NCBI GenBank assembly: GCA_048884965.1
Contig: JBHLQH010000036.1
Coordinates: 1-32,591, forward strand
Length of the DNA stretch: 32,591 nucleotides
Reading direction: 5' to 3'
Source of the DNA: Candidatus Thorarchaeota archaeon
GTDB lineage: Archaea > Asgardarchaeota > Thorarchaeia > Thorarchaeales > Thorarchaeaceae
In this document: positions 1 to 32,591 of the stretch, one piece after another
How positions within the stretch are numbered: the stretch's first letter is position 1
Layout: each line of letters starts with the position of its first letter
Notes under the pieces: generated by a model
Databases searched by the model: none
What the model was told of the DNA's origin: nothing
What the model saw: only the letters and a program-made list of their open reading frames with translations
Translations under genes and position numbers: made by a program

Positions 1-1
1 G

Positions 2-106
2 ATTAAGGAGGGAATACATCTCCTCTTGACCATGCAGGATATGGTCTATCGGCGAACGGGTCTGAAGATTGATGAAATTGATGACATTGTGAAGACCTAT
101 AGCTAA
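2..106 (+). CDS. 3' end of a gene entering from the left edge (partial, product unknown)
   Basis: Frame 2 is open from the window edge, reading IKEGIHLLLTMQDMVYRRTGLKIDEIDDIVKTYS, then TAA at 104-106. Too short to assign a family. Confidence 0.55.
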   Translation: MKEGIHLLLTMQDMVYRRTGLKIDEIDDIVKTYS

Positions 107-229
107 TCTGCCAGTTTCTAGGTGCGTAGTTCCACGTCAACGCATCCTACGTCGACTCGCTACAAAATGAAGTTGACCATGCAGACACATCCTTCCGCTG
201 TTAATGCGTTTTCTGTCAGATGATTCAAT

Positions 230-246
230 TTATTAATAAGTATTAA
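230..246 (+). promoter_or_regulatory. AT-rich TATA-like promoter element for the DUF438 gene
   Basis: Palindromic TTATTAATAA at 230-239 followed by TATTAA, about 25-40 nt upstream of ATG 272; archaeal TATA spacing. Confidence 0.4.
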
Positions 247-271
247 CCATAGTTATCCCAGAGGGTTCATT

Positions 272-1672
272 ATGTCGGTAACTCTAATGGCTTCAACAAA
301 AATACTTGACTTAGCTAGTCAATTTCCATTCCTATTCGACACTTTGGTTGATATCTCTCCAAAGCTTAAGCGATTGCAAAATCCCATTCTTCAGAAGACT
401 ATTGGGAAGCGTGCAACTTTGACAGATGTATCGAAGATGTCGAATGTACCACTAAATCGTCTGTTTATACTACTTGCCGAATCCATCAAAAAGAATGCAA
501 AGGAAGAAGTAACCATAGATAAGGGTGACATCGAGAAAGGAGAATGGCAAGAGGAGCTTCAGAAAAGACAGAGGAAGCTCAAAGATCTAGTTTTGGAGTT
601 ACATGCAGGGGAAGAACTAGAACCTCTACAAAAAGAGTTCAAGGAGATTCTGGTGGATGTCAGTGCAACTGAGATCGCAGAGATGGAACAATCCCTGATA
701 TCGTCTGGTGAACTCACAGCGCAGCAAGTTACTGCCTTGTGTGACTTGCATGTTCAAGTTTTCAAGGAGTCCTTAGATGTGCAAGAAAAGCCTGAATCCA
801 CACCGGGACATCCTATACATACCATGATGAGTGAGAATAAAGAAGCCCAACGATTGGTCAACATCCTCAAGGAAAACCCTAGTGACAAAGAAACCCTGGA
901 AGACCTTCGGAAGATCACAATCCATTACAAACGATTGCAGAATCAGCTATTCCCAATCCTAGAGAAAGCAGGTATCACAGGACCTTCAACGGTGATGTGG
1001 GCGAAGCAGGATGAGATTCGTGAGATGCTCAGCAAGGTCGATCAATCGAATCTCAAAGAGCTCATGGCAGCAGTTGAAGATATGATATACAAGGAGGAAA
1101 ATATCCTCTTTCCCATGTCACTAGAGAATCTTTCCGAATACGATTGGGTCCGAGTTCGTATTGGCGGAGAGGAAATAGGTTATGCTTGGGTCACTCCTGG
1201 TGATGAATGGAAACCAATCACACCACTAGATATCCATCAAGCGGATCATGAGCCCGAGTCACCTAAGATTAAGCTTAACACGGGTAGCTTGAGTCTAAAA
1301 GAGATTGACTTGCTCCTTCGGCACCTTCCTATCGACATATCCTTTGTAGGCACTGATGAGAAGGTAGCCTATTACTCCGCCACCGATGATCGCATCTTCC
1401 CTCGAAGCCCTGGTGTTATTGGACGAAGCGTAATCAATTGTCACCCTCACAAAAGCTACGATAAGGTTCAAGCTATCATGAATGCTTTCAAGGAAGGCAC
1501 GCAGAATAAAGCGATGTTCTGGATCCAATTAGGTGGGCGCTTCATAATCATCTCCTACTATGCCATTAGAGATGAGAAAGGTGAATTCATGGGCACCTTG
1601 GAAGTGTCACAGGATGTCACTGAAATACGGAGTCTTGAAGGAGAGCAAAGGCTGTTAGATTGGCATAAATGA
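272..1672 (+). CDS. DUF438-family protein (DUF1858 + DUF438 + hemerythrin-like + C-terminal PAS domain)
   Basis: EIAEMEQSLI...LCDLHVQVFK (DUF438); PGHPIHTMMSEN, HYKRLQNQLFP, VMWAKQDEIR, MIYKEENILFP (hemerythrin-like); LPIDISFV...IFPRSPGVIGRSVINCHP...GTLEVSQDVT (PAS_10 type). Confidence 0.9.
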   Translation: MSVTLMASTKILDLASQFPFLFDTLVDISPKLKRLQNPILQKTIGKRATLTDVSKMSNVPLNRLFILLAESIKKNAKEEVTIDKGDIEKGEWQEELQKRQRKLKDLVLELHAGEELEPLQKEFKEILVDVSATEIAEMEQSLISSGELTAQQVTALCDLHVQVFKESLDVQEKPESTPGHPIHTMMSENKEAQRLVNILKENPSDKETLEDLRKITIHYKRLQNQLFPILEKAGITGPSTVMWAKQDEIREMLSKVDQSNLKELMAAVEDMIYKEENILFPMSLENLSEYDWVRVRIGGEEIGYAWVTPGDEWKPITPLDIHQADHEPESPKIKLNTGSLSLKEIDLLLRHLPIDISFVGTDEKVAYYSATDDRIFPRSPGVIGRSVINCHPHKSYDKVQAIMNAFKEGTQNKAMFWIQLGGRFIIISYYAIRDEKGEFMGTLEVSQDVTEIRSLEGEQRLLDWHK

Positions 1673-1675
1673 GAT

Positions 1676-2293
1676 CTATTGCAGGACATAGCGCATTTTC
1701 CTTGTCATTGCAATATATCCATGTTCTATCAGTTCGTTGAGGGCTAGATTCGTATGGGCCATTAGAATACCGTTTTCCTTCAGATGTAATTCAATCTGAC
1801 GACGAGAAACGCCATTGTTGGCGGGGAATGTTTCAATGAAGTGAAGGATCATCTCATGGATTCTGTCAAGTTCCATGTATGTCCGAGGTACCTTCTCTCC
1901 TGGGATGACCCTACTCTCTCCATTTCTAATTCTATTACCTCGACTTATCTCTCGGTAGAACCCCCAAAGAATTGCCCCAAAGAAAAGCAGCATGAAGATG
2001 AGTCCAAAAAGACCATTGAAGATATCACCAGTCCACACTGAACTTGTGGGGAGGAGGTATAATGAAACAACGAATATCCCAAAGATGAGAATAATTATCT
2101 CTATACCCCAATTCATGTAGTATTGACCTGCCGCTCTGCAATCACTCGAACACCAAATACCAGTTTCTCTATGGTTCGGCCTGTAGTACTTGCGAGGCTT
2201 GCTTACATATCTACCACACCAATCACATCTCTGTGTGATGTCTTTGAAATCATCCTTTCTCCTACTCTCCCGATTTGAAAACAAGGTGCCCAT
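1676..2293 (-). CDS. Membrane protein: N-terminal Cys4 zinc finger, two TM helices, C-terminal winged-helix-like domain
   Basis: CDWC...WCSSDC (treble-clef/TRASH-like); hydrophobic segments WGIEIIILIFGIFVVSLYLL and LFGLIFMLLFFGAILWGFY; C-terminal GVSRRQIELHL...ALNELIEHGYI...YVL wHTH pattern. Confidence 0.7.
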   Translation of the reverse strand: MGTLFSNRESRRKDDFKDITQRCDWCGRYVSKPRKYYRPNHRETGIWCSSDCRAAGQYYMNWGIEIIILIFGIFVVSLYLLPTSSVWTGDIFNGLFGLIFMLLFFGAILWGFYREISRGNRIRNGESRVIPGEKVPRTYMELDRIHEMILHFIETFPANNGVSRRQIELHLKENGILMAHTNLALNELIEHGYIAMTRKMRYVLQ

Positions 2294-2395
2294 TCCTCTA
2301 TCTATCCATTTTATTGAAGCCTTTTAAGATGTTCTTGAAGATTCAGACTCTGCTTGAGGGTAGGGCGAACGTCTGGTCGATAGAGGCCCAAAATA

Positions 2396-2689
2396 CTAGA
2401 AGCTCTTGAGTTGAATGCCCATCTCCACCTTCAATTTGCTAATGTGCTGCCTGAGGTCTTTGATTCGTTCATCATTGAGATGGTATGTTGGCTGTCGCAT
2501 ATCTAGTAGATTTGGGATTTTCCTACAGAGTTGCTGTTTCATTAACTTTTGAAGAGCGAAACTCACAGTCCTAGCAGGAAGGTCTGACTGAGAAGAGATT
2601 TGCTTCGGACTCATTGGACCACTGGTCTTGAGTTGATCGAGGATAATCAACGCACTCCTTGGAAGATCTGCCGTTAGCATGATTTGCAC
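2396..2689 (-). CDS. Small winged-helix DNA-binding protein (MarR/TrmB-like)
   Basis: LPRSALIILDQLKTSGPMSPKQISSQSDLPARTVSFALQKL...RKIPNLLDMRQPTY is a typical archaeal small wHTH. Start is GTG 2689 or ATG 2680. Confidence 0.8.
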   Translation of the reverse strand: MQIMLTADLPRSALIILDQLKTSGPMSPKQISSQSDLPARTVSFALQKLMKQQLCRKIPNLLDMRQPTYHLNDERIKDLRQHISKLKVEMGIQLKSF

Positions 2690-2700
2690 ACTCTATGGAG

Positions 2701-2775
2701 ATATTGGCATAGGCTAGCAGTGCTGCCCGAACTCCTGTCGCACCCGTGTTCGCATCATGAGTTCTCTGCCAACAC
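2701..2775 (-). ncRNA. Putative structured 5' leader or small RNA (three-way junction)
   Basis: Minus-strand pairings read by eye: GUGUUGGCA/UGCCAAUAU (9 bp, 2 G-U), GAACUC/GAGUUC with an extendable inner stem, and GGCAGC-ACU-GCU-A-GCC. It begins about 20-25 nt downstream of the TATA box at 2794-2803. No known family recognised. Confidence 0.35.
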
Positions 2776-2777
2776 TA

Positions 2778-2821
2778 TTGCTATTTTCGGCAATTATATA
2801 TAACTATTTTGCCAAAAGCAA
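2778..2821. promoter_or_regulatory. Bidirectional TATA box flanked by an imperfect inverted repeat (candidate operator)
   Basis: Perfect palindrome TTATATATAA at 2794-2803, between TTGCTATTTTCGGCAA and TTGCCAAAAGCAA, lying between two divergent regulator genes. Confidence 0.55.
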
Positions 2822-2922
2822 CGTGTATTACAACGGCGCATTTTCTCTCTATCTCACGAATGAACTGCTGTTGGGCGGCGTGGATCTCGTAGGAGAACCA
2901 TAAGTAGAAGGTTGAATAGATA

Positions 2923-4035
2923 TTGAAGGTCGAAGGAAAAGGCAAACGACCCCGAAAAGGGCTTGACAAAAAAGACCTAAGCATCATCGATGCACTAGGA
3001 AAACTTGGGGGGAAGGTGTCAACAGAAGAACTAGCTGACATAACGAATATCGCTGCTCGTACAATCAGGTATCGATTGAAGCGTCTCCGAGATGAGGGCT
3101 TTCTCTCAAGATTATACGCACAGACGCATGAGTATAAGATTGGCATGGGCGATAGCATGCTAATCCTCCAAGAAGTGCAAGGAAAGAGTGACCGCCTGAA
3201 GGAGGCGATCGACTCCATTGGCTGGTTCTACTATACTGGTCCTACATATGGAAGATACAATGGGTACATGATTCATGCCATGTATTCACTTGACAAACCT
3301 GATGGAGTTGTTCGATTAGCCAAAGAAATGCAATCTCTTGGAATTATTGACGACTACTATTACTACTCGGTGACTGACTATGAAACACGTAGAGGTGACT
3401 TCAAGCAGTTTGAGTATAATCGCGGTTGGAAATGGGATTCAAACCAATGGATCCGAGAAGCTGAAGGCTGCATTGCAACGGGTGATGCAATTGACATCAA
3501 ACTTGAGTATGAACCAAAGCAGATGGAATTTGATAGAATCGATGTCATCTTGATCAATGAGTTGAAGGCAGAATCTAATAGGACACTGAAGGAATTTGGA
3601 GAGCTAGTCAATCTTTCGGAAACGCAGATCAAGAGGAGAATTACTCGGCTTGAGGACGCAGGAGTGGTCAAAGGCTATAGATGGATCATTGAGAAGATAG
3701 ATTCACCTCTTTACATCTATATCTTCTTGGAGCTTTCTGATAACGTAGATTGCATCTTATCCTCTTTCTATAGATTGCCATTTCCGTGTGAGATTCTCAT
3801 GGAATCTCGGAATAGGTACTGCGCTAGAATCCGTCTCTATGGCACTGAGATAACTGGTCTCTTACGAGGTATCTCTTACATGCGAAAATACATTGAATCG
3901 TATTTCGTACAAATCACACATGATCTTTCTGAGGTTCCAACTTCAGAGTCAAGTGGCTACTTTAACATGGATGAAATGAGATGGGAGTATCCCACGGATG
4001 ATGCAATAGCTCGGCTCCGTAAGAATTTCGGATAG
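2923..4035 (+). CDS. Lrp/AsnC-type transcriptional regulator with two tandem wHTH-RAM-like modules
   Basis: HTH1 LDKKDLSIIDAL...STEELADITNIAARTIRYRLKRLRDEGFL; HTH2 FDRIDVILINELK...TLKEFGELVNLSETQIKRRITRLEDAGVVKGY. TTG start. Confidence 0.85.
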   Translation: MKVEGKGKRPRKGLDKKDLSIIDALGKLGGKVSTEELADITNIAARTIRYRLKRLRDEGFLSRLYAQTHEYKIGMGDSMLILQEVQGKSDRLKEAIDSIGWFYYTGPTYGRYNGYMIHAMYSLDKPDGVVRLAKEMQSLGIIDDYYYYSVTDYETRRGDFKQFEYNRGWKWDSNQWIREAEGCIATGDAIDIKLEYEPKQMEFDRIDVILINELKAESNRTLKEFGELVNLSETQIKRRITRLEDAGVVKGYRWIIEKIDSPLYIYIFLELSDNVDCILSSFYRLPFPCEILMESRNRYCARIRLYGTEITGLLRGISYMRKYIESYFVQITHDLSEVPTSESSGYFNMDEMRWEYPTDDAIARLRKNFG

Positions 4036-4042
4036 ATACTCT

Positions 4043-6874
4043 CTAGAGAGCCGCTCGCAGCTCGTCAGCCAAATCCTGATTTAGGCTATGACGTGTTATG
4101 AGATGAGTACCGAGAAGAGGAATGCTGAAGCTCAAGACGAGAATCAGAGAGAATATATCCAGAGGCAATACAAGTGCGATGGGTAATCTTTGCCAATCCA
4201 ATGAACCAGAAACTCCGATATATGTGAGTGGTGTTTGCAAAACCAGGATGCTAAGTAGAGATCCGATGAAAATGCCAATTATGGATGCCATTGCCATTGT
4301 CAGGACTGCATCTATGAGCATGGCACTCTGGACCGATTCAGCTTGACTCCCTAATGCACGGACCACTGAGAACTGTTTCTTGAATCCACGGTTCTTCTCA
4401 ATCGCTACTATACTCATTCCAATGGTCAAGTAGAACAGAGAGAACAACACATTGATTGTATAGACTCCGTAGATCGAATTGCCCGCCTTTGAACCAATTA
4501 CATCATCTATTTGGTCTTGTGCAGAATTGATTTGAACGATGCTATCTGGATCGATGTCCCAGATATCTTCAATCACCTTTGTATGATTTACACCTGCTTC
4601 AAGCTTGACATAGGCCTTACTGATGAGAGGAATTCCCAAAACATCATGGATGAGATCGATATTTGCCACTAAGAAATCTCGATCGTCAGGAAAACCTGGT
4701 AGGAATGTCTGAGTATCTCTATCTTGATCAACGGACATCACGTCAACTATTGAAAGATTCAGATAGACGTCCTCTGGCTGACCATAGATATGTACATCCA
4801 GAAGGTTACTATACACGTATGTATAGCTCCTATCTTCTGCAATATCATAGCCGATAATTGGTTGAAAGGATGCAAGAATATTAGATGTATCGTCTGAAAG
4901 GTAGGAAAATGCTTCTGTTGGATTGAGATTCTTTGTGAATGTAGGTAGGAAGAAGGCAGTATCAAGCCACAAATCGGGTTGAATCCCGTATAGCGTCACT
5001 GCGCGATGATTTGTGATAATAGCTACGGGGCCAATTGTTTGATAATGAACAAGACATCCCCATTCCAGAAGGCCACTTGCACCCTGCACTCCGTCAATGG
5101 ATCGAATGTCTTCAAGGATATCTGTAGTGACATTGTTACCGAAGGTGTTCAAATCCACAACAATGTCTGAACCGACATTGAACTCAGAAAGCTGGTATAT
5201 ATGGTGAGTGCCAGTAGTGGCTGCAACTGCTGAGAAAGCTGCTGCAGTGAAAACCATCGCGATAAACATGACACCCATCGTTTCGTTCTTAATTCTAAGT
5301 TTTGCAGTCCTTCCTACTATTCGTGCGCCTACGACACGTTTCGGATTGCTTATTCTATCCATAATTAAAGTCTTCAGAGGCGCAGCAAATCGTGCGAGGA
5401 ATCTGGCAAGGAAGATTATGAAACATCCAAAGCTACCTATAACGAGAACTGGAATGAGGAATCCTGACCCACCAATCATTCCTCCGCCTAACATCAAGAA
5501 GAGCTGTGTCGCTAGAATCCCCGTAAAAGCTATTACAATAACATCAATTACCGGCGATCTCATCTCCTCTTCCTTAGTGTTACTGTCTCGTTCAATCTCC
5601 TTATGGGCATCAGAAGCTGGCATCAGAATATTCTTGATGACTGGTGGTAGGGACACAATCAAACCCAATGAGAATGAGAAGATGAATACGAGCATTAATG
5701 TCGATGGCTGAAGAAATATTGTGAACTCGTTGGTTTGAGTGAAATCGATTTCAAAGAGGCCTTCTGATGCGCCTGATATAATAGCGGCTAGGATTCCTGT
5801 TAGAACGGCTCCTACACCTCCAACAACTCCTGTAATAAGAGATACACTTAGAATCCATTCAACTGTCTGCCATGTCGACGCTCCCCTGACGCGTAAAGTT
5901 CCAACATCTTGTCTTCTTTTATCATCTGATAGTTTGGATGTATAGTGGACTAATACTACCCCCATTACAATACTCGGGATTGAGAAAGCAATAGCCAAGG
6001 ACATCATATTCGTGTTCCATGTGGAATAGCTCTCTACAATGCTTGTTACTGGAAACTGACCGATTATGGCATAGGGGACAGTTCTTTGCTCGATTCTTCT
6101 CCTGATATCTTGCAAACTATCGACAGCTTCTGATGGAGTATTGTGACCGAGTGCAGAGGGTTCGAATTTTACCCAAATTCTATCATGAACTCCATTGATT
6201 GGTGCATTATCCAAGAAATTGAACTTCTCTTTCAGATCTTCTCTGGTAACGATTGCTCTAAGAATTGGAACGATTACATCTCTGTACTTGTCCTCATAGT
6301 TACCCCATAATCCATGGGATTCATAGACACCCATTACTGTAAATGGCACAGATTCATACACTGGGCGATGGAACCAATCTGTGGTATCAGCTATAACTGA
6401 TAGATTGTATTGATCCCCAATGTTTATCCCTGCTGCCTCAAAGAGCGATTTCTCAAGATAGCAACCGTTTGCCTGCAATGGTTGTCTATATCCTGAAAAC
6501 TCGAATGCATCAGCATAGACATCAAAGAAAGTGTCCGAAACTCCAAGGTATACGAATCTCTTAAGCTCAGCTAGCCATAAATGTGTATATTCTCCGTCAA
6601 TGATTGTGATATGCTCAGTACTAGCGATTCCTTGTTGCTCAGATATCACTGATTCGATGTCTTCAATGGTCATGTTTGATTGCTCATAGAAGGCAAGAGT
6701 CGTCTGCACATCCATATGCAGCGGCATGTCCTCTGTCATTTCAGATAGTACGAAAGGTCCGGCACTATCAAGATAGATTAGGATACCTCCAAGTACACCA
6801 GATGCAAGTGAAAATACCAACAGTGTCGTTAACACCTGTGGGGCTTCTGAAAGAAGACGTCCTGACAGATACAT
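4043..6874 (-). CDS. FtsX/MacB-like ABC transporter permease (two FtsX repeats)
   Basis: N-terminal TM and large extracytoplasmic domains; FtsX motifs RRQDVGTLRVRGAST and KKQFSVVRALGSQ; about 10 TM segments. Confidence 0.85.
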   Translation of the reverse strand: MYLSGRLLSEAPQVLTTLLVFSLASGVLGGILIYLDSAGPFVLSEMTEDMPLHMDVQTTLAFYEQSNMTIEDIESVISEQQGIASTEHITIIDGEYTHLWLAELKRFVYLGVSDTFFDVYADAFEFSGYRQPLQANGCYLEKSLFEAAGINIGDQYNLSVIADTTDWFHRPVYESVPFTVMGVYESHGLWGNYEDKYRDVIVPILRAIVTREDLKEKFNFLDNAPINGVHDRIWVKFEPSALGHNTPSEAVDSLQDIRRRIEQRTVPYAIIGQFPVTSIVESYSTWNTNMMSLAIAFSIPSIVMGVVLVHYTSKLSDDKRRQDVGTLRVRGASTWQTVEWILSVSLITGVVGGVGAVLTGILAAIISGASEGLFEIDFTQTNEFTIFLQPSTLMLVFIFSFSLGLIVSLPPVIKNILMPASDAHKEIERDSNTKEEEMRSPVIDVIVIAFTGILATQLFLMLGGGMIGGSGFLIPVLVIGSFGCFIIFLARFLARFAAPLKTLIMDRISNPKRVVGARIVGRTAKLRIKNETMGVMFIAMVFTAAAFSAVAATTGTHHIYQLSEFNVGSDIVVDLNTFGNNVTTDILEDIRSIDGVQGASGLLEWGCLVHYQTIGPVAIITNHRAVTLYGIQPDLWLDTAFFLPTFTKNLNPTEAFSYLSDDTSNILASFQPIIGYDIAEDRSYTYVYSNLLDVHIYGQPEDVYLNLSIVDVMSVDQDRDTQTFLPGFPDDRDFLVANIDLIHDVLGIPLISKAYVKLEAGVNHTKVIEDIWDIDPDSIVQINSAQDQIDDVIGSKAGNSIYGVYTINVLFSLFYLTIGMSIVAIEKNRGFKKQFSVVRALGSQAESVQSAMLIDAVLTMAMASIIGIFIGSLLSILVLQTPLTYIGVSGSLDWQRLPIALVLPLDIFSLILVLSFSIPLLGTHLITRHSLNQDLADELRAAL

Positions 6875-9676
6875 TCATGATCGCCTCTCGAAGTTGTTTC
6901 TTTCTTCATTGATTTCCGCTACGGATTTGGAAAGGGTATCCCTGTTTTCTGCTGCTCCAACTACATACACAATTAGGCCTGTAAGAACACATAATCCTAT
7001 CAAATAGATGGCAATCGGCAGTACGGGTACCACTGTCAATATTGGGATTGGATATGCAGAGTAGGCAGTAGAGCTTGCTAGCATGAGTATCACAAACGAA
7101 TTCTGAAGAAACAGTGGCATACTTAGCAGGAGAAGAAACACTCCATGCAGGGTGAGCACATGTATCTCAATTTGATGAGCCGCCTTAAGATCTATGGGTG
7201 AAGCACCTAGTATTTGGAGGATAGAATCGTCTCGTCTTCTGCTCTCTTTTCCACTATACACATAGCTTAGATAGACACTTGGGAGAGCTATAATGACACA
7301 AAACAATACCATTGTATCGATAGCGCTTTCGAATACATATTCGCTTTCTGTAAGAATTCTCGCCGCATATTCCGATGCTGATGCATATCCGAATATGACA
7401 TCGCCCGGATTACATGCAAAAAGGGAATCTATCACTGCTCCTCCACTGACTTGGTCTGAGATGCGGGCGCATAGGAAAACACCATTGGCAAAAGCATCTT
7501 TGATCAGTCCTTGCTCATAGTCGTTTGAAACCCAAACTCTGCCTTTCCCAACTAAGAATTCTCCTGCTCCTACCTGAGGTGGATCATATCCCCTCCCAGT
7601 CACCATTGTATCCGGTAGGCATGTTACTACTTTTAGCAGATTGAATGTAATAGATATGACCTCTGTACCGTTGCTCCTAAATGCTCTGAGAAGGTCTCCT
7701 TCATCGAGTTCATACGTATCGGCTAGGTCTGAGGTAATAATTGCTCCTGCTGGATTCTCATCAAGAAGTGTGACGATTTCTGATAGATACGAGTTTTCAA
7801 GGGGAATACCTGTTTCATCATAAGCCACGGAATCTATGTCATCGGTGTCTATCACGGCGAAATCCACTGTATCTAATAGACTTGAGGACAATGAATAGCT
7901 ATAGACGTTCACCATGGTCGTTGACACGACACCAGGAACTAGACTGAGATTCTCCCGAACATCATCGAACATATCATAAAAATCTGCATCCAAATTGAAT
8001 GCTACATCCCCACTAAGTGCGAAACGAGCGTGTCCTAGTGCAGTATTTGGCAGAGTTGCATTTACAATGATGTTACTCCACATAAGACTTGTAACCAATG
8101 CAAAGACTAGAATCGTGAATCCTGATACTTTTCTATCCCGTCCAATTCTACGACCCCCGACTTCTGCGCCTATCCTTGGTAGGAACTTGCTAAGACCTTT
8201 TGATATATAGAATGAGCTTGTCTGGGCTGCCTTAGACAGCAGACTTGCAAGACCTATCATCAAAAAGACCGGTATCGTATATATTATTGCAGAAAATAGT
8301 GGTGTTCTTAGTATCTGGTTACCTACCTCCCAAAGCCCAAAAAGAAACCCAAAGGAGATTAGAACGACCAATGCATCCCATCGAAAGAATCGTAAGGCTC
8401 CAACAAAGCGTGCCAGCTTGCCAAGCTCGATATGTTCAGTATCTTTCTCTCGTGAACTGATACTGATTCCAGCAAAAGCAACCAAAGGTATGATGACTGC
8501 GTAAACAATGATGACTGCAAGTGACTCTAATGTAACAAGAACTGGCATCTCAGAAATCGATATGGTCCGGAGAACAAAGAAGCCCTCAGAAAGGAGCCCC
8601 ACACGACTGATAAGTATCCCCACACCAACTGATGCTGCAGCAGCCAGTAATGATAGTGAGAGAATTTCGCGAATCTTCACAAGAATAATCTGTCGGGATG
8701 ATGCTCCTCTTGCCAGTAGCAGCTCGGCTCTCTTTTCCTGTTTCTGTGAGTTGTAGCGAACAGTAGATACGGAAAGAATGACTCCAATAAAAATGGCAAT
8801 CTGTGATCTGATTAGCTGACTAGTCTTTGTTAATGCTGCTTTTTCGATATATCTTTGAATCCCTCTGCTTTGAATGTCATCCAATGAGAAAGTCGTGTGA
8901 TGAAACAGCTCATATTGAGGGTCCAGATAACGGACATCCTCCTCGATATCTGATAGATATGATAAGGCAGCCGCAGGCTGCAATGGGGACAGGAAATAGT
9001 CATTTACCTTTAGATAGGCATAATGCATTCGCTCTCTTTGACTAACGAATTCTGGCATAACAACAATATCACCAAGGTTGTAGTATGCATAATTTCTGTT
9101 ATCATCCTCCGGATGGTCAAATATGCCAACAACTCTGAAGAAGTGATACTCATGAACGAATCCGCTTTCAAATGTTACAATCGCTCCTAATTCAACCCCG
9201 TAAAAATCTATCAGCCATTGTGCCAGAGCGCACTCTATGTTCCTTGTTGGCCATCGTCCTTCAGTAATGTTGAATATTGATGGGAAATCTGTAAAGAGAT
9301 CCTGATTATTTTCGATGGCTGCAACTGTGAGATTGATATTCGGATCATGAGCTCCGCCACCCTGTGCGAGAGTGAATCCTTTTTCTGCCGTAGTCGTGGC
9401 ATTCTGATCTGGTGGGAATGCAACCAAAGAGCACCATGACTTCTCCATCTTGGCAACCCTCTCAATACCTGGGACACTCTCCAAGTCGTCCATAGAGGGA
9501 AGAACCTCTTCTGACTGCATGAACATGGTTGCAGGACCAACGTTAGTTTCGTAGTCCCAAGTATAGGTAGAGTATGAATCTAGGTAAATCAATAGACTGG
9601 CGAATATAATATTGGCTAGAATGAAGCATACCAGTGTTACTTGCTTTCGCCTCGATTCCTCCGACATTGAATTCAC
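6875..9676 (-). CDS. FtsX/MacB-like ABC transporter permease (paralog of the downstream gene)
   Basis: GRWPTRNIECAL (MacB periplasmic-core-like), ELLLARGASSRQI and RRRDDSILQILGAS (FtsX). Its stop codon directly abuts the ATG of 6874. Confidence 0.85.
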   Translation of the reverse strand: MNSMSEESRRKQVTLVCFILANIIFASLLIYLDSYSTYTWDYETNVGPATMFMQSEEVLPSMDDLESVPGIERVAKMEKSWCSLVAFPPDQNATTTAEKGFTLAQGGGAHDPNINLTVAAIENNQDLFTDFPSIFNITEGRWPTRNIECALAQWLIDFYGVELGAIVTFESGFVHEYHFFRVVGIFDHPEDDNRNYAYYNLGDIVVMPEFVSQRERMHYAYLKVNDYFLSPLQPAAALSYLSDIEEDVRYLDPQYELFHHTTFSLDDIQSRGIQRYIEKAALTKTSQLIRSQIAIFIGVILSVSTVRYNSQKQEKRAELLLARGASSRQIILVKIREILSLSLLAAAASVGVGILISRVGLLSEGFFVLRTISISEMPVLVTLESLAVIIVYAVIIPLVAFAGISISSREKDTEHIELGKLARFVGALRFFRWDALVVLISFGFLFGLWEVGNQILRTPLFSAIIYTIPVFLMIGLASLLSKAAQTSSFYISKGLSKFLPRIGAEVGGRRIGRDRKVSGFTILVFALVTSLMWSNIIVNATLPNTALGHARFALSGDVAFNLDADFYDMFDDVRENLSLVPGVVSTTMVNVYSYSLSSSLLDTVDFAVIDTDDIDSVAYDETGIPLENSYLSEIVTLLDENPAGAIITSDLADTYELDEGDLLRAFRSNGTEVISITFNLLKVVTCLPDTMVTGRGYDPPQVGAGEFLVGKGRVWVSNDYEQGLIKDAFANGVFLCARISDQVSGGAVIDSLFACNPGDVIFGYASASEYAARILTESEYVFESAIDTMVLFCVIIALPSVYLSYVYSGKESRRRDDSILQILGASPIDLKAAHQIEIHVLTLHGVFLLLLSMPLFLQNSFVILMLASSTAYSAYPIPILTVVPVLPIAIYLIGLCVLTGLIVYVVGAAENRDTLSKSVAEINEERNNFERRS

Positions 9677-9709
9677 ACCGTTAAGTGAGCCTCTAATAAA
9701 AACCCTTGT

Positions 9710-10684
9710 TTAAGCACTCCGTTTTGCAGTCTTTTTGAATTTAGCACGAGCCTTTTCCACGAGGTCATCCTTTCTATCAACATAGGGGATAAATAGTTCT
9801 CCTATTTCCAGCAAACCAACATTGTAGTCGATGATATCTTTCATGGTAGTATTGATTTCAAAGCCAATATAATGTCTGAAGGCTCCCTTACATGCTACTG
9901 CTGTTGTAGCATTTCCCATGAATGGATCCAGAACTAAATCTCCCGGTCTCGTGGAAAAGTCTACACATCGCATTACTAGTTCTGTCGGAAGCTTCGTCCC
10001 ATTCTTCTTCTCTCCCTTCTTGTAAGTTCTATTGATGTCCCACACATCGAGAGGGTAATGCTCAATCTTGTTGAAGTAGTAATCTTTGGGGTGCTTTGCG
10101 AGAAAGAGCAAGTGATAATGACTTGTTACAAATTTCCTCTTCGTGAACACGCCGAATTGATATTTCCATATTATATGGTTAATAAGTGAAAGATTTACCT
10201 TATCAATCGCATCAAGGACCTGACGAAGGTTTGTCCATCCACTGAATATCCATGCAGTCCCTGTCCTTTTTAGGATGCGAGGAAGTTCCTTCATCCACCT
10301 TATGGTGAAGGTATCATAGTCTTCTTCTATCTCATGATATCCTTCTGCAACAAGAGAATCATCTCGGTTATAGATTGCTTCCTTTCCGGTGAAAGATATC
10401 CCAAAAGGAGGATCTGCGATAATAACATCAACAGACTCAGTTGGAAGTTGCTTCATGCCTTTAATGCAATCTTGATAGTGTATCCTATCAACAGGAAAGG
10501 AGAATTCACGAGATCTATAGATTTGGCGGGCCTCCTCTTTTGTCCAATCCTCCGTTGGTTCAAACTCAGCAGCTGCCCTATGAGGAATATAGCGTGTCTT
10601 ACGCTTCTTTTTACTTCCGGATTCGGGATTCACATTGATACCCTCTAGGATGCTGCATATAAGAATCACTGGTGAATTGGTCAT
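9710..10684 (-). CDS. Site-specific DNA methyltransferase, N6-adenine/N4-cytosine, beta class
   Basis: Motif IV SVDVIIADPPF precedes motif I GDLVLDPFMGNATT; also DCIKGMKQL, TKLPTELV and YIGFEIN. Alternative start is GTG 10633, preceded by GAGG. Confidence 0.9.
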   Translation of the reverse strand: MTNSPVILICSILEGINVNPESGSKKKRKTRYIPHRAAAEFEPTEDWTKEEARQIYRSREFSFPVDRIHYQDCIKGMKQLPTESVDVIIADPPFGISFTGKEAIYNRDDSLVAEGYHEIEEDYDTFTIRWMKELPRILKRTGTAWIFSGWTNLRQVLDAIDKVNLSLINHIIWKYQFGVFTKRKFVTSHYHLLFLAKHPKDYYFNKIEHYPLDVWDINRTYKKGEKKNGTKLPTELVMRCVDFSTRPGDLVLDPFMGNATTAVACKGAFRHYIGFEINTTMKDIIDYNVGLLEIGELFIPYVDRKDDLVEKARAKFKKTAKRSA

Positions 10685-11367
10685 TGGAAAACATGCAACA
10701 TTGCCCTATTTCTCTTACCTCTGGTTCGGAGAATCTTCATCTTTCTTAGACAGTACGTGATCTTTTGTGCAATCCGCCTTGTACACCCAAGAGCCATTGC
10801 CAACTCTGTACTCGTGAATGGAACTACTAGGTCAGGAGGTAGTAATCCTACAAGATCCTGAGGGGTGGTGAACAAATGTCTTTCAGCGACATCGATTAAG
10901 CGACGGTCTACAACACTCCATCCTTTTCGTTTCCAGCTGCCTTTGCCATCTTTTTGCATGACTTGCTCTTCAAACACCTCAAGTACTTCAAGCTCGAAGT
11001 TGTGATGGACGAGTATTGTAGGGATACTAACGAGTTCCTCAAAGACCGCCAGCACATTGGAAGTCTTAGGTGATTTCCTCCTGCTGATCTCAGTGCCATC
11101 CAAACCTTCTCTGACTACCCACCTTACCCTGGGTACTGGATGAACAAGTCTAATCCGATGATTCGGAATCAATGCCATGAGCTTATCCTTCAGTGCTCCA
11201 AAGTTCCTAGTTTGAATCTCAATTAGGAGACCTTCTCTTACGATGTCGATCACATATCCCTCTACTTGAACCTCGAGTTCGTCCTCTGGTCTTCGATACC
11301 ATTCTTTCAGACTTGCATGAAGTGACCTCTCTGAGAGTGTGCCAATTCCAAAGTCCTCAGAAGACAT
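10681..11367 (-). CDS. PD-(D/E)XK-superfamily nuclease-like protein with C-terminal wHTH
   Basis: ERSLHASLK...EVQVEGYVIDIV...LIEIQT matches an E..H / D / ExQ variant of the restriction-endonuclease-like fold. C-terminal FTSTELAMALGCTRRIAQKITYCLRKM is HTH-like. Confidence 0.65.
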   Translation of the reverse strand: MSSEDFGIGTLSERSLHASLKEWYRRPEDELEVQVEGYVIDIVREGLLIEIQTRNFGALKDKLMALIPNHRIRLVHPVPRVRWVVREGLDGTEISRRKSPKTSNVLAVFEELVSIPTILVHHNFELEVLEVFEEQVMQKDGKGSWKRKGWSVVDRRLIDVAERHLFTTPQDLVGLLPPDLVVPFTSTELAMALGCTRRIAQKITYCLRKMKILRTRGKRNRAMLHVFQ

Positions 11368-11410
11368 ATGAATGAAGGATCACAGGTCGCATATCAGAGT
11401 TGCTAATACT

Positions 11411-11872
11411 CTAAACCCTCTTGACGAATATAGATGCCCCATCTGAAGGATAGAAGTCTGTAATGGTTGCAGTTTCCACGAACCCTAGTTTCTGATAGAA
11501 TTGTCTTGCCACCATATTGCCTTCTTCCATGAACAGAAATATCCTTCTGAGCGCATAGTCCTTAGATGCAAACTTGTTCTTGGCATCAGACAGGACTTGA
11601 TTCACCAACCTAGTGGCGATCCCCCTTCTTTGATATTCGGCATTCACTCCCAATCCGATAATCTCAATGATTCCATCATTCAATCCCCCTCGAATCGCCC
11701 ATGATACTGTTCCGCACAGAATGTCATCATCGAAACAGAGGATAGTTTCCATTTGTGATAGTAGATCATGTGCAAAGGCCTCAGCCCGTTCACTATGAGG
11801 CTCAACTTCAGTCATGTACATATTCTTCAGTACAGCAAAATCAGTTTTGATGGCCTTTCGAAGTAGAATCAT
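11411..11872 (-). CDS. GNAT-family N-acetyltransferase (RimI-like)
   Basis: IIGLGVNAEYQRRGIATRLV (acetyl-CoA motif A) and NMVARQFYQKLGF (motif B). Start placed at ATG 11872 (MILLRKA), which begins the GNAT fold; the ORF-track start is 11926. Confidence 0.88.
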   Translation of the reverse strand: MILLRKAIKTDFAVLKNMYMTEVEPHSERAEAFAHDLLSQMETILCFDDDILCGTVSWAIRGGLNDGIIEIIGLGVNAEYQRRGIATRLVNQVLSDAKNKFASKDYALRRIFLFMEEGNMVARQFYQKLGFVETATITDFYPSDGASIFVKRV

Positions 11873-11934
11873 GAATACTTTCTGTAGAAGTGATACATAT
11901 TCATGTTTTGGCTTCTGCATTGCCAAATAGGAAT

Positions 11935-11977
11935 ATAAAAAAACAGAGCGGAGGTCTCTTTGGAGAATCGAGACCTC
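11935..11977 (-). terminator. Hairpin plus oligo-U terminator of the tusA-dsrE-iscS-iscU operon
   Basis: Perfect 8-bp stem GAGGTCTC/GAGACCTC (11951-11958 / 11970-11977) just after the iscU stop, followed on the minus strand by T7. Confidence 0.7.
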
Positions 11978-11985
11978 GTCACATT

Positions 11986-12765
11986 CTATTCGATGATGAG
12001 GACTGCATCAACAAAGAGCTCGTAGTCTTCGTCCTCGTCAAGATTTCGAATCAAGACCTTCTCTACCTCATCGTCCCCCCTTATCTCAAGGAGTTTTGAT
12101 TCGTAGAGGACCTTCACAGATGAATTTTCTAATTCCTGTTTCAATTCTTCTGTTGTAATGATTTCCTTCTCTGGAGTCAGGAGTATGACACGATCGGTCA
12201 CATCAGTTAGCTCTAAGGCCGCATCTATAGATTCATCCCCTGAATGTAGCACCAAGGTTCTCATATCTCTGAAGGGCTCTGTGTTTTCTACAGAGAGAAA
12301 TACGCCTTTATCTAGGAACTCATCCTGACCTATTAGGCAAACGGATTCGCTCGCGCGCTCCTCAGTTTCTTCCTCGACAAGCTCTCCTCGCCCTTTTCTA
12401 TAGCTCTTGATGGCTTCGTGTAAGGCATCAGCAGCAAGATTCGAGCAGTGCATCTTGATTGGCGGAAGTCCATCGAGCTCGTCGGCAACATCTTGCCTTG
12501 TGAGTTTCATGGCTTCATCTAGTGTCATCCCTACAACCATCTCAGTTGTCATACTCGTCGTAGCGATGGCTGAACCACATCCAAATGTTCTGAACCTTGC
12601 TTCAGTTATCTTGTCGTCATCTATTCTGATGAACATCTCCATAATGTCGCCACATGTAGGATTTCCAACCTTGCCGTAGGCAACATCGTCCCCTTCTAGT
12701 GTACCAACATTCCTTGGATTACGAAAGTGGTCGAGGACTTTTTCCGAATACTTTGTTGATTTCAT
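11986..12765 (-). CDS. iscU: Fe-S cluster scaffold IscU/NifU-N fused to a degenerate thioredoxin-reductase-like NAD(P)-binding domain
   Basis: YSEKVLDHFRNPRNVG, GNPTCGD (C38, D40), FGCGSAIA (C63), LPPIKMHCS (H106, C107). Residues ~143-259 resemble the TrxB NADPH domain (GQDEFLDKGV...IRGDDEVEKVLIRN...ELFVDAVLI). Confidence 0.9.
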   Translation of the reverse strand: MKSTKYSEKVLDHFRNPRNVGTLEGDDVAYGKVGNPTCGDIMEMFIRIDDDKITEARFRTFGCGSAIATTSMTTEMVVGMTLDEAMKLTRQDVADELDGLPPIKMHCSNLAADALHEAIKSYRKGRGELVEEETEERASESVCLIGQDEFLDKGVFLSVENTEPFRDMRTLVLHSGDESIDAALELTDVTDRVILLTPEKEIITTEELKQELENSSVKVLYESKLLEIRGDDEVEKVLIRNLDEDEDYELFVDAVLIIE

Positions 12766-13947
12766 TTACTTTACCCCCGTTGTTTCTGATTGTGTATAGA
12801 TTGGTGAAAGTTCACGAAGACGTGTAACTATCGGCGGTACCGCTTCAAGTACCGCATCGATGTCAGATTCCTCGTTGTATCTACCAGTAGTAATCTGTAG
12901 CGAACCATGGGCTTCCTCATGCAATAGACCTGTTGCAATGAGGGTATGGGATGGCTCGAGAGTCTTTGATGTACATGCTGAACCAGTTGAGATGGCGATG
13001 TTCTTGTCCTTGAACATTAGTAAGATTGACTCTCCTTCAATACCATCAAATCTAAAGTGCGAATTGCTGGCAAGGCGATCGATAGGATGCCCGTTTAGGT
13101 GGCTGTCAGGGATCTCAAGTATTGTATCGATTATTCTTCTCTGCCACCTCCTATATCTTGAAACTTCAGACTCCATTTCTTCATCCATTATTTGCGCAGC
13201 CTTTGCCATGCCCACAATGGATGCCATGTCTTCCGTTCCTGATCTGATACCTTTCTCCTGTCCGCCTCCCATCATGACTGGATTGACTCTAAACTTCTTC
13301 TGCATGAACAGAACACCAAGACCCTTCGGTCCGTAGATATCATTAGAGGAGAGAGACATCAAGTTGATTTTGTCCCGTTCAACGTCTATCGGAACCAGTC
13401 CCTCTGCAGCGACAGCATCTGAATGGAACGCGATTCCTTTCTCCTCTGCCAATTCTCCTATTGCCTTTACGTTCTGGATTGTACCAATCTCATTACTCGC
13501 GTAGCCAATTGATAGCAAGATGGTTTCATCCTTGATGCGTTTCTCTAACTTGGTCAGCTTCACTCGCCCATATTGGTCCACAGGGACCTTAGAAACCTCA
13601 AACCCATTCTGAGTTAGATACTTGGCAATATTATGTATCGACACATGTTCGATTTCGGATATAATCACATGATTTCCTTTTCTCTTGTTCTTCAACGCAT
13701 ATCCAACTATACCGAGGTTATTTGCCTCAGTTGCACCAGATGTGAAGATAATGTCATCAGAATCAGCATTTATGAATCTGGCAATCTTTTCTCTGCTTGC
13801 CTCCAGCGCATCGGTTGCCACATCACCTACCTTGTGGAGCGATGACGGGTTGCCGAATCTCTCGGTGAACCATGGTAGCATTTCTTCTACTACTCGAGAA
13901 TCGACTGGTTTTGCAGTGTGATAATCCAGGTAAATTTGTTTGTCCAA
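12766..13947 (-). CDS. iscS: IscS/NifS-family protein with the PLP-lysine position replaced by Asp
   Basis: IYLDY, FGNPSSLH, FTSGATEANN, SNEIGTIQ, GGGQEKGIRSGT and STGSACTS (C325) are present. SLSSNDIYGPKG replaces the canonical S-x-H-K-x-Y-G-P-K-G. Confidence 0.92.
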   Translation of the reverse strand: MDKQIYLDYHTAKPVDSRVVEEMLPWFTERFGNPSSLHKVGDVATDALEASREKIARFINADSDDIIFTSGATEANNLGIVGYALKNKRKGNHVIISEIEHVSIHNIAKYLTQNGFEVSKVPVDQYGRVKLTKLEKRIKDETILLSIGYASNEIGTIQNVKAIGELAEEKGIAFHSDAVAAEGLVPIDVERDKINLMSLSSNDIYGPKGLGVLFMQKKFRVNPVMMGGGQEKGIRSGTEDMASIVGMAKAAQIMDEEMESEVSRYRRWQRRIIDTILEIPDSHLNGHPIDRLASNSHFRFDGIEGESILLMFKDKNIAISTGSACTSKTLEPSHTLIATGLLHEEAHGSLQITTGRYNEESDIDAVLEAVPPIVTRLRELSPIYTQSETTGVK

Positions 13948-13959
13948 TCACATCCACCC

Positions 13960-14313
13960 CTAGAACCACATTGTGGTATCTGCTTCTAGGGCAAGGTCAT
14001 TCAAGGTTGCAGCGCCAACGATTTTCAAAGCGGGGTCAAGCTCCACTTTATCCCATCCTAGCATCCGTTTTGATGCCTCACAAACATATATGGGGATTCC
14101 CATGCTAATTGTCTGTTTAATGATGTCTGCTAAACTTGGGAAGTCGCCTGCTTTGATCTTTTCAGCTGCCCCCGGCTGAAGGATTCGTAGGGCTTGTCCC
14201 AAAAAGTAGACCTTTGCATCGATATCCATTGCTTTCGCGCTTTGAGCGAGCACAAATGGAGAATACTGACGCTCTGGGTCATCACTTGTCTGTACATATA
14301 ATATCGAACTCAT
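13960..14313 (-). CDS. DsrE/TusD-like sulfur-carrier protein
   Basis: 117 aa; VYFLGQAL and GIPIYVCEAS with a single Cys78 at the DsrE/TusD active position; C-terminal GAATLNDLALEADTTMWF typical of DsrE-like proteins. Confidence 0.85.
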   Translation of the reverse strand: MSSILYVQTSDDPERQYSPFVLAQSAKAMDIDAKVYFLGQALRILQPGAAEKIKAGDFPSLADIIKQTISMGIPIYVCEASKRMLGWDKVELDPALKIVGAATLNDLALEADTTMWF

Positions 14314-14319
14314 TTCTCA

Positions 14320-14562
14320 CTACTCCTTTCTTCTCAATAGGAATCTCTGTACGCCATCGTCCATCTTCTCATAGCTGATTAGGATATGTCCCGTTCTTTT
14401 TGCGAATCGTTTGATGTCTTCTTCTGCCGCTGGATCATCAGCCAGCAGCTCTAGGACCTGTCCTGGCGCTAGCTGATCGATTGCTTCTCTCGTCTGAAAG
14501 AGTGGTTGTGGACAGTATAATCCGACACAGTCTATTGTTTCGTCTGGCTCTACAGGTTTCAT
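14320..14562 (-). CDS. tusA: TusA/SirA-family sulfur carrier
   Basis: IDCVGLYCPQP (CPxP motif), GQVLELLADDPAAEEDI, and C-terminal FLLRR. Confidence 0.92.
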   Translation of the reverse strand: MKPVEPDETIDCVGLYCPQPLFQTREAIDQLAPGQVLELLADDPAAEEDIKRFAKRTGHILISYEKMDDGVQRFLLRRKE

Positions 14563-14651
14563 CTCAATTCCACTATCAATTGTTTCTCAGTAATTCATTA
14601 TAGTTAATTCGCTTATAATCTTATGGAAGTTGCTAAGGCATCTCCATGCTA

Positions 14652-15755
14652 CTATATGGTGGCGAACTCGAAAAATCGTTCAATTATTTTATCAAACTCC
14701 TTGCTAGTCTTCTTCTCGACATAATCTATCTGACTGAGTTGATAGTATCTTTCAAACGAATCAATTGAAAGCCTCAGAAGCTTCCTTGTCAATTCTGAAC
14801 TTTGGCGAGCAATCAAGATGCCATATGTATGGATGCCCTCTTGTACAATCATCTCTTGGTCTCCTACAAGGATACTCTCAACCTCACCTTTTCCTAACGT
14901 ATGCTTGACAAAATGCTTGATCCCTGTGAAGAAGGCTGAGAGAATCTCCAATCCTTCAACTCTTCCAACTTTGAACTTGAAGTGATAGAGTGGTAGACCG
15001 CTATCTTGCTTGATGATATACAGCTCGCTGATTTCCTGTGCTCCTATGAATAGGATTGTTGGATGCTTGTGAAACAAGATTGTAGCGAGAAGCACAAAAA
15101 GAGCGATATCAAGGACGAGTGCTGATGGATGGAATAGAGGTAGAAAAACAGGTGGCATGATAGTATGAACTGGTTGGACTATCAAGATGCTTGAGGTGAA
15201 TACAATTGTTGACCAGAATAAGACCTTGATCATGGTATCCTTCTGGAAGAAGCTCCATAGCCGTCTGTAGAGCCTTATTCCAAGAGGTATTGCAGATATC
15301 ACGACGGTTGAAAATAGAATAAACCGTCCGAATTCGAATTCCATCGAGTAGTCAACTACCCATCCAAACGATGTCCAAGAGACTGAAATGGCTGGGGGTG
15401 AGAATGTTCCCACTATGAGACCTCCTGAGAAGAGGAATGCTATGTTTGTCAACATCGATCTACTATCACTCTTGACACTCTCCATTGCGGAAATCATTAA
15501 GCCAAGAGCTAGGAATCCAAATGGTCGCAGGAAGTACTGAGATCCTCTGATGACAGCATAGTACTCTGGAGCGCTGAGAAGTCCCATCAGCAGAGAGGGT
15601 ATCGTCCACATCACAATGCATGTCGAAAATCCATTCGCGTATTGATAGAATCTGGTTCCAATAGTATTGTACAACCGCCGTGTTTGATACACTGAAACAA
15701 GACTTATGCTCAATAGACTGATTGCTGCAAGAGTCATCTGCATATCAACTGCCAT
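14652..15755 (-). CDS. 7TM membrane protein with C-terminal longin-like domain
   Basis: Seven hydrophobic segments in residues ~7-228, then LYIIKQDSGLPLYHFKF...LSAFFTGIKHFVKHTL...VESILVGDQEMIVQEGIHTYGILIA...LRLSIDSFERYY...FDKIIERFF (beta-beta-alpha-beta-beta-beta-alpha-alpha pattern). Confidence 0.72.
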   Translation of the reverse strand: MAVDMQMTLAAISLLSISLVSVYQTRRLYNTIGTRFYQYANGFSTCIVMWTIPSLLMGLLSAPEYYAVIRGSQYFLRPFGFLALGLMISAMESVKSDSRSMLTNIAFLFSGGLIVGTFSPPAISVSWTSFGWVVDYSMEFEFGRFILFSTVVISAIPLGIRLYRRLWSFFQKDTMIKVLFWSTIVFTSSILIVQPVHTIMPPVFLPLFHPSALVLDIALFVLLATILFHKHPTILFIGAQEISELYIIKQDSGLPLYHFKFKVGRVEGLEILSAFFTGIKHFVKHTLGKGEVESILVGDQEMIVQEGIHTYGILIARQSSELTRKLLRLSIDSFERYYQLSQIDYVEKKTSKEFDKIIERFFEFATI

Positions 15756-16881
15756 CCATCAAAGCCTCCTGTTTCGGTTGATGCCTATGGATTGCAAATT
15801 GAAAGAGATTTTCAATTTCTAATGAGAACCTCTCAAAATCTTTGATGTCTTTTTCCGCAAATGAAGATTCAAAGATCTGCAACGATTTCAGAAGCAATCT
15901 ATACGAGAGTAAAGAACCTCTATTGGTAAGCAACAAGCCATGGTATCTATCTCCCTCTGCAACTAGAATTTCGATATCTTCGACTCGGATGCTTTTAACA
16001 CTTCCCGGTTTTTCAAGCGCATCATTGAACACCTGTTGAATACTTGACTGTGCTATTGGGATTCCCATCAAGTCAGATATCGTGTCTTCTGAGTGAAACC
16101 TGTATCGGTATGCTATATCATGAGTAGTTCTCTCTACAAACAGGACTTCGAAGATGTCATAGCTTGACGCAAAGAAGATTGTTGGGTATATAGTAAGCAA
16201 TCGCGCAATGATCCCAGTAAAACCAGCAATCAGAATCATGAACAAGTAGTAGTTCGCACTAAATGGAAGAATATGGATTCCAAATGTAACTGAAATTATC
16301 ATGAATGATCCGAAGAACAGAAGAACTGCCATGAATCCTGCAAAGAGGATTGTCCCCTCACTCCCATAGATCGCCATCTTTCGAATCCTTCGCGCCACTT
16401 CAATCACAATTGGTCCTAGTACAATGCAAAGAAAAAAGAATTCCAAGATAGATAGTCCGATTACATAGGAGCCATAACTTTGCTGCCAGCCTATACCGGT
16501 CCATTCAACTAGATATTGACTAGGTATAAACCGGCTTGCAATAAGGCCCCCTGACAGTATAAATGCTGCATTGATAATCGATTCATTTGGGGTTTTCTTA
16601 ACATATTCAATAGCATGCACCAGAAAGGCAAGAGCGAGCAATCCGAATGATGCCATGAATAGCTGACCTGAGGTAACGAACTGCTCATAATCCTCTGCGG
16701 AGAATAATGCTGGGAAGTAGTATCCTAGGACCATTAAGCAAACACAGGCATAGGCATATGTTGCATACTGGAAGAATTGTGTCTTCAGGTCTAAATAGAG
16801 ACAATATGATATCCGCGTAGCGTAAAGACTAAGTAAAAGCGCTCCTGTTATCAGAATGATTCCGTACGGGTCAACGTTCAC
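15745..16881 (-). CDS. 7TM membrane protein with C-terminal longin-like domain (diverged paralog)
   Basis: Seven TM segments. Shares FxQYA, FGxLAL, NxAFxxSGGLI, WTxxGWxxxY, PTI and VxSIxVxDxExxVxEGxxxxGxL motifs with the downstream gene, which it overlaps by 11 nt. Confidence 0.7.
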   Translation of the reverse strand: MNVDPYGIILITGALLLSLYATRISYCLYLDLKTQFFQYATYAYACVCLMVLGYYFPALFSAEDYEQFVTSGQLFMASFGLLALAFLVHAIEYVKKTPNESIINAAFILSGGLIASRFIPSQYLVEWTGIGWQQSYGSYVIGLSILEFFFLCIVLGPIVIEVARRIRKMAIYGSEGTILFAGFMAVLLFFGSFMIISVTFGIHILPFSANYYLFMILIAGFTGIIARLLTIYPTIFFASSYDIFEVLFVERTTHDIAYRYRFHSEDTISDLMGIPIAQSSIQQVFNDALEKPGSVKSIRVEDIEILVAEGDRYHGLLLTNRGSLLSYRLLLKSLQIFESSFAEKDIKDFERFSLEIENLFQFAIHRHQPKQEALMDGS

Positions 16882-16973
16882 CCAGAATATCTCCCCTGAC
16901 GCGGTTCATGCCATAGTGTGTAACTAAGCTCTTAAGGGCTTCTGTCAATTTACCTGATACTGGTGCTATTCCC

Positions 16974-18158
16974 ATGAAATCTATTCTCGAAGCTGAAAAG
17001 AGCGATCAGGTCTGTTCGATTCTGAAGGAGATAGACTTGGATGCATGGCTTGTATGGGTCAGAGAAACCTCGCAGATGGCTGACCCTGTACTAGAGCTGC
17101 TACTTGGAGCTGACCTCGTTTGGCAATCTGCACTTCTTTTCACTAAAACAGGTGAGAAGATCGCCATCATTGGAAGTCTTGATGCTGAAGGTATTAGATC
17201 TAAGGGCATCTTCAACAAAATAGTTGCCTATGATCAGAGTGTAAGTGATGTCTTGGTGACAGAGCTGAATCGGATAAATCCCTCAAGCATCGGAATAAAC
17301 TATAGCACAAATGATGTTTCAGCGGATGGGCTAACCGTAGGAATGTATAAGATTCTCAAGAAGTATCTAGAACCAACTCCATATTGTGATAAGCTGATTT
17401 CTGCAGAAGCAGTCATTGGTAAGCTTCGAGGGCGTAAGACGCAAGCCGAATTGAAGCGCATCGAGCGTGCTGTGCAAATCACTGAAGATATATTTCGAGA
17501 TGTTCGGAGCGAATTGAAGGTTGGTATGACGGAGTTACGTATATACAACAGAATGCATCAGATGATGTCTGAGCGTGGTGTCACAAGCGCTTGGCATTCG
17601 GACCATAATCCAGCTGTTGACGCTGGTCCCAACAAGGAATTTGGTCACTCAGGTCCCACAAACAACAAGACCAAGGAAGGGCATTTGTTGCATTTTGACT
17701 TCGGGGTCAAATATGATGGGTATTGCTCTGATATTCAGAGGATGTTCTTCTTCGGATCTGCAAAAGAAGTCCCTGATGAGATTCAACACGCCTTTGAAAC
17801 GGTTCGCGATACGATTCAAAAAGCCGCTGATTTTATTCGACCTAGAGTCACCGGAAATGATGTGGATACCCTGGCAAGGGATTTTGTGAAAGAACGTGGC
17901 TATGAAGAATATCGTCATGCTTTGGGGCATCAATTGGGTCGGCTTGCCCATGACGGCGGAACACTCCTTGGTCCATATTGGGAGAAATATGGAGAGAGCC
18001 CAAGTGGACTCCTTGAGGTCGGGAATGTCTTCACACTTGAGCTCTATGTGACGACTGAAAATTACGGTCAGGTTAGCTTGGAGGAGGATATAGTAGTGAC
18101 GAAAGATGGCTGTAGATTCTTATCAAACCCTCAGAAGCAATTAATTTTCGTGTCTTAG
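16974..18158 (+). CDS. Xaa-Pro peptidase (M24B family metallopeptidase)
   Basis: LRGRKTQAEL, GHSGP, HFDFGVKYDGYCSDIQR, HALGHQLGRLAHD, VFTLE and LEEDIVVT carry the M24 metal ligands D, D, H, E, E. Confidence 0.92.
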   Translation: MKSILEAEKSDQVCSILKEIDLDAWLVWVRETSQMADPVLELLLGADLVWQSALLFTKTGEKIAIIGSLDAEGIRSKGIFNKIVAYDQSVSDVLVTELNRINPSSIGINYSTNDVSADGLTVGMYKILKKYLEPTPYCDKLISAEAVIGKLRGRKTQAELKRIERAVQITEDIFRDVRSELKVGMTELRIYNRMHQMMSERGVTSAWHSDHNPAVDAGPNKEFGHSGPTNNKTKEGHLLHFDFGVKYDGYCSDIQRMFFFGSAKEVPDEIQHAFETVRDTIQKAADFIRPRVTGNDVDTLARDFVKERGYEEYRHALGHQLGRLAHDGGTLLGPYWEKYGESPSGLLEVGNVFTLELYVTTENYGQVSLEEDIVVTKDGCRFLSNPQKQLIFVS

Positions 18159-18242
18159 CTAACTTATCCTAATTTACAAAAACCTATATCTGAATAAATC
18201 CAATATCTAGTAAATATATTCGCATATTAGAAGGTCAAGCAT

Positions 18243-18416
18243 GTGTCTGAAGCCACCAAAAGATTGAGGGAAGAGTATCTACACAACTACATCATGCGTA
18301 CGTGGATATCAGCCAAGCTACAGAAGCTCAATGCTGAGCAGGTCAAGCAACTCTATGGAATAGTAAAGGAGTGGACTGGGGAGGAAGCCGATTTTACGAA
18401 ACCCAATGCAGTGTGA
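18243..18416 (+). CDS. Small hypothetical protein (57 aa), not in the ORF track
   Basis: GTG...TGA reading MSEATKRLREEYLHNYIMRTWISAKLQKLNAEQVKQLYGIVKEWTGEEADFTKPNAV. It fills the gap, has TAAATATA about 30 nt upstream, and its stop abuts the LarE stop. Confidence 0.6.
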   Translation: MSEATKRLREEYLHNYIMRTWISAKLQKLNAEQVKQLYGIVKEWTGEEADFTKPNAV

Positions 18417-19217
18417 TCATTCATCCATTGATCCTGTACGATATCCTTTTGCATCGAACGTGATGTGTGCAAACCCAATTGACTTGCCAATCGAGTGAAT
18501 TCTATCTAGTTTCTCGATATCAAAGAGTTTCTTTCTCTCTTCAGCTCCAATCTCAATTCTTACAATATCACCATGGTATCGAGCTCGCACTGTTTTTACT
18601 TCGAATATCTCCATGATGGCACATTCCATTCTCTCAACCATGTCTAGTTTCTCTTGAGTCACTCGGGTTCCATAAGGAAATCTTGTGGCTAAGCATGCCA
18701 TTGATGGTGATTCCGCTACTGACACACCTTTCTCTCGCAAGAACTGGCGAATCTCAATCTTAGTAAGACCGGCTTCTAAAAGAGGTGATAGCACACCTTC
18801 CTCCTGAAGTGCAGCAGCTCCAGGTCTATAGCCCTGCATCTCAGTGGCATTTGACCCTTCAACAACCATCTCTATTCCCCGTTGATGAGCAATCATTTTC
18901 CAGATCTGTGCTAATTGTTTCTTACAGAGATAACACCTATTCTTTGGATTCTCTGCAAGATTCTCACTACCCAACCAATCTACTGCCACTTCTTCATGTT
19001 CAAGTCCCAACTCCTCTGCAACTTTCTTGGCGGATATCTTCTCAGCGGATGGAACAGTTGGGCTATTTACAGTCAACAGGAGAACTTTTTCAGCTACTTC
19101 CTTAGCAAGCGAAGCAAGTGCGGTACTGTCTACGCCGCCACTGAATGCTACCAAGACCTTTTTCCTCTTCATTATGTTCCGAACAGTTTCTAATTTCTCA
19201 TCAAATAGGACGTTCAT
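18417..19217 (-). CDS. larE: LarE-family ATP-dependent sulfur transferase (PP-loop), Cys-rich type
   Basis: VAFSGGVDST, NPKNRCYLCK, EGSNATE, YRPG, SPLLEAGLTKIEIR, SMACLATRFPYG, VRARYHG, GYRTGSMDE. Start placed at ATG 19217, with a BRE/TATA-like AAACCTTAAG about 30-40 nt upstream; the ORF-track start is 19304. Confidence 0.88.
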   Translation of the reverse strand: MNVLFDEKLETVRNIMKRKKVLVAFSGGVDSTALASLAKEVAEKVLLLTVNSPTVPSAEKISAKKVAEELGLEHEEVAVDWLGSENLAENPKNRCYLCKKQLAQIWKMIAHQRGIEMVVEGSNATEMQGYRPGAAALQEEGVLSPLLEAGLTKIEIRQFLREKGVSVAESPSMACLATRFPYGTRVTQEKLDMVERMECAIMEIFEVKTVRARYHGDIVRIEIGAEERKKLFDIEKLDRIHSIGKSIGFAHITFDAKGYRTGSMDE

Positions 19218-19308
19218 GATGCTCGGTTTGAATGCGATATTACATATCTTAAGGTTTGACAAAGGACACAAGGTTTGATCTTGGACACTCGAGTTGCTAA
19301 TCATTTAT

Positions 19309-20241
19309 TCAATCCTTATGGTGCCAAAGTCCCTCTTGCTCTAATAGTCGTTCTAGGCGTATCTGACTCAATGTCTTTCCAACGATTGCGTTATAATATG
19401 TCATCGCAAAGCAGCGCTGAACTCCGGGAAGGTTCAACACTGCCATAGCTATTGGCTCCATATCTACTACTTTTTCTACAGTAAAAACTCCAAAGATTGT
19501 TGATTGAGATTCTACTACTCTTGAATTGAAATAGGAAACCGGATATTCACTATCTAACCAACTCGTGATATCATTAGCGGTTGTAATATCTTTGTCATAC
19601 TTGATCGTCATGGTGAATGCGGTATCTTTACCAAGGTTTGGATTCCATCGAAAGCCAACAGCTATCTTTCTATCGCCTTCAAGTTTCTGTAATACCTGCT
19701 TGACCTTCTTGGTACTCCATCCTAAATTCGTGGCAATATCATAGTCTATCATTCTTGGATTGACTGCTAATTGTCCGATGACACGAAGCTCGTTCTCTGT
19801 GAACTCAGGCATCTCTGGAAGATGTGACCTGCTTTCAAGCAGAACATCATGGACCTCAACTCCTTCAACGCCAGGAATCGATCCAATAAGCTGCGATAAT
19901 GCTACTAAATCGGACTCTTCTACATAATCGCAACTGACATAGTAATTACCATCAATAAAAGGCAATATCATATACACGCCTTCTACTTGCATCACAACAT
20001 CTCTGAATACATCAATTCTTACTGACGCATCAGTGAACACCATCAGTGTTGCTAATCTTAGATTGACTAAATCAGGATTAAGCATTACTACGAATCTATC
20101 AATGAATCCTGATGCCTCAAAATTATCTAATCTTTTTTTCACAGAAGAAGCTGATAGGTTGATTCTCGCTCCAAGATTACGATAGCTGATTCTGCCATTC
20201 CGAATCAATTCCAGCAATATTTTCTTATCTAGAGCGTCCAT
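19309..20241 (-). CDS. Lrp/AsnC-type regulator with two tandem wHTH-RAM modules
   Basis: MDALDKKILLELIRNGRISYRNLGARINLSASSVKKRLDNFEASGFIDRF and FTENELRVIGQLAVNPRMIDYDIATNLGWSTKKVKQVLQKLE. Confidence 0.85.
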   Translation of the reverse strand: MDALDKKILLELIRNGRISYRNLGARINLSASSVKKRLDNFEASGFIDRFVVMLNPDLVNLRLATLMVFTDASVRIDVFRDVVMQVEGVYMILPFIDGNYYVSCDYVEESDLVALSQLIGSIPGVEGVEVHDVLLESRSHLPEMPEFTENELRVIGQLAVNPRMIDYDIATNLGWSTKKVKQVLQKLEGDRKIAVGFRWNPNLGKDTAFTMTIKYDKDITTANDITSWLDSEYPVSYFNSRVVESQSTIFGVFTVEKVVDMEPIAMAVLNLPGVQRCFAMTYYNAIVGKTLSQIRLERLLEQEGLWHHKD

Positions 20242-20343
20242 ATACCCAAACCTCAGTGAATGTATGGTAGGGCATCCTCTGCTCTATCTGATTAACTTCC
20301 CGATTAGCGATAAATCTCATATGTGTCCATTTGAGCATATTAT

Positions 20344-21444
20344 TCAGAAAAACACATTTTGTGCTTCTTTGTGATTGGCTTCGGAATACATATGGCATGA
20401 AGCAAAGTGGCTCTTGTCTATTTCTACAGATTTTGGCTTTGTGCTGCAACAAATGTCTGACACGTACGGACATCGGGGATGAAATGCGCAACCTTGAGGT
20501 ATCTCCCTTGGGTTTGGAGGAGCGCCAGAAATTCCATGTAATTTTGGCCGCTCCCCGCCTGCAGCCAATCGCATCATTGCGATTGTTGGAAAGGAAGACA
20601 TCAGTCCTTGCGAGTAGGGATGCTTTGGTCTGTGGAATATCTCTTCTGCTGATCCCACTTCAACTATCCTTCCTGCATACATAATTCCGATACGGTCTGC
20701 CAGTTCAGCTATGACTCCAACGTCATGAGTCGCAATAACGAGCGCTACCTCGAATTCCTCTTTCACCATCTGAAGGAGACCAATCACTTCTCTTTGGACT
20801 GTTACATCCAGGGCGGAAGTAGGCTCATCGGCCATGACCAAATATGGAGCCGCAATTAGTGCCATCGCCAGTTTGATTCTTTGCGCCTCACCCCCCGAGA
20901 ATTTGCCAGGATCTAAGACATACCTGTCCTTTGCATCTGCAAGGCTTACTAGGTCCAGATACTCCAGTACTCTCTCCTTCATCTTCTCTGTCCGCAGATC
21001 TGTTTCGTGAATCTCTAGAGGCTCAGCTGTCTGCTTTCCTATGCTGAAGATGGGTGTTAGTGCACTGCCGAGTCCTTGAGGTATATACGCAATGTGTTTT
21101 CCAAGAAATTTCGCCCGTTCACGGTCACTGAGCGCGAGGAGATCAATGCCTCGATACATTGAACGACCAGTTACTGTCTTGTTCCATGTTTCCTTAGATT
21201 CATAATCTAGCTGAAATGGGAATATCCAATCATCTTGTATCTTCGCATCCTTGAATCTATGAGTTACTTGGAATAGTCCTAGTGCCGATGTCAGGAGTGA
21301 AGATTTGCCGCATCCTGACTCTCCGAGAATGCCAAAACACTCTCTGGGCTGCAAAGTGATTGATACACTATCGACAAGTACCAAGTCACCTTTATGGCTT
21401 GGAATGACCGCTCGTATGTTATCCAATTCGAACAGGTTCTTCAA
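20344..21444 (-). CDS. Oligopeptide/dipeptide ABC transporter ATPase (OppD/DppD family)
   Basis: Walker A GESGCGKS, Q-loop YIPQ, signature FSGGEAQR, Walker B VMADEPTSALD, THD, PKHPYSQGL, and C-terminal GCAFHPRCP...C...CH. Confidence 0.92.
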   Translation of the reverse strand: MKNLFELDNIRAVIPSHKGDLVLVDSVSITLQPRECFGILGESGCGKSSLLTSALGLFQVTHRFKDAKIQDDWIFPFQLDYESKETWNKTVTGRSMYRGIDLLALSDRERAKFLGKHIAYIPQGLGSALTPIFSIGKQTAEPLEIHETDLRTEKMKERVLEYLDLVSLADAKDRYVLDPGKFSGGEAQRIKLAMALIAAPYLVMADEPTSALDVTVQREVIGLLQMVKEEFEVALVIATHDVGVIAELADRIGIMYAGRIVEVGSAEEIFHRPKHPYSQGLMSSFPTIAMMRLAAGGERPKLHGISGAPPNPREIPQGCAFHPRCPYVSDICCSTKPKSVEIDKSHFASCHMYSEANHKEAQNVFF

Positions 21445-21451
21445 AACACAC

Positions 21452-21952
21452 TCACCCTCTGCCAGTATTTTCCCAGATTAGCCATCCTATGAAGATTTGA
21501 GAGCATCCTGTTACTCCATAGATGACGGGTGCTGCTGGTCTTGATAATCCTAATATCAAACCTATTAGAATGATCCAAAGTCCAGCTATGACTTCAGCTA
21601 ATATGATAGCAATGGCAGCCTTTGGACGCCCGAAAATTAGATTCATACCATTCATTTGAACTGCGACTCGCTCAGAAAGGGTTTCTCGATTCGAATCGAG
21701 GACCTCAATGCTAGAAATCTCCAAGATTTTGGATCCAACATATTGAATTCTCACAAGGTCCCCTATGTCTGGAACAACACCCTTTGCATACTGGCCATAA
21801 TGAAATTCCTTTCGACCTTCGTCTTCTCCTCTTAATGTGATCCTTCCTGAAGTGAATCCCGCCCATGCACCGAAATCCAATCCGATAACTATGCCTTCTG
21901 TAATCTTGGTACCTGGCGTGACTAAAGGTAGAGAATCTTGAGAGGTTGTCAA
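21452..21952 (-). CDS. Hypothetical membrane protein (N-terminal OB-like beta domain, two C-terminal TM helices)
   Basis: Beta-rich N-terminus (VPDIGDLVRIQY) and hydrophobic AAIAIILAEVIAGLWIILIGLILGL and VIYGVTGCSQIFIGWLIW. TTG start overlaps the upstream stop by 4 nt. Confidence 0.65.
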   Translation of the reverse strand: MTTSQDSLPLVTPGTKITEGIVIGLDFGAWAGFTSGRITLRGEDEGRKEFHYGQYAKGVVPDIGDLVRIQYVGSKILEISSIEVLDSNRETLSERVAVQMNGMNLIFGRPKAAIAIILAEVIAGLWIILIGLILGLSRPAAPVIYGVTGCSQIFIGWLIWENTGRG

Positions 21953-22377
21953 TAGACCTCAACTCTCGTGTCTTCTTTTTGATCCATAGACACCTCAACA
22001 TGAGATTTCTCTTCACTGAAGAATTCTATAATTTCCACAGAAGTAGGAGTTCCAATCATGGTCTTATTATTCCCTTCAAGTCTGGGGACTTTTCCTTTTG
22101 ACTGGATTCTTTTTCTGAATCCGTATTTTGAAACATCAATAACTTTCAATGTCCAATCCATCTTATCACATGCTCGAATTGCTGCATCTAGAAGCATGGC
22201 TTGTTGTGGTTCGAAGAGGGCAGCTTCAGAACCCATTCGGTCATAGGCTCCTGTTCTCATGGGACTAGCGCATTGATGTCCCAATGACTCAATATCTGCA
22301 CTGGAAGTGGATATCTTCATGGATTTTATGTAGAGTGTAAGTATTGGCTTCATCAATTGGGATTTCTCACCTATCAT
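21949..22377 (-). CDS. Hypothetical protein, possibly thioredoxin/glutaredoxin-like fold
   Basis: ILTLYIK...LKVIDVS...KVPRL...IGTPT pattern resembles a Trx fold with cis-Pro but has no CxxC. Start may be ATG 22353. Confidence 0.55.
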   Translation of the reverse strand: MIGEKSQLMKPILTLYIKSMKISTSSADIESLGHQCASPMRTGAYDRMGSEAALFEPQQAMLLDAAIRACDKMDWTLKVIDVSKYGFRKRIQSKGKVPRLEGNNKTMIGTPTSVEIIEFFSEEKSHVEVSMDQKEDTRVEVY

Positions 22378-22461
22378 ATTTCTTTAGATATGAAAGTAAT
22401 CCCTCGGGATGTATATAATGAGGTGTTTCAATGCGAGAGAACACCTCTTCCGTCGTTTCAC

Positions 22462-24306
22462 TCAATTTTCAGACATATAGGGGTCTTCATCAATATCGAT
22501 TCCAAAGTATCCCATATCCTCAAGAATCTCATCCATGGCTTGAGCTCCTGAAACCCATGTTACCTTCCATTTGTGTTCAGGTGTCAGGATAAGCTCAACA
22601 TCTGGAAGGTCTCCCAGAAGATTGTGGTTCATCTCAATAACATCCTGATATGCTCCCGTCAAAGCGATAACAAAGTATGACCCTTGGACGTTCTTCAGGT
22701 AACCTACAGGTATTCCTGTCCCCATCTCTTGATCTGGCATAGCGACAGGTCTGTAGTCCCTTGTAAACCACACCTCCCCAACATCCTTCCGATGGAATTG
22801 AGATATCTCTCCATCAGAATCACAAGTTATGTCCGCCAACCTGATGGTAGTTTCAGGTCTCACGTGGAGGTCTCTGACAGGTATAATTGGAAAATGCTGC
22901 TGAACTAAGACATGGTCTCCTGCTGCATTGAAGACACTAAAGTTGCCTATGACCAAATGATCTGGGTGCCAAATATCCTCGATAATCCTATCGGATCTAA
23001 GGCTCTTACTTCCAACTCTGGCCAAGTCTCTTCGCATCTCAGCTCTCATCTCTCCAATGAACTGCTCCTTCTCTCTCAATGAATCAAGGGAATCTGGTGT
23101 AAAGCTCCAGCTTGAGAGAAACTCGTTCCACACATCTACGAGTTCTGTGAAAGAAGTGGATTGTGCCATTTTCGTCGTCCAACTCTTCTTCTCAGATTCA
23201 AGCTCATCGGTCAGTCCATCACTTTGTGGAAAGACAGATCTGACTTCTAATGCCTTGATGACTACCATTGAGTATAGTGCGGTGATTCCTCTTCCAGATT
23301 CGATCATTACATCTGGCTGTAGTCTGCTTTCGTTTAGCTCCTCCATCCCTTCCATTATCCCGCTAATGAGCGAATGTGCATAGAGTTCCATGAGGTTCTC
23401 CTCATGTGAACTAGTGTAATCAATAGGCAGACCTCCACCGAAGTCAATTCGGTGTAATCTATCGAGACCTGCATCTTTCAGTTCATAGAACACTTTGGTC
23501 ATGAATTTGGCGAAACCATGGAAATCTTCGATTGCAGTGATTTGCGAGCCCACATGTCCAAGAACCGTCGAAACCGAATCCTCAAATCCACGCTCTTTCA
23601 AGAGGGAAATTACGTCAAATAGGTCGTGAATACTAAGTCCGAATTTGGAGTCTCTTCCTGCGGAATGCGACCAATGTCCTCTTACCCTCAAATAGGGCTT
23701 TATTCGAAGCACGAGGTTCGTTTCATGTGGCTTCAGAAGGTCAACAATTAGATTGGCTTCATGAAGTGATTCGATGGAAATGGCGATATTGTATCCCTCC
23801 CTTACGAACTCCTCAATCGTGCGTAGGTACTCAGGATCCTTTGCGCCATTACAGATTATCAACCGGTCCTTTTCGTTCTTAATGACGCTCTTGATTAGGA
23901 AGAGCTCAGCCTTTGTGCCAGCTTCAAGACCATAGTTTCGATCTGCTTGGAGGACAGGAATTACGCAGTCCTTTCTTTGGTTGACCTTTACTGGATATAC
24001 AGCTCCGAACTGGCCTGAGTAATCTAGATCGCCCATAACCCTATAGAATGCTGATTTCAGCTTCTTGATCTGGAAATGAATTAGCTGGGGCATACGGAGA
24101 GTGAATGAGGATGTATATGCAGTCTTTGATCCATTCTCCAAAATAATTTGGGAAATTAGTTCATTGAAGTCAATTGTTTTACCCATGAAATTGATGAAAA
24201 GGTCTCCCTCTTCACTGATATCCAAGAACTGCAAGTCTTTCTTTCCAAGTCCGAAGACAACCCGTGACTTTTCTATCGTCCACTCTTTTGCATCCACCAA
24301 TGTCAC
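22462..24306 (-). CDS. speA: Biosynthetic arginine decarboxylase (PLP fold-type III)
   Basis: YPVKVNQ (PLP Lys), YGLEAGTKAEL, ICNGAKDPEY, SKFGLS, HVGSQI, DFGGGLPIDY, ESGRG, NFSVF, QHFPIIP, LADITCDSDGEI, GAYQDV...HNL. Confidence 0.9.
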   Translation of the reverse strand: MTLVDAKEWTIEKSRVVFGLGKKDLQFLDISEEGDLFINFMGKTIDFNELISQIILENGSKTAYTSSFTLRMPQLIHFQIKKLKSAFYRVMGDLDYSGQFGAVYPVKVNQRKDCVIPVLQADRNYGLEAGTKAELFLIKSVIKNEKDRLIICNGAKDPEYLRTIEEFVREGYNIAISIESLHEANLIVDLLKPHETNLVLRIKPYLRVRGHWSHSAGRDSKFGLSIHDLFDVISLLKERGFEDSVSTVLGHVGSQITAIEDFHGFAKFMTKVFYELKDAGLDRLHRIDFGGGLPIDYTSSHEENLMELYAHSLISGIMEGMEELNESRLQPDVMIESGRGITALYSMVVIKALEVRSVFPQSDGLTDELESEKKSWTTKMAQSTSFTELVDVWNEFLSSWSFTPDSLDSLREKEQFIGEMRAEMRRDLARVGSKSLRSDRIIEDIWHPDHLVIGNFSVFNAAGDHVLVQQHFPIIPVRDLHVRPETTIRLADITCDSDGEISQFHRKDVGEVWFTRDYRPVAMPDQEMGTGIPVGYLKNVQGSYFVIALTGAYQDVIEMNHNLLGDLPDVELILTPEHKWKVTWVSGAQAMDEILEDMGYFGIDIDEDPYMSEN

Positions 24307-24326
24307 TTCCCGAAGGACTGGAGTCC

Positions 24327-25787
24327 CTACTGGGACTCGTCCTCTTTAATGGAATCAAGCATTCCTTGAAACGCTCTTGCTAGTTCGCCTATCTCATCGT
24401 CCTTATCCATGTAGCTCTTATCTACTTGGAGATCATCAGAATCGAGCTTCTCCTCTCGGATCATTGCTGAAACATTTCGAGTCGCAAGATCCATCAGATA
24501 CTGTAACGGACCCGTGATTTGATTGGCTACTACGACAGCCACAGCTCCCGCTATGAATATACCTGCAACGGTTATTGCAAGTATGAACATAGTTGCGGCG
24601 AGGTTCGCCTCTGCGATTCTTGCTTCAAGAGCTGGGATTGCGGCTTGAACCTCATTTACTGGTACGATGATGATGCAGATATATCCACCAACCTCGACTG
24701 GAGTGTAGGCTAGAATATAGTCTTCGCCTTCCTTACTGAAAACTTCAATTCCTGTGCTTCCTGACAGAATGTTATTGATCTGAATTGGTGTTAATGCAGA
24801 TTCAGTTCCATCCACCTCGAACTCCTGCAGAGTAGGCAATCTGCCAAATTGAGCATCATACCTCTCGTATACATCATCATCGACATCCGGATGTGCCAGA
24901 ATATCGCCACTTTCAGTTATGAGGGCTGCATAGCCTGTTTCAAGGACCTGAACATCAAGAATCTTTGTCCTGATGTTTTCAATAGAAATGTCTCCTGCTA
25001 CAATTCCAATTAGTGTCGCGGTATCGTCATATACTGCTCTCCCGATTGACATGAGTAGTACGTTATCGATTGGATCGAGATAGGGTCCATAGTAGACCAT
25101 CTGTCCCATACCCGCTCTGATAACTTGATAGAACTCATCGTCTGTTGGGTACCAAGGATCGCTTCCTCTGTCAGTATCTGACCCTCCTACATCACTACCT
25201 GGGTAGTTTATCCAGAGGTCGTTCTCAAAGCCAACATAGAGCCATCTGAATTCTGGGAGCTGAACATGTGCATACTGGAACATGAAATCGAGATTCGACA
25301 CTCTGTCTAGCCTATCTTGGTTTGATGTGTAGTAGGTCATATAATTGCCCGAATTTGAACCTGGAATGTACCAGCTGCTATAATTCCATGAGATATTGAT
25401 TCCATATCTCTCTGCATCATAGTATGCATCTTCAGGTGCTGTAGATAGGTTTCGAAAGAGATAATCATAGTAGATGTCCTCTCTGGGCAGATATGTGGAG
25501 TCCGAATCAAATAGCTGTTCGCACTCTTCTGCTATTGCCGCCACTAATCCCTCCGCGCTCTGTAGCTTCTGACTGATCACGCGTGCATTCTCTTCGGCGG
25601 TTATCTCCATATTACGACGAATCTGCTCTTCAAGTGCATCGGAACTTTGATCCGTTGTAAAGCCGCCAATCAAACCAATGAACTGGTATGAAATGAACCC
25701 TGTGACCCCAAGTGAAAGAACCGAGATTACGATGAAGGTCACGATAACGTTTCTTCGGAAACTGCCTTTTTTCTGTGTTGTTGCCAT
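24327..25787 (-). CDS. TM-dCache-TM-HAMP membrane sensor with no output domain
   Basis: N-terminal TM; WLYVGFE...INYP, GPYLDP...SIGRAVYD...LIGIVAGDI, TGYAALITESGDILAHP (dCache_1); TM2; HAMP ITGPLQYL...DDEIGELARAFQGML; stop 8 residues later. Confidence 0.88.
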   Translation of the reverse strand: MATTQKKGSFRRNVIVTFIVISVLSLGVTGFISYQFIGLIGGFTTDQSSDALEEQIRRNMEITAEENARVISQKLQSAEGLVAAIAEECEQLFDSDSTYLPREDIYYDYLFRNLSTAPEDAYYDAERYGINISWNYSSWYIPGSNSGNYMTYYTSNQDRLDRVSNLDFMFQYAHVQLPEFRWLYVGFENDLWINYPGSDVGGSDTDRGSDPWYPTDDEFYQVIRAGMGQMVYYGPYLDPIDNVLLMSIGRAVYDDTATLIGIVAGDISIENIRTKILDVQVLETGYAALITESGDILAHPDVDDDVYERYDAQFGRLPTLQEFEVDGTESALTPIQINNILSGSTGIEVFSKEGEDYILAYTPVEVGGYICIIIVPVNEVQAAIPALEARIAEANLAATMFILAITVAGIFIAGAVAVVVANQITGPLQYLMDLATRNVSAMIREEKLDSDDLQVDKSYMDKDDEIGELARAFQGMLDSIKEDESQ

Positions 25788-25799
25788 TACATTTCCCTC

Positions 25800-28688
25800 C
25801 TAGTAATCGTCTGTTGTTCCTCCGACTTCGAGCTGTGCCATCAGCACGCCAACCTCTTGGAAGGCTCTCTCGATATCCAATCTCACATCTCTGCTGTTCA
25901 CAACAGAGAAGTATTGTCCTTGTGGGATTGATTCACAAACGGATTCCAGTAGCTCTTCATAGTTCATCCTTTTACCTGTCTTGTCAGATCGAATATTGGC
26001 TTCGATAGCGTTTGCCAATTCTTCACCAACACCTATGATGATGAGATTGACATCCAGATGATTATCGCGAATGAAGCCTTCTATCGTCAATGGTTTCTTC
26101 CTGCTTTGTCTGTCTTTCTCTGTACGAATACCTTTGAGAATGTCCAGTGAGAACTTCTCAGAGCTATTGTCTTGTCCATCTGTGAGTGCAATAATCCACC
26201 GATGCTCACTCGATTCAACAAGGTTTAGGTCCTCAAGAGCGTGACCAAGTGCATCATAGAATGCGGTTGCATAGTTGGGATAGCGAAGTGAATCAAGAGC
26301 TTTCCAAATTGGACTGTCTCTTGAATCCTCGTACTCACCCTTCTTGGTCAACGGAAGAAGCTTCTGATACGTTGAGTTGAAGATGATGATACTCACTTCG
26401 TCTTGTGGATTCACCTGACTTGAGAGAATCTCCTTCGCACCAGTTACTGCAGCTTCTATTCTGTCCTGAGCTCTCATGCTACCAGAGTAATCAATGACTA
26501 GCACGACGCTCTTCTTGAACTGAATTGATCTTCTTAGTTTCTCAGCCTGTCTTCGTATATCGTGACTTGATTCATCAAGTTGGTCTTTGACATCTGCAAG
26601 TCTCTGCATCGCATAGACCTGTAGCCAGAATTCTTCAGTTCGCTCAGCGTAGTTGATCGAATCTTGGTATGCGGTTTTTGCGTTGCGCCACTCACCTTGT
26701 ATCTCATAGAACTCTCCTACGTGATAGTTGATGTACGCTAATCCTCTATCATATCCATGCTCATCAGCTATACGTTTTGCCTCATCGAACTTGGAACGTG
26801 CTTTACTGTATTGGCCTTGTTTCATCATCACAAGTCCCATTGCATCGTACCTTCGGGCAAGTCCCCTCATGTTACCGATGGTCTGGTCAACGGCCTCTGC
26901 ATCCTCAAGCTTTTCGATTGCCTCATCGTATTTCTTTAGATCCATCTCGATGAGTGCCATGTTATGATAGACAGAGGCAATACGATCCATTGCATCTGTT
27001 TCATTAAGACCACCCGCCTTCGCCTGCTCAAGGAGTTCCTTGGCAAGTCCGAGTGACCTCTCATAATATTCTAGCGCATTGCCAGTATCCCCTCGTTGTC
27101 TGAAGACGTTTCCAATGTTCAAATACATTGTCTGTTCTCCGATGTCAATGTCAAGACGTCTACTGATTTCCAAAAGGTTCTGATAGTTTGCTAGTGCTCG
27201 ATTGAGGTCGCCTCGAATGAAGGCTTGGTTACCAAATCTACAGGCTTCCTGGAAGCTAAGTAATGCATCAACGGTTGTGCCAATCTCCTCGTACATTGCC
27301 CCTGATGCTGTGATGCTTCTTGTGAAGTCCTGCTTTGCCATCTTCTCTACAAGTCCAGTCATTTCCTTGATGGGTTCGACAACTGCTCTCCCCCTCCTGA
27401 ATGACACTGCTGCAACTATAATGGCAAACACTCCCAAGACCCCTCCAAGAATCACTGTTAGGAATAGAGTCTGACCTTGGACAAGTGCGAGAATGTCTAC
27501 TGCTGGCTGCACGACCTCAGAGGCAGGTACAACTACAGCGAGCAAGAAACCCGTGCTCTCTACTCTTTCATAGGTTATGTACCACTCTTGGTTGCTCTTT
27601 GTGAAGGTTTCCTGACCGCTCCCTGCTATAAGTGCTGAAGCAAGAATCGAAGCGAAAGCTGTCCCCTCGGCAGATGATGTGAATTCTAATTCGATGAGTG
27701 ACTCTCGTTCATCTGTGAGGTCAGGGTGTGCAAGAACGTCGCCATCAGACTCCAAGATATATCCATAGCCGCTTTGAAGGACCTGTATGTCTAGAACACT
27801 TGAGAGAATCGTATCCATTGTTACATCTGCGGAAACGACTCCAATGAGGGTACCGTTATCGAAATAGATTGGTCTTCCAAGTGAAATGACTAAACCTGTG
27901 GATGGATCACCATATGGACTTGTGATGGCAATGCTGTTGTCGCTCATGGGAAGAGATGCGGCATTTGTATACCACTCTTCTTGAGGAGGGTCATAATCAT
28001 CAGCGGGTGCAAGGGGTGCTCCAGTTACATCATCCATTCTGAAATATTGAAGTGTGTCGTATGGATAATTCCGAAAGAGATGTGTGTCGCATACTCCTGG
28101 ATCAATTCCCATATAGAGCCAGATGTAATCCTCATTCATTTCGTGCAAAGATTTGAACACGTTATCCATGTTACTTGAAATATTAAGATAGGTCTGAGTC
28201 ATATGATCGAGTGGAAATGGATTTCCGCCAGATGGATAATATGGTCTAGGCATGTAATAACAACTAACATCGAAGGATATCATACCTGGACTCATGACCA
28301 CTCCATTATCAAGTTCGGAATAGTACAAGTCATTGTATGCTACTCCTGGTACAGTCATTCCTGTTTCCGCTAGTTCTACTGCACTATCCCAATAGTATGA
28401 GTGTCGTGGTGCCGCATTTATCCTTCCATTAAAAAGATCTTCGGCATAGTTCTCCATCAGAAAGACGCCATCTATGTAATTCTGCATTCTTTCTTCGATG
28501 AAAAGCGCAGTATCACCTGCGATTCTTTGGAGATTATCAATTTCCTCATTTTGCAGCGCGGTTGCGGCATCGTTTGCATTTTCACTTGATACATTGAATA
28601 TAGTCGTCACTGAAATTGCAGAGATGAACAATATAGGTATCAAAGAAACTGTCACAAATATTATGATTATCCTCTTACTAATGTCCAT
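25800..28688 (-). CDS. TM-dCache-TM-HAMP-TPR-VWA membrane receptor
   Basis: dCache (YDPPQEEWY, TSPYGDP, GVVSADV, GYGYILESDGDVLAHP); TM2; HAMP VVEPIKEM...EEIG; about 5-6 TPRs (YLNIGNVFRQRGDTGNALEYYERSL, YHNMALI, YDAMGLV); VWA with MIDAS IDYSGSM, TAFYDAL, IALTDGQDN, IIGVG. Confidence 0.88.
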   Translation of the reverse strand: MDISKRIIIIFVTVSLIPILFISAISVTTIFNVSSENANDAATALQNEEIDNLQRIAGDTALFIEERMQNYIDGVFLMENYAEDLFNGRINAAPRHSYYWDSAVELAETGMTVPGVAYNDLYYSELDNGVVMSPGMISFDVSCYYMPRPYYPSGGNPFPLDHMTQTYLNISSNMDNVFKSLHEMNEDYIWLYMGIDPGVCDTHLFRNYPYDTLQYFRMDDVTGAPLAPADDYDPPQEEWYTNAASLPMSDNSIAITSPYGDPSTGLVISLGRPIYFDNGTLIGVVSADVTMDTILSSVLDIQVLQSGYGYILESDGDVLAHPDLTDERESLIELEFTSSAEGTAFASILASALIAGSGQETFTKSNQEWYITYERVESTGFLLAVVVPASEVVQPAVDILALVQGQTLFLTVILGGVLGVFAIIVAAVSFRRGRAVVEPIKEMTGLVEKMAKQDFTRSITASGAMYEEIGTTVDALLSFQEACRFGNQAFIRGDLNRALANYQNLLEISRRLDIDIGEQTMYLNIGNVFRQRGDTGNALEYYERSLGLAKELLEQAKAGGLNETDAMDRIASVYHNMALIEMDLKKYDEAIEKLEDAEAVDQTIGNMRGLARRYDAMGLVMMKQGQYSKARSKFDEAKRIADEHGYDRGLAYINYHVGEFYEIQGEWRNAKTAYQDSINYAERTEEFWLQVYAMQRLADVKDQLDESSHDIRRQAEKLRRSIQFKKSVVLVIDYSGSMRAQDRIEAAVTGAKEILSSQVNPQDEVSIIIFNSTYQKLLPLTKKGEYEDSRDSPIWKALDSLRYPNYATAFYDALGHALEDLNLVESSEHRWIIALTDGQDNSSEKFSLDILKGIRTEKDRQSRKKPLTIEGFIRDNHLDVNLIIIGVGEELANAIEANIRSDKTGKRMNYEELLESVCESIPQGQYFSVVNSRDVRLDIERAFQEVGVLMAQLEVGGTTDDY

Positions 28689-28706
28689 TTTTCCTACTCC
28701 ACACTC

Positions 28707-30152
28707 CTATCGGCTCAACTCCAATAGCTCACTGTGTAGTTTTTTAATAAATTGATCAGCATCTTGTTTCTTATTCAGAGCAAAGTAATCATCATCAAGG
28801 CGTCCTTCGATTGTACCATCCGCCAACAGAATCATCAATGTCTGTCGGAGGATTGCTCTCGGGACACCGGTATCCCTTACCATCCTGTCAATCTCAACTC
28901 GATTCTCTCCCTTTAGAAGAGATTGCAGAATAGCTGGAATATTCCCAAGCTTCTCCTTTGATGGCATATCCGCCGTTTCTTTCTTTTGCTTGACTGTTCG
29001 GACGAATGTATTCCTATCGAGATGTCCTTCAATCTCTTTGCACTCAATCATACTCTGCAGGCTCCGCCTTAGATTGTATGACGCTGGACCTGGCAATGTA
29101 CGTCTTAGGATTCGGTCCAATTCCTTCAGCTTTATCTTGCTATGCTTTGTTGTGATTGAATCGATACTTTCTTTGATGAACTCCTTGACCTTGTATTCAG
29201 CAAGTCGTTCTAGGACCGCACCACATGAATTACATCTCTTTGCTTCCGGTAAAGACGGTGCTCCACAATTCCCACATTTGATAGCACGGCGGTACAATGT
29301 CATCTTTGTTGATTCAATCTCTTGAAGGATTGTTTTCTCTTCCCTTGTTTCTTTTGTGCTGGCAATTATTTCCCAGAAGCTAAGTCGTCTGTCATCCGTG
29401 CTCACTACGAGATAGGTTGTATCAGATTCATCATCAGCAACCCCTGTCGCAAGAGCCTTTGGTCTACCTGTAAGTTCGATCTTCTCGATCTGATTCCCAT
29501 CAATATCCCAGATTATTAGTTCCTTCTCTCGCTCCCCGGTAACGAATAGCTTTCTCTTTCCGAATGTAAGAACTCCAAAGACTGTGAGAGCATTTCCAAG
29601 CTTCAATCGCCTTAGAATATACCCCGCAGAGGTTAGAATGGTCAGGTTTCCGTGCCTGTCTGCTACAACAACTTCTAGCTCTTTATCTTCAGTGATATCT
29701 TCCAGCCAAACATCTGCGATGTTCCCTTCCATTCTCCGACTGAATAGAGCTTCCTTGTCATCGTTCCATAGAATAACCCTATTATTCTGGAGTGCAACTA
29801 CAACCTCGGCAGAATCATCACCATCAACATCTCTAGCATCACAAGCAATGACAGTGCTTTCAAGTTCGATCTTCCACATTGGTTTTCCTTGATGATCGAC
29901 GACTAGGACTCGCTTACCCACACCACCAACGAGTGCGTCCTTTCCTTCACCGTCGATATCGCCGACTGCTATGCATCTAACTTTGCTGCTCCAATTCCTT
30001 GCAGATTTTAGCGATCCTGAAACATCATAGACTCGCATCTTATCTCCATAGTCTAGCGCGAATACTTGGGCATTTCCTTGTCCGCTTTGACGTATGTAGA
30101 TACTATAAGCATCTGCTGAGATTGGGACTTTCGCGACCTCTCTCAACCTCAA
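28707..30152 (-). CDS. Soluble FG-GAP-like beta-propeller + zinc ribbon + two PCI-like winged helices
   Basis: About 42-aa blades with VGDIDGEGKDALVGG, ARDVDGDDSAEVVVA and LEDITEDKELEVVVA; CGNCGAP...RCNSCG; C-terminal LQSMIECKEIEGHLD and LMILLADGTIEGRLD. No signal peptide or TM; TTG start. Confidence 0.72.
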   Translation of the reverse strand: MRLREVAKVPISADAYSIYIRQSGQGNAQVFALDYGDKMRVYDVSGSLKSARNWSSKVRCIAVGDIDGEGKDALVGGVGKRVLVVDHQGKPMWKIELESTVIACDARDVDGDDSAEVVVALQNNRVILWNDDKEALFSRRMEGNIADVWLEDITEDKELEVVVADRHGNLTILTSAGYILRRLKLGNALTVFGVLTFGKRKLFVTGEREKELIIWDIDGNQIEKIELTGRPKALATGVADDESDTTYLVVSTDDRRLSFWEIIASTKETREEKTILQEIESTKMTLYRRAIKCGNCGAPSLPEAKRCNSCGAVLERLAEYKVKEFIKESIDSITTKHSKIKLKELDRILRRTLPGPASYNLRRSLQSMIECKEIEGHLDRNTFVRTVKQKKETADMPSKEKLGNIPAILQSLLKGENRVEIDRMVRDTGVPRAILRQTLMILLADGTIEGRLDDDYFALNKKQDADQFIKKLHSELLELSR

Positions 30153-30223
30153 CTTTTCTAAAGCACCTTAAGCTCGTATCAGTATAAGACAATATAAGTC
30201 TTTGATTATTTTTACCAAACCCA

Positions 30224-31306
30224 ATGGCATTCGGTAAATCATGCAAAACAGGCTTCCTGTGGGACTCGGCCTTAGAAACATTCGATTTTGGAAGCCGTCA
30301 TCCAGTACGAGTTGGTCGCTTCCAGATGGTACGGGATTTTATCGAGACCTCAGGTTTCTTGGAACTCCCCAATGTGGTTACCATCAAACCTCGCCCTCTT
30401 GATGAAGAGATTCTTCAGAGAATTCATTCCCCAGAGTATATCGATAAAGTGAAGGAGATATCTAGAACGGGAAAAGGTGAGATCGATATCGATACGCCCG
30501 GTTTCAAGGGAATCTATGAGAATGCCATCATTACGAATGGTGCAACTGTGACAGGAATAGAATCTGTTCTATCTGGCGATGTTGATCATTTCTACACTCC
30601 CACTGGTGGGTTTCATCATGCAAGCTATGATAGAGGAGGCGGCTTTTGCATCTTTAATGATATTGCCGCATCAGTTCATAGGTTGAAGGATGCAGGACTG
30701 AGCAGGATTCTCATCGCAGACTTCGATGTCCATCACGGGAATGGGACTCAGTCATATTTCTACAGCGATCCTGGAGTGATGCAAATCTCATTTCATGAAG
30801 ATCCTGATTGGTTGTATCCACATGAGGGCTACATTTCTGAAATTGGAGATGGTCTTGGTTGTGGTTACAACATCAATATGTATTTTCCTTTGGACTCCGG
30901 TGATCAAGTATACAGATATGCATTTGATAAACTAGTTCCCAAACTAATCAGATTCTATCATCCTGAGTTCATCATCTTTCTACCTGGATTTGATGCGCAT
31001 TATCGCGATCCTCTGGCTCATCTGACTCTGACAACTCATATGATTCGATATGTTGCTGATACCATTCATCAATTAGCGCATCAGCTGTGTGGTGGACGCT
31101 TAGGAGTTGTATCGGGTGGAGGTTATAATCCAGATACATTTCATTGGGGTATTGGTGAAGTTCTCTCAGTGCTAACTGGTCATGGATACACATCCCCTCC
31201 TCAGAATCCCCCCTTTGAAGATGATGAGGAATCTTGGGAAATTGTGCAGAAGAATGTTCAAGAAATAGAAGGAACTGTGTTTCCGATATTGGGAATTGAT
31301 ACTTAG
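30224..31306 (+). CDS. Zn-dependent deacetylase, HDAC/AcuC/acetylpolyamine amidohydrolase superfamily
   Basis: HPVRVGR, IHSPEY, DTP, GGFHHA, GFCIFNDIA, DFDVHHGNGTQ, ISFHE, GFDAHYRDPL, GGGY. Confidence 0.92.
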   Translation: MAFGKSCKTGFLWDSALETFDFGSRHPVRVGRFQMVRDFIETSGFLELPNVVTIKPRPLDEEILQRIHSPEYIDKVKEISRTGKGEIDIDTPGFKGIYENAIITNGATVTGIESVLSGDVDHFYTPTGGFHHASYDRGGGFCIFNDIAASVHRLKDAGLSRILIADFDVHHGNGTQSYFYSDPGVMQISFHEDPDWLYPHEGYISEIGDGLGCGYNINMYFPLDSGDQVYRYAFDKLVPKLIRFYHPEFIIFLPGFDAHYRDPLAHLTLTTHMIRYVADTIHQLAHQLCGGRLGVVSGGGYNPDTFHWGIGEVLSVLTGHGYTSPPQNPPFEDDEESWEIVQKNVQEIEGTVFPILGIDT

Positions 31307-31397
31307 CTGAATCCAATTCATTTTGGAACCAATTTGATGAATGATATTGGGAAATCGTAATAAGCCAAAGGAATCCTACTTGGTCACCAGTATCTAG

Positions 31398-32531
31398 GTG
31401 ATGTCAATGACTGAACCAAAGAACAATGAGTGTAAACAGCATGGTCCCAATGGTGAATCCCCTACACATGTTAGGACTAGCCTTGCAGCAGCGATGACAA
31501 TGGGAAAGTTGCAAGGTCGATTTTATCGAAATGCGAAGCTACATTGCATCAATTTGCTACTAACATATAACGAAGGCTGTCATGCCAAATGTGCATATTG
31601 TGGATTATCTGGGTCTAGAGAAAGTGATACCGAATGGACTGAGAATTCTTTCATACGTGTGGATTGGCCAGTATATTCTGTGGAAGAAGTGAAAGCTGCA
31701 ATTAGAAGTGGTGCCTGTTCCCATGTTGAACGTGTCTGCATTTCCATGATTACATTGGGTCGAGCAAGAGATGATTGCATCTCAGTTGTTTCTGATATCA
31801 AAGAGGTTATTCCGCGAATCTCAGTTCTACTAACCCCGACCATTGTCAACAAGGATTGGTTGATTAGATTAAAAGAGGCTGGTGCGGACAAGGTCGGAAT
31901 CGCCGTGGATGCCGCAACTGAGGAAATCTTTGAGAAGCTAAGAGGGAAAGGTGTATCAGGACCCCACAAATGGAGTAAATATTGGGAAACAATAGAGGAT
32001 TCTGTTGAAGTATTCGGTAGATTCAATGTAGGAGTACATCTTATTGTTGGAGTTGGTGAAACAGAACACGAGATGCTCCGAACGATTCAGAAAGCCCATG
32101 ATATAGGCGCAAGCACACATTTGTTCTCCTTCTTCCCTGAAGAGGGTTCTGTGATGGAGAACGTGTCACAACCCCCTCTAGGATCTTATCGCCGTGTACA
32201 GTTGGGCAGGTATATCATCAACTATAATCATGGTAGGTTTGATGATATGATCTTTAATACAAGTGGTCAACTGACTTCATTTGGAATAAGAGAAGATGAA
32301 TACGAAAGCATCCTTTCAAAGGGAGAAGCTTTCATGACTTCTGGTTGTTCCGGAGAAACGATGGAGAATGCATGCAACCGACCCTTTGGAAACTGTACTC
32401 CCCACCAAGCAGCAATAGGTCACTGGCGAAACTATCCAATCACGCCAAATGAAGAGGATGTCGAGCTAATTCGAGAGCAATTATTCGATTATTCATTCAC
32501 TTATAACGAGGACGAAACCGATTTTGAATGA
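31398..32531 (+). CDS. Radical SAM enzyme, biotin-synthase-like; LipS2-type archaeal lipoyl synthase subunit candidate
   Basis: CHAKCAYC (CxxxCxxC), FIRVDWP, RVCISMIT, HLIVGVGETE, YRRVQLGRY, and C-terminal FMTSGCSG...ACNRP resembling the LipS2 TxGC...C(N/D)RP motif. Start may be ATG 31401 or 31407. Confidence 0.8.
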   Translation: MMSMTEPKNNECKQHGPNGESPTHVRTSLAAAMTMGKLQGRFYRNAKLHCINLLLTYNEGCHAKCAYCGLSGSRESDTEWTENSFIRVDWPVYSVEEVKAAIRSGACSHVERVCISMITLGRARDDCISVVSDIKEVIPRISVLLTPTIVNKDWLIRLKEAGADKVGIAVDAATEEIFEKLRGKGVSGPHKWSKYWETIEDSVEVFGRFNVGVHLIVGVGETEHEMLRTIQKAHDIGASTHLFSFFPEEGSVMENVSQPPLGSYRRVQLGRYIINYNHGRFDDMIFNTSGQLTSFGIREDEYESILSKGEAFMTSGCSGETMENACNRPFGNCTPHQAAIGHWRNYPITPNEEDVELIREQLFDYSFTYNEDETDFE

Positions 32532-32591
32532 TACAATAGATACTCTACTAGATCTCTGTTTCAACACTCCAGAGAATGAGCTTGAACCTCT

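Follow-up and report, generated by a model that had tools for sequence, protein, structure and literature searches.

IscU fused to a truncated thioredoxin reductase-like domain in a minimal IscS/IscU cassette of Asgard archaea and anaerobic bacteria

From where do sulfur and electrons come when a minimal IscS/IscU system has an IscS that is lysine-less and not a desulfurase? This question concerns the systems of the MIS type, considered in a 2026 review as the least studied Fe-S system (PMC13066941). It is raised again by a locus of Candidatus Thorarchaeota (contig JBHLQH010000036.1) where IscU carries an additional C-terminal domain, here called X. The features found in the DNA analysed (the window, 32,591 nucleotides) are listed below with the evidence for each of them; IscS* designates the lysine-less IscS-like protein of the locus.

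11986..12765, minus strand: IscU::X fusion gene, 259 aa plus stop codon (open reading frame and translation)
12382..12765, minus strand: IscU (NifU_N) scaffold domain, residues 1-128 (Pfam NifU_N, Foldseek)
12340..12381, minus strand: acidic disordered linker, residues 129-142 (AF2 pLDDT about 30; sequence weakly conserved)
12337..12339, minus strand: Cys143, linker cysteine at the entry to the C-terminal domain (conservation in homologues)
11989..12339, minus strand: X domain, residues 143-259, 117 aa (Pfam, NCBIfam, phmmer against the PDB, Foldseek)
12229..12246, minus strand: HSGDES, residues 174-179, at the place of GxGxxA (translation; family pattern [DH]-x-G-[DE]-x-S)
12169..12177, minus strand: TPE, residues 197-199, at the place of the 2'-phosphate-binding HRR (2zbw alignment, LIHRR versus LLTPE)
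12007..12045, minus strand: conserved hairpin N241-D253, NLDEDEDYELFVD (conservation; predicted IscS* contact at Y248 and L250-D253)
12766..13947, minus strand: IscS* (393 aa), cysteine desulfurase homologue and predicted partner of X (Pfam Aminotran_5, PDB match, complex model)
13960..14313, minus strand: DsrE-family sulfur carrier, cassette member (Pfam DsrE, 1.1e-15)
14320..14562, minus strand: TusA-family sulfur carrier, cassette gene 1 (Pfam TusA, 5.8e-24)

An IscU fusion in a widespread cassette

The genes are arranged in the order TusA, DsrE, IscS* and IscU::X, followed by a GNAT gene, and the start codon of IscU::X abuts the stop codon of IscS* (gap of 0 nt). The first-pass annotation of this DNA had described an intact IscU followed by an acidic linker and a TrxR-like domain, placed at 11986-12340 (residues 142-259 plus the stop codon), and the open reading frame, Pfam and Foldseek all agree with this description. 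In the AF2 monomer (mean pLDDT 81), residues 129-143 of the linker are below 50 and the relative placement of the IscU and X domains is not fixed (pTM 0.52).

The N-terminal part (residues 1-128) is an IscU/NifU_N Fe-S scaffold according to its domain, its residues and its adjoining IscS-type partner. Residues 5-124 match NifU_N (PF01592; 1.5e-47, 161 bits for a gathering score of 22), and the score against TIGR03419 (185.7 bits) is slightly below the equivalog cut-off of 187.9. The residues that define IscU membership, which are C37, D39, C63, H105, C106 and an LPPVK-type motif in E. coli, correspond here to C38, D40, C63, H106, C107 and LPPIK 100-104 (L100-P101-P102-x-K104), all invariant among 56 homologues. 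Furthermore, the N-terminal half of the AF2 model retrieved IscU 7c8n with Foldseek (6e-17) and also matched the A. fulgidus chain 4eb5_C.

The locus fits MIS, as its lysine-less IscS keeps the cysteine and the operon includes no chaperones, ferredoxin or A-type carrier; two sulfur carriers, here TusA and DsrE, are absent from the MIS listing of the 2026 review (PMC13066941). The best solved match of both IscS* (4eb5_A, 2.7e-132) and the IscU domain (57% identity and rmsd of 1.0 Å with 4eb5_C) is the A. fulgidus IscS2-IscU (4EB5, 4EB7, 4HVK; D199K variant 4R5F), which shares the same minimal archaeal IscS/IscU two-gene core. Like IscS*, A. fulgidus IscS2 harbours SSNDIYGPKG, lacks the PLP lysine and keeps the catalytic-loop cysteine. 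However, IscU of A. fulgidus consists of one domain only (about 138 aa) and has no X.

The fusion is not a peculiarity of this assembly. Relatives are encoded by at least 307 species genomes, the IscU fusion is found in all the 80 loci that were fetched and more than 200 database proteins display it. It occurs in Thor-, Prometh-, Odin-, Hermod- and Hodarchaeota, in Thermoplasmata and in many anaerobic bacteria; among the genomes of two Asgard families, 70 out of 76 and 64 out of 68 encode the truncated form described here. A chimera or a misassembly, which the first-pass annotation had considered together with a domain that would not be TrxB-like as reasons to abandon its reading, is thus ruled out. 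Some short metagenomic proteins match the last 57 residues alone (P0171, P0161, P0169 and others); they look like assembly chimeras and were ignored. Among the 80 loci, IscS directly precedes IscU::X wherever upstream DNA is available (about 73 loci), TusA is found in nearly all and DsrE in most of them, and some cassettes bearing X have no DsrE detectable by BLAST.

In Promethearchaeota, a CoADR-TusA-rhodanese fusion comes after the cassette. No homologue of this fusion was found in the genome studied here, which carries only a plain CoADR-like gene of 453 aa. Searches of the literature, whose coverage is incomplete, returned no description of the IscU::X architecture.

A reductase subdomain and its probable origin

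Four methods identify X as the pyridine-nucleotide subdomain of low-Mr TrxR-type flavoproteins, in agreement with the initial reading of a TrxB middle domain. Pfam Pyr_redox matches residues 172-240 (23.5 bits, gathering score 22). Residues 144-257 align with positions 117-232 of the 300 of the NCBIfam profile TRX_reduct (TIGR01292; 3.2e-13), a match that covers the middle domain alone, end to end, and whose score of 49 bits is far below the cut-off of 343. With residues 130-259 as query, phmmer against the PDB first retrieved the TrxR-like protein 2zbw (1.5e-9, chain residues 130-247), then other TrxRs and TrxR-type FNRs. In the same way, Foldseek aligned the C-terminal half of the AF2 model with 2zbw_B (1.7e-12, 123 columns, rmsd 2.2 Å). 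A feature search of the ESM Atlas gave the Pyr_redox assignment again and nothing further.

X thus resembles T. thermophilus 2ZBW, B. subtilis YumC (3LZW) and B. cereus FNR (6GAS) in the fold and the sequence of their NADPH subdomain from end to end, but it has no FAD domain, GxGxxA, HRR or CxxC. Both parts of the FAD domain (the N-terminal GxGxxG and the C-terminal GD segment) are missing, the linker leading directly to X and the protein stopping at the domain boundary. The replaced motifs lie where they had been reported (GVFLSVENTE at 154-163, LHSGDES at 173-179 and TPE at 197-199). GxGxx[GA] is found in only one of 46 truncated domains, whereas all 14 full-length fusions and 51 of the 65 stand-alone relatives carry it. 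In the pattern that replaces it, [DH]-x-G-[DE]-x-S, 37 of the 46 domains have D and 7 have H at position 174, G176 is present in all and S179 in 43; HRR has become T-x-x, with T197 in 44 and K200 in 32 of them. Judged on these motifs, X cannot belong to the low-Mr thioredoxin reductases or to the TrxR-type NAD(P)H flavoproteins in the enzymatic sense, and is probably a non-catalytic, pseudo-enzyme remnant.

The pseudo-enzyme proposed in the first-pass annotation is thereby strengthened by a dinucleotide motif restricted to one domain of 46 and by the missing FAD domain, in a domain that is yet conserved across phyla. Its account of the motif losses has to be amended on one point: all motifs are missing, but the lack of CxxC, replaced here by GVFLSVENTE, does not result from a loss by a true TrxB within this lineage, because CxxC is absent from the NADPH domain of the closest full-length relatives (0/14) as well as from that of the truncated fusions (0/46). 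A CxxC-bearing TrxB is therefore rejected as the ancestor of X.

X is nevertheless kept under purifying selection. Its mean column identity reaches 58% over bacterial and archaeal members, all family members stop exactly at the domain boundary and 11 residues are invariant across phyla; invariant positions include G154, R169, G176, R192, G230, E244, Y248, L250 and D253. The strong acidity noticed initially is real in this protein, where X has a net charge of -21 and a pI of 4.1, but it is not a family trait: the charge varies from -21 to +3 with a median of -9, versus -3 for the NADPH domains of full-length or stand-alone relatives. Cys143 is invariant in 112 Thorarchaeota-type homologues and a linker cysteine is found in 68 of 79 bacterial and archaeal fusions; it is missing in both full-length fusions that were inspected (P0151 and the Jordarchaeial L100 protein).

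Outside the truncated family, the sequences that match X best are full-length fusions of IscU with a TrxR-like flavoprotein. They constitute a large family of proteins of about 444 aa, found in Methanoperedens, ANME-2/Methanosarcinales and Jordarchaeia (Jordarchaeaceae) and annotated merely as NifU/IscU or as thioredoxin reductase; no publication on them was found. Their loci read DsrE-IscS-IscU::FNR in Methanoperedens and TusA-IscS-IscU::FNR in a Jordarchaeial genome, and one metagenome contig carries IscS-IscU::FNR-flavodoxin. They share with IscU::X the N-terminal IscU, the DsrE/TusA-IscS-IscU cassette, the lack of CxxC and sister IscU domains. In contrast with X, they keep both halves of the FAD domain (GGGPAG and GD motif) and GxGxxA (14/14), and those of Methanoperedens also keep HRK or HRH; they are presumably active reductases.

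In the tree of IscU domains, truncated and full-length fusions form one starred clade (SH-aLRT 95), which leaves most stand-alone paralogues outside and includes a few IscU genes without extension; the truncated form is a single branch (87). The truncated form is also monophyletic in the tree of NADPH domains (99). In the latter, a search constrained to join truncated and full-length forms gave a tree 52 lnL units above the free quick one (p-AU 0.93), and the free quick ML topology, where the two are apart, was dropped as evidence since the constrained search gave the better tree. Both trees are unrooted and built on few columns; that the full-length form preceded the truncated one is argued mainly from the fold, in which the NADPH subdomain interrupts the FAD domain. 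In sister lineages, the same cassette contains IscU joined to a complete flavoprotein without CxxC; X therefore most likely remained after deletions in such a fused flavoprotein. A stand-alone TrxR-like protein of 311 aa from Thorarchaeota was rejected as donor or partner: its gene adjoins that of a flavodiiron protein, outside the isc cassette.

Predicted docking of X on the IscS-like partner

In IscS*, N202-D203 replaces the PLP His-Lys while C325 of the catalytic loop is kept. Among 42 cassette IscS sequences, SSNDIYGP and C325 are invariant, and N202-D203 are invariant or nearly so.

The docking on IscS proposed in the first-pass annotation finds support in a complex model that includes two IscS* chains and X. 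The ipSAE values are 0.69, 0.68 and 0.68, versus 0.00 for the best control; 58 of 80 solved complexes attain this mark, as do 2 of 110 mismatched pairs, a calibration that holds roughly for this model, obtained from one prediction job with unpaired alignments. The runs have at least 81% of contacts in common and the pLDDT of the partner is 89. To our knowledge, there is no similar solved complex, so that recall of a solved structure is unlikely.

The predicted contact face of X is the family-invariant one, with the conserved residues R169, R192, K218, E235, Y248 and L250-D253. On IscS*, the predicted site involves residues 98, 122-125, 133-137 and 337-343, among which I337 aligns with R340 of E. 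coli IscS. The R340E substitution in E. coli weakens or abolishes the binding of CyaY, IscX and ThiI and leaves that of IscU unaffected (PMC2854127). X is thus predicted to bind IscS* at a site including the R340 equivalent, which is part of the CyaY/IscX/ThiI footprint. For CyaY and IscX, this footprint on E. coli IscS comprises R116, R220 and R340.

The contact residues of IscS* are conserved where X is present, and only there. E98, P122, D124, Q125, K133, I337, G340, L342 and H343 are kept in 32 to 42 of the 42 cassette IscS, and most exceptions at E98, Q125, K133, I337, L342 and H343 come from the two IscS of the full-length type. They differ in the second IscS of the same genome and in A. 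fulgidus IscS2, whose IscU lacks X and which diverges at seven predicted contacts (E98A, D124G, Q125K, K133F, T335V, I337M and L342K). One observation counts against docking: in this organism, X (-21) and IscS* (-12) are both acidic.

Small acidic modules that sit on IscS beside IscU are already known with CyaY/frataxin and IscX, to which X would be comparable by its predicted site. However, X has an unrelated Rossmann-type fold and is covalently tethered to IscU.

Possible roles of X and significance

These data suggest the following scenario. A CxxC-less TrxR-type flavoprotein would have been fused whole to IscU in a TusA-DsrE-IscS*-IscU cassette, where it presumably provided Fe-S assembly with an electron source of its own. 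In the lineage of X, both halves of the FAD domain would then have been deleted and the dinucleotide motifs would have decayed. The role of the remnant is now most likely structural, as a second, tethered docking module on the lysine-less IscS-like partner, one of its faces docking at the surface that CyaY, IscX and ThiI use on E. coli IscS. X would thereby hold the scaffold on IscS* like a clamp and could control the access of the sulfur carriers TusA and DsrE, the flexible linker, usually with one cysteine, spanning from the IscU assembly site to docked X. This reading of X as a flavoprotein remnant reused as a docking module on IscS* seems to us to have about as many chances of being right as of being wrong.

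A role as a clamp leaves some observations unexplained, namely the linker cysteine and the conservation of the crevice that corresponds to the old nucleotide site, because this crevice lies outside the predicted IscS* interface. Throughout the 46 diverse members, G176 does not vary and S179, T197 and K200 are nearly invariant; according to the 2zbw alignment, they occupy the N-terminal start of the first helix and the end of strand 2, which form the classical ligand site. X could therefore be a sensing module, whose Rossmann crevice would bind a nucleotide, a phosphate metabolite or a metal and couple Fe-S assembly to the redox or energy state, with or without docking on IscS*. This remains unlikely: Asp (37 of 46 members) or His (7) stands in place of the first glycine of GxGxxA and acidic residues follow G176, changes that should disfavour a pyrophosphate judging from what is known of Rossmann folds; the ribose/2'-phosphate position lacks any conserved basic or acidic residue and G176 is lost in some metagenomic members. 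It is very unlikely that X acts, as frataxin does, as an acidic iron donor or an iron-dependent effector, with clustered carboxylates such as D243-E246 providing a putative Fe2+ site from which IscU would be supplied or IscS* modulated. The charge of X and its family median are in favour of such a role, as are the conserved D-E-D-E loop, with E244 invariant, and the overlap between the predicted site and the CyaY/IscX footprint, but members with charges up to +3 exist, the fold is Rossmann-like and not that of frataxin, and the invariant residues of the interface are chiefly basic, aromatic or hydrophobic.

The frequency of TusA and DsrE in the cassettes and the flavodoxin gene that follows one full-length fusion raise another possibility: X would recruit TusA, DsrE or an electron donor (ferredoxin or flavodoxin) instead of IscS*, through the old docking surface of the reductase. 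The NADPH domain of bacterial TrxR docks thioredoxin, and the CxxC region does so in E. coli TrxR. In X, however, positions 156-164, aligned with the CxxC region, are among the least conserved; X persists even where BLAST detects no DsrE in the cassette, and an acidic X would be ill-suited to acidic ferredoxins or flavodoxins. We consider such a recruitment as highly improbable. As for a functionless vestige carried along with IscU, every catalytic motif is indeed gone and a few IscU genes of the fusion clade have no extension at all, but this hypothesis is hardly credible for a domain that retains 42-59% identity between Thorarchaeota and bacteria, is present in most genomes of two Asgard families (70/76 and 64/68), and ends exactly at its boundary in all members with 11 residues invariant across phyla.

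Along with docking on IscS*, a more specific scenario would give a role to the linker cysteine. The fused flavin reductase would be the original state of an IscS*/IscU pair fed by TusA and DsrE, and thiol chemistry would have replaced it, docked X acting as an in-built effector of the frataxin/IscX type and positioning the mobile linker cysteine as a persulfide acceptor, a resolving thiol or a fourth cluster ligand. Such a replacement appears clearly unlikely; if true, sulfur would reach IscU and be reduced there by a novel route that needs neither cysteine desulfuration nor ferredoxin.

A comparable pair could exist in M. acetivorans, where IscS1 (MA0808) of isc1 lacks the PLP-binding residues, IscU1 (MA0807) is listed as unusually large (24.2 kDa versus 14 kDa) and both genes cluster with four genes of unknown function (PMC7585200). 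IscU1 is smaller than the truncated fusions (28-30 kDa), a comparison based on mass.

For the minimal systems, this cross-phylum cassette adds two persulfide carriers and a reductase, or its remnant, fused to the scaffold, which are testable candidates for both the sulfur and the electron supply. X itself would be an enzyme subdomain cut from its parent and apparently reused as a protein-binding module, as the complex model suggests. Most of the Thor- and Promethearchaeota genomes searched encode IscU::X, which is therefore relevant to the biogenesis of Fe-S clusters in the archaea most closely related to eukaryotes.

Organization and distribution of the IscU::X cassette

The fusion IscU::X is encoded by the last of four genes that share the same strand:

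11986-12765, (-): IscU::X, ORF of 259 residues
12766-13947, (-): IscS homologue devoid of the catalytic lysine (IscS*), 393 aa
13960-14313, (-): DsrE, upstream of IscS*
14320-14562, (-): TusA, upstream with DsrE

The ATG of IscU::X directly abuts the stop codon of IscS*. The NifU_N/IscU domain is complete at residues 5-124 (Pfam, 1.5e-47) and carries C38, D40, C63, H106, C107 and LPPIK, invariant among homologues. It is followed by an acidic linker (residues 129-142), predicted to be disordered (pLDDT about 30 in the AF2 model), and by the X domain (residues 143-259). A GNAT acetyltransferase gene (11411-11926, (-)) lies 60 nt downstream; this neighbour also occurs in two further Thorarchaeota loci (L098 and L099), not in other lineages. 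In some Asgard genomes (G089, L138:262-1842; also G048, G058 and G068), an intein of about 390 aa that includes a LAGLIDADG homing endonuclease (Pfam Intein_splicing, LAGLIDADG_3 and Hom_end) splits IscU immediately ahead of its first cluster cysteine, following about NifU_N position 34.

Four methods agree that X is homologous to the pyridine-nucleotide subdomain of low-Mr TrxR-type flavoproteins: Pfam Pyr_redox (23.5 bits for a gathering score of 22), NCBIfam TRX_reduct (profile positions 117-232 of 300, 3.2e-13), phmmer against the PDB (chain residues 130-247 of the T. thermophilus TrxR-like protein 2zbw, 1.5e-9, followed by TrxRs, AhpF and TrxR-type FNRs) and Foldseek with the AF2 model (2zbw_B, 1.7e-12, 123 columns, rmsd 2.2 A). 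They bear out the TrxB-like middle domain recognized by the first-pass annotation, whose motif readings GVFLSVENTE, LHSGDES and TPE are literally correct in the translation. No enzymatic membership criterion places X among TrxRs or FNRs.

More than 200 database proteins carry X, nearly all of 258-260 aa and with NifU_N. Within the phylum of the window, truncated fusions (IscU and X only; frames of about 257-300 aa, E below 1e-26) were found in 70 of the 76 genomes of its own family, in 64/68 genomes of a second large family, in three more families (5/7, 1/1 and 1/1) and in one genome of one further family; the same query did not find them in the remaining families searched. When one genome per species was scanned, 307 genomes had a relative. 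The best 80 of these include archaea (Thor-, Prometh-, Odin-, Hermod- and Hodarchaeota, Thermoplasmata) and many anaerobic bacteria (Desulfobacteraceae, Syntrophus/Smithella, Coriobacteriia, Thermoleophilia, Actinomycetes, Aminicenantes, WOR-3, Zixibacteria, Spirochaetota, Fibrobacterota and Aerophobetes). IscU and X are in a single frame in all these 80 loci, and TusA, DsrE and IscS lie immediately upstream in almost all of them. The numbers of proteins and of archaeal and bacterial genomes thus exclude that the fusion is an artefact, a trait of Thorarchaeota only or a peculiarity of assembly GCA_048884965.1.

In the cassettes of Prometh-, Hod- and Odinarchaeota, the gene after IscU::X encodes a product of about 790-800 aa:

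L018:5379-7769 (matching position in L026, L050, L060, L063, L067, L070 and L080): CoA-disulfide-reductase (CoADR)-like flavoprotein joined to TusA and rhodanese domains

With this domain composition, it could serve the same cassette as an NAD(P)H-dependent persulfide reductase. In the genome of the window, only a plain CoADR-like gene of 453 aa is present, away from the cassette.

Origin of the X domain

A whole-library search found a 443-aa fusion of IscU with an entire TrxR-like flavoprotein that has FAD (GGGPAG) and NADPH (GGGNSA, HRK) motifs and no CxxC. The family of such full-length fusions (IscU::FNR) is large, with members of about 444 aa in Methanoperedens, Methanosarcinales, ANME-2 and Jordarchaeaceae. 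Their genes lie in the cassette that also houses the truncated fusions, with the orders DsrE-IscS-IscU::FNR in Methanoperedens, TusA-IscS-IscU::FNR in a complete Asgard (Jordarchaeial) genome and IscS-IscU::FNR-flavodoxin on one metagenome contig.

The unrooted IscU-domain tree unites every truncated and every full-length fusion in a single starred clade (SH-aLRT 95), which leaves out most stand-alone Asgard IscU paralogues, including the second IscU of the genome of the window; the truncated fusions form a single branch (87). The truncated form is also monophyletic (99), on a long stem, in the unrooted NADPH-domain tree. A free quick search placed it apart from the full-length fusions, whereas the tree constraining both together is better by 52 log-likelihood units (p-AU 0.93). 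Furthermore, motif decay is graded. Methanoperedens full-length forms retain GxGxxA and HRK or HRH; Jordarchaeial and ANME ones retain GxGxxA with YKE or TDE instead of HRR, the Jordarchaeial form already having an acidic hairpin (GEDEDFEL); truncated forms show [DH]xG[DE]xS and T-x-x at these sites. In the TrxR-type fold, the NADPH subdomain is inserted into the FAD domain, between its two halves. X therefore most simply derives from a full-length fusion that lost both FAD segments. The trees being unrooted, this direction is inferred mainly from the fold.

Thorarchaeal IscU::X are placed among bacterial sequences in the IscU-domain tree, the Promethearchaeota type being a separate starred group. 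This placement suggests at least one transfer of the cassette between bacteria and Asgard archaea.

The Thorarchaeota genomes G020 and G005 (L014:1126-3258; L017) encode a stand-alone 311-aa TrxR-like flavoprotein without CxxC but with intact GGGDTA and HRK, whose NADPH domain groups with the full-length IscU fusions. It adjoins a flavodiiron protein (metallo-beta-lactamase and flavodoxin domains), with which it probably forms an O2/NO-detoxifying electron chain.

Constraint on X and predicted docking on IscS*

X is under clear constraint, with a mean column identity of 58% across phyla and eleven invariant residues. Since GxGxx[GA] is kept in only 1 of 46 X domains (with the first Gly replaced by Asp in 37 and by His in 7), dinucleotide binding is unlikely. 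The first-pass annotation had proposed either a docking module or an acidic iron-binding/IscS-binding surface analogous to frataxin/CyaY or IscX. The frataxin-like iron-binding reading is weakened, as the net charge of X is -21 in the window protein for a family median of -9 (range up to +3): strong acidity is a trait of this protein more than of the family.

Docking fares better, and the proposal is partly borne out. Complex prediction with the adjacent IscS, a check suggested with that proposal, places X on IscS* (two IscS* chains and X; own alignments), with ipSAE of 0.69, 0.68 and 0.68 versus 0.00 for the best of three controls. Of 80 solved complexes, 58 reach the ipSAE mark, as do 2 of 110 mismatched pairs; this calibration is rough for own alignments and a three-chain design. 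Runs agree on at least 81% of contacts (partner pLDDT 89). The predicted contact involves X residues 167, 169, 191-192, 194, 218, 220, 231-233, 235-236, 248 and 250-253, and covers most invariant polar or aromatic ones (R169, R192, K218, E235, Y248, L250, D253). On IscS*, it involves residues 98, 122, 124-125, 133, 136-137, 337-340 and 342-343. I337 is equivalent to R340 of E. coli IscS (+3 offset set by the SACTS motif). The R340E variant of E. coli IscS binds CyaY, IscX and ThiI less well or not at all and TusA less well, its binding of IscU being intact (PMC2854127).

Of 42 cassette IscS sequences, 32-42 retain each of the IscS* contact positions; most of the exceptions at E98, Q125, K133, I337, L342 and H343 come from the two IscS encoded with full-length fusions. 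The contact positions also differ in the second IscS of the genome of the window and in A. fulgidus IscS2, both partners of X-less IscU. This pattern, although correlative, is as would be expected of a real interface. If the model is right, X would bind IscS like CyaY and IscX, but tethered and with an unrelated fold.

Two features lie outside what such a clamp would explain. A linker cysteine occurs in 68/79 fusions, in an otherwise variable linker; it is C143 in the window protein, is invariant in 112 Thorarchaeota-type homologues and is absent from two full-length fusions inspected. G176, S179, T197 and K200 are retained in the former nucleotide crevice, all outside the predicted interface.

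Sulfur supply and significance

In IscS*, N202-D203 replaces the PLP His-Lys, as in all 42 cassette IscS from bacteria and archaea, where SSNDIYGP is always found (hence no PLP lysine) and C325 is invariant. The closest solved relative, A. fulgidus IscS2, has the identical motif. Given this lack of PLP lysine, sulfur probably reaches the IscU::X system by persulfide relay and not by cysteine desulfuration. The lysine-less IscS/IscU core is common to the A. fulgidus MIS-type pair, whereas TusA/DsrE carriers and X are additions of the IscU::X system. The second pair of the window's genome (404-aa IscS and 126-aa IscU; contig C24, L008:224-1881) also has an IscS without PLP lysine, GHL replacing GHK.

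NCBIfam has no model for the IscU::X fusion, and our literature searches found no description of this architecture; the sole hint in that literature is the 24.2-kDa IscU1 of M. acetivorans, reported without comment beside a lysine-less IscS1 (PMC7585200). IscU::X bears on Fe-S biogenesis in anaerobes and Asgard archaea.

Follow-up and report, generated by a model that had tools for sequence, protein, structure and literature searches.

A Thorarchaeon operon encoding the sulfur carriers TusA and DsrE with a lysine-less IscS and its IscU scaffold

The analysed window, a 32,591-nt stretch of contig JBHLQH010000036.1 from a Candidatus Thorarchaeota archaeon, carries tusA-dsrE-iscS*-iscU as one predicted operon, in which two sulfur carriers are encoded together with an Fe-S scaffold protein and a cysteine-desulfurase homologue without the Schiff-base lysine (IscS*). 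The gene arrangement is kept far above chance expectation. We favour, at a probability of roughly 0.55, a reading in which IscS* and IscU form a MIS-type unit whose IscS is unable to use cysteine and which is fed persulfide sulfur by DsrE and TusA. Lysine-less IscS-IscU pairs have been described before, in A. fulgidus and in M. acetivorans (IscS1). TusA and DsrE are an unrecognised accessory layer on known machinery rather than new machinery; no description of their association with lysine-less IscS-IscU was found in the literature searched.

The operon and its products

The ORF coordinates of the four minus-strand genes bear out the intergenic gaps of 6, 12 and 0 nt reported in an earlier note on this DNA, with the iscU start directly following the iscS* stop. 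The AT-rich upstream region and the terminator described there are also recognisable, as TATA-like boxes on the 5' side and a hairpin with a T7 run on the 3' side (Table 1). The hairpin consists of 8 bp (11977-11970 with 11958-11951) closing an 11-nt loop, and the T7 run lies at 11943-11937. Scanning for sigma-70 promoters and bacterial terminators is uninformative on archaeal DNA, and the terminator scan overlooked the iscU hairpin because of its 11-nt loop.

Table 1. Features of the operon and its flanks
Feature	Positions	Strand	Basis
Intergenic promoter region	14563..14651	(-)	two TATA-like boxes, 38-53 nt 5' of tusA ATG
TATA-like box ATTATAAG	14619-14612	(-)	motif read by eye
TATA-like box ACTATAAT	14604-14597	(-)	motif read by eye
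tusA, sulfur carrier, 80 aa	14320..14562	(-)	Pfam PF01206 5.8e-24
dsrE, DsrE family, 117 aa	13960..14313	(-)	Pfam PF02635 1.1e-15
iscS* (MisS-type), 393 aa, TTG start	12766..13947	(-)	Pfam Aminotran_5 1.2e-68
iscU, whole gene, 259 aa	11986..12765	(-)	NifU_N + Pyr_redox fragment (Pfam)
IscU scaffold domain, residues 1 to ~140	12340..12765	(-)	NifU_N 1.5e-47
IscU C-terminal tail, ~residues 143-259	11986..12339	(-)	Pyr_redox 8.2e-05 (Pfam)
Terminator-like hairpin GAGGTCTC / GAGACCTC then T7	11937..11977	(-)	sequence read by eye

TusA carries the full domain (profile positions 1-70 of 70) and the catalytic CPxP cysteine that define PF01206, and its closest PDB structure is E. coli TusA (1DCJ / 3LVJ_C, 3.4e-13). 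Both cysteines lie in the motif D-C12-x-G-x-x-C17-P-x-P, in which C17 (C17-P-Q-P) is invariant in the alignment and C12 is conserved in at least 90%. The motif DCxGxxCPxP occurs in 15 of 21 IscS-adjacent TusA proteins, compared with 2 of 26 that do not adjoin IscS, and it recurs in the bacterial clade; by this motif, the IscS-adjacent TusA is a subtype with a second cysteine. The operon TusA is the sole TusA match in the assembly as it stands. In relatives, however, a TusA of a second type is encoded divergently to a DsrE resembling C10:410-796; here C10:410-796 lies at the start of its contig, and a second TusA of this other type probably sits in an assembly gap beside it. A YeeE/YedE thiosulfate importer was searched for as a partner of TusA and was not found.

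DsrE has a single cysteine, Cys78 (VCEASK), which is invariant across 10 homologues. Its nearest solved structure, S. solfataricus SSO1125 (3MC3), is assigned to the DsrE3A type (PMC11094781). By its fold family and single cysteine DsrE is a candidate DsrE3-type protein, with a match to the DsrE3A-type structure at only 2e-09.

IscS* matches A. fulgidus IscS2 (4EB5_A) over its full length with an E value of 2.7e-132. It has the fold of type I class-V aminotransferases, and the cysteine of its flexible loop lies in the motif S-x-G-S-A-C-x-S. The position of the PLP lysine is taken by Asp203 within SSNDIYGPKG, where active enzymes show S-x-H-K; this segment aligns with ssndiygpkg of 4EB5 and ssnkiygpkg of 4R5F, the D199K variant. 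The ND motif is present in 19/19 Asgard IscS homologues covering it. The loop residue C325 is the sole cysteine of IscS*, and the GSACTS motif that contains it does not vary across 18 sequences. This IscS lacks the Schiff-base lysine, in line with the 'ND-type' label of the earlier note, and the cysteines that the note placed at C12 and C17 of TusA, Cys78 of DsrE and C325 of IscS are all found there. Judged from its sequence, IscS* is of the known A. fulgidus type, with the lysine replaced. A. fulgidus IscS2 has no desulfurase activity, and one of its cysteines serves as a cluster ligand (PMC7585200, PMC8918507); by analogy with the A. fulgidus proteins, IscS* is predicted to be without desulfurase activity and to share the cluster with IscU.

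IscU has four cysteines (C38, C63, C107 and C143), and C38, D40, C63 and C107 are invariant in the alignment as a ligand set of three Cys and one Asp. The scaffold domain also bears LPPIK, and in Foldseek the core shows 64% identity to 7C8M and 57% to 4EB5_C. The C-terminal tail has a pLDDT of 85-93 across the domain in the AF2 model, with Foldseek matches to 2ZBW, 3F8D and 4ZN0 at ~1e-11. Its glycine motif reads HSGDES, the GxGxxA/G NADPH motif and the redox CxxC are lost, and the tail alignment contains no invariant cysteine. In the model, the tail is a degenerate thioredoxin-reductase NADPH-domain fold; a thioredoxin reductase was ruled out, since only this fold is present, with no CxxC and the glycine motif lost.

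Linkage of TusA to lysine-less IscS

At Asgard loci with upstream sequence, tusA is present in 16/16 and dsrE in 9 of these; DsrE is not essential, because the other 7 of the 16 cassettes are without dsrE. All 18 TusA-adjacent IscS proteins in 19 Asgard genomes are lysine-less. A metagenome sample of 82 IscS loci (33 lysine-less and 49 lysine-bearing), with TusA scored within 2.5 kb, showed TusA neighbours at 21/33 lysine-less loci vs. 0/49 lysine-bearing ones. When only adequately flanked loci are considered, 21 lysine-less loci are TusA-positive and 4 negative, compared with 0/27 for the lysine-bearing loci. The raw Fisher p of 2e-11 for this linkage exaggerates its strength, since related sequences do not count as independent cases, and we place no weight on it. 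On the IscS tree the lysine status switches only about four times and the association is phylogenetically clustered; an independent-pairs test gives 2-4 contrasts, too few for a p-value. The TusA link amounts to about two deep lysine-less clades, one archaeal and the other including Chloroflexota/Dehalococcoidales, with the gene order tusA-(dsrE)-iscS-iscU in the former and iscS-iscU-dsrE-tusA in the latter. A third lysine-less group (HL/HM), which includes the Thorarchaeon's own pair on C24, is without TusA.

The co-occurrence proposed in the earlier note as a test across genomes is thus observed: lysine-less iscS occurs with tusA, with dsrE optional, and lysine-bearing iscS occurs without. 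Since tusA accompanies the lysine-less and not the lysine-bearing iscS, the specificity of the linkage favours sulfur moving from the carriers to IscS*/IscU, not outward.

Sulfur source and direction of flow

We infer every step of the DsrE-TusA-IscS*-IscU path as follows. DsrE, probably a trimer, would pick up sulfane sulfur on Cys78 and hand it to Cys17 of TusA. TusA would dock on IscS* in the manner of E. coli TusA on IscS and persulfidate C325, or IscU directly. IscS*-IscU would assemble a [2Fe-2S] cluster on C38, C63 and C107 of IscU and C325 of IscS*, as in the A. fulgidus structure. Prediction of the IscS*-TusA complex from alignments A3 and A2 (score 0.08, mark 0.32) is neutral either way.

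Both IscS paralogues of the genome are without the lysine, with ND in the operon and HL on C24. A genuine SufS is encoded on C37 (G004 ortholog with SVHK and RSGAHC; best PDB match B. subtilis SufS, 1.4e-96), and no SufE, SufU or SufBD partner for it was found in the genome. A profile search of this genome did not find SufB/SufD (PF01458), and 6/6 congeners have no SufB/D apart from one 103-aa relic. A relative's SufB gave no match as a tblastn query, and the syntenic region around serS is uninterrupted and has no SufB. An assembly gap was rejected as the explanation, because the congeners, tblastn and synteny all speak against it. On these genome comparisons the Thorarchaeon genus has lost SufBC, leaving the operon pair and the lysine-less C24 pair as the only recognisable scaffolds. 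A SUF or SMS system was ruled out, since the SufB/SufD scaffold is missing and SufS alone is present. No shdr or dsr genes were found around the operon.

The sulfur on the carriers may come from cysteine through the partner-less SufS or from inorganic polysulfide or thiosulfate via DsrE/TusA, and our judgement is split roughly evenly between the two. The lack of partners for SufS hints at a hybrid route, in which SufS might load the carriers and these in turn would supply IscS*-IscU. The reversed relay put forward in the earlier note thus stands in part: the linkage specificity favours its direction, from the carriers to IscS*/IscU, whereas its cysteine independence is unsupported. The genuine SufS is a candidate TusA loader, of the kind that the earlier note named as counting against its relay, and in a relative (G030) tusA-dsrE-iscS*-orf-sufS form a single operon. 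Because a normal SufS is encoded elsewhere in the genome, the system need not be cysteine-independent. A stricter version, in which inorganic sulfane sulfur (polysulfide, thiosulfate) would load the carriers, C12 would be a resolving thiol releasing sulfide at the scaffold and Fe-S biogenesis would be cysteine-independent, is unlikely in our estimate.

Free sulfide could feed IscS*-IscU, loading IscU directly, with TusA and DsrE only buffering, sensing or detoxifying reactive sulfane sulfur close to the scaffold, or regulating it, which we consider improbable. Sulfide has been suggested for the A. fulgidus IscS-IscU, whose sulfur source was left open (PMC8918507), and SMS systems are able to use it (PMC13066941). 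The origin of Thorarchaeota in sulfidic sediments, as given in record titles, and the dispensability of dsrE in Asgard cassettes point the same way. However, sulfide feeding explains neither why two deep clades couple TusA so closely and specifically to an IscS without the lysine nor why the catalytic CPxP cysteine of these TusA proteins is invariant.

In the E. coli relay, TusA receives its sulfur from an active IscS, for use in tRNA. A corresponding outward flow, in which IscS*-IscU or SufS loads TusA/DsrE for tRNA thiolation or molybdopterin/thiamine and the gene clustering is mere co-regulation of sulfur trafficking, appears very unlikely. In its favour, a structure of IscS with TusA is available from E. 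coli, the operon TusA is closest to its E. coli counterpart in the PDB search and a DsrEFH/TusBCD-like trio lies at C72:2698-3742. The operon also shares the TusA and IscS families and the CPxP cysteine with the E. coli IscS-TusA-TusBCD-TusE-MnmA relay (3LVJ). However, IscS* is predicted, from its A. fulgidus counterpart, to be unable to form a persulfide from cysteine. Outward flow predicts TusA beside an active IscS, which none of the 49 lysine-bearing loci shows, and TusE/DsrC (PF04358) was not found in the genome, which is 95.7% complete. With IscS* of the inactive type, the lysine absent from both IscS copies, no TusE/DsrC and a linkage pattern pointing the opposite way, the operon does not fit an E. 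coli-type Tus relay. Least probable, and by our estimate a slim chance, is that the cassette is not a general-purpose Fe-S assembly unit but a specialised module for sulfane-sulfur handling or sensing, in which the IscU cluster serves for sensing or a different ligand occupies the IscS* pocket. This would suit A. fulgidus IscS, which holds PMP rather than PLP for a reason left unexplained (PMC8918507), the odd IscU tails (TrxR-like here, and the enlarged 24.2-kDa IscU1 of M. acetivorans) and the patchy detection of IscS1 and IscU1 in the M. acetivorans proteome (PMC7585200). The IscU cluster ligands and C325 of IscS* are nevertheless all invariant, and some IscS*-IscU pair must perform general assembly because the genus is without SufBD.

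Known systems and implications

The A. fulgidus IscS2-IscU pair (4EB5, 4EB7, 4HVK; D199K 4R5F) has the same IscS subtype, SSND and loop cysteine, and its [2Fe-2S] cluster is ligated by the loop Cys of IscS and three IscU residues (PMC7585200, PMC8918507). However, that pair was published alone, whereas the pair here lies in an operon with TusA and DsrE, and the Thorarchaeon IscU bears a TrxR-like tail. The isc1 cluster of M. acetivorans (MA0806-MA0811; Deere et al. 2020) encodes IscU1 (MA0807) and an IscS1 without the lysine (MA0808), with MA0809, labelled 'DrsE superfamily', and MA0810, labelled 'SirA-like' (TusA), as neighbours (PMC7585200). It is the same gene set, drawn without interpretation, and also includes a HIT protein. 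M. acetivorans, however, has an active IscS2 and two SufBC copies, and the Thorarchaeon genus is without both.

The MIS system (MisS/MisU; Garcia et al. 2022) is two-component, with its sulfur source and electron donor unclear, according to a review (PMC13066941). MIS and the operon have in common a two-gene IscS/IscU-like core in an anaerobic archaeon and no chaperones, ferredoxin or carrier proteins, whereas the two sulfur carriers are constant extra parts of the lysine-less branch. In vitro, proteins of the DsrE3 type accept polysulfide sulfur and pass it on to TusA (PMC11094781). In sulfur oxidisers (Metallosphaera cuprina DsrE3A, Hyphomicrobium DsrE3C), a small single-Cys DsrE adjoins TusA, as it does here; however, those pairs supply dissimilatory oxidation by sHdr or rDsr (PMC11094781), whereas the partners here are iscS*-iscU.

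The TusA/DsrE link names concrete sulfur-donor candidates for the A. fulgidus-type IscS-IscU. How such a pair obtains its sulfur can thereby be put to the test, either on four small proteins or through the genetics available for M. acetivorans (MA0807-MA0810). The stakes are higher in the Thorarchaeon genus, because SufBC is lost there and both IscS copies are lysine-less. If inorganic loading were true, it would mean cysteine-independent Fe-S biogenesis in SufBC-less Asgard archaea and in cassette-bearing Dehalococcoidia and methanogens, and Fe-S assembly machinery fed by carriers would form a class of its own in a lineage related to the eukaryotic host.

The operon and its lysine-less IscS

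The four genes tusA, dsrE, iscS and iscU are separated by gaps of 6, 12 and 0 nt, and the cysteines occupy TusA positions 12 and 17, DsrE position 78 and IscS position 325, all as described in the earlier note. Reading of the sequence showed two TATA-like boxes within the 89-nt spacer upstream of tusA and an 8-bp GC-rich hairpin followed by a T7 run 3' of the iscU stop. The neighbouring genes are unrelated, with two 7TM paralogues upstream and a GNAT acetyltransferase downstream. The two paralogues overlap each other and directly precede tusA on the minus strand; each encodes a membrane protein that has several transmembrane passes and ends in a soluble domain. The 367-aa paralogue, the only one scanned, has no Pfam match. 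An N6/N4 DNA methylase elsewhere in the window and the ORF preceding it, which lacks a Pfam match, may form a restriction-modification or orphan methylase pair.

Locations of the features discussed. C numbers are contigs of the window's own genome; L numbers are fetched or metagenome loci; G004 and G005 are genomes of the same genus and G030 is a relative.
Feature	Location	Strand	Description
tusA	window 14562..14320	minus	80 aa; Pfam TusA 5.8e-24
dsrE	window 14313..13960	minus	117 aa; Pfam DsrE 1.1e-15
iscS	window 13947..12766	minus	393 aa, TTG start; Pfam Aminotran_5 1.2e-68
iscU	window 12765..11986	minus	259 aa; Pfam NifU_N 1.5e-47, weak Pyr_redox fragment in tail
Membrane-protein genes	window 14652-16881	minus	367 and 378 aa
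N6/N4 DNA methylase	window 9710-11367	minus	PF01555, 7.5e-37; 4-nt overlap with preceding 228-aa ORF
Second iscS-iscU pair	C24:35033-36699		GHL for GHK in IscS; 130-aa IscU
SufS gene	C37:7168-8152		100-N scaffold gap at 7301-7400
SufS ortholog (G004)	L170:1501-2742		413 aa, intact
SufB/D-like ORF (G005)	L189:937-1245		103 aa; profile 162-231
ORF between iscS and sufS (G030)	L173:3713-4075		120 aa
'FeS'-domain protein	L048:2853-3839		329 aa
Cys-rich protein	C54:1731-2888		386 aa
Three adjacent DsrE-family ORFs	C72:2698-3742		123, 120 and 101 aa
DsrE paralogue	C10:410-796		at very start of contig

Among solved structures, the window IscS is closest to A. fulgidus IscS2 from its complex with IscU (4EB5, E 2.7e-132), and the two proteins share SSND at the site of S-x-H-K in active enzymes; PDB 4R5F is an engineered D199K variant of the A. 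fulgidus protein. A. fulgidus IscS2 has no desulfurase activity and binds PMP, and its loop cysteine is the fourth ligand of the [2Fe-2S] cluster on IscU (PMC7585200; PMC8918507). Among the Asgard homologues, the ND motif and the loop Cys325 are invariant. The ND-type IscS is thus real but already known. At its core, the operon is a MIS-type (MisS/MisU) system like that of A. fulgidus.

Residues 1 to ~125 of IscU form a standard IscU with every cluster ligand present (64% identity to Methanothrix IscU 7C8M and 57% to 4EB5_C). A disordered acidic linker precedes the tail, of which residues ~145-259 are confidently folded in the predicted model (pLDDT 85-93). The modelled tail matches thioredoxin-reductase NADPH domains (2ZBW, 3F8D and 4ZN0, ~1e-11); it lacks both an FAD partner and a CxxC, and its glycine motif is degenerate. 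The tail is kept in Thorarchaeota-type cassettes (IscU of 257-263 aa) and is missing from other lysine-less cassettes, where IscU has ~130 aa. It is treated here as a putative lineage-specific docking or structural module.

Linkage of tusA to lysine-less iscS

The expectation that ND-type iscS co-occurs with tusA and dsrE was borne out. TusA is encoded directly upstream of ND-type iscS in 16/16 Asgard loci having upstream sequence, with dsrE in between in nine. Among 40 TusA regions fetched from 19 Asgard genomes, all 18 TusA-adjacent IscS are lysine-less (17 ND and one NS). A metagenome scan by IscS alignment with two contig look-ups gave 82 loci of both kinds. A same-strand TusA lay no more than 2.5 kb away at 21 of the 33 lysine-less loci, 12 of them also with DsrE, vs. 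none of the 49 lysine-bearing loci. Contig ends cut off most of the TusA-negative lysine-less loci, and restriction to loci with adequate flanks gave 21 positive and 4 negative for the lysine-less type and 0/27 for the lysine-bearing type. Together, these counts show that the linkage of tusA to lysine-less iscS is real and specific.

The raw Fisher p-value for this linkage overstates the evidence, since lysine status switches only ~4 times on the IscS tree. An archaeal ND/SA clade of 15 sequences has the order tusA-(dsrE)-iscS-iscU, and an 'x-Q' clade of 21 sequences, whose NQ core is Chloroflexota/Dehalococcoidales, has mostly the order iscS-iscU-dsrE-tusA. What stands is that the carriers are retained in two deep clades, which fall in two domains and differ in gene order, but not in the active IscS clades. 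The remaining lysine-less sequences are two long-branch singletons and a small HL/HM group, near which no TusA was found. This TusA-less clade (metagenome loci L098, L099 and L116) matches the second iscS-iscU pair of the window's own genome, an HL type whose IscU is normal and whose surroundings lack tusA and dsrE. Lysine loss without TusA is therefore possible, and TusA is not an invariable companion of it. The ORF directly upstream of that second pair encodes 156 aa and is Cys-rich at its C-terminus.

The window TusA has E. coli TusA as its best structural match. In IscS-adjacent TusA, the catalytic cysteine is typically preceded, at a distance of five residues, by a second one (D-C-x-G-x-x-C-P-x-P), a motif of 15/21 IscS-adjacent vs. 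2/26 non-adjacent Asgard proteins that nearly all bacterial-clade TusA also have. It is not universal, as Ala, Leu or Thr takes the place of the second cysteine in four cassettes. That the second cysteine acts as a resolving thiol is speculation.

Scaffolds and desulfurases of the genome

The SufB/D Pfam family was not found in the window's own genome (95.7% complete). Tblastn with SufB of a family relative gave no match and its SufC retrieved nothing beyond generic ABC ATPases. Around serS, where the relative has sufBC, the sequence is contiguous and lacks these genes. SufB/D is also absent from six congeners, apart from a 103-aa ORF in one that matches only the C-terminal end and is apparently what remains of the sufB that this genus lost. 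SufB/D is present in about half of the family. Among the 31 genomes sampled, all SufBD-negative ones have TusA and all TusA-negative ones have SufBD. Since the only NifU_N proteins of the window's genome are the two IscU, both with lysine-less IscS partners, these pairs are its sole recognisable scaffolds, which argues that they would be working assembly machines.

The same genome encodes a canonical cysteine desulfurase. The scaffold gap in its SufS gene hides the catalytic Cys loop, and the intact, 90% identical G004 ortholog has SVHK and RSGAHC and matches B. subtilis SufS best in the PDB (1.4e-96). SufS is conserved in 26/31 relatives, and in the two SufS-lacking genomes checked a different group II enzyme carries the lysine and an HHC motif. 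No SufE, SufU or SufBD partner was found in the window's genome, so its SufS would need another acceptor. The complete genome G030 has the operon order tusA-dsrE-iscS(ND)-orf120-sufS, and at metagenome locus L048 a second class-V enzyme comes after an SD-type iscS-iscU.

No Pfam family matches the 120-aa ORF of G030. Part of the 'FeS'-domain protein preceding iscS-iscU at L048 is homologous to it (2e-18), and a Cys-rich protein encoded on C54, just upstream of a gene for an MBL and double-rhodanese protein, is weakly so (6e-07); together they may represent one more accessory family in sulfur or Fe-S trafficking. The window's genome also has three small DsrE-family ORFs in a DsrEFH/TusBCD-like arrangement and a DsrE paralogue on C10. 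Because the ortholog of the latter adjoins, divergently, a second TusA type (FDASGLRCPMP) in relatives, a second tusA was probably lost in the assembly gap beside the contig start. YeeE/YedE importers and DsrC/TusE were not found in this genome.

Proposed direction and possible origin of the sulfur

The earlier note proposed a reverse relay, in which sulfur would pass from DsrE and TusA to the IscS-IscU scaffold independently of cysteine. The proposal finds partial support: flow in that direction is plausible and better grounded than before. Flow from carriers to scaffold is favoured because this IscS would be unable to make persulfide from cysteine, because the carriers accompany lysine-less IscS only and because DsrE3-type proteins take sulfur from polysulfide and pass it to TusA in vitro (PMC11094781). 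The solved E. coli IscS-TusA complex (3LVJ) is a precedent for docking of TusA on IscS. The cysteine independence is not supported, given the SufS of this genome and the sufS within the G030 operon; a canonical desulfurase that could load TusA is present and in some cases shares the operon, which goes halfway towards the refutation named in the earlier note. The sulfur may start as cysteine via SufS or as inorganic sulfane sulfur; the sequence favours neither.

In M. acetivorans, the same six-gene neighbourhood, isc1, appears in a supplementary figure, with a 24.2 kDa IscU1, a lysine-less IscS1 and 'DrsE superfamily', 'SirA-like' and HIT proteins; the extra genes are termed 'of unknown function' and the cluster itself was not studied there (PMC7585200). 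No published interpretation of the link was found in the literature searched, and a 2026 review calls the sulfur source and electron donor of MIS unclear, with TusA/DsrE unmentioned in that context (PMC13066941). Added here are the SufBC loss in the genus, the partner-less SufS with its operon link in G030, the two-cysteine TusA signature and the caution on phylogenetic independence. Desulfurase-free assembly in A. fulgidus has been called an open question, with sulfide proposed as the source (PMC7585200; PMC8918507). The tusA/dsrE link makes this question of sulfur supply directly testable.

Follow-up and report, generated by a model that had tools for sequence, protein, structure and literature searches.

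Organization of the locus

Four genes on the minus strand of the window, which here means the whole stretch of 32,591 nt analysed, encode a propeller-Zn ribbon-two winged helix protein (P0001), a long and a short dCache-HAMP receptor (P0002 and P0003), and SpeA (P0004; Table 1). The ORF coordinates agree with an earlier note on this DNA, which described four same-strand genes separated by gaps of 18, 12, and 20 nt. The same note claimed that kinase, MCP, cyclase and phosphatase domains are missing, and indeed no histidine kinase, MCP, GGDEF/EAL, cyclase, or PP2C domain occurs in the Pfam and NCBIfam lists for the four proteins. Databases name these proteins simply 'TPR protein', 'cache domain protein' or 'hypothetical', and full-text literature searches found no description of this operon.

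Table 1. Genes, protein domains, pocket residues and control elements at the locus
Feature	Position (nt)	Strand	Residues (aa)	Basis or remark
Propeller-Zn ribbon-2xWH gene (P0001)	28707-30152	-	481	ORF exact
FG-GAP/BBS2-like beta-propeller	29358-30152	-	1-265	Pfam, AF2
C4 Zn ribbon	29205-29282	-	291-316	C293, C296, C307, C310 invariant
Basic winged helix WH1	28989-29141	-	338-388	
PCI-like winged helix WH2	28773-28940	-	405-460	Pfam
Long receptor gene (P0002), dCache-HAMP-TPR-VWA	25800-28688	-	962	ORF exact; order TM1, extracellular dCache_1, TM2, HAMP, TPR, junction helix, VWA
P0002 dCache_1	27474-28586	-	about 35-405	Pfam 65 bits
P0002 pocket residue	27978-27980	-	E237	HMMER alignment to PctA
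P0002 HAMP	27243-27383	-	436-482	weak, 17.4 bits
P0002 TPR	26613-27242	-	483-692	TPR_12 69 bits
P0002 junction helix	26523-26612	-	693-722	
P0002 VWA with intact MIDAS	25803-26522	-	723-962	VWA_2 45 bits (cut-off 27)
Short receptor gene (P0003), dCache-HAMP	24327-25787	-	486	ORF exact; order TM1, dCache_1 (72.8 bits), TM2, HAMP, stop
P0003 pocket residue	25137-25139	-	D217	
speA (P0004)	22462-24306	-	614	ORF exact
Divergent promoter region, 71 nt	30153-30223			between propeller and HDAC genes
TATA box TTATAT	30192-30197			~45 nt before propeller start, ~27 nt before HDAC start
Shine-Dalgarno (SD) GGTGC	30163-30167			within the divergent region
Class II HDAC-family deacetylase gene	30224-31306	+		Pfam Hist_deacetyl 1.8e-76; divergent
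Perfect 8-bp hairpin at operon end	22420-22447	-		15 nt past speA stop; read from sequence
TTATATA box after hairpin	22412-22418	-		34 nt ahead of next gene

Of 56 unique regions upstream of the propeller gene, 55 carry a TATA-like motif in the -45 bin and 54 an SD-like motif. The length of the region shared with the HDAC gene is constant among relatives (63-73 nt), and one conserved TATA is common to the operon and the divergent gene. Alignment of 51 unique HDAC-propeller intergenic regions revealed no conserved operator-like element beyond the TATA and SD; palindromes such as GTGCAC beside the TATA are confined to single lineages. SD sites are also seen inside the operon. Internal promoters were rejected, since a TATA-like motif within 90 nt upstream is nearly absent before the three inner genes (1/58 regions for the long receptor, 0/57 for the short receptor, and 1/47 for speA). 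The possibility that speA has its own promoter and is unlinked in relatives, named in the earlier note, was not borne out: it lacks its own TATA-like motif and remains linked. Downstream of speA, a hairpin is followed by a new TATA. Judged by sequence, the four genes are one operon, and this linkage shows co-expression, not regulation of SpeA. This stretch occurs in four sediment DNA runs of one study and in no listed RNA run.

Conservation of the cassette

Gene order and strand are identical in all loci long enough to show the cassette, about 60 Thorarchaeota species, so that the lack of synteny named earlier as a refuting outcome did not occur; by gene order, the four-gene arrangement is far beyond chance. 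The conserved core, as indicated by synteny, is the two receptors and SpeA, because a second Asgard order, which has no propeller gene, likewise places SpeA next to the receptor pair. The suggestion that the propeller protein is a partner in the system fits the conserved Thorarchaeota cassette, but this protein lies outside the core and is missing from the second order.

The receptor-SpeA adjacency holds down to 31-38% identity in two orders, with all other neighbours differing. One second-order locus has speA inverted and still adjacent to the receptors, and in the most divergent loci (L024 and L025) SpeA is the only shared neighbour left. At one locus (L026) the module is deleted and speA is kept, two others (L027 and L028) have speA without the receptor module, and on one chromosome (L066) the long receptor is split and no speA lies nearby; the receptor module is apparently dispensable.

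Among the other neighbours, the HDAC-family protein has as its best solved relatives the HDAC6 domains, with APAH at 1e-30. As a neighbour its gene is conserved solely in the Thorarchaeota family; it is absent from second-order loci, three of which have RING-finger genes flanking the receptor-SpeA core. The genes downstream of speA, LarE and LipS2, are unrelated to polyamines; LarE follows speA in most relatives and was set aside as a part of the system, there being no evident polyamine link. No exporter is conserved at the locus.

Receptor architecture and sensor pockets

Both receptors are predicted to face outward, with the TPR-helix-VWA arm of the long one in the cytoplasm; the ectodomains span roughly residues 35-405 in the long receptor and 40-392 in the short one. 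A HAMP domain (PF00672, cut-off 25 bits) directly after TM2 was detected in P0003 (29.1 bits when scanned alone) and in P0185, the long-receptor ortholog from the second order (26.1 bits), whereas P0002 itself stays below the cut-off. The MIDAS residues of the long receptor (D733, S735, S737, T808, and D837) are invariant in the alignment of both orders. The short receptor is a paralog of the long one, with 26-30% identity across the sensor, and always adjoins it in both orders. Its acidic C-terminal tail was considered as a ligand of the TPR or MIDAS and rejected as no general feature, the tail reading as basic in L025, the one second-order locus read for it.

The best sequence matches of the sensors among solved structures are dCache_1 amino-acid chemoreceptors. 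The top solved match for the pocket region of the long receptor is CACHD1 (8S7C, E 8e-12). The short receptor matches 3LIB best among solved structures (1.5e-8), with an alignment that begins past the first half of the AM_motif, whose positions are defined for PctD, PacA, McpX, and 3LIB and shown in a figure (PMC10589655). Pocket residues were located by HMMER alignment to PctA, in which R126 is the arginine of the dCache_1AA family that binds the ligand carboxylate (PMC10589655). The corresponding position is occupied by Glu (48) or Gln (7) in 55 orthologs of the long receptor and by Glu (35), Asp (18), Gln (2), or Asn (1) in 56 orthologs of the short one, and never by Arg or Lys. The equivalents of Y129 and D173 are invariant in both receptors; that of Y144 is invariant in the short receptor and Tyr (52) or Phe (2) in the long one, while that of W128 is Trp in all long receptors and Trp (48) or Phe (8) in the short ones. 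Both receptors, then, have the amino-group and aromatic residues of dCache_1AA and not its carboxylate Arg.

The membrane-distal pockets thus appear to retain the amino-group half of the amino-acid motif, with an acid mostly in place of the carboxylate Arg, and they look tuned to amines. The idea of an amine ligand put forward in the earlier note fits this Arg-to-acid change in both pockets, a change that would be compatible with many cationic ligands or with none. McpU and TlpQ and the dCache_1AM receptors bind agmatine, putrescine, spermidine, or small amines via Tyr/Asp and an extra acid (PMC6234866, PMC10589655); of these, the two known polyamine receptors McpU and TlpQ are absent from the sequence matches of both sensors.

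The propeller protein and its predicted complex with the arm

P0001, a predicted cytoplasmic adaptor, matches the Pfam family Beta-prop_CGLA with 40.4 bits (cut-off 26.8), the FG-GAP_3 and BBS2_Mid matches being under the Pfam cut-off. Its AF2 model (pLDDT 83; 81.5 in a further model) consists of a propeller (residues 1-263), the ribbon, and two winged helices, and the propeller fold matches those of BBS1/2/9, KICSTOR, and IFT-A. WH1 carries a net charge of +5.4 on average and has five invariant residues (R350, Y359, N360, R362, and Q366). WH2 scores 22.2 bits in P0001 as a PCI-like winged helix (cut-off 22), and it alone reaches PF01399, in 8 of 16 orthologs (22.2-25.7 bits). It is preceded in the AF2 models by another winged helix and a linker, with no helical solenoid, so that P0001 lacks the helical repeats that precede the winged helix in a PCI domain. 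Of the PCI winged helices postulated earlier, only one stands, at the family cut-off. Foldseek with the model of the ribbon and winged helices gave no match at E <= 0.001, and VIA-align gave generic winged-helix matches only (Stn1, APC2/cullin WHB, UFL1/DDRGK1, PCI, and ORC/Cdc6; Z up to 8.3), matches that do not separate DNA-binding from scaffold use. The P0001 family is restricted to Thorarchaeota. A distant homolog sits among Arf-like, SMCR8-like, and RagA-like genes, without a receptor.

The interaction suggested in the earlier note was recovered in structure prediction: the TPR-VWA arm and P0001 were predicted as a complex with ipSAE of 0.67, 0.62, and 0.68, the best of three controls giving 0.00. 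Among solved complexes 58 of 80 attain this ipSAE mark, against 2 of 110 mismatched pairs. The runs share at least 89% of contacts, with partner pLDDT of at least 79. Predicted contact residues of the long receptor are 695-720, 749-760, 785-789, and 937-951, and the core contacts are invariant (H709, R712, A715, and E716 in the arm; Y16, Y35, S56, and R59 in P0001); the mean conservation of all interface residues is not above that of the rest of the proteins. In the complex predicted for Thorarchaeota, the propeller adaptor rests where the helix and the VWA join. The arm contact that the earlier note had foreseen is thus predicted, but it runs through the helix preceding the VWA, and no MIDAS residue belongs to the confident part of the interface. 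An integrin-like head was set aside on the same ground, the MIDAS lying outside the interface in the model.

The SH-x-x-RR-x-AE motif of the contact helix is lost in all seven receptors of the order without the propeller gene, and it is found only where that gene exists. The same seven receptors keep the MIDAS residues, one partial sequence leaving the fifth uncovered.

SpeA

P0004 is a predicted SpeA-type PLP-dependent arginine decarboxylase. It matches Pfam Orn_Arg_deC_N with 81.6 bits and aligns over its full length with NCBIfam PRK05354 (335 bits against a cut-off of 369, E 8e-100) and TIGR01273 (312 bits against a cut-off of 624). It contains YPVKVN (PLP-Lys), HVGSQ, GGGLP, and CDSDG, which we take to be motifs of the SpeA family. 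P0004 is the sole Orn_Arg_deC_N match in the genome, which has TiaS and in which a search for a pyruvoyl ArgDC found none; it is the only predicted arginine decarboxylase and agmatine-making enzyme detected there. The C-terminus has a conserved acidic tail D-x-P-Y-[MIVL], which occurs in receptor-linked SpeAs of both orders and is missing or degenerate in two unlinked SpeAs; in part it overlaps a region conserved in bacterial SpeA too.

Proposed mechanism and alternatives

Beyond the domain calls and the synteny, the whole model is a prediction. We lean towards reading the operon as encoding a transmembrane sensing complex, enzyme-free and linked to agmatine synthesis, in which an amine is sensed with feedback on SpeA. 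The ligand would be a cationic amine (agmatine, putrescine, or another polyamine), the two dCache-HAMP receptors would act as a hetero-complex, and ligand binding would alter what the TPR-VWA arm holds, the arm in turn feeding back on SpeA. Our favoured, if tentative, form of the last step is capture or release of SpeA at the protein level, possibly with its acidic D-x-P-Y tail bound at the MIDAS or TPR, because the core in the two orders consists of the receptors and SpeA. It is considerably less likely that the arm is a receptor-controlled protein-fate platform on which external amine levels decide between capture, sequestration, and ubiquitin-like or proteasomal turnover of SpeA, with the PCI-like WH/propeller adaptor in Thorarchaeota or the RING-finger neighbours in the sister order as possible helpers; if true, archaea would have an equivalent of antizyme-type control over polyamine synthesis, made from modules of eukaryotic-scaffold type.

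Feedback could also run through transcription, by way of the basic WH1 of the adaptor, a route that we regard as doubtful. The equally doubtful account of membrane-tethered control makes P0001 a DNA-binding regulator that is held or released by the arm and acts on the promoter shared by the operon and the HDAC gene, much as CadC governs cadBA in response to the amine product. The strong positive charge of WH1 (mean +5.4) with its invariant R350, Y359, N360, R362, and Q366, the single TATA common to both transcription units, and the predicted docking of P0001 on the arm agree with it. However, no conserved operator-like element accompanies the TATA and SD, the winged helices match scaffold-type ones (PCI, cullin WHB, UFL1, and Stn1) at middling scores only, no higher than those for generic DNA-binding ones, and the second order has the receptors and SpeA without P0001.

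Signalling resembling quorum sensing, or sensing of environmental amines, is rather unlikely: the receptors would respond to an exported SpeA amine or to amines from decaying biomass, and the output would go to a target unrelated to SpeA, such as small-GTPase or ubiquitin-like machinery. The layout of a synthase with receptors agrees with such a role, as would the apparently amine-type pockets, the receptor-free locus of the distant adaptor homolog, with its Arf-like, SMCR8-like, and RagA-like genes, and the RING-finger genes beside the core in three second-order loci. However, agmatine looks like a housekeeping need, not a dedicated signal, because no arginine decarboxylase other than SpeA was found and the genome has TiaS, and an exporter conserved at the locus is lacking. 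Least probable is a linkage with no functional tie, the receptors sensing something unrelated and merely sharing a transcription unit with housekeeping speA. Loss of the module with speA kept (L026), its absence beside speA in L027 and L028, and the position of LarE and LipS2, unrelated to polyamines, downstream of speA would be explained in this way; an adjacency that in two orders survives a fall to 31-38% identity, and also an inversion of speA, would not, and the pocket change agrees with decarboxylation chemistry.

Relation to known systems

Prokaryotic transmembrane sensing is understood almost entirely via enzymatic or chemotaxis outputs, whereas in this operon dCache-HAMP, a widespread kind of sensor, is followed by TPR and VWA and stands beside an output-less twin. 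The operon suggests that sensing is coupled to polyamine metabolism in a manner not yet described. If confirmed, it would represent a new output logic for dCache-HAMP receptors, the first proposed agmatine/polyamine homeostasis sensor in archaea, and a case of Asgard signalling by scaffold assembly, using domains dominant in eukaryotic complexes. The system lends itself to direct tests, its ectodomains, cytoplasmic arm, adaptor, and SpeA all being soluble-domain targets.

In enterobacteria, CadC-cadBA (and AdiY-adiA) links a membrane sensor to the locus of a basic amino-acid decarboxylase, with feedback by the amine product. The resemblance is one of outline, a membrane sensor with a decarboxylase locus; the ToxR-like CadC is one protein that includes a DNA-binding domain, has no dCache, HAMP, TPR, VWA, or propeller, and is not homologous.

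The dCache_1AA receptors PctA/PctB/PctC and Mlp24/Mlp37 resemble both receptors in sensor fold, TM-dCache-TM-HAMP topology, and amino-group residues. They differ in having a carboxylate Arg and an MCP domain, where the system described here has Glu/Asp, a TPR-VWA arm on one chain, and nothing on the other. McpU, TlpQ, and dCache_1AM (M. mazei 3LIB) likewise have an extracellular dCache but drive chemotaxis or kinases, and McpU and TlpQ are not matched by sequence. Methyl-accepting chemotaxis proteins also have as output a protein-interaction platform and not an enzyme; in contrast to them, the receptors have no MCPsignal domain, a CheA/CheW partner was not identified, and the partner is a propeller-WH protein.

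The integrin head combines an FG-GAP propeller with a MIDAS-bearing VWA, and in the predicted complex an FG-GAP-like propeller likewise packs against a chain with a VWA. Here, however, both are cytoplasmic, the predicted contact consists of a helix laid over the propeller face together with the VWA side, the MIDAS is not in the interface, and the FG-GAP scores of P0001 are under the Pfam cut-off. Finally, the eukaryotic alpha2delta and CACHD1 proteins have the dCache and VWA in common with the long receptor, but in these proteins a single chain carries the two outside the cell, whereas here the VWA is cytoplasmic behind the HAMP and TPRs.

Gene composition and transcription of the cassette

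The four minus-strand genes described in the earlier note were recovered by an ORF check of the window, with gaps of 18, 12, and 20 nt, and both their proposed domain make-up and the absence of enzymatic output domains were confirmed by Pfam and NCBIfam searches. In particular, gene 1 encodes a β-propeller of the FG-GAP/BBS2-like kind with a C4 zinc ribbon and a PCI-like winged helix (the propeller protein, or adaptor), gene 2 contains dCache_1, TPR, and VWA domains (the long receptor), gene 3 dCache_1 and HAMP (the short receptor), and gene 4 codes for an arginine decarboxylase of the SpeA type; none of the four matched a kinase, MCP, cyclase, or phosphatase family. In AlphaFold2 models of the adaptor (pLDDT 83 for the whole protein and 81.5 for its C-terminal part), the propeller occupies aa 1-263, after which come, in order, a long helix, the ribbon, another helix, and a pair of winged helices, WH1 and WH2. 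From their hydrophobic segments and the positive charges next to these, both receptors are predicted to have dCache outside the cell and the remainder inside. Database names of the cassette proteins are generic, and the window's DNA is present in sediment metagenomes.

The intergenic region between the propeller gene and the divergent gene of the deacetylase family (HDAC) is 63-73 nt long and contains a single conserved TATA box, located about 45 nt ahead of the propeller start in 55 of 56 unique upstream sequences and followed by the Shine-Dalgarno (SD) sequence GGTGC. TATA-like motifs within 90 nt upstream were observed in 1 of 58 long-receptor regions, none of 57 short-receptor regions, and only 1 of 47 speA regions, in line with the expectation of the earlier note that speA has no promoter of its own; SD-like sites precede both receptor genes. 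On the 3' side of speA, a perfect 8-bp hairpin is followed by a new TATA element for the next gene. From these sequence features, the propeller, long receptor, short receptor, and speA genes appear to form a four-gene operon. The shared TATA box lies about 27 nt ahead of the HDAC start, with no space for a leader or SD sequence, and the HDAC transcript is probably leaderless and driven by the operon's own TATA element.

Coordinates of the cassette genes and of related features
Feature	Sequence	Position	Strand	Content
Gene 1, propeller protein	window	28707-30152	-	
Gene 2, long receptor	window	25800-28688	-	
Pocket region, long receptor	window	27700-28100		
Gene 3, short receptor	window	24327-25787	-	
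Gene 4, SpeA	window	22462-24306	-	
HDAC-family gene with upstream region	window	30153-31306 (gene 30224-31306)	+	
TATA element after speA	window	22412-22418		TTATATA
Window-specific insertion between speA and LarE	window	19309-22377		two ORFs without family (142 and 166 aa); orphan OppD-like ABC ATPase without permease; 310-aa double-wHTH Lrp/AsnC-type regulator
Two overlapping genes	window	14652-16881		367 and 378 aa, without Pfam family
Propeller-gene remnant region	L026	8011-8352 and nearby		
Locus with split long receptor	L066 (closed chromosome CP070658.1)	11490-16296		ORFs of 200 and 695 aa
Locus of adaptor homolog P0016	L093	9122-12945 and 20181-21371		456 aa, FG-GAP and PCI matches
RING-finger gene, second order	L025	12059-12406		115 aa, RING-H2
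RING-finger gene, second order	L095	2441-2716		91 aa, RING-H2
RING-finger gene, second order	L099	12973-13791		272 aa, weak C-terminal RING

Conservation of the cassette

In whole-genome searches with the three queries, about 19 of the 24 genomes of the window's family have their matches adjacent to one another, with order and strand preserved, and the arrangement HDAC<>propeller>long receptor>short receptor>SpeA recurs in 60 further species-level loci, wherever the contig is long enough; the cassette is thus syntenic elsewhere, as had been anticipated. In locus L026 of genome G007, only remnants of the propeller gene (41 residues, aa 28-68) and of the short receptor (99 residues, aa 367-465) lie between HDAC and speA, as traces of a recent deletion; G022, a genome of the same genus, has the complete module. 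Two genomes (L027 and L028) carry speA without the module, and in L066 the long receptor is split, with no speA in the vicinity; the gene that follows (649 aa) resembles the short receptor at its start and has a different ectodomain. A LarE gene comes after speA in most relatives, and in the window four extra genes lie in between. The overlapping gene pair, previously labeled as 7TM-longin paralogs, recurs near the cassette in L013, L015, L029, L037, and L040, its linkage to the cassette being inconsistent.

The long receptor is also present in a second Asgard order. Three loci there have the short receptor and SpeA after it, and another has speA inverted yet still adjacent; none of the four was found to contain a propeller gene. 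Therefore, the conserved core consists of the receptor pair and SpeA, to which Thorarchaeota alone have added the propeller protein and HDAC. In three second-order loci, small genes for RING-finger proteins adjoin the core, roughly where Thorarchaeota have the propeller gene.

Predicted contact between the long receptor and the propeller protein

The interaction of TPR-VWA with the propeller protein, predicted in the earlier note, is favored by the complex model. The cytoplasmic arm of the long receptor (aa 478-962) and the propeller protein passed the complex test with ipSAE values of 0.67, 0.62, and 0.68, compared with 0.00 for the best of three controls; 58 of 80 solved complexes reach this mark, as do 2 of 110 mismatched pairs, counts that hold only roughly here because our own alignments were used. 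Contact agreement among the runs was at least 89% and partner pLDDT at least 79. As predictions, these models support binding of the arm to the propeller protein. In the model, a helix between the TPRs and VWA (aa 695-720) crosses the propeller face, contacting successive blades, and extra contacts are made by parts of VWA away from its metal site (MIDAS). At the core of the interface, the contact residues do not vary in either protein; when all predicted contact residues are averaged, conservation does not exceed background. Every lineage with a propeller gene retains the helix signature SH-x-x-RR-x-AE, among them a lineage at 39% identity. In the order without the propeller gene, all seven receptors have lost the signature, the loss coming with a two-residue deletion. 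This tracking of propeller presence by a sequence motif constitutes an independent check on the predicted contact. The MIDAS residues, invariant in both orders and unused in the predicted interface, probably bind something common to both.

Sensor pockets and the source of agmatine

In the HMMER alignment with the amino-acid chemoreceptor PctA, residues Y232, W239, Y240, Y259, and D288 of the long receptor correspond to Y121, W128, Y129, Y144, and D173, and E237 stands in place of R126, which holds the ligand carboxylate in PctA (PMC10589655). Among 55-56 unique orthologs of either receptor, the latter position is filled by Glu or Gln in the long receptor and by Glu, Asp, Gln, or Asn in the short one, never by Arg or Lys, and the amino-group residues of the pockets are invariant or nearly so. 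Such a change fits a ligand with an amine where the carboxylate would sit, that is, a decarboxylation product. Since the known polyamine dCache receptors, whose affinity for agmatine is nanomolar to micromolar (PMC6234866), are not among the sequence matches, we only infer the identity of the ligand.

Neither a pyruvoyl arginine decarboxylase nor other members of the Orn/Arg decarboxylase family were found in the genome, which is 95.7% complete, and thus the operon carries its only recognised source of agmatine. The genome also encodes TiaS, an enzyme that modifies tRNA-Ile with agmatine, and has one arginase-family gene elsewhere; SpeA itself appears to be a housekeeping enzyme.

Possible output and relation to known systems

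The leading reading of the output is that the arm captures or releases SpeA at the protein level; the main rival is that transcription is controlled via WH1 of the adaptor. WH1 has a strongly basic character; WH2 resembles PCI domains and is slightly acidic. The fold matches are generic winged helices, and the search with the zinc ribbon-WH1-WH2 profile retrieved Thorarchaeota orthologs, one distant homolog, weak PCI-type multi-winged-helix proteins, and nothing else. The receptor-linked SpeA proteins of both orders carry a C-terminal acidic motif D-x-P-Y-[MIVL], which the two unlinked SpeAs have either in degenerate form or not at all. Compared with bacterial SpeA, these enzymes are shorter by the last 45-60 residues. 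On the basis of the winged-helix charges, the fold and profile matches, and the SpeA tail, we tentatively favor the first reading.

The distant homolog lies among small-GTPase-related genes. This protein, P0016 of L093, is the only distant full-length homolog of the adaptor and adjoins genes for an Arf/Ras-like GTPase, an SMCR8_C-domain protein, and a Gtr1/RagA-like GTPase, with neither receptors nor speA nearby. Its neighbors, together with KICSTOR and BBSome fold matches, hint at a role of the propeller family in small-GTPase systems elsewhere among the Asgard archaea.

No description of this receptor-SpeA system was found in the literature searched. Its nearest known counterpart in logic is CadC-cadBA, whereas integrin heads and α2δ/CACHD1 resemble it only in parts. 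The output of the long receptor matches none of the classical receptor outputs, and the sensors, although members of the dCache_1 family, lack the defining Arg of its amino-acid class. The best solved sequence match of the distal Cache module of the long receptor is human CACHD1 (8S7C; E 8e-12), which outranks bacterial chemoreceptors.

Follow-up and report, generated by a model that had tools for sequence, protein, structure and literature searches.

Sequence alone does not reveal the ligand of most sensor domains; the amino-acid and amine motifs of the dCache_1 domains are, to our knowledge, the two cases in which it has done so. The dCache_1AA motif defines a universal amino-acid sensor that includes PctA, PctB, PctC, Mlp24, Mlp37, CtaA, Tlp3 and alpha2delta/CACHD1 (Gumerov et al. 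2022, PMC8915833; Gavira et al. 2020, PMC6974571). The dCache_1AM amine sensors, represented by PctD, PacA, McpX and M. mazei 3LIB, are marked by an inserted upstream segment that bears an R...D pair (PctD R103...D133) and by a cation-pi Trp (PctD W155); they bound small amines and choline, not putrescine or agmatine, and among the archaea such domains were reported from a single phylum, Halobacteriota (Cerna-Vargas et al. 2023, PMC10589655). The insertion and the Trp go beyond a preliminary description of the locus considered here, in which amine sensors were taken to be the amino-acid motif with an altered carboxylate-binding half. In TlpQ of P. aeruginosa (6FU4), a primary amine is held by Y208, D210 and D239 beside W192 in a strongly negative pocket, the 16 residues from W192 to Y208 equalling the W128-Y144 spacing of PctA (PMC6234866, PMC7584622), and both TlpQ and McpU bind histamine or putrescine through this Tyr/Asp/Asp triad (PMC6234866).

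The window analysed here (the whole stretch of 32,591 nucleotides) comes from a Thorarchaeota (Asgard) archaeon and carries, on its minus strand, an operon encoding a beta-propeller protein, a long receptor (LONG), a short receptor (SHORT) and a SpeA-like arginine decarboxylase, with intergenic gaps of 12-20 bp. Our literature search found no paper on this receptor pair or operon. Its features are as follows.

28707..30152, minus strand: operon gene 1, a cytoplasmic FG-GAP/BBS2-like beta-propeller with a zinc ribbon and PCI-like winged helices (Pfam, protein atlas).
25800..28688, minus strand: LONG, 962 aa, with TM1, dCache_1 ectodomain, TM2, HAMP-like linker, TPR repeats and a VWA domain with intact MIDAS (ORF, translation, Pfam).
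27477..28601, minus strand: LONG ectodomain, a double Cache fold, residues ~30-404 (AF2 model, VIA-align).
27969..27995, minus strand: N half of the LONG motif, Y232-D-P-P-Q-E237-E238-W239-Y240, with E237 at the PctA R126 position (translation, HMMER alignment, orthologues).
27906..27914, minus strand: LONG Y259-G-D261, equivalents of the amino-group binders Y144/D146 of PctA (motif search).
27825..27827, minus strand: LONG D288, equivalent of PctA D173 (motif search).
24327..25787, minus strand: SHORT, 486 aa, with TM1, dCache_1 ectodomain, TM2 and HAMP and no output domain (ORF, Pfam, AF2).
25128..25154, minus strand: N half of the SHORT motif, W212-Y-P-T-D-D217-E218-F219-Y220, with D217 at the Arg position (translation, HMMER alignment, orthologues).
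25074..25082, minus strand: SHORT Y236-L-D238 (motif search; invariant in orthologues).
24990..24992, minus strand: SHORT D266 (motif search; invariant in orthologues).
22462..24306, minus strand: SpeA-like arginine decarboxylase (PLP-dependent, 614 aa), which follows SHORT after 20 bp (NCBIfam, solved relatives).

The two receptor ectodomains are the sole dCache_1 domains of the genome. Both clear the gathering cut-off of 45 bits for PF02743, LONG with 65.0 bits (E 1e-17) and SHORT with 72.8 bits (E 4e-20). The other Pfam matches of LONG are TPR_12 and VWA_2; HAMP is called in its homologues, although not in LONG itself, and its MIDAS (D733-x-S-x-S...T808...D837) is invariant in 42 orthologues. 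An AF2 model of LONG residues 1-440 (pLDDT 88.6) superposes on PctA/B/C, Mlp24/37 and CtaA with Z ~18 and rmsd 2-3 A, and on alpha2delta with Z ~20 (VIA-align), while the SHORT model (pLDDT 80; ectodomain >85) matches PctA, CtaA and Mlp24 in Foldseek with TMt ~0.8. That the best matches in both sequence and fold are PctA/B/C, Mlp24/37 and CtaA supports derivation of both pockets from the amino-acid type. As a separate observation, the ectodomain of this receptor type is, among prokaryotic proteins, one of the nearest in fold to eukaryotic alpha2delta/CACHD1.

In pairwise HMMER alignments, LONG aligns without gaps to the 6iop chain (...DYDPRKRPWY...) and to PctB (...DYDPRRRPWY...), and SHORT to 3c8c (...TWDPRVRPWY...). 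Because this nine-residue stretch aligns gap-free to Y-D-P-R-x-R-P-W-Y, E237 of LONG and D217 of SHORT fall at the position of PctA R126. The carboxylate-binding Arg by which dCache_1AA is recognized is therefore replaced by an acid in both receptors, and the equivalents of all other motif positions (Y144, D146, D173, W128-Y129 and Y121) are present in both. The residues and coordinates of the preliminary description (27995-27825 in LONG, 25154-24990 in SHORT) were reproduced exactly by translation and a regular-expression search, and its statement that the Arg is changed to Glu or Asp while the amino-binding half is preserved is borne out by the HMMER alignments and by 42 LONG and 40 SHORT orthologues. 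In the LONG family, position 237 is Glu in 38 sequences and Gln in four, never Arg or Lys; position 238 is Glu in 21 and Asp in 17 (n=42), and Y232, W239, Y240, Y259, D261 and D288 are invariant. Position 217 of SHORT is likewise never Arg or Lys (24 Glu, 14 Asp, one Asn, one Gln); position 219 is Trp in 33 of the 40 and Phe in seven, Y220 is invariant, position 212 varies among Tyr, Trp and Phe, and the family consensus reads P-Y-D-P-R-G-E-D-W-Y. With the acid and the amino-binding residues retained in both families despite overall identities of 50-85%, the Glu/Asp replacement is a family trait and not a chance event.

This pattern bears on two explanations that dispense with an amine. One or both pockets could be ligand-free, the ectodomains serving only to dimerize or to touch another surface protein, with the loss of Arg reflecting relaxed selection. 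The LONG pockets of three other Asgard families (f22, f23 and f20) have indeed clearly decayed, to NQE, HRE and MFE at the Tyr/Asp/Asp positions, which indicates that the family is able to lose the site; yet in the Thorarchaeota LONG and SHORT proteins, at overall identities of 50-60%, each of the seven motif positions shows little or no variation, and the replacement itself is held to Glu or Asp, the opposite of decay, which leaves this explanation barely plausible. Alternatively, an acid-rich pocket might bind a metal (Ca2+ or Mg2+), alone or as a bridge to an anion, and thereby sense ions, or amino acids via the metal. The predicted pockets would bring together three to four carboxylates (E237, E238, D261 and D288 in LONG; D217, E218, D238 and D266 in SHORT), and PMC10589655 mentions dCache_1 domains with inorganic ions as ligands. 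However, the Tyr/Asp/Asp triad and the Trp match those of ammonium-binding pockets exactly, we found no earlier example of a metal bound here, and a metal would leave the association with speA unexplained; we regard it as very unlikely.

The enzyme encoded next to SHORT scores 335 bits against the NCBIfam model for biosynthetic arginine decarboxylase, NF003763 (cut-off 369), and 312 bits against TIGR01273 (cut-off 624). All of its best relatives among solved structures are arginine decarboxylases (3nzp, 3n2o and 3nzq; E 1e-56), with which its PLP-lysine stretch, YPVKVNQ, aligns. The gene is the only PF02784 member of the genome, and a search of the genome for a pyruvoyl arginine decarboxylase found none; as judged from sequence, SpeA is the only candidate arginine decarboxylase. 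TiaS and an arginase-family gene are also present, which implies that agmatine would be both required and metabolized further. The predicted product, agmatine, would be made in the cytoplasm, whereas the receptor pockets face outwards, and this counts against a link between the pockets and agmatine.

The gene order propeller-LONG-SHORT-speA is retained in ~50 Thorarchaeota genomes or loci. The conserved synteny there also takes in unrelated flanking genes (HDAC-like, M24 peptidase and LarE-like), so that inherited gene order may account for part of the speA adjacency. A reading of the divergent HDAC-like gene as an acetylpolyamine amidohydrolase found no support, its best solved relatives being HDAC6 (3e-65) with APAH at only 1e-30; since its conservation is confined to Thorarchaeota, we regard it as a positional neighbor. 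The genes downstream of speA (orf142, orf166, an ABC ATPase and an AsnC-type regulator) were likewise set aside as lying outside the conserved cluster. A propeller homologue adjoins the receptor pairs in Thorarchaeota and also, in a rearranged order, in f11, f20, f22 and f23.

In other Asgard families, speA is co-directional with, divergent from and adjacent to, or within 6 kb of the receptor pair. Every sampled pair beside speA lacks the Arg in both proteins, and no canonical-Arg pair was found beside speA among the sampled Asgard pairs. Such Arg-type pairs occur in f21 and as the second pair of one f11 genome, with no speA nearby; that f11 genome also holds an acid-type pair, and its Arg-type pair adjoins an aminotransferase gene. 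A strict equation of the acid with speA fails, however, in both directions: f20, f22 and f23 have an acid-type SHORT but lack speA in the flanking regions, and in speA-linked families the Arg position is Gln or Phe (f13) or Trp or Phe (f14) in LONG and Gln in the f14 SHORT. Thus, the acid noted in the preliminary description holds as a conserved Glu/Asp within Thorarchaeota and does not extend to all speA-linked pairs, for which the general rule is loss of Arg and not gain of an acid. The LONG tree is congruent with the SHORT tree, the speA-linked clades have good support, and the association of Arg loss with speA represents few independent events, with one or two Arg losses and deep nodes that lack resolution.

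Since Arg loss accompanies a neighboring speA across Asgard genomes, the prediction of an amine ligand for the Arg-less pockets is well supported. The ligand could instead be another ammonium-type compound unrelated to the SpeA product (small methylamines or ethanolamines, choline, ammonium, an amino sugar or the N-terminus of a peptide), with the speA adjacency reflecting inherited order or co-expression. The acid-type SHORT proteins without speA in f20, f22 and f23, the unrelated genes in the Thorarchaeota synteny, the preference of assayed amine-binding dCache domains for small amines over polyamines (PMC10589655) and the housekeeping character of SpeA, which is the sole arginine decarboxylase in a genome that has TiaS, all fit such a ligand. 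Against it, the pair stays near speA despite rearrangement in six Asgard families with 25-45% protein identity and differing flanking genes, and Arg-type pairs are never beside speA. On balance we think a ligand unrelated to SpeA unlikely. The earlier proposal of an amine matching the SpeA product is supported in part: the Arg loss on which it builds tracks speA, and agmatine, putrescine and spermidine are at most candidate ligands.

Collectively, we put the probability at roughly 0.5 that the Arg-less LONG/SHORT pair senses an amine as a joint receptor tied to SpeA. The pockets keep the Tyr and two Asp residues predicted to hold an ammonium group, together with the structural Trp/Phe-Tyr, and have lost the Arg that would pair with an alpha-carboxylate. 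With Glu (LONG) or Asp (SHORT) in its place, followed by a second acid, they should exclude alpha-amino acids and favor a carboxylate-free cationic amine, of which the simplest would be a diamine or the product of amino-acid decarboxylation, such as agmatine, putrescine or a related polyamine. LONG and SHORT probably act as one receptor, a heterodimer, to which SHORT would contribute HAMP alone inside the cell and LONG its HAMP-like, TPR and MIDAS-VWA regions as docking modules, with no enzyme. That the pair appears to be co-transcribed with the propeller/winged-helix protein and the only recognizable arginine decarboxylase suggests a link between the extracellular amine level and intracellular synthesis of agmatine or polyamines. 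The analysis shows the motif, its conservation, the fold, the operon and the association of Arg loss with speA across the phylum; the ligand class, the heterodimer, the signaling route and the direction of control are what we infer from them. A fuller proposal is tentative and, taken whole, doubtful: that [YW]-D-P-x-x-E-[ED]-W-Y...Y-x-D...D marks a new dCache_1 ligand class, in which an Asgard receptor that is heterodimeric and lacks a kinase (dCache-HAMP-TPR-VWA plus dCache-HAMP) senses extracellular agmatine or polyamines and controls the sole arginine decarboxylase via a TPR-VWA/propeller scaffold, and that Arg-keeping sister pairs sense amino acids and are wired to other amino-acid enzymes.

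The locus offers a third, clean variant of dCache_1, its pocket unchanged but for a charge reversal at a single position, for which the Arg-keeping sister pairs are natural controls and speA a genomic hint to the ligand. Were binding confirmed, it would yield a diagnostic motif for polyamine/agmatine sensing, a class termed uncharacterized in the field, the first ligand for an Asgard receptor and a way into a receptor type that lacks enzymatic output.

Among the known systems, McpU (P. putida, 6F9G) and TlpQ, compared here from the literature, share with LONG and SHORT the dCache_1 domain and the same Tyr/Asp/Asp triad and Trp; they differ in being bacterial MCPs with an unusually large LBD, a class without a published motif. 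Neither 6FU4 nor 6F9G was among the phmmer, Foldseek and VIA-align matches listed, and a relationship may still exist. We also rejected the extra acid of TlpQ, E170, as an earlier case of Arg replacement by an acid, the W192-Y208 spacing placing the Arg equivalent at residue 190. The agmatine-binding chemoreceptor PacG was set aside as a comparison, the accessible part of its report (PMC13215616) describing no comparable pocket.

The dCache_1AM sensors resemble LONG and SHORT in their origin from amino-acid sensors, the loss of Arg and retention of the W/F-Y pair and the last Asp. The dCache_1AM core (PctD F188-Y189 and D235) has its counterparts in W239-Y240/D288 of LONG and F219-Y220/D266 of SHORT but does not discriminate, since the same positions are common to the amino-acid motif. 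PctD, McpX and 3LIB are among the sequence or fold matches of the receptors, the PctD fold match (Z 18.0, VIA-align) not exceeding those of amino-acid sensors and the SHORT-3LIB phmmer match starting only at residue 218, past the N half of the motif. The first aromatic and the YxD Tyr, which are not conserved in dCache_1AM, are invariant in LONG and SHORT (the SHORT aromatic being Y/W/F). With these amino-acid-type residues kept, we do not file the receptors as dCache_1AM, which they do not fit as far as this is testable.

The closest likeness is to dCache_1AA, with which LONG and SHORT share fold, spacing and six of seven motif residues; the SHORT orthologues even retain the surrounding Y-D-P-R-G-x-x-W-Y context. 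They differ from it in the replacement of the carboxylate-binding Arg (PctA R126) by Glu or Asp followed by a second acid, and in output: whereas dCache_1AA domains feed kinases, MCPs, cyclases and phosphatases, SHORT carries HAMP only and LONG a HAMP-like linker with TPR-VWA.

The Arg-to-acid replacement in the dCache_1 pockets of two neighbouring receptors, LONG and SHORT, is confirmed and extends beyond the window. The receptors lie within a run of four minus-strand genes separated by gaps of 12-20 bp.

Genes of the receptor–speA run
28707-30152, minus strand: propeller gene, whose cytoplasmic product combines an FG-GAP/BBS2-like propeller, a zinc ribbon, and PCI-like winged helices
25800-28688, minus strand: LONG receptor, 962 aa (Pfam dCache_1, TPR, VWA)
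24327-25787, minus strand: SHORT receptor, 486 aa (Pfam dCache_1, HAMP)
22462-24306, minus strand: SpeA-like decarboxylase

The window belongs to a Thorarchaeota (Asgard) genome, with the closest homologues bearing that name, and LONG and SHORT carry the only dCache_1 domains of the 4.09-Mb assembly (96% complete). Divergent from the operon is an HDAC6-like class IIb deacetylase (30224-31306, plus strand; E 3e-65 to HDAC6), which receives no name from NCBIfam and holds the same place throughout Thorarchaeota. On the other side, four genes (19309-22377) separate speA from a LarE-like PP-loop gene: two ORFs that match no Pfam family, one ABC ATPase carrying an oligo_HPY tail, and one double AsnC/TrmB-type HTH regulator. 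All four are missing at the equivalent position in ~50 related Thorarchaeota loci, where a LarE-like gene or an M24 peptidase directly follows speA.

The motif residues and coordinates reported for both receptors in the preliminary description were all reproduced by script. In the amino-acid sensor PctA, Y121, R126, and W128 bind the ligand carboxylate and Y144, D146, and D173 the amino group (PMC6974571, PMC8915833). In HMMER pairwise alignments, the LONG segment Y-D-P-P-Q-E-E-W-Y aligns without gaps to Y-D-P-R-K-R-P-W-Y of the 6iop chain and to Y-D-P-R-R-R-P-W-Y of PctB, and the SHORT segment W-Y-P-T-D-D-E-F-Y aligns in the same way to W-D-P-R-V-R-P-W-Y of 3c8c; the downstream Y-x-D and D of both receptors are likewise aligned to solved amino-acid sensors. 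Given the published residue roles and these alignments, E237 of LONG and D217 of SHORT occupy the position of R126 (the Arg position), with the amino-binding half intact, and the gap-free register suggests that both side chains would point into the pocket. The ectodomains span about residues 30-404 of LONG and 40-395 of SHORT. Their confident AlphaFold models (pLDDT 88.6 for LONG residues 1-440, >85 for the SHORT ectodomain) match PctA/B/C, Mlp24/37, and CtaA with Z ~18, rmsd 2-3 Å, and TMt ~0.8.

Both families are present throughout Thorarchaeota at 50-85% identity. Across 42 LONG sequences, D231, Y232, W239, Y240, Y259, D261, and D288 never vary; at position 237, 38 sequences have E and four have Q, and at position 238, 38 have E or D; the VWA MIDAS (D733-x-S-x-S, T808, D837) is also unchanged in the 42 orthologues. 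SHORT has invariant Y220, Y236, D238, and D266, with W or F at position 219 and E24/D14/N1/Q1 at position 217. Many SHORT orthologues read P-Y-D-P-R-G-E-D-W-Y, which is the conserved region of an amino-acid sensor with the second Arg alone altered. This pattern reflects purifying selection that keeps an altered pocket, as opposed to decay.

The product of the adjoining decarboxylase gene scores just under the NCBIfam equivalog cut-off (335 versus 369 bits), retains the PLP-lysine stretch, and has an arginine decarboxylase as every one of its top solved relatives. It is the sole PF02784 gene of the assembly, a search of which found no pyruvoyl arginine decarboxylase (ADC); the assembly also encodes one arginase/agmatinase-family gene and TiaS, which requires agmatine for tRNA-Ile. 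Taken together, these features make the SpeA-like gene most probably the source of the cell's agmatine.

Among 54 Thorarchaeota loci, the order propeller–LONG–SHORT–speA is retained wherever the contig permits, and the HDAC-like gene and M24 peptidase too hold their flanking positions. The exception, the chromosomal locus L017 (CP070658.1), has SHORT–speA, with no LONG, propeller, or HDAC-like gene detected within 10 kb upstream. Profile searching across 400 Asgard genomes recovered adjacent LONG–SHORT pairs in at least 10 families, and 36 more loci were scored for neighbours and motifs. In six of these (f1, f8, f10, f11, f13, and f14) the pair is associated with speA, which is co-directional, divergent and adjacent, or 6 kb distant (f14), and in every such pair scored both proteins are without the Arg. 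The substituting residue in LONG is E, or Q/F in f13, W/F in f14, and Q/S in f10; in SHORT it is an acid (E or D), except for Q in f14. Beside speA, loss of the Arg is the rule, and an acid at the exact position is common, not universal. The canonical Y-D-P-R-x-R-x-W-Y occurs in f21 pairs and in the second pair of one f11 genome that also has an acid-type pair (Glu or Asp at the Arg position), and no speA was found near these Arg-type pairs. In that genome, G065, genes for a class I/II aminotransferase and for an AMP-binding enzyme are transcribed divergently from the second pair (L071:9625-12493), mirroring the divergent speA beside the acid-type pair of G065.

Families f20, f22, and f23 (L090-L096) are counter-examples to the acid–speA link: most of their pairs have an intact acid-type SHORT (F-D-Y-K-T-D-D-W-Y...Y-x-D...D), and their flanks contain no speA. 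Their LONG pockets are decayed, the Y/D/D positions reading N/Q/E, H/R/E, or M/F/E. In six of the seven loci the propeller gene is downstream and not upstream.

In the ectodomain tree, LONG and SHORT form reciprocal paralogue clades with congruent branching. The speA-linked families fall into two well-supported clades, f1+f8+f11+f13+f14 (support 0.99) and f10 (1.0); Arg-type L071, L084, and L103 cluster with f10 (0.92 in SHORT, unsupported in LONG), and deep nodes are weak. The association between Arg loss and speA thus depends on one or two independent losses. More widely, the Arg position is Arg in 93, Glu in 27, and Asp in 10 of the 150 best relatives drawn from 1.84 billion representatives, and the dCache-(HAMP)-TPR-VWA architecture recurs, in Arg or acid state, in entries labelled as Loki-, Hod-, and "Asgard group" archaea.

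The preliminary description had predicted a polycationic amine, such as agmatine or a polyamine, matching the product of SpeA. An amine is the best-supported reading of Arg-less pockets beside speA, and we put the full explanation at roughly even odds; agmatine or a polyamine as the specific ligand is less certain. A literature search found no paper on the LONG/SHORT–speA system.

Among solved chains, eukaryotic alpha2delta subunits give the LONG ectodomain (model m23f3aa54b1d4) its top fold matches (Z 19-20.6, 21-24% identity), and CACHD1 is its second-best PDB sequence match (E 1.5e-10). In LONG, however, the VWA domain is cytoplasmic, after the second TM helix, whereas in eukaryotes it is inserted in the Cache domain. 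The published amine class, dCache_1AM, has as its signature an insertion upstream that bears an R...D pair, together with a cation-pi Trp, F-Y, hydrophobic-x-S, and a last Asp. Its ligands were methylamines, ethanolamine, ethylenediamine, and choline, with no binding of putrescine or agmatine, and among archaea it was detected in Halobacteriota only (PMC10589655). Judged on the positions that could be compared, we do not place LONG and SHORT in this class because, unlike it, they keep the first aromatic and YxD Tyr of the amino-acid type. The McpU/TlpQ polyamine class has been termed uncharacterised (PMC10589655). A McpU/TlpQ-type precedent for an acid at the Arg position is not established: TlpQ E170, which serves the ring nitrogens of histamine, is placed elsewhere by its spacing (PMC6234866, PMC7584622). 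TlpQ holds the primary amine of histamine by Y208, D210, and D239 beside W192 (PMC6234866, PMC7584622), and the amine-holding mechanism of McpU/TlpQ resembles that proposed here for LONG and SHORT.
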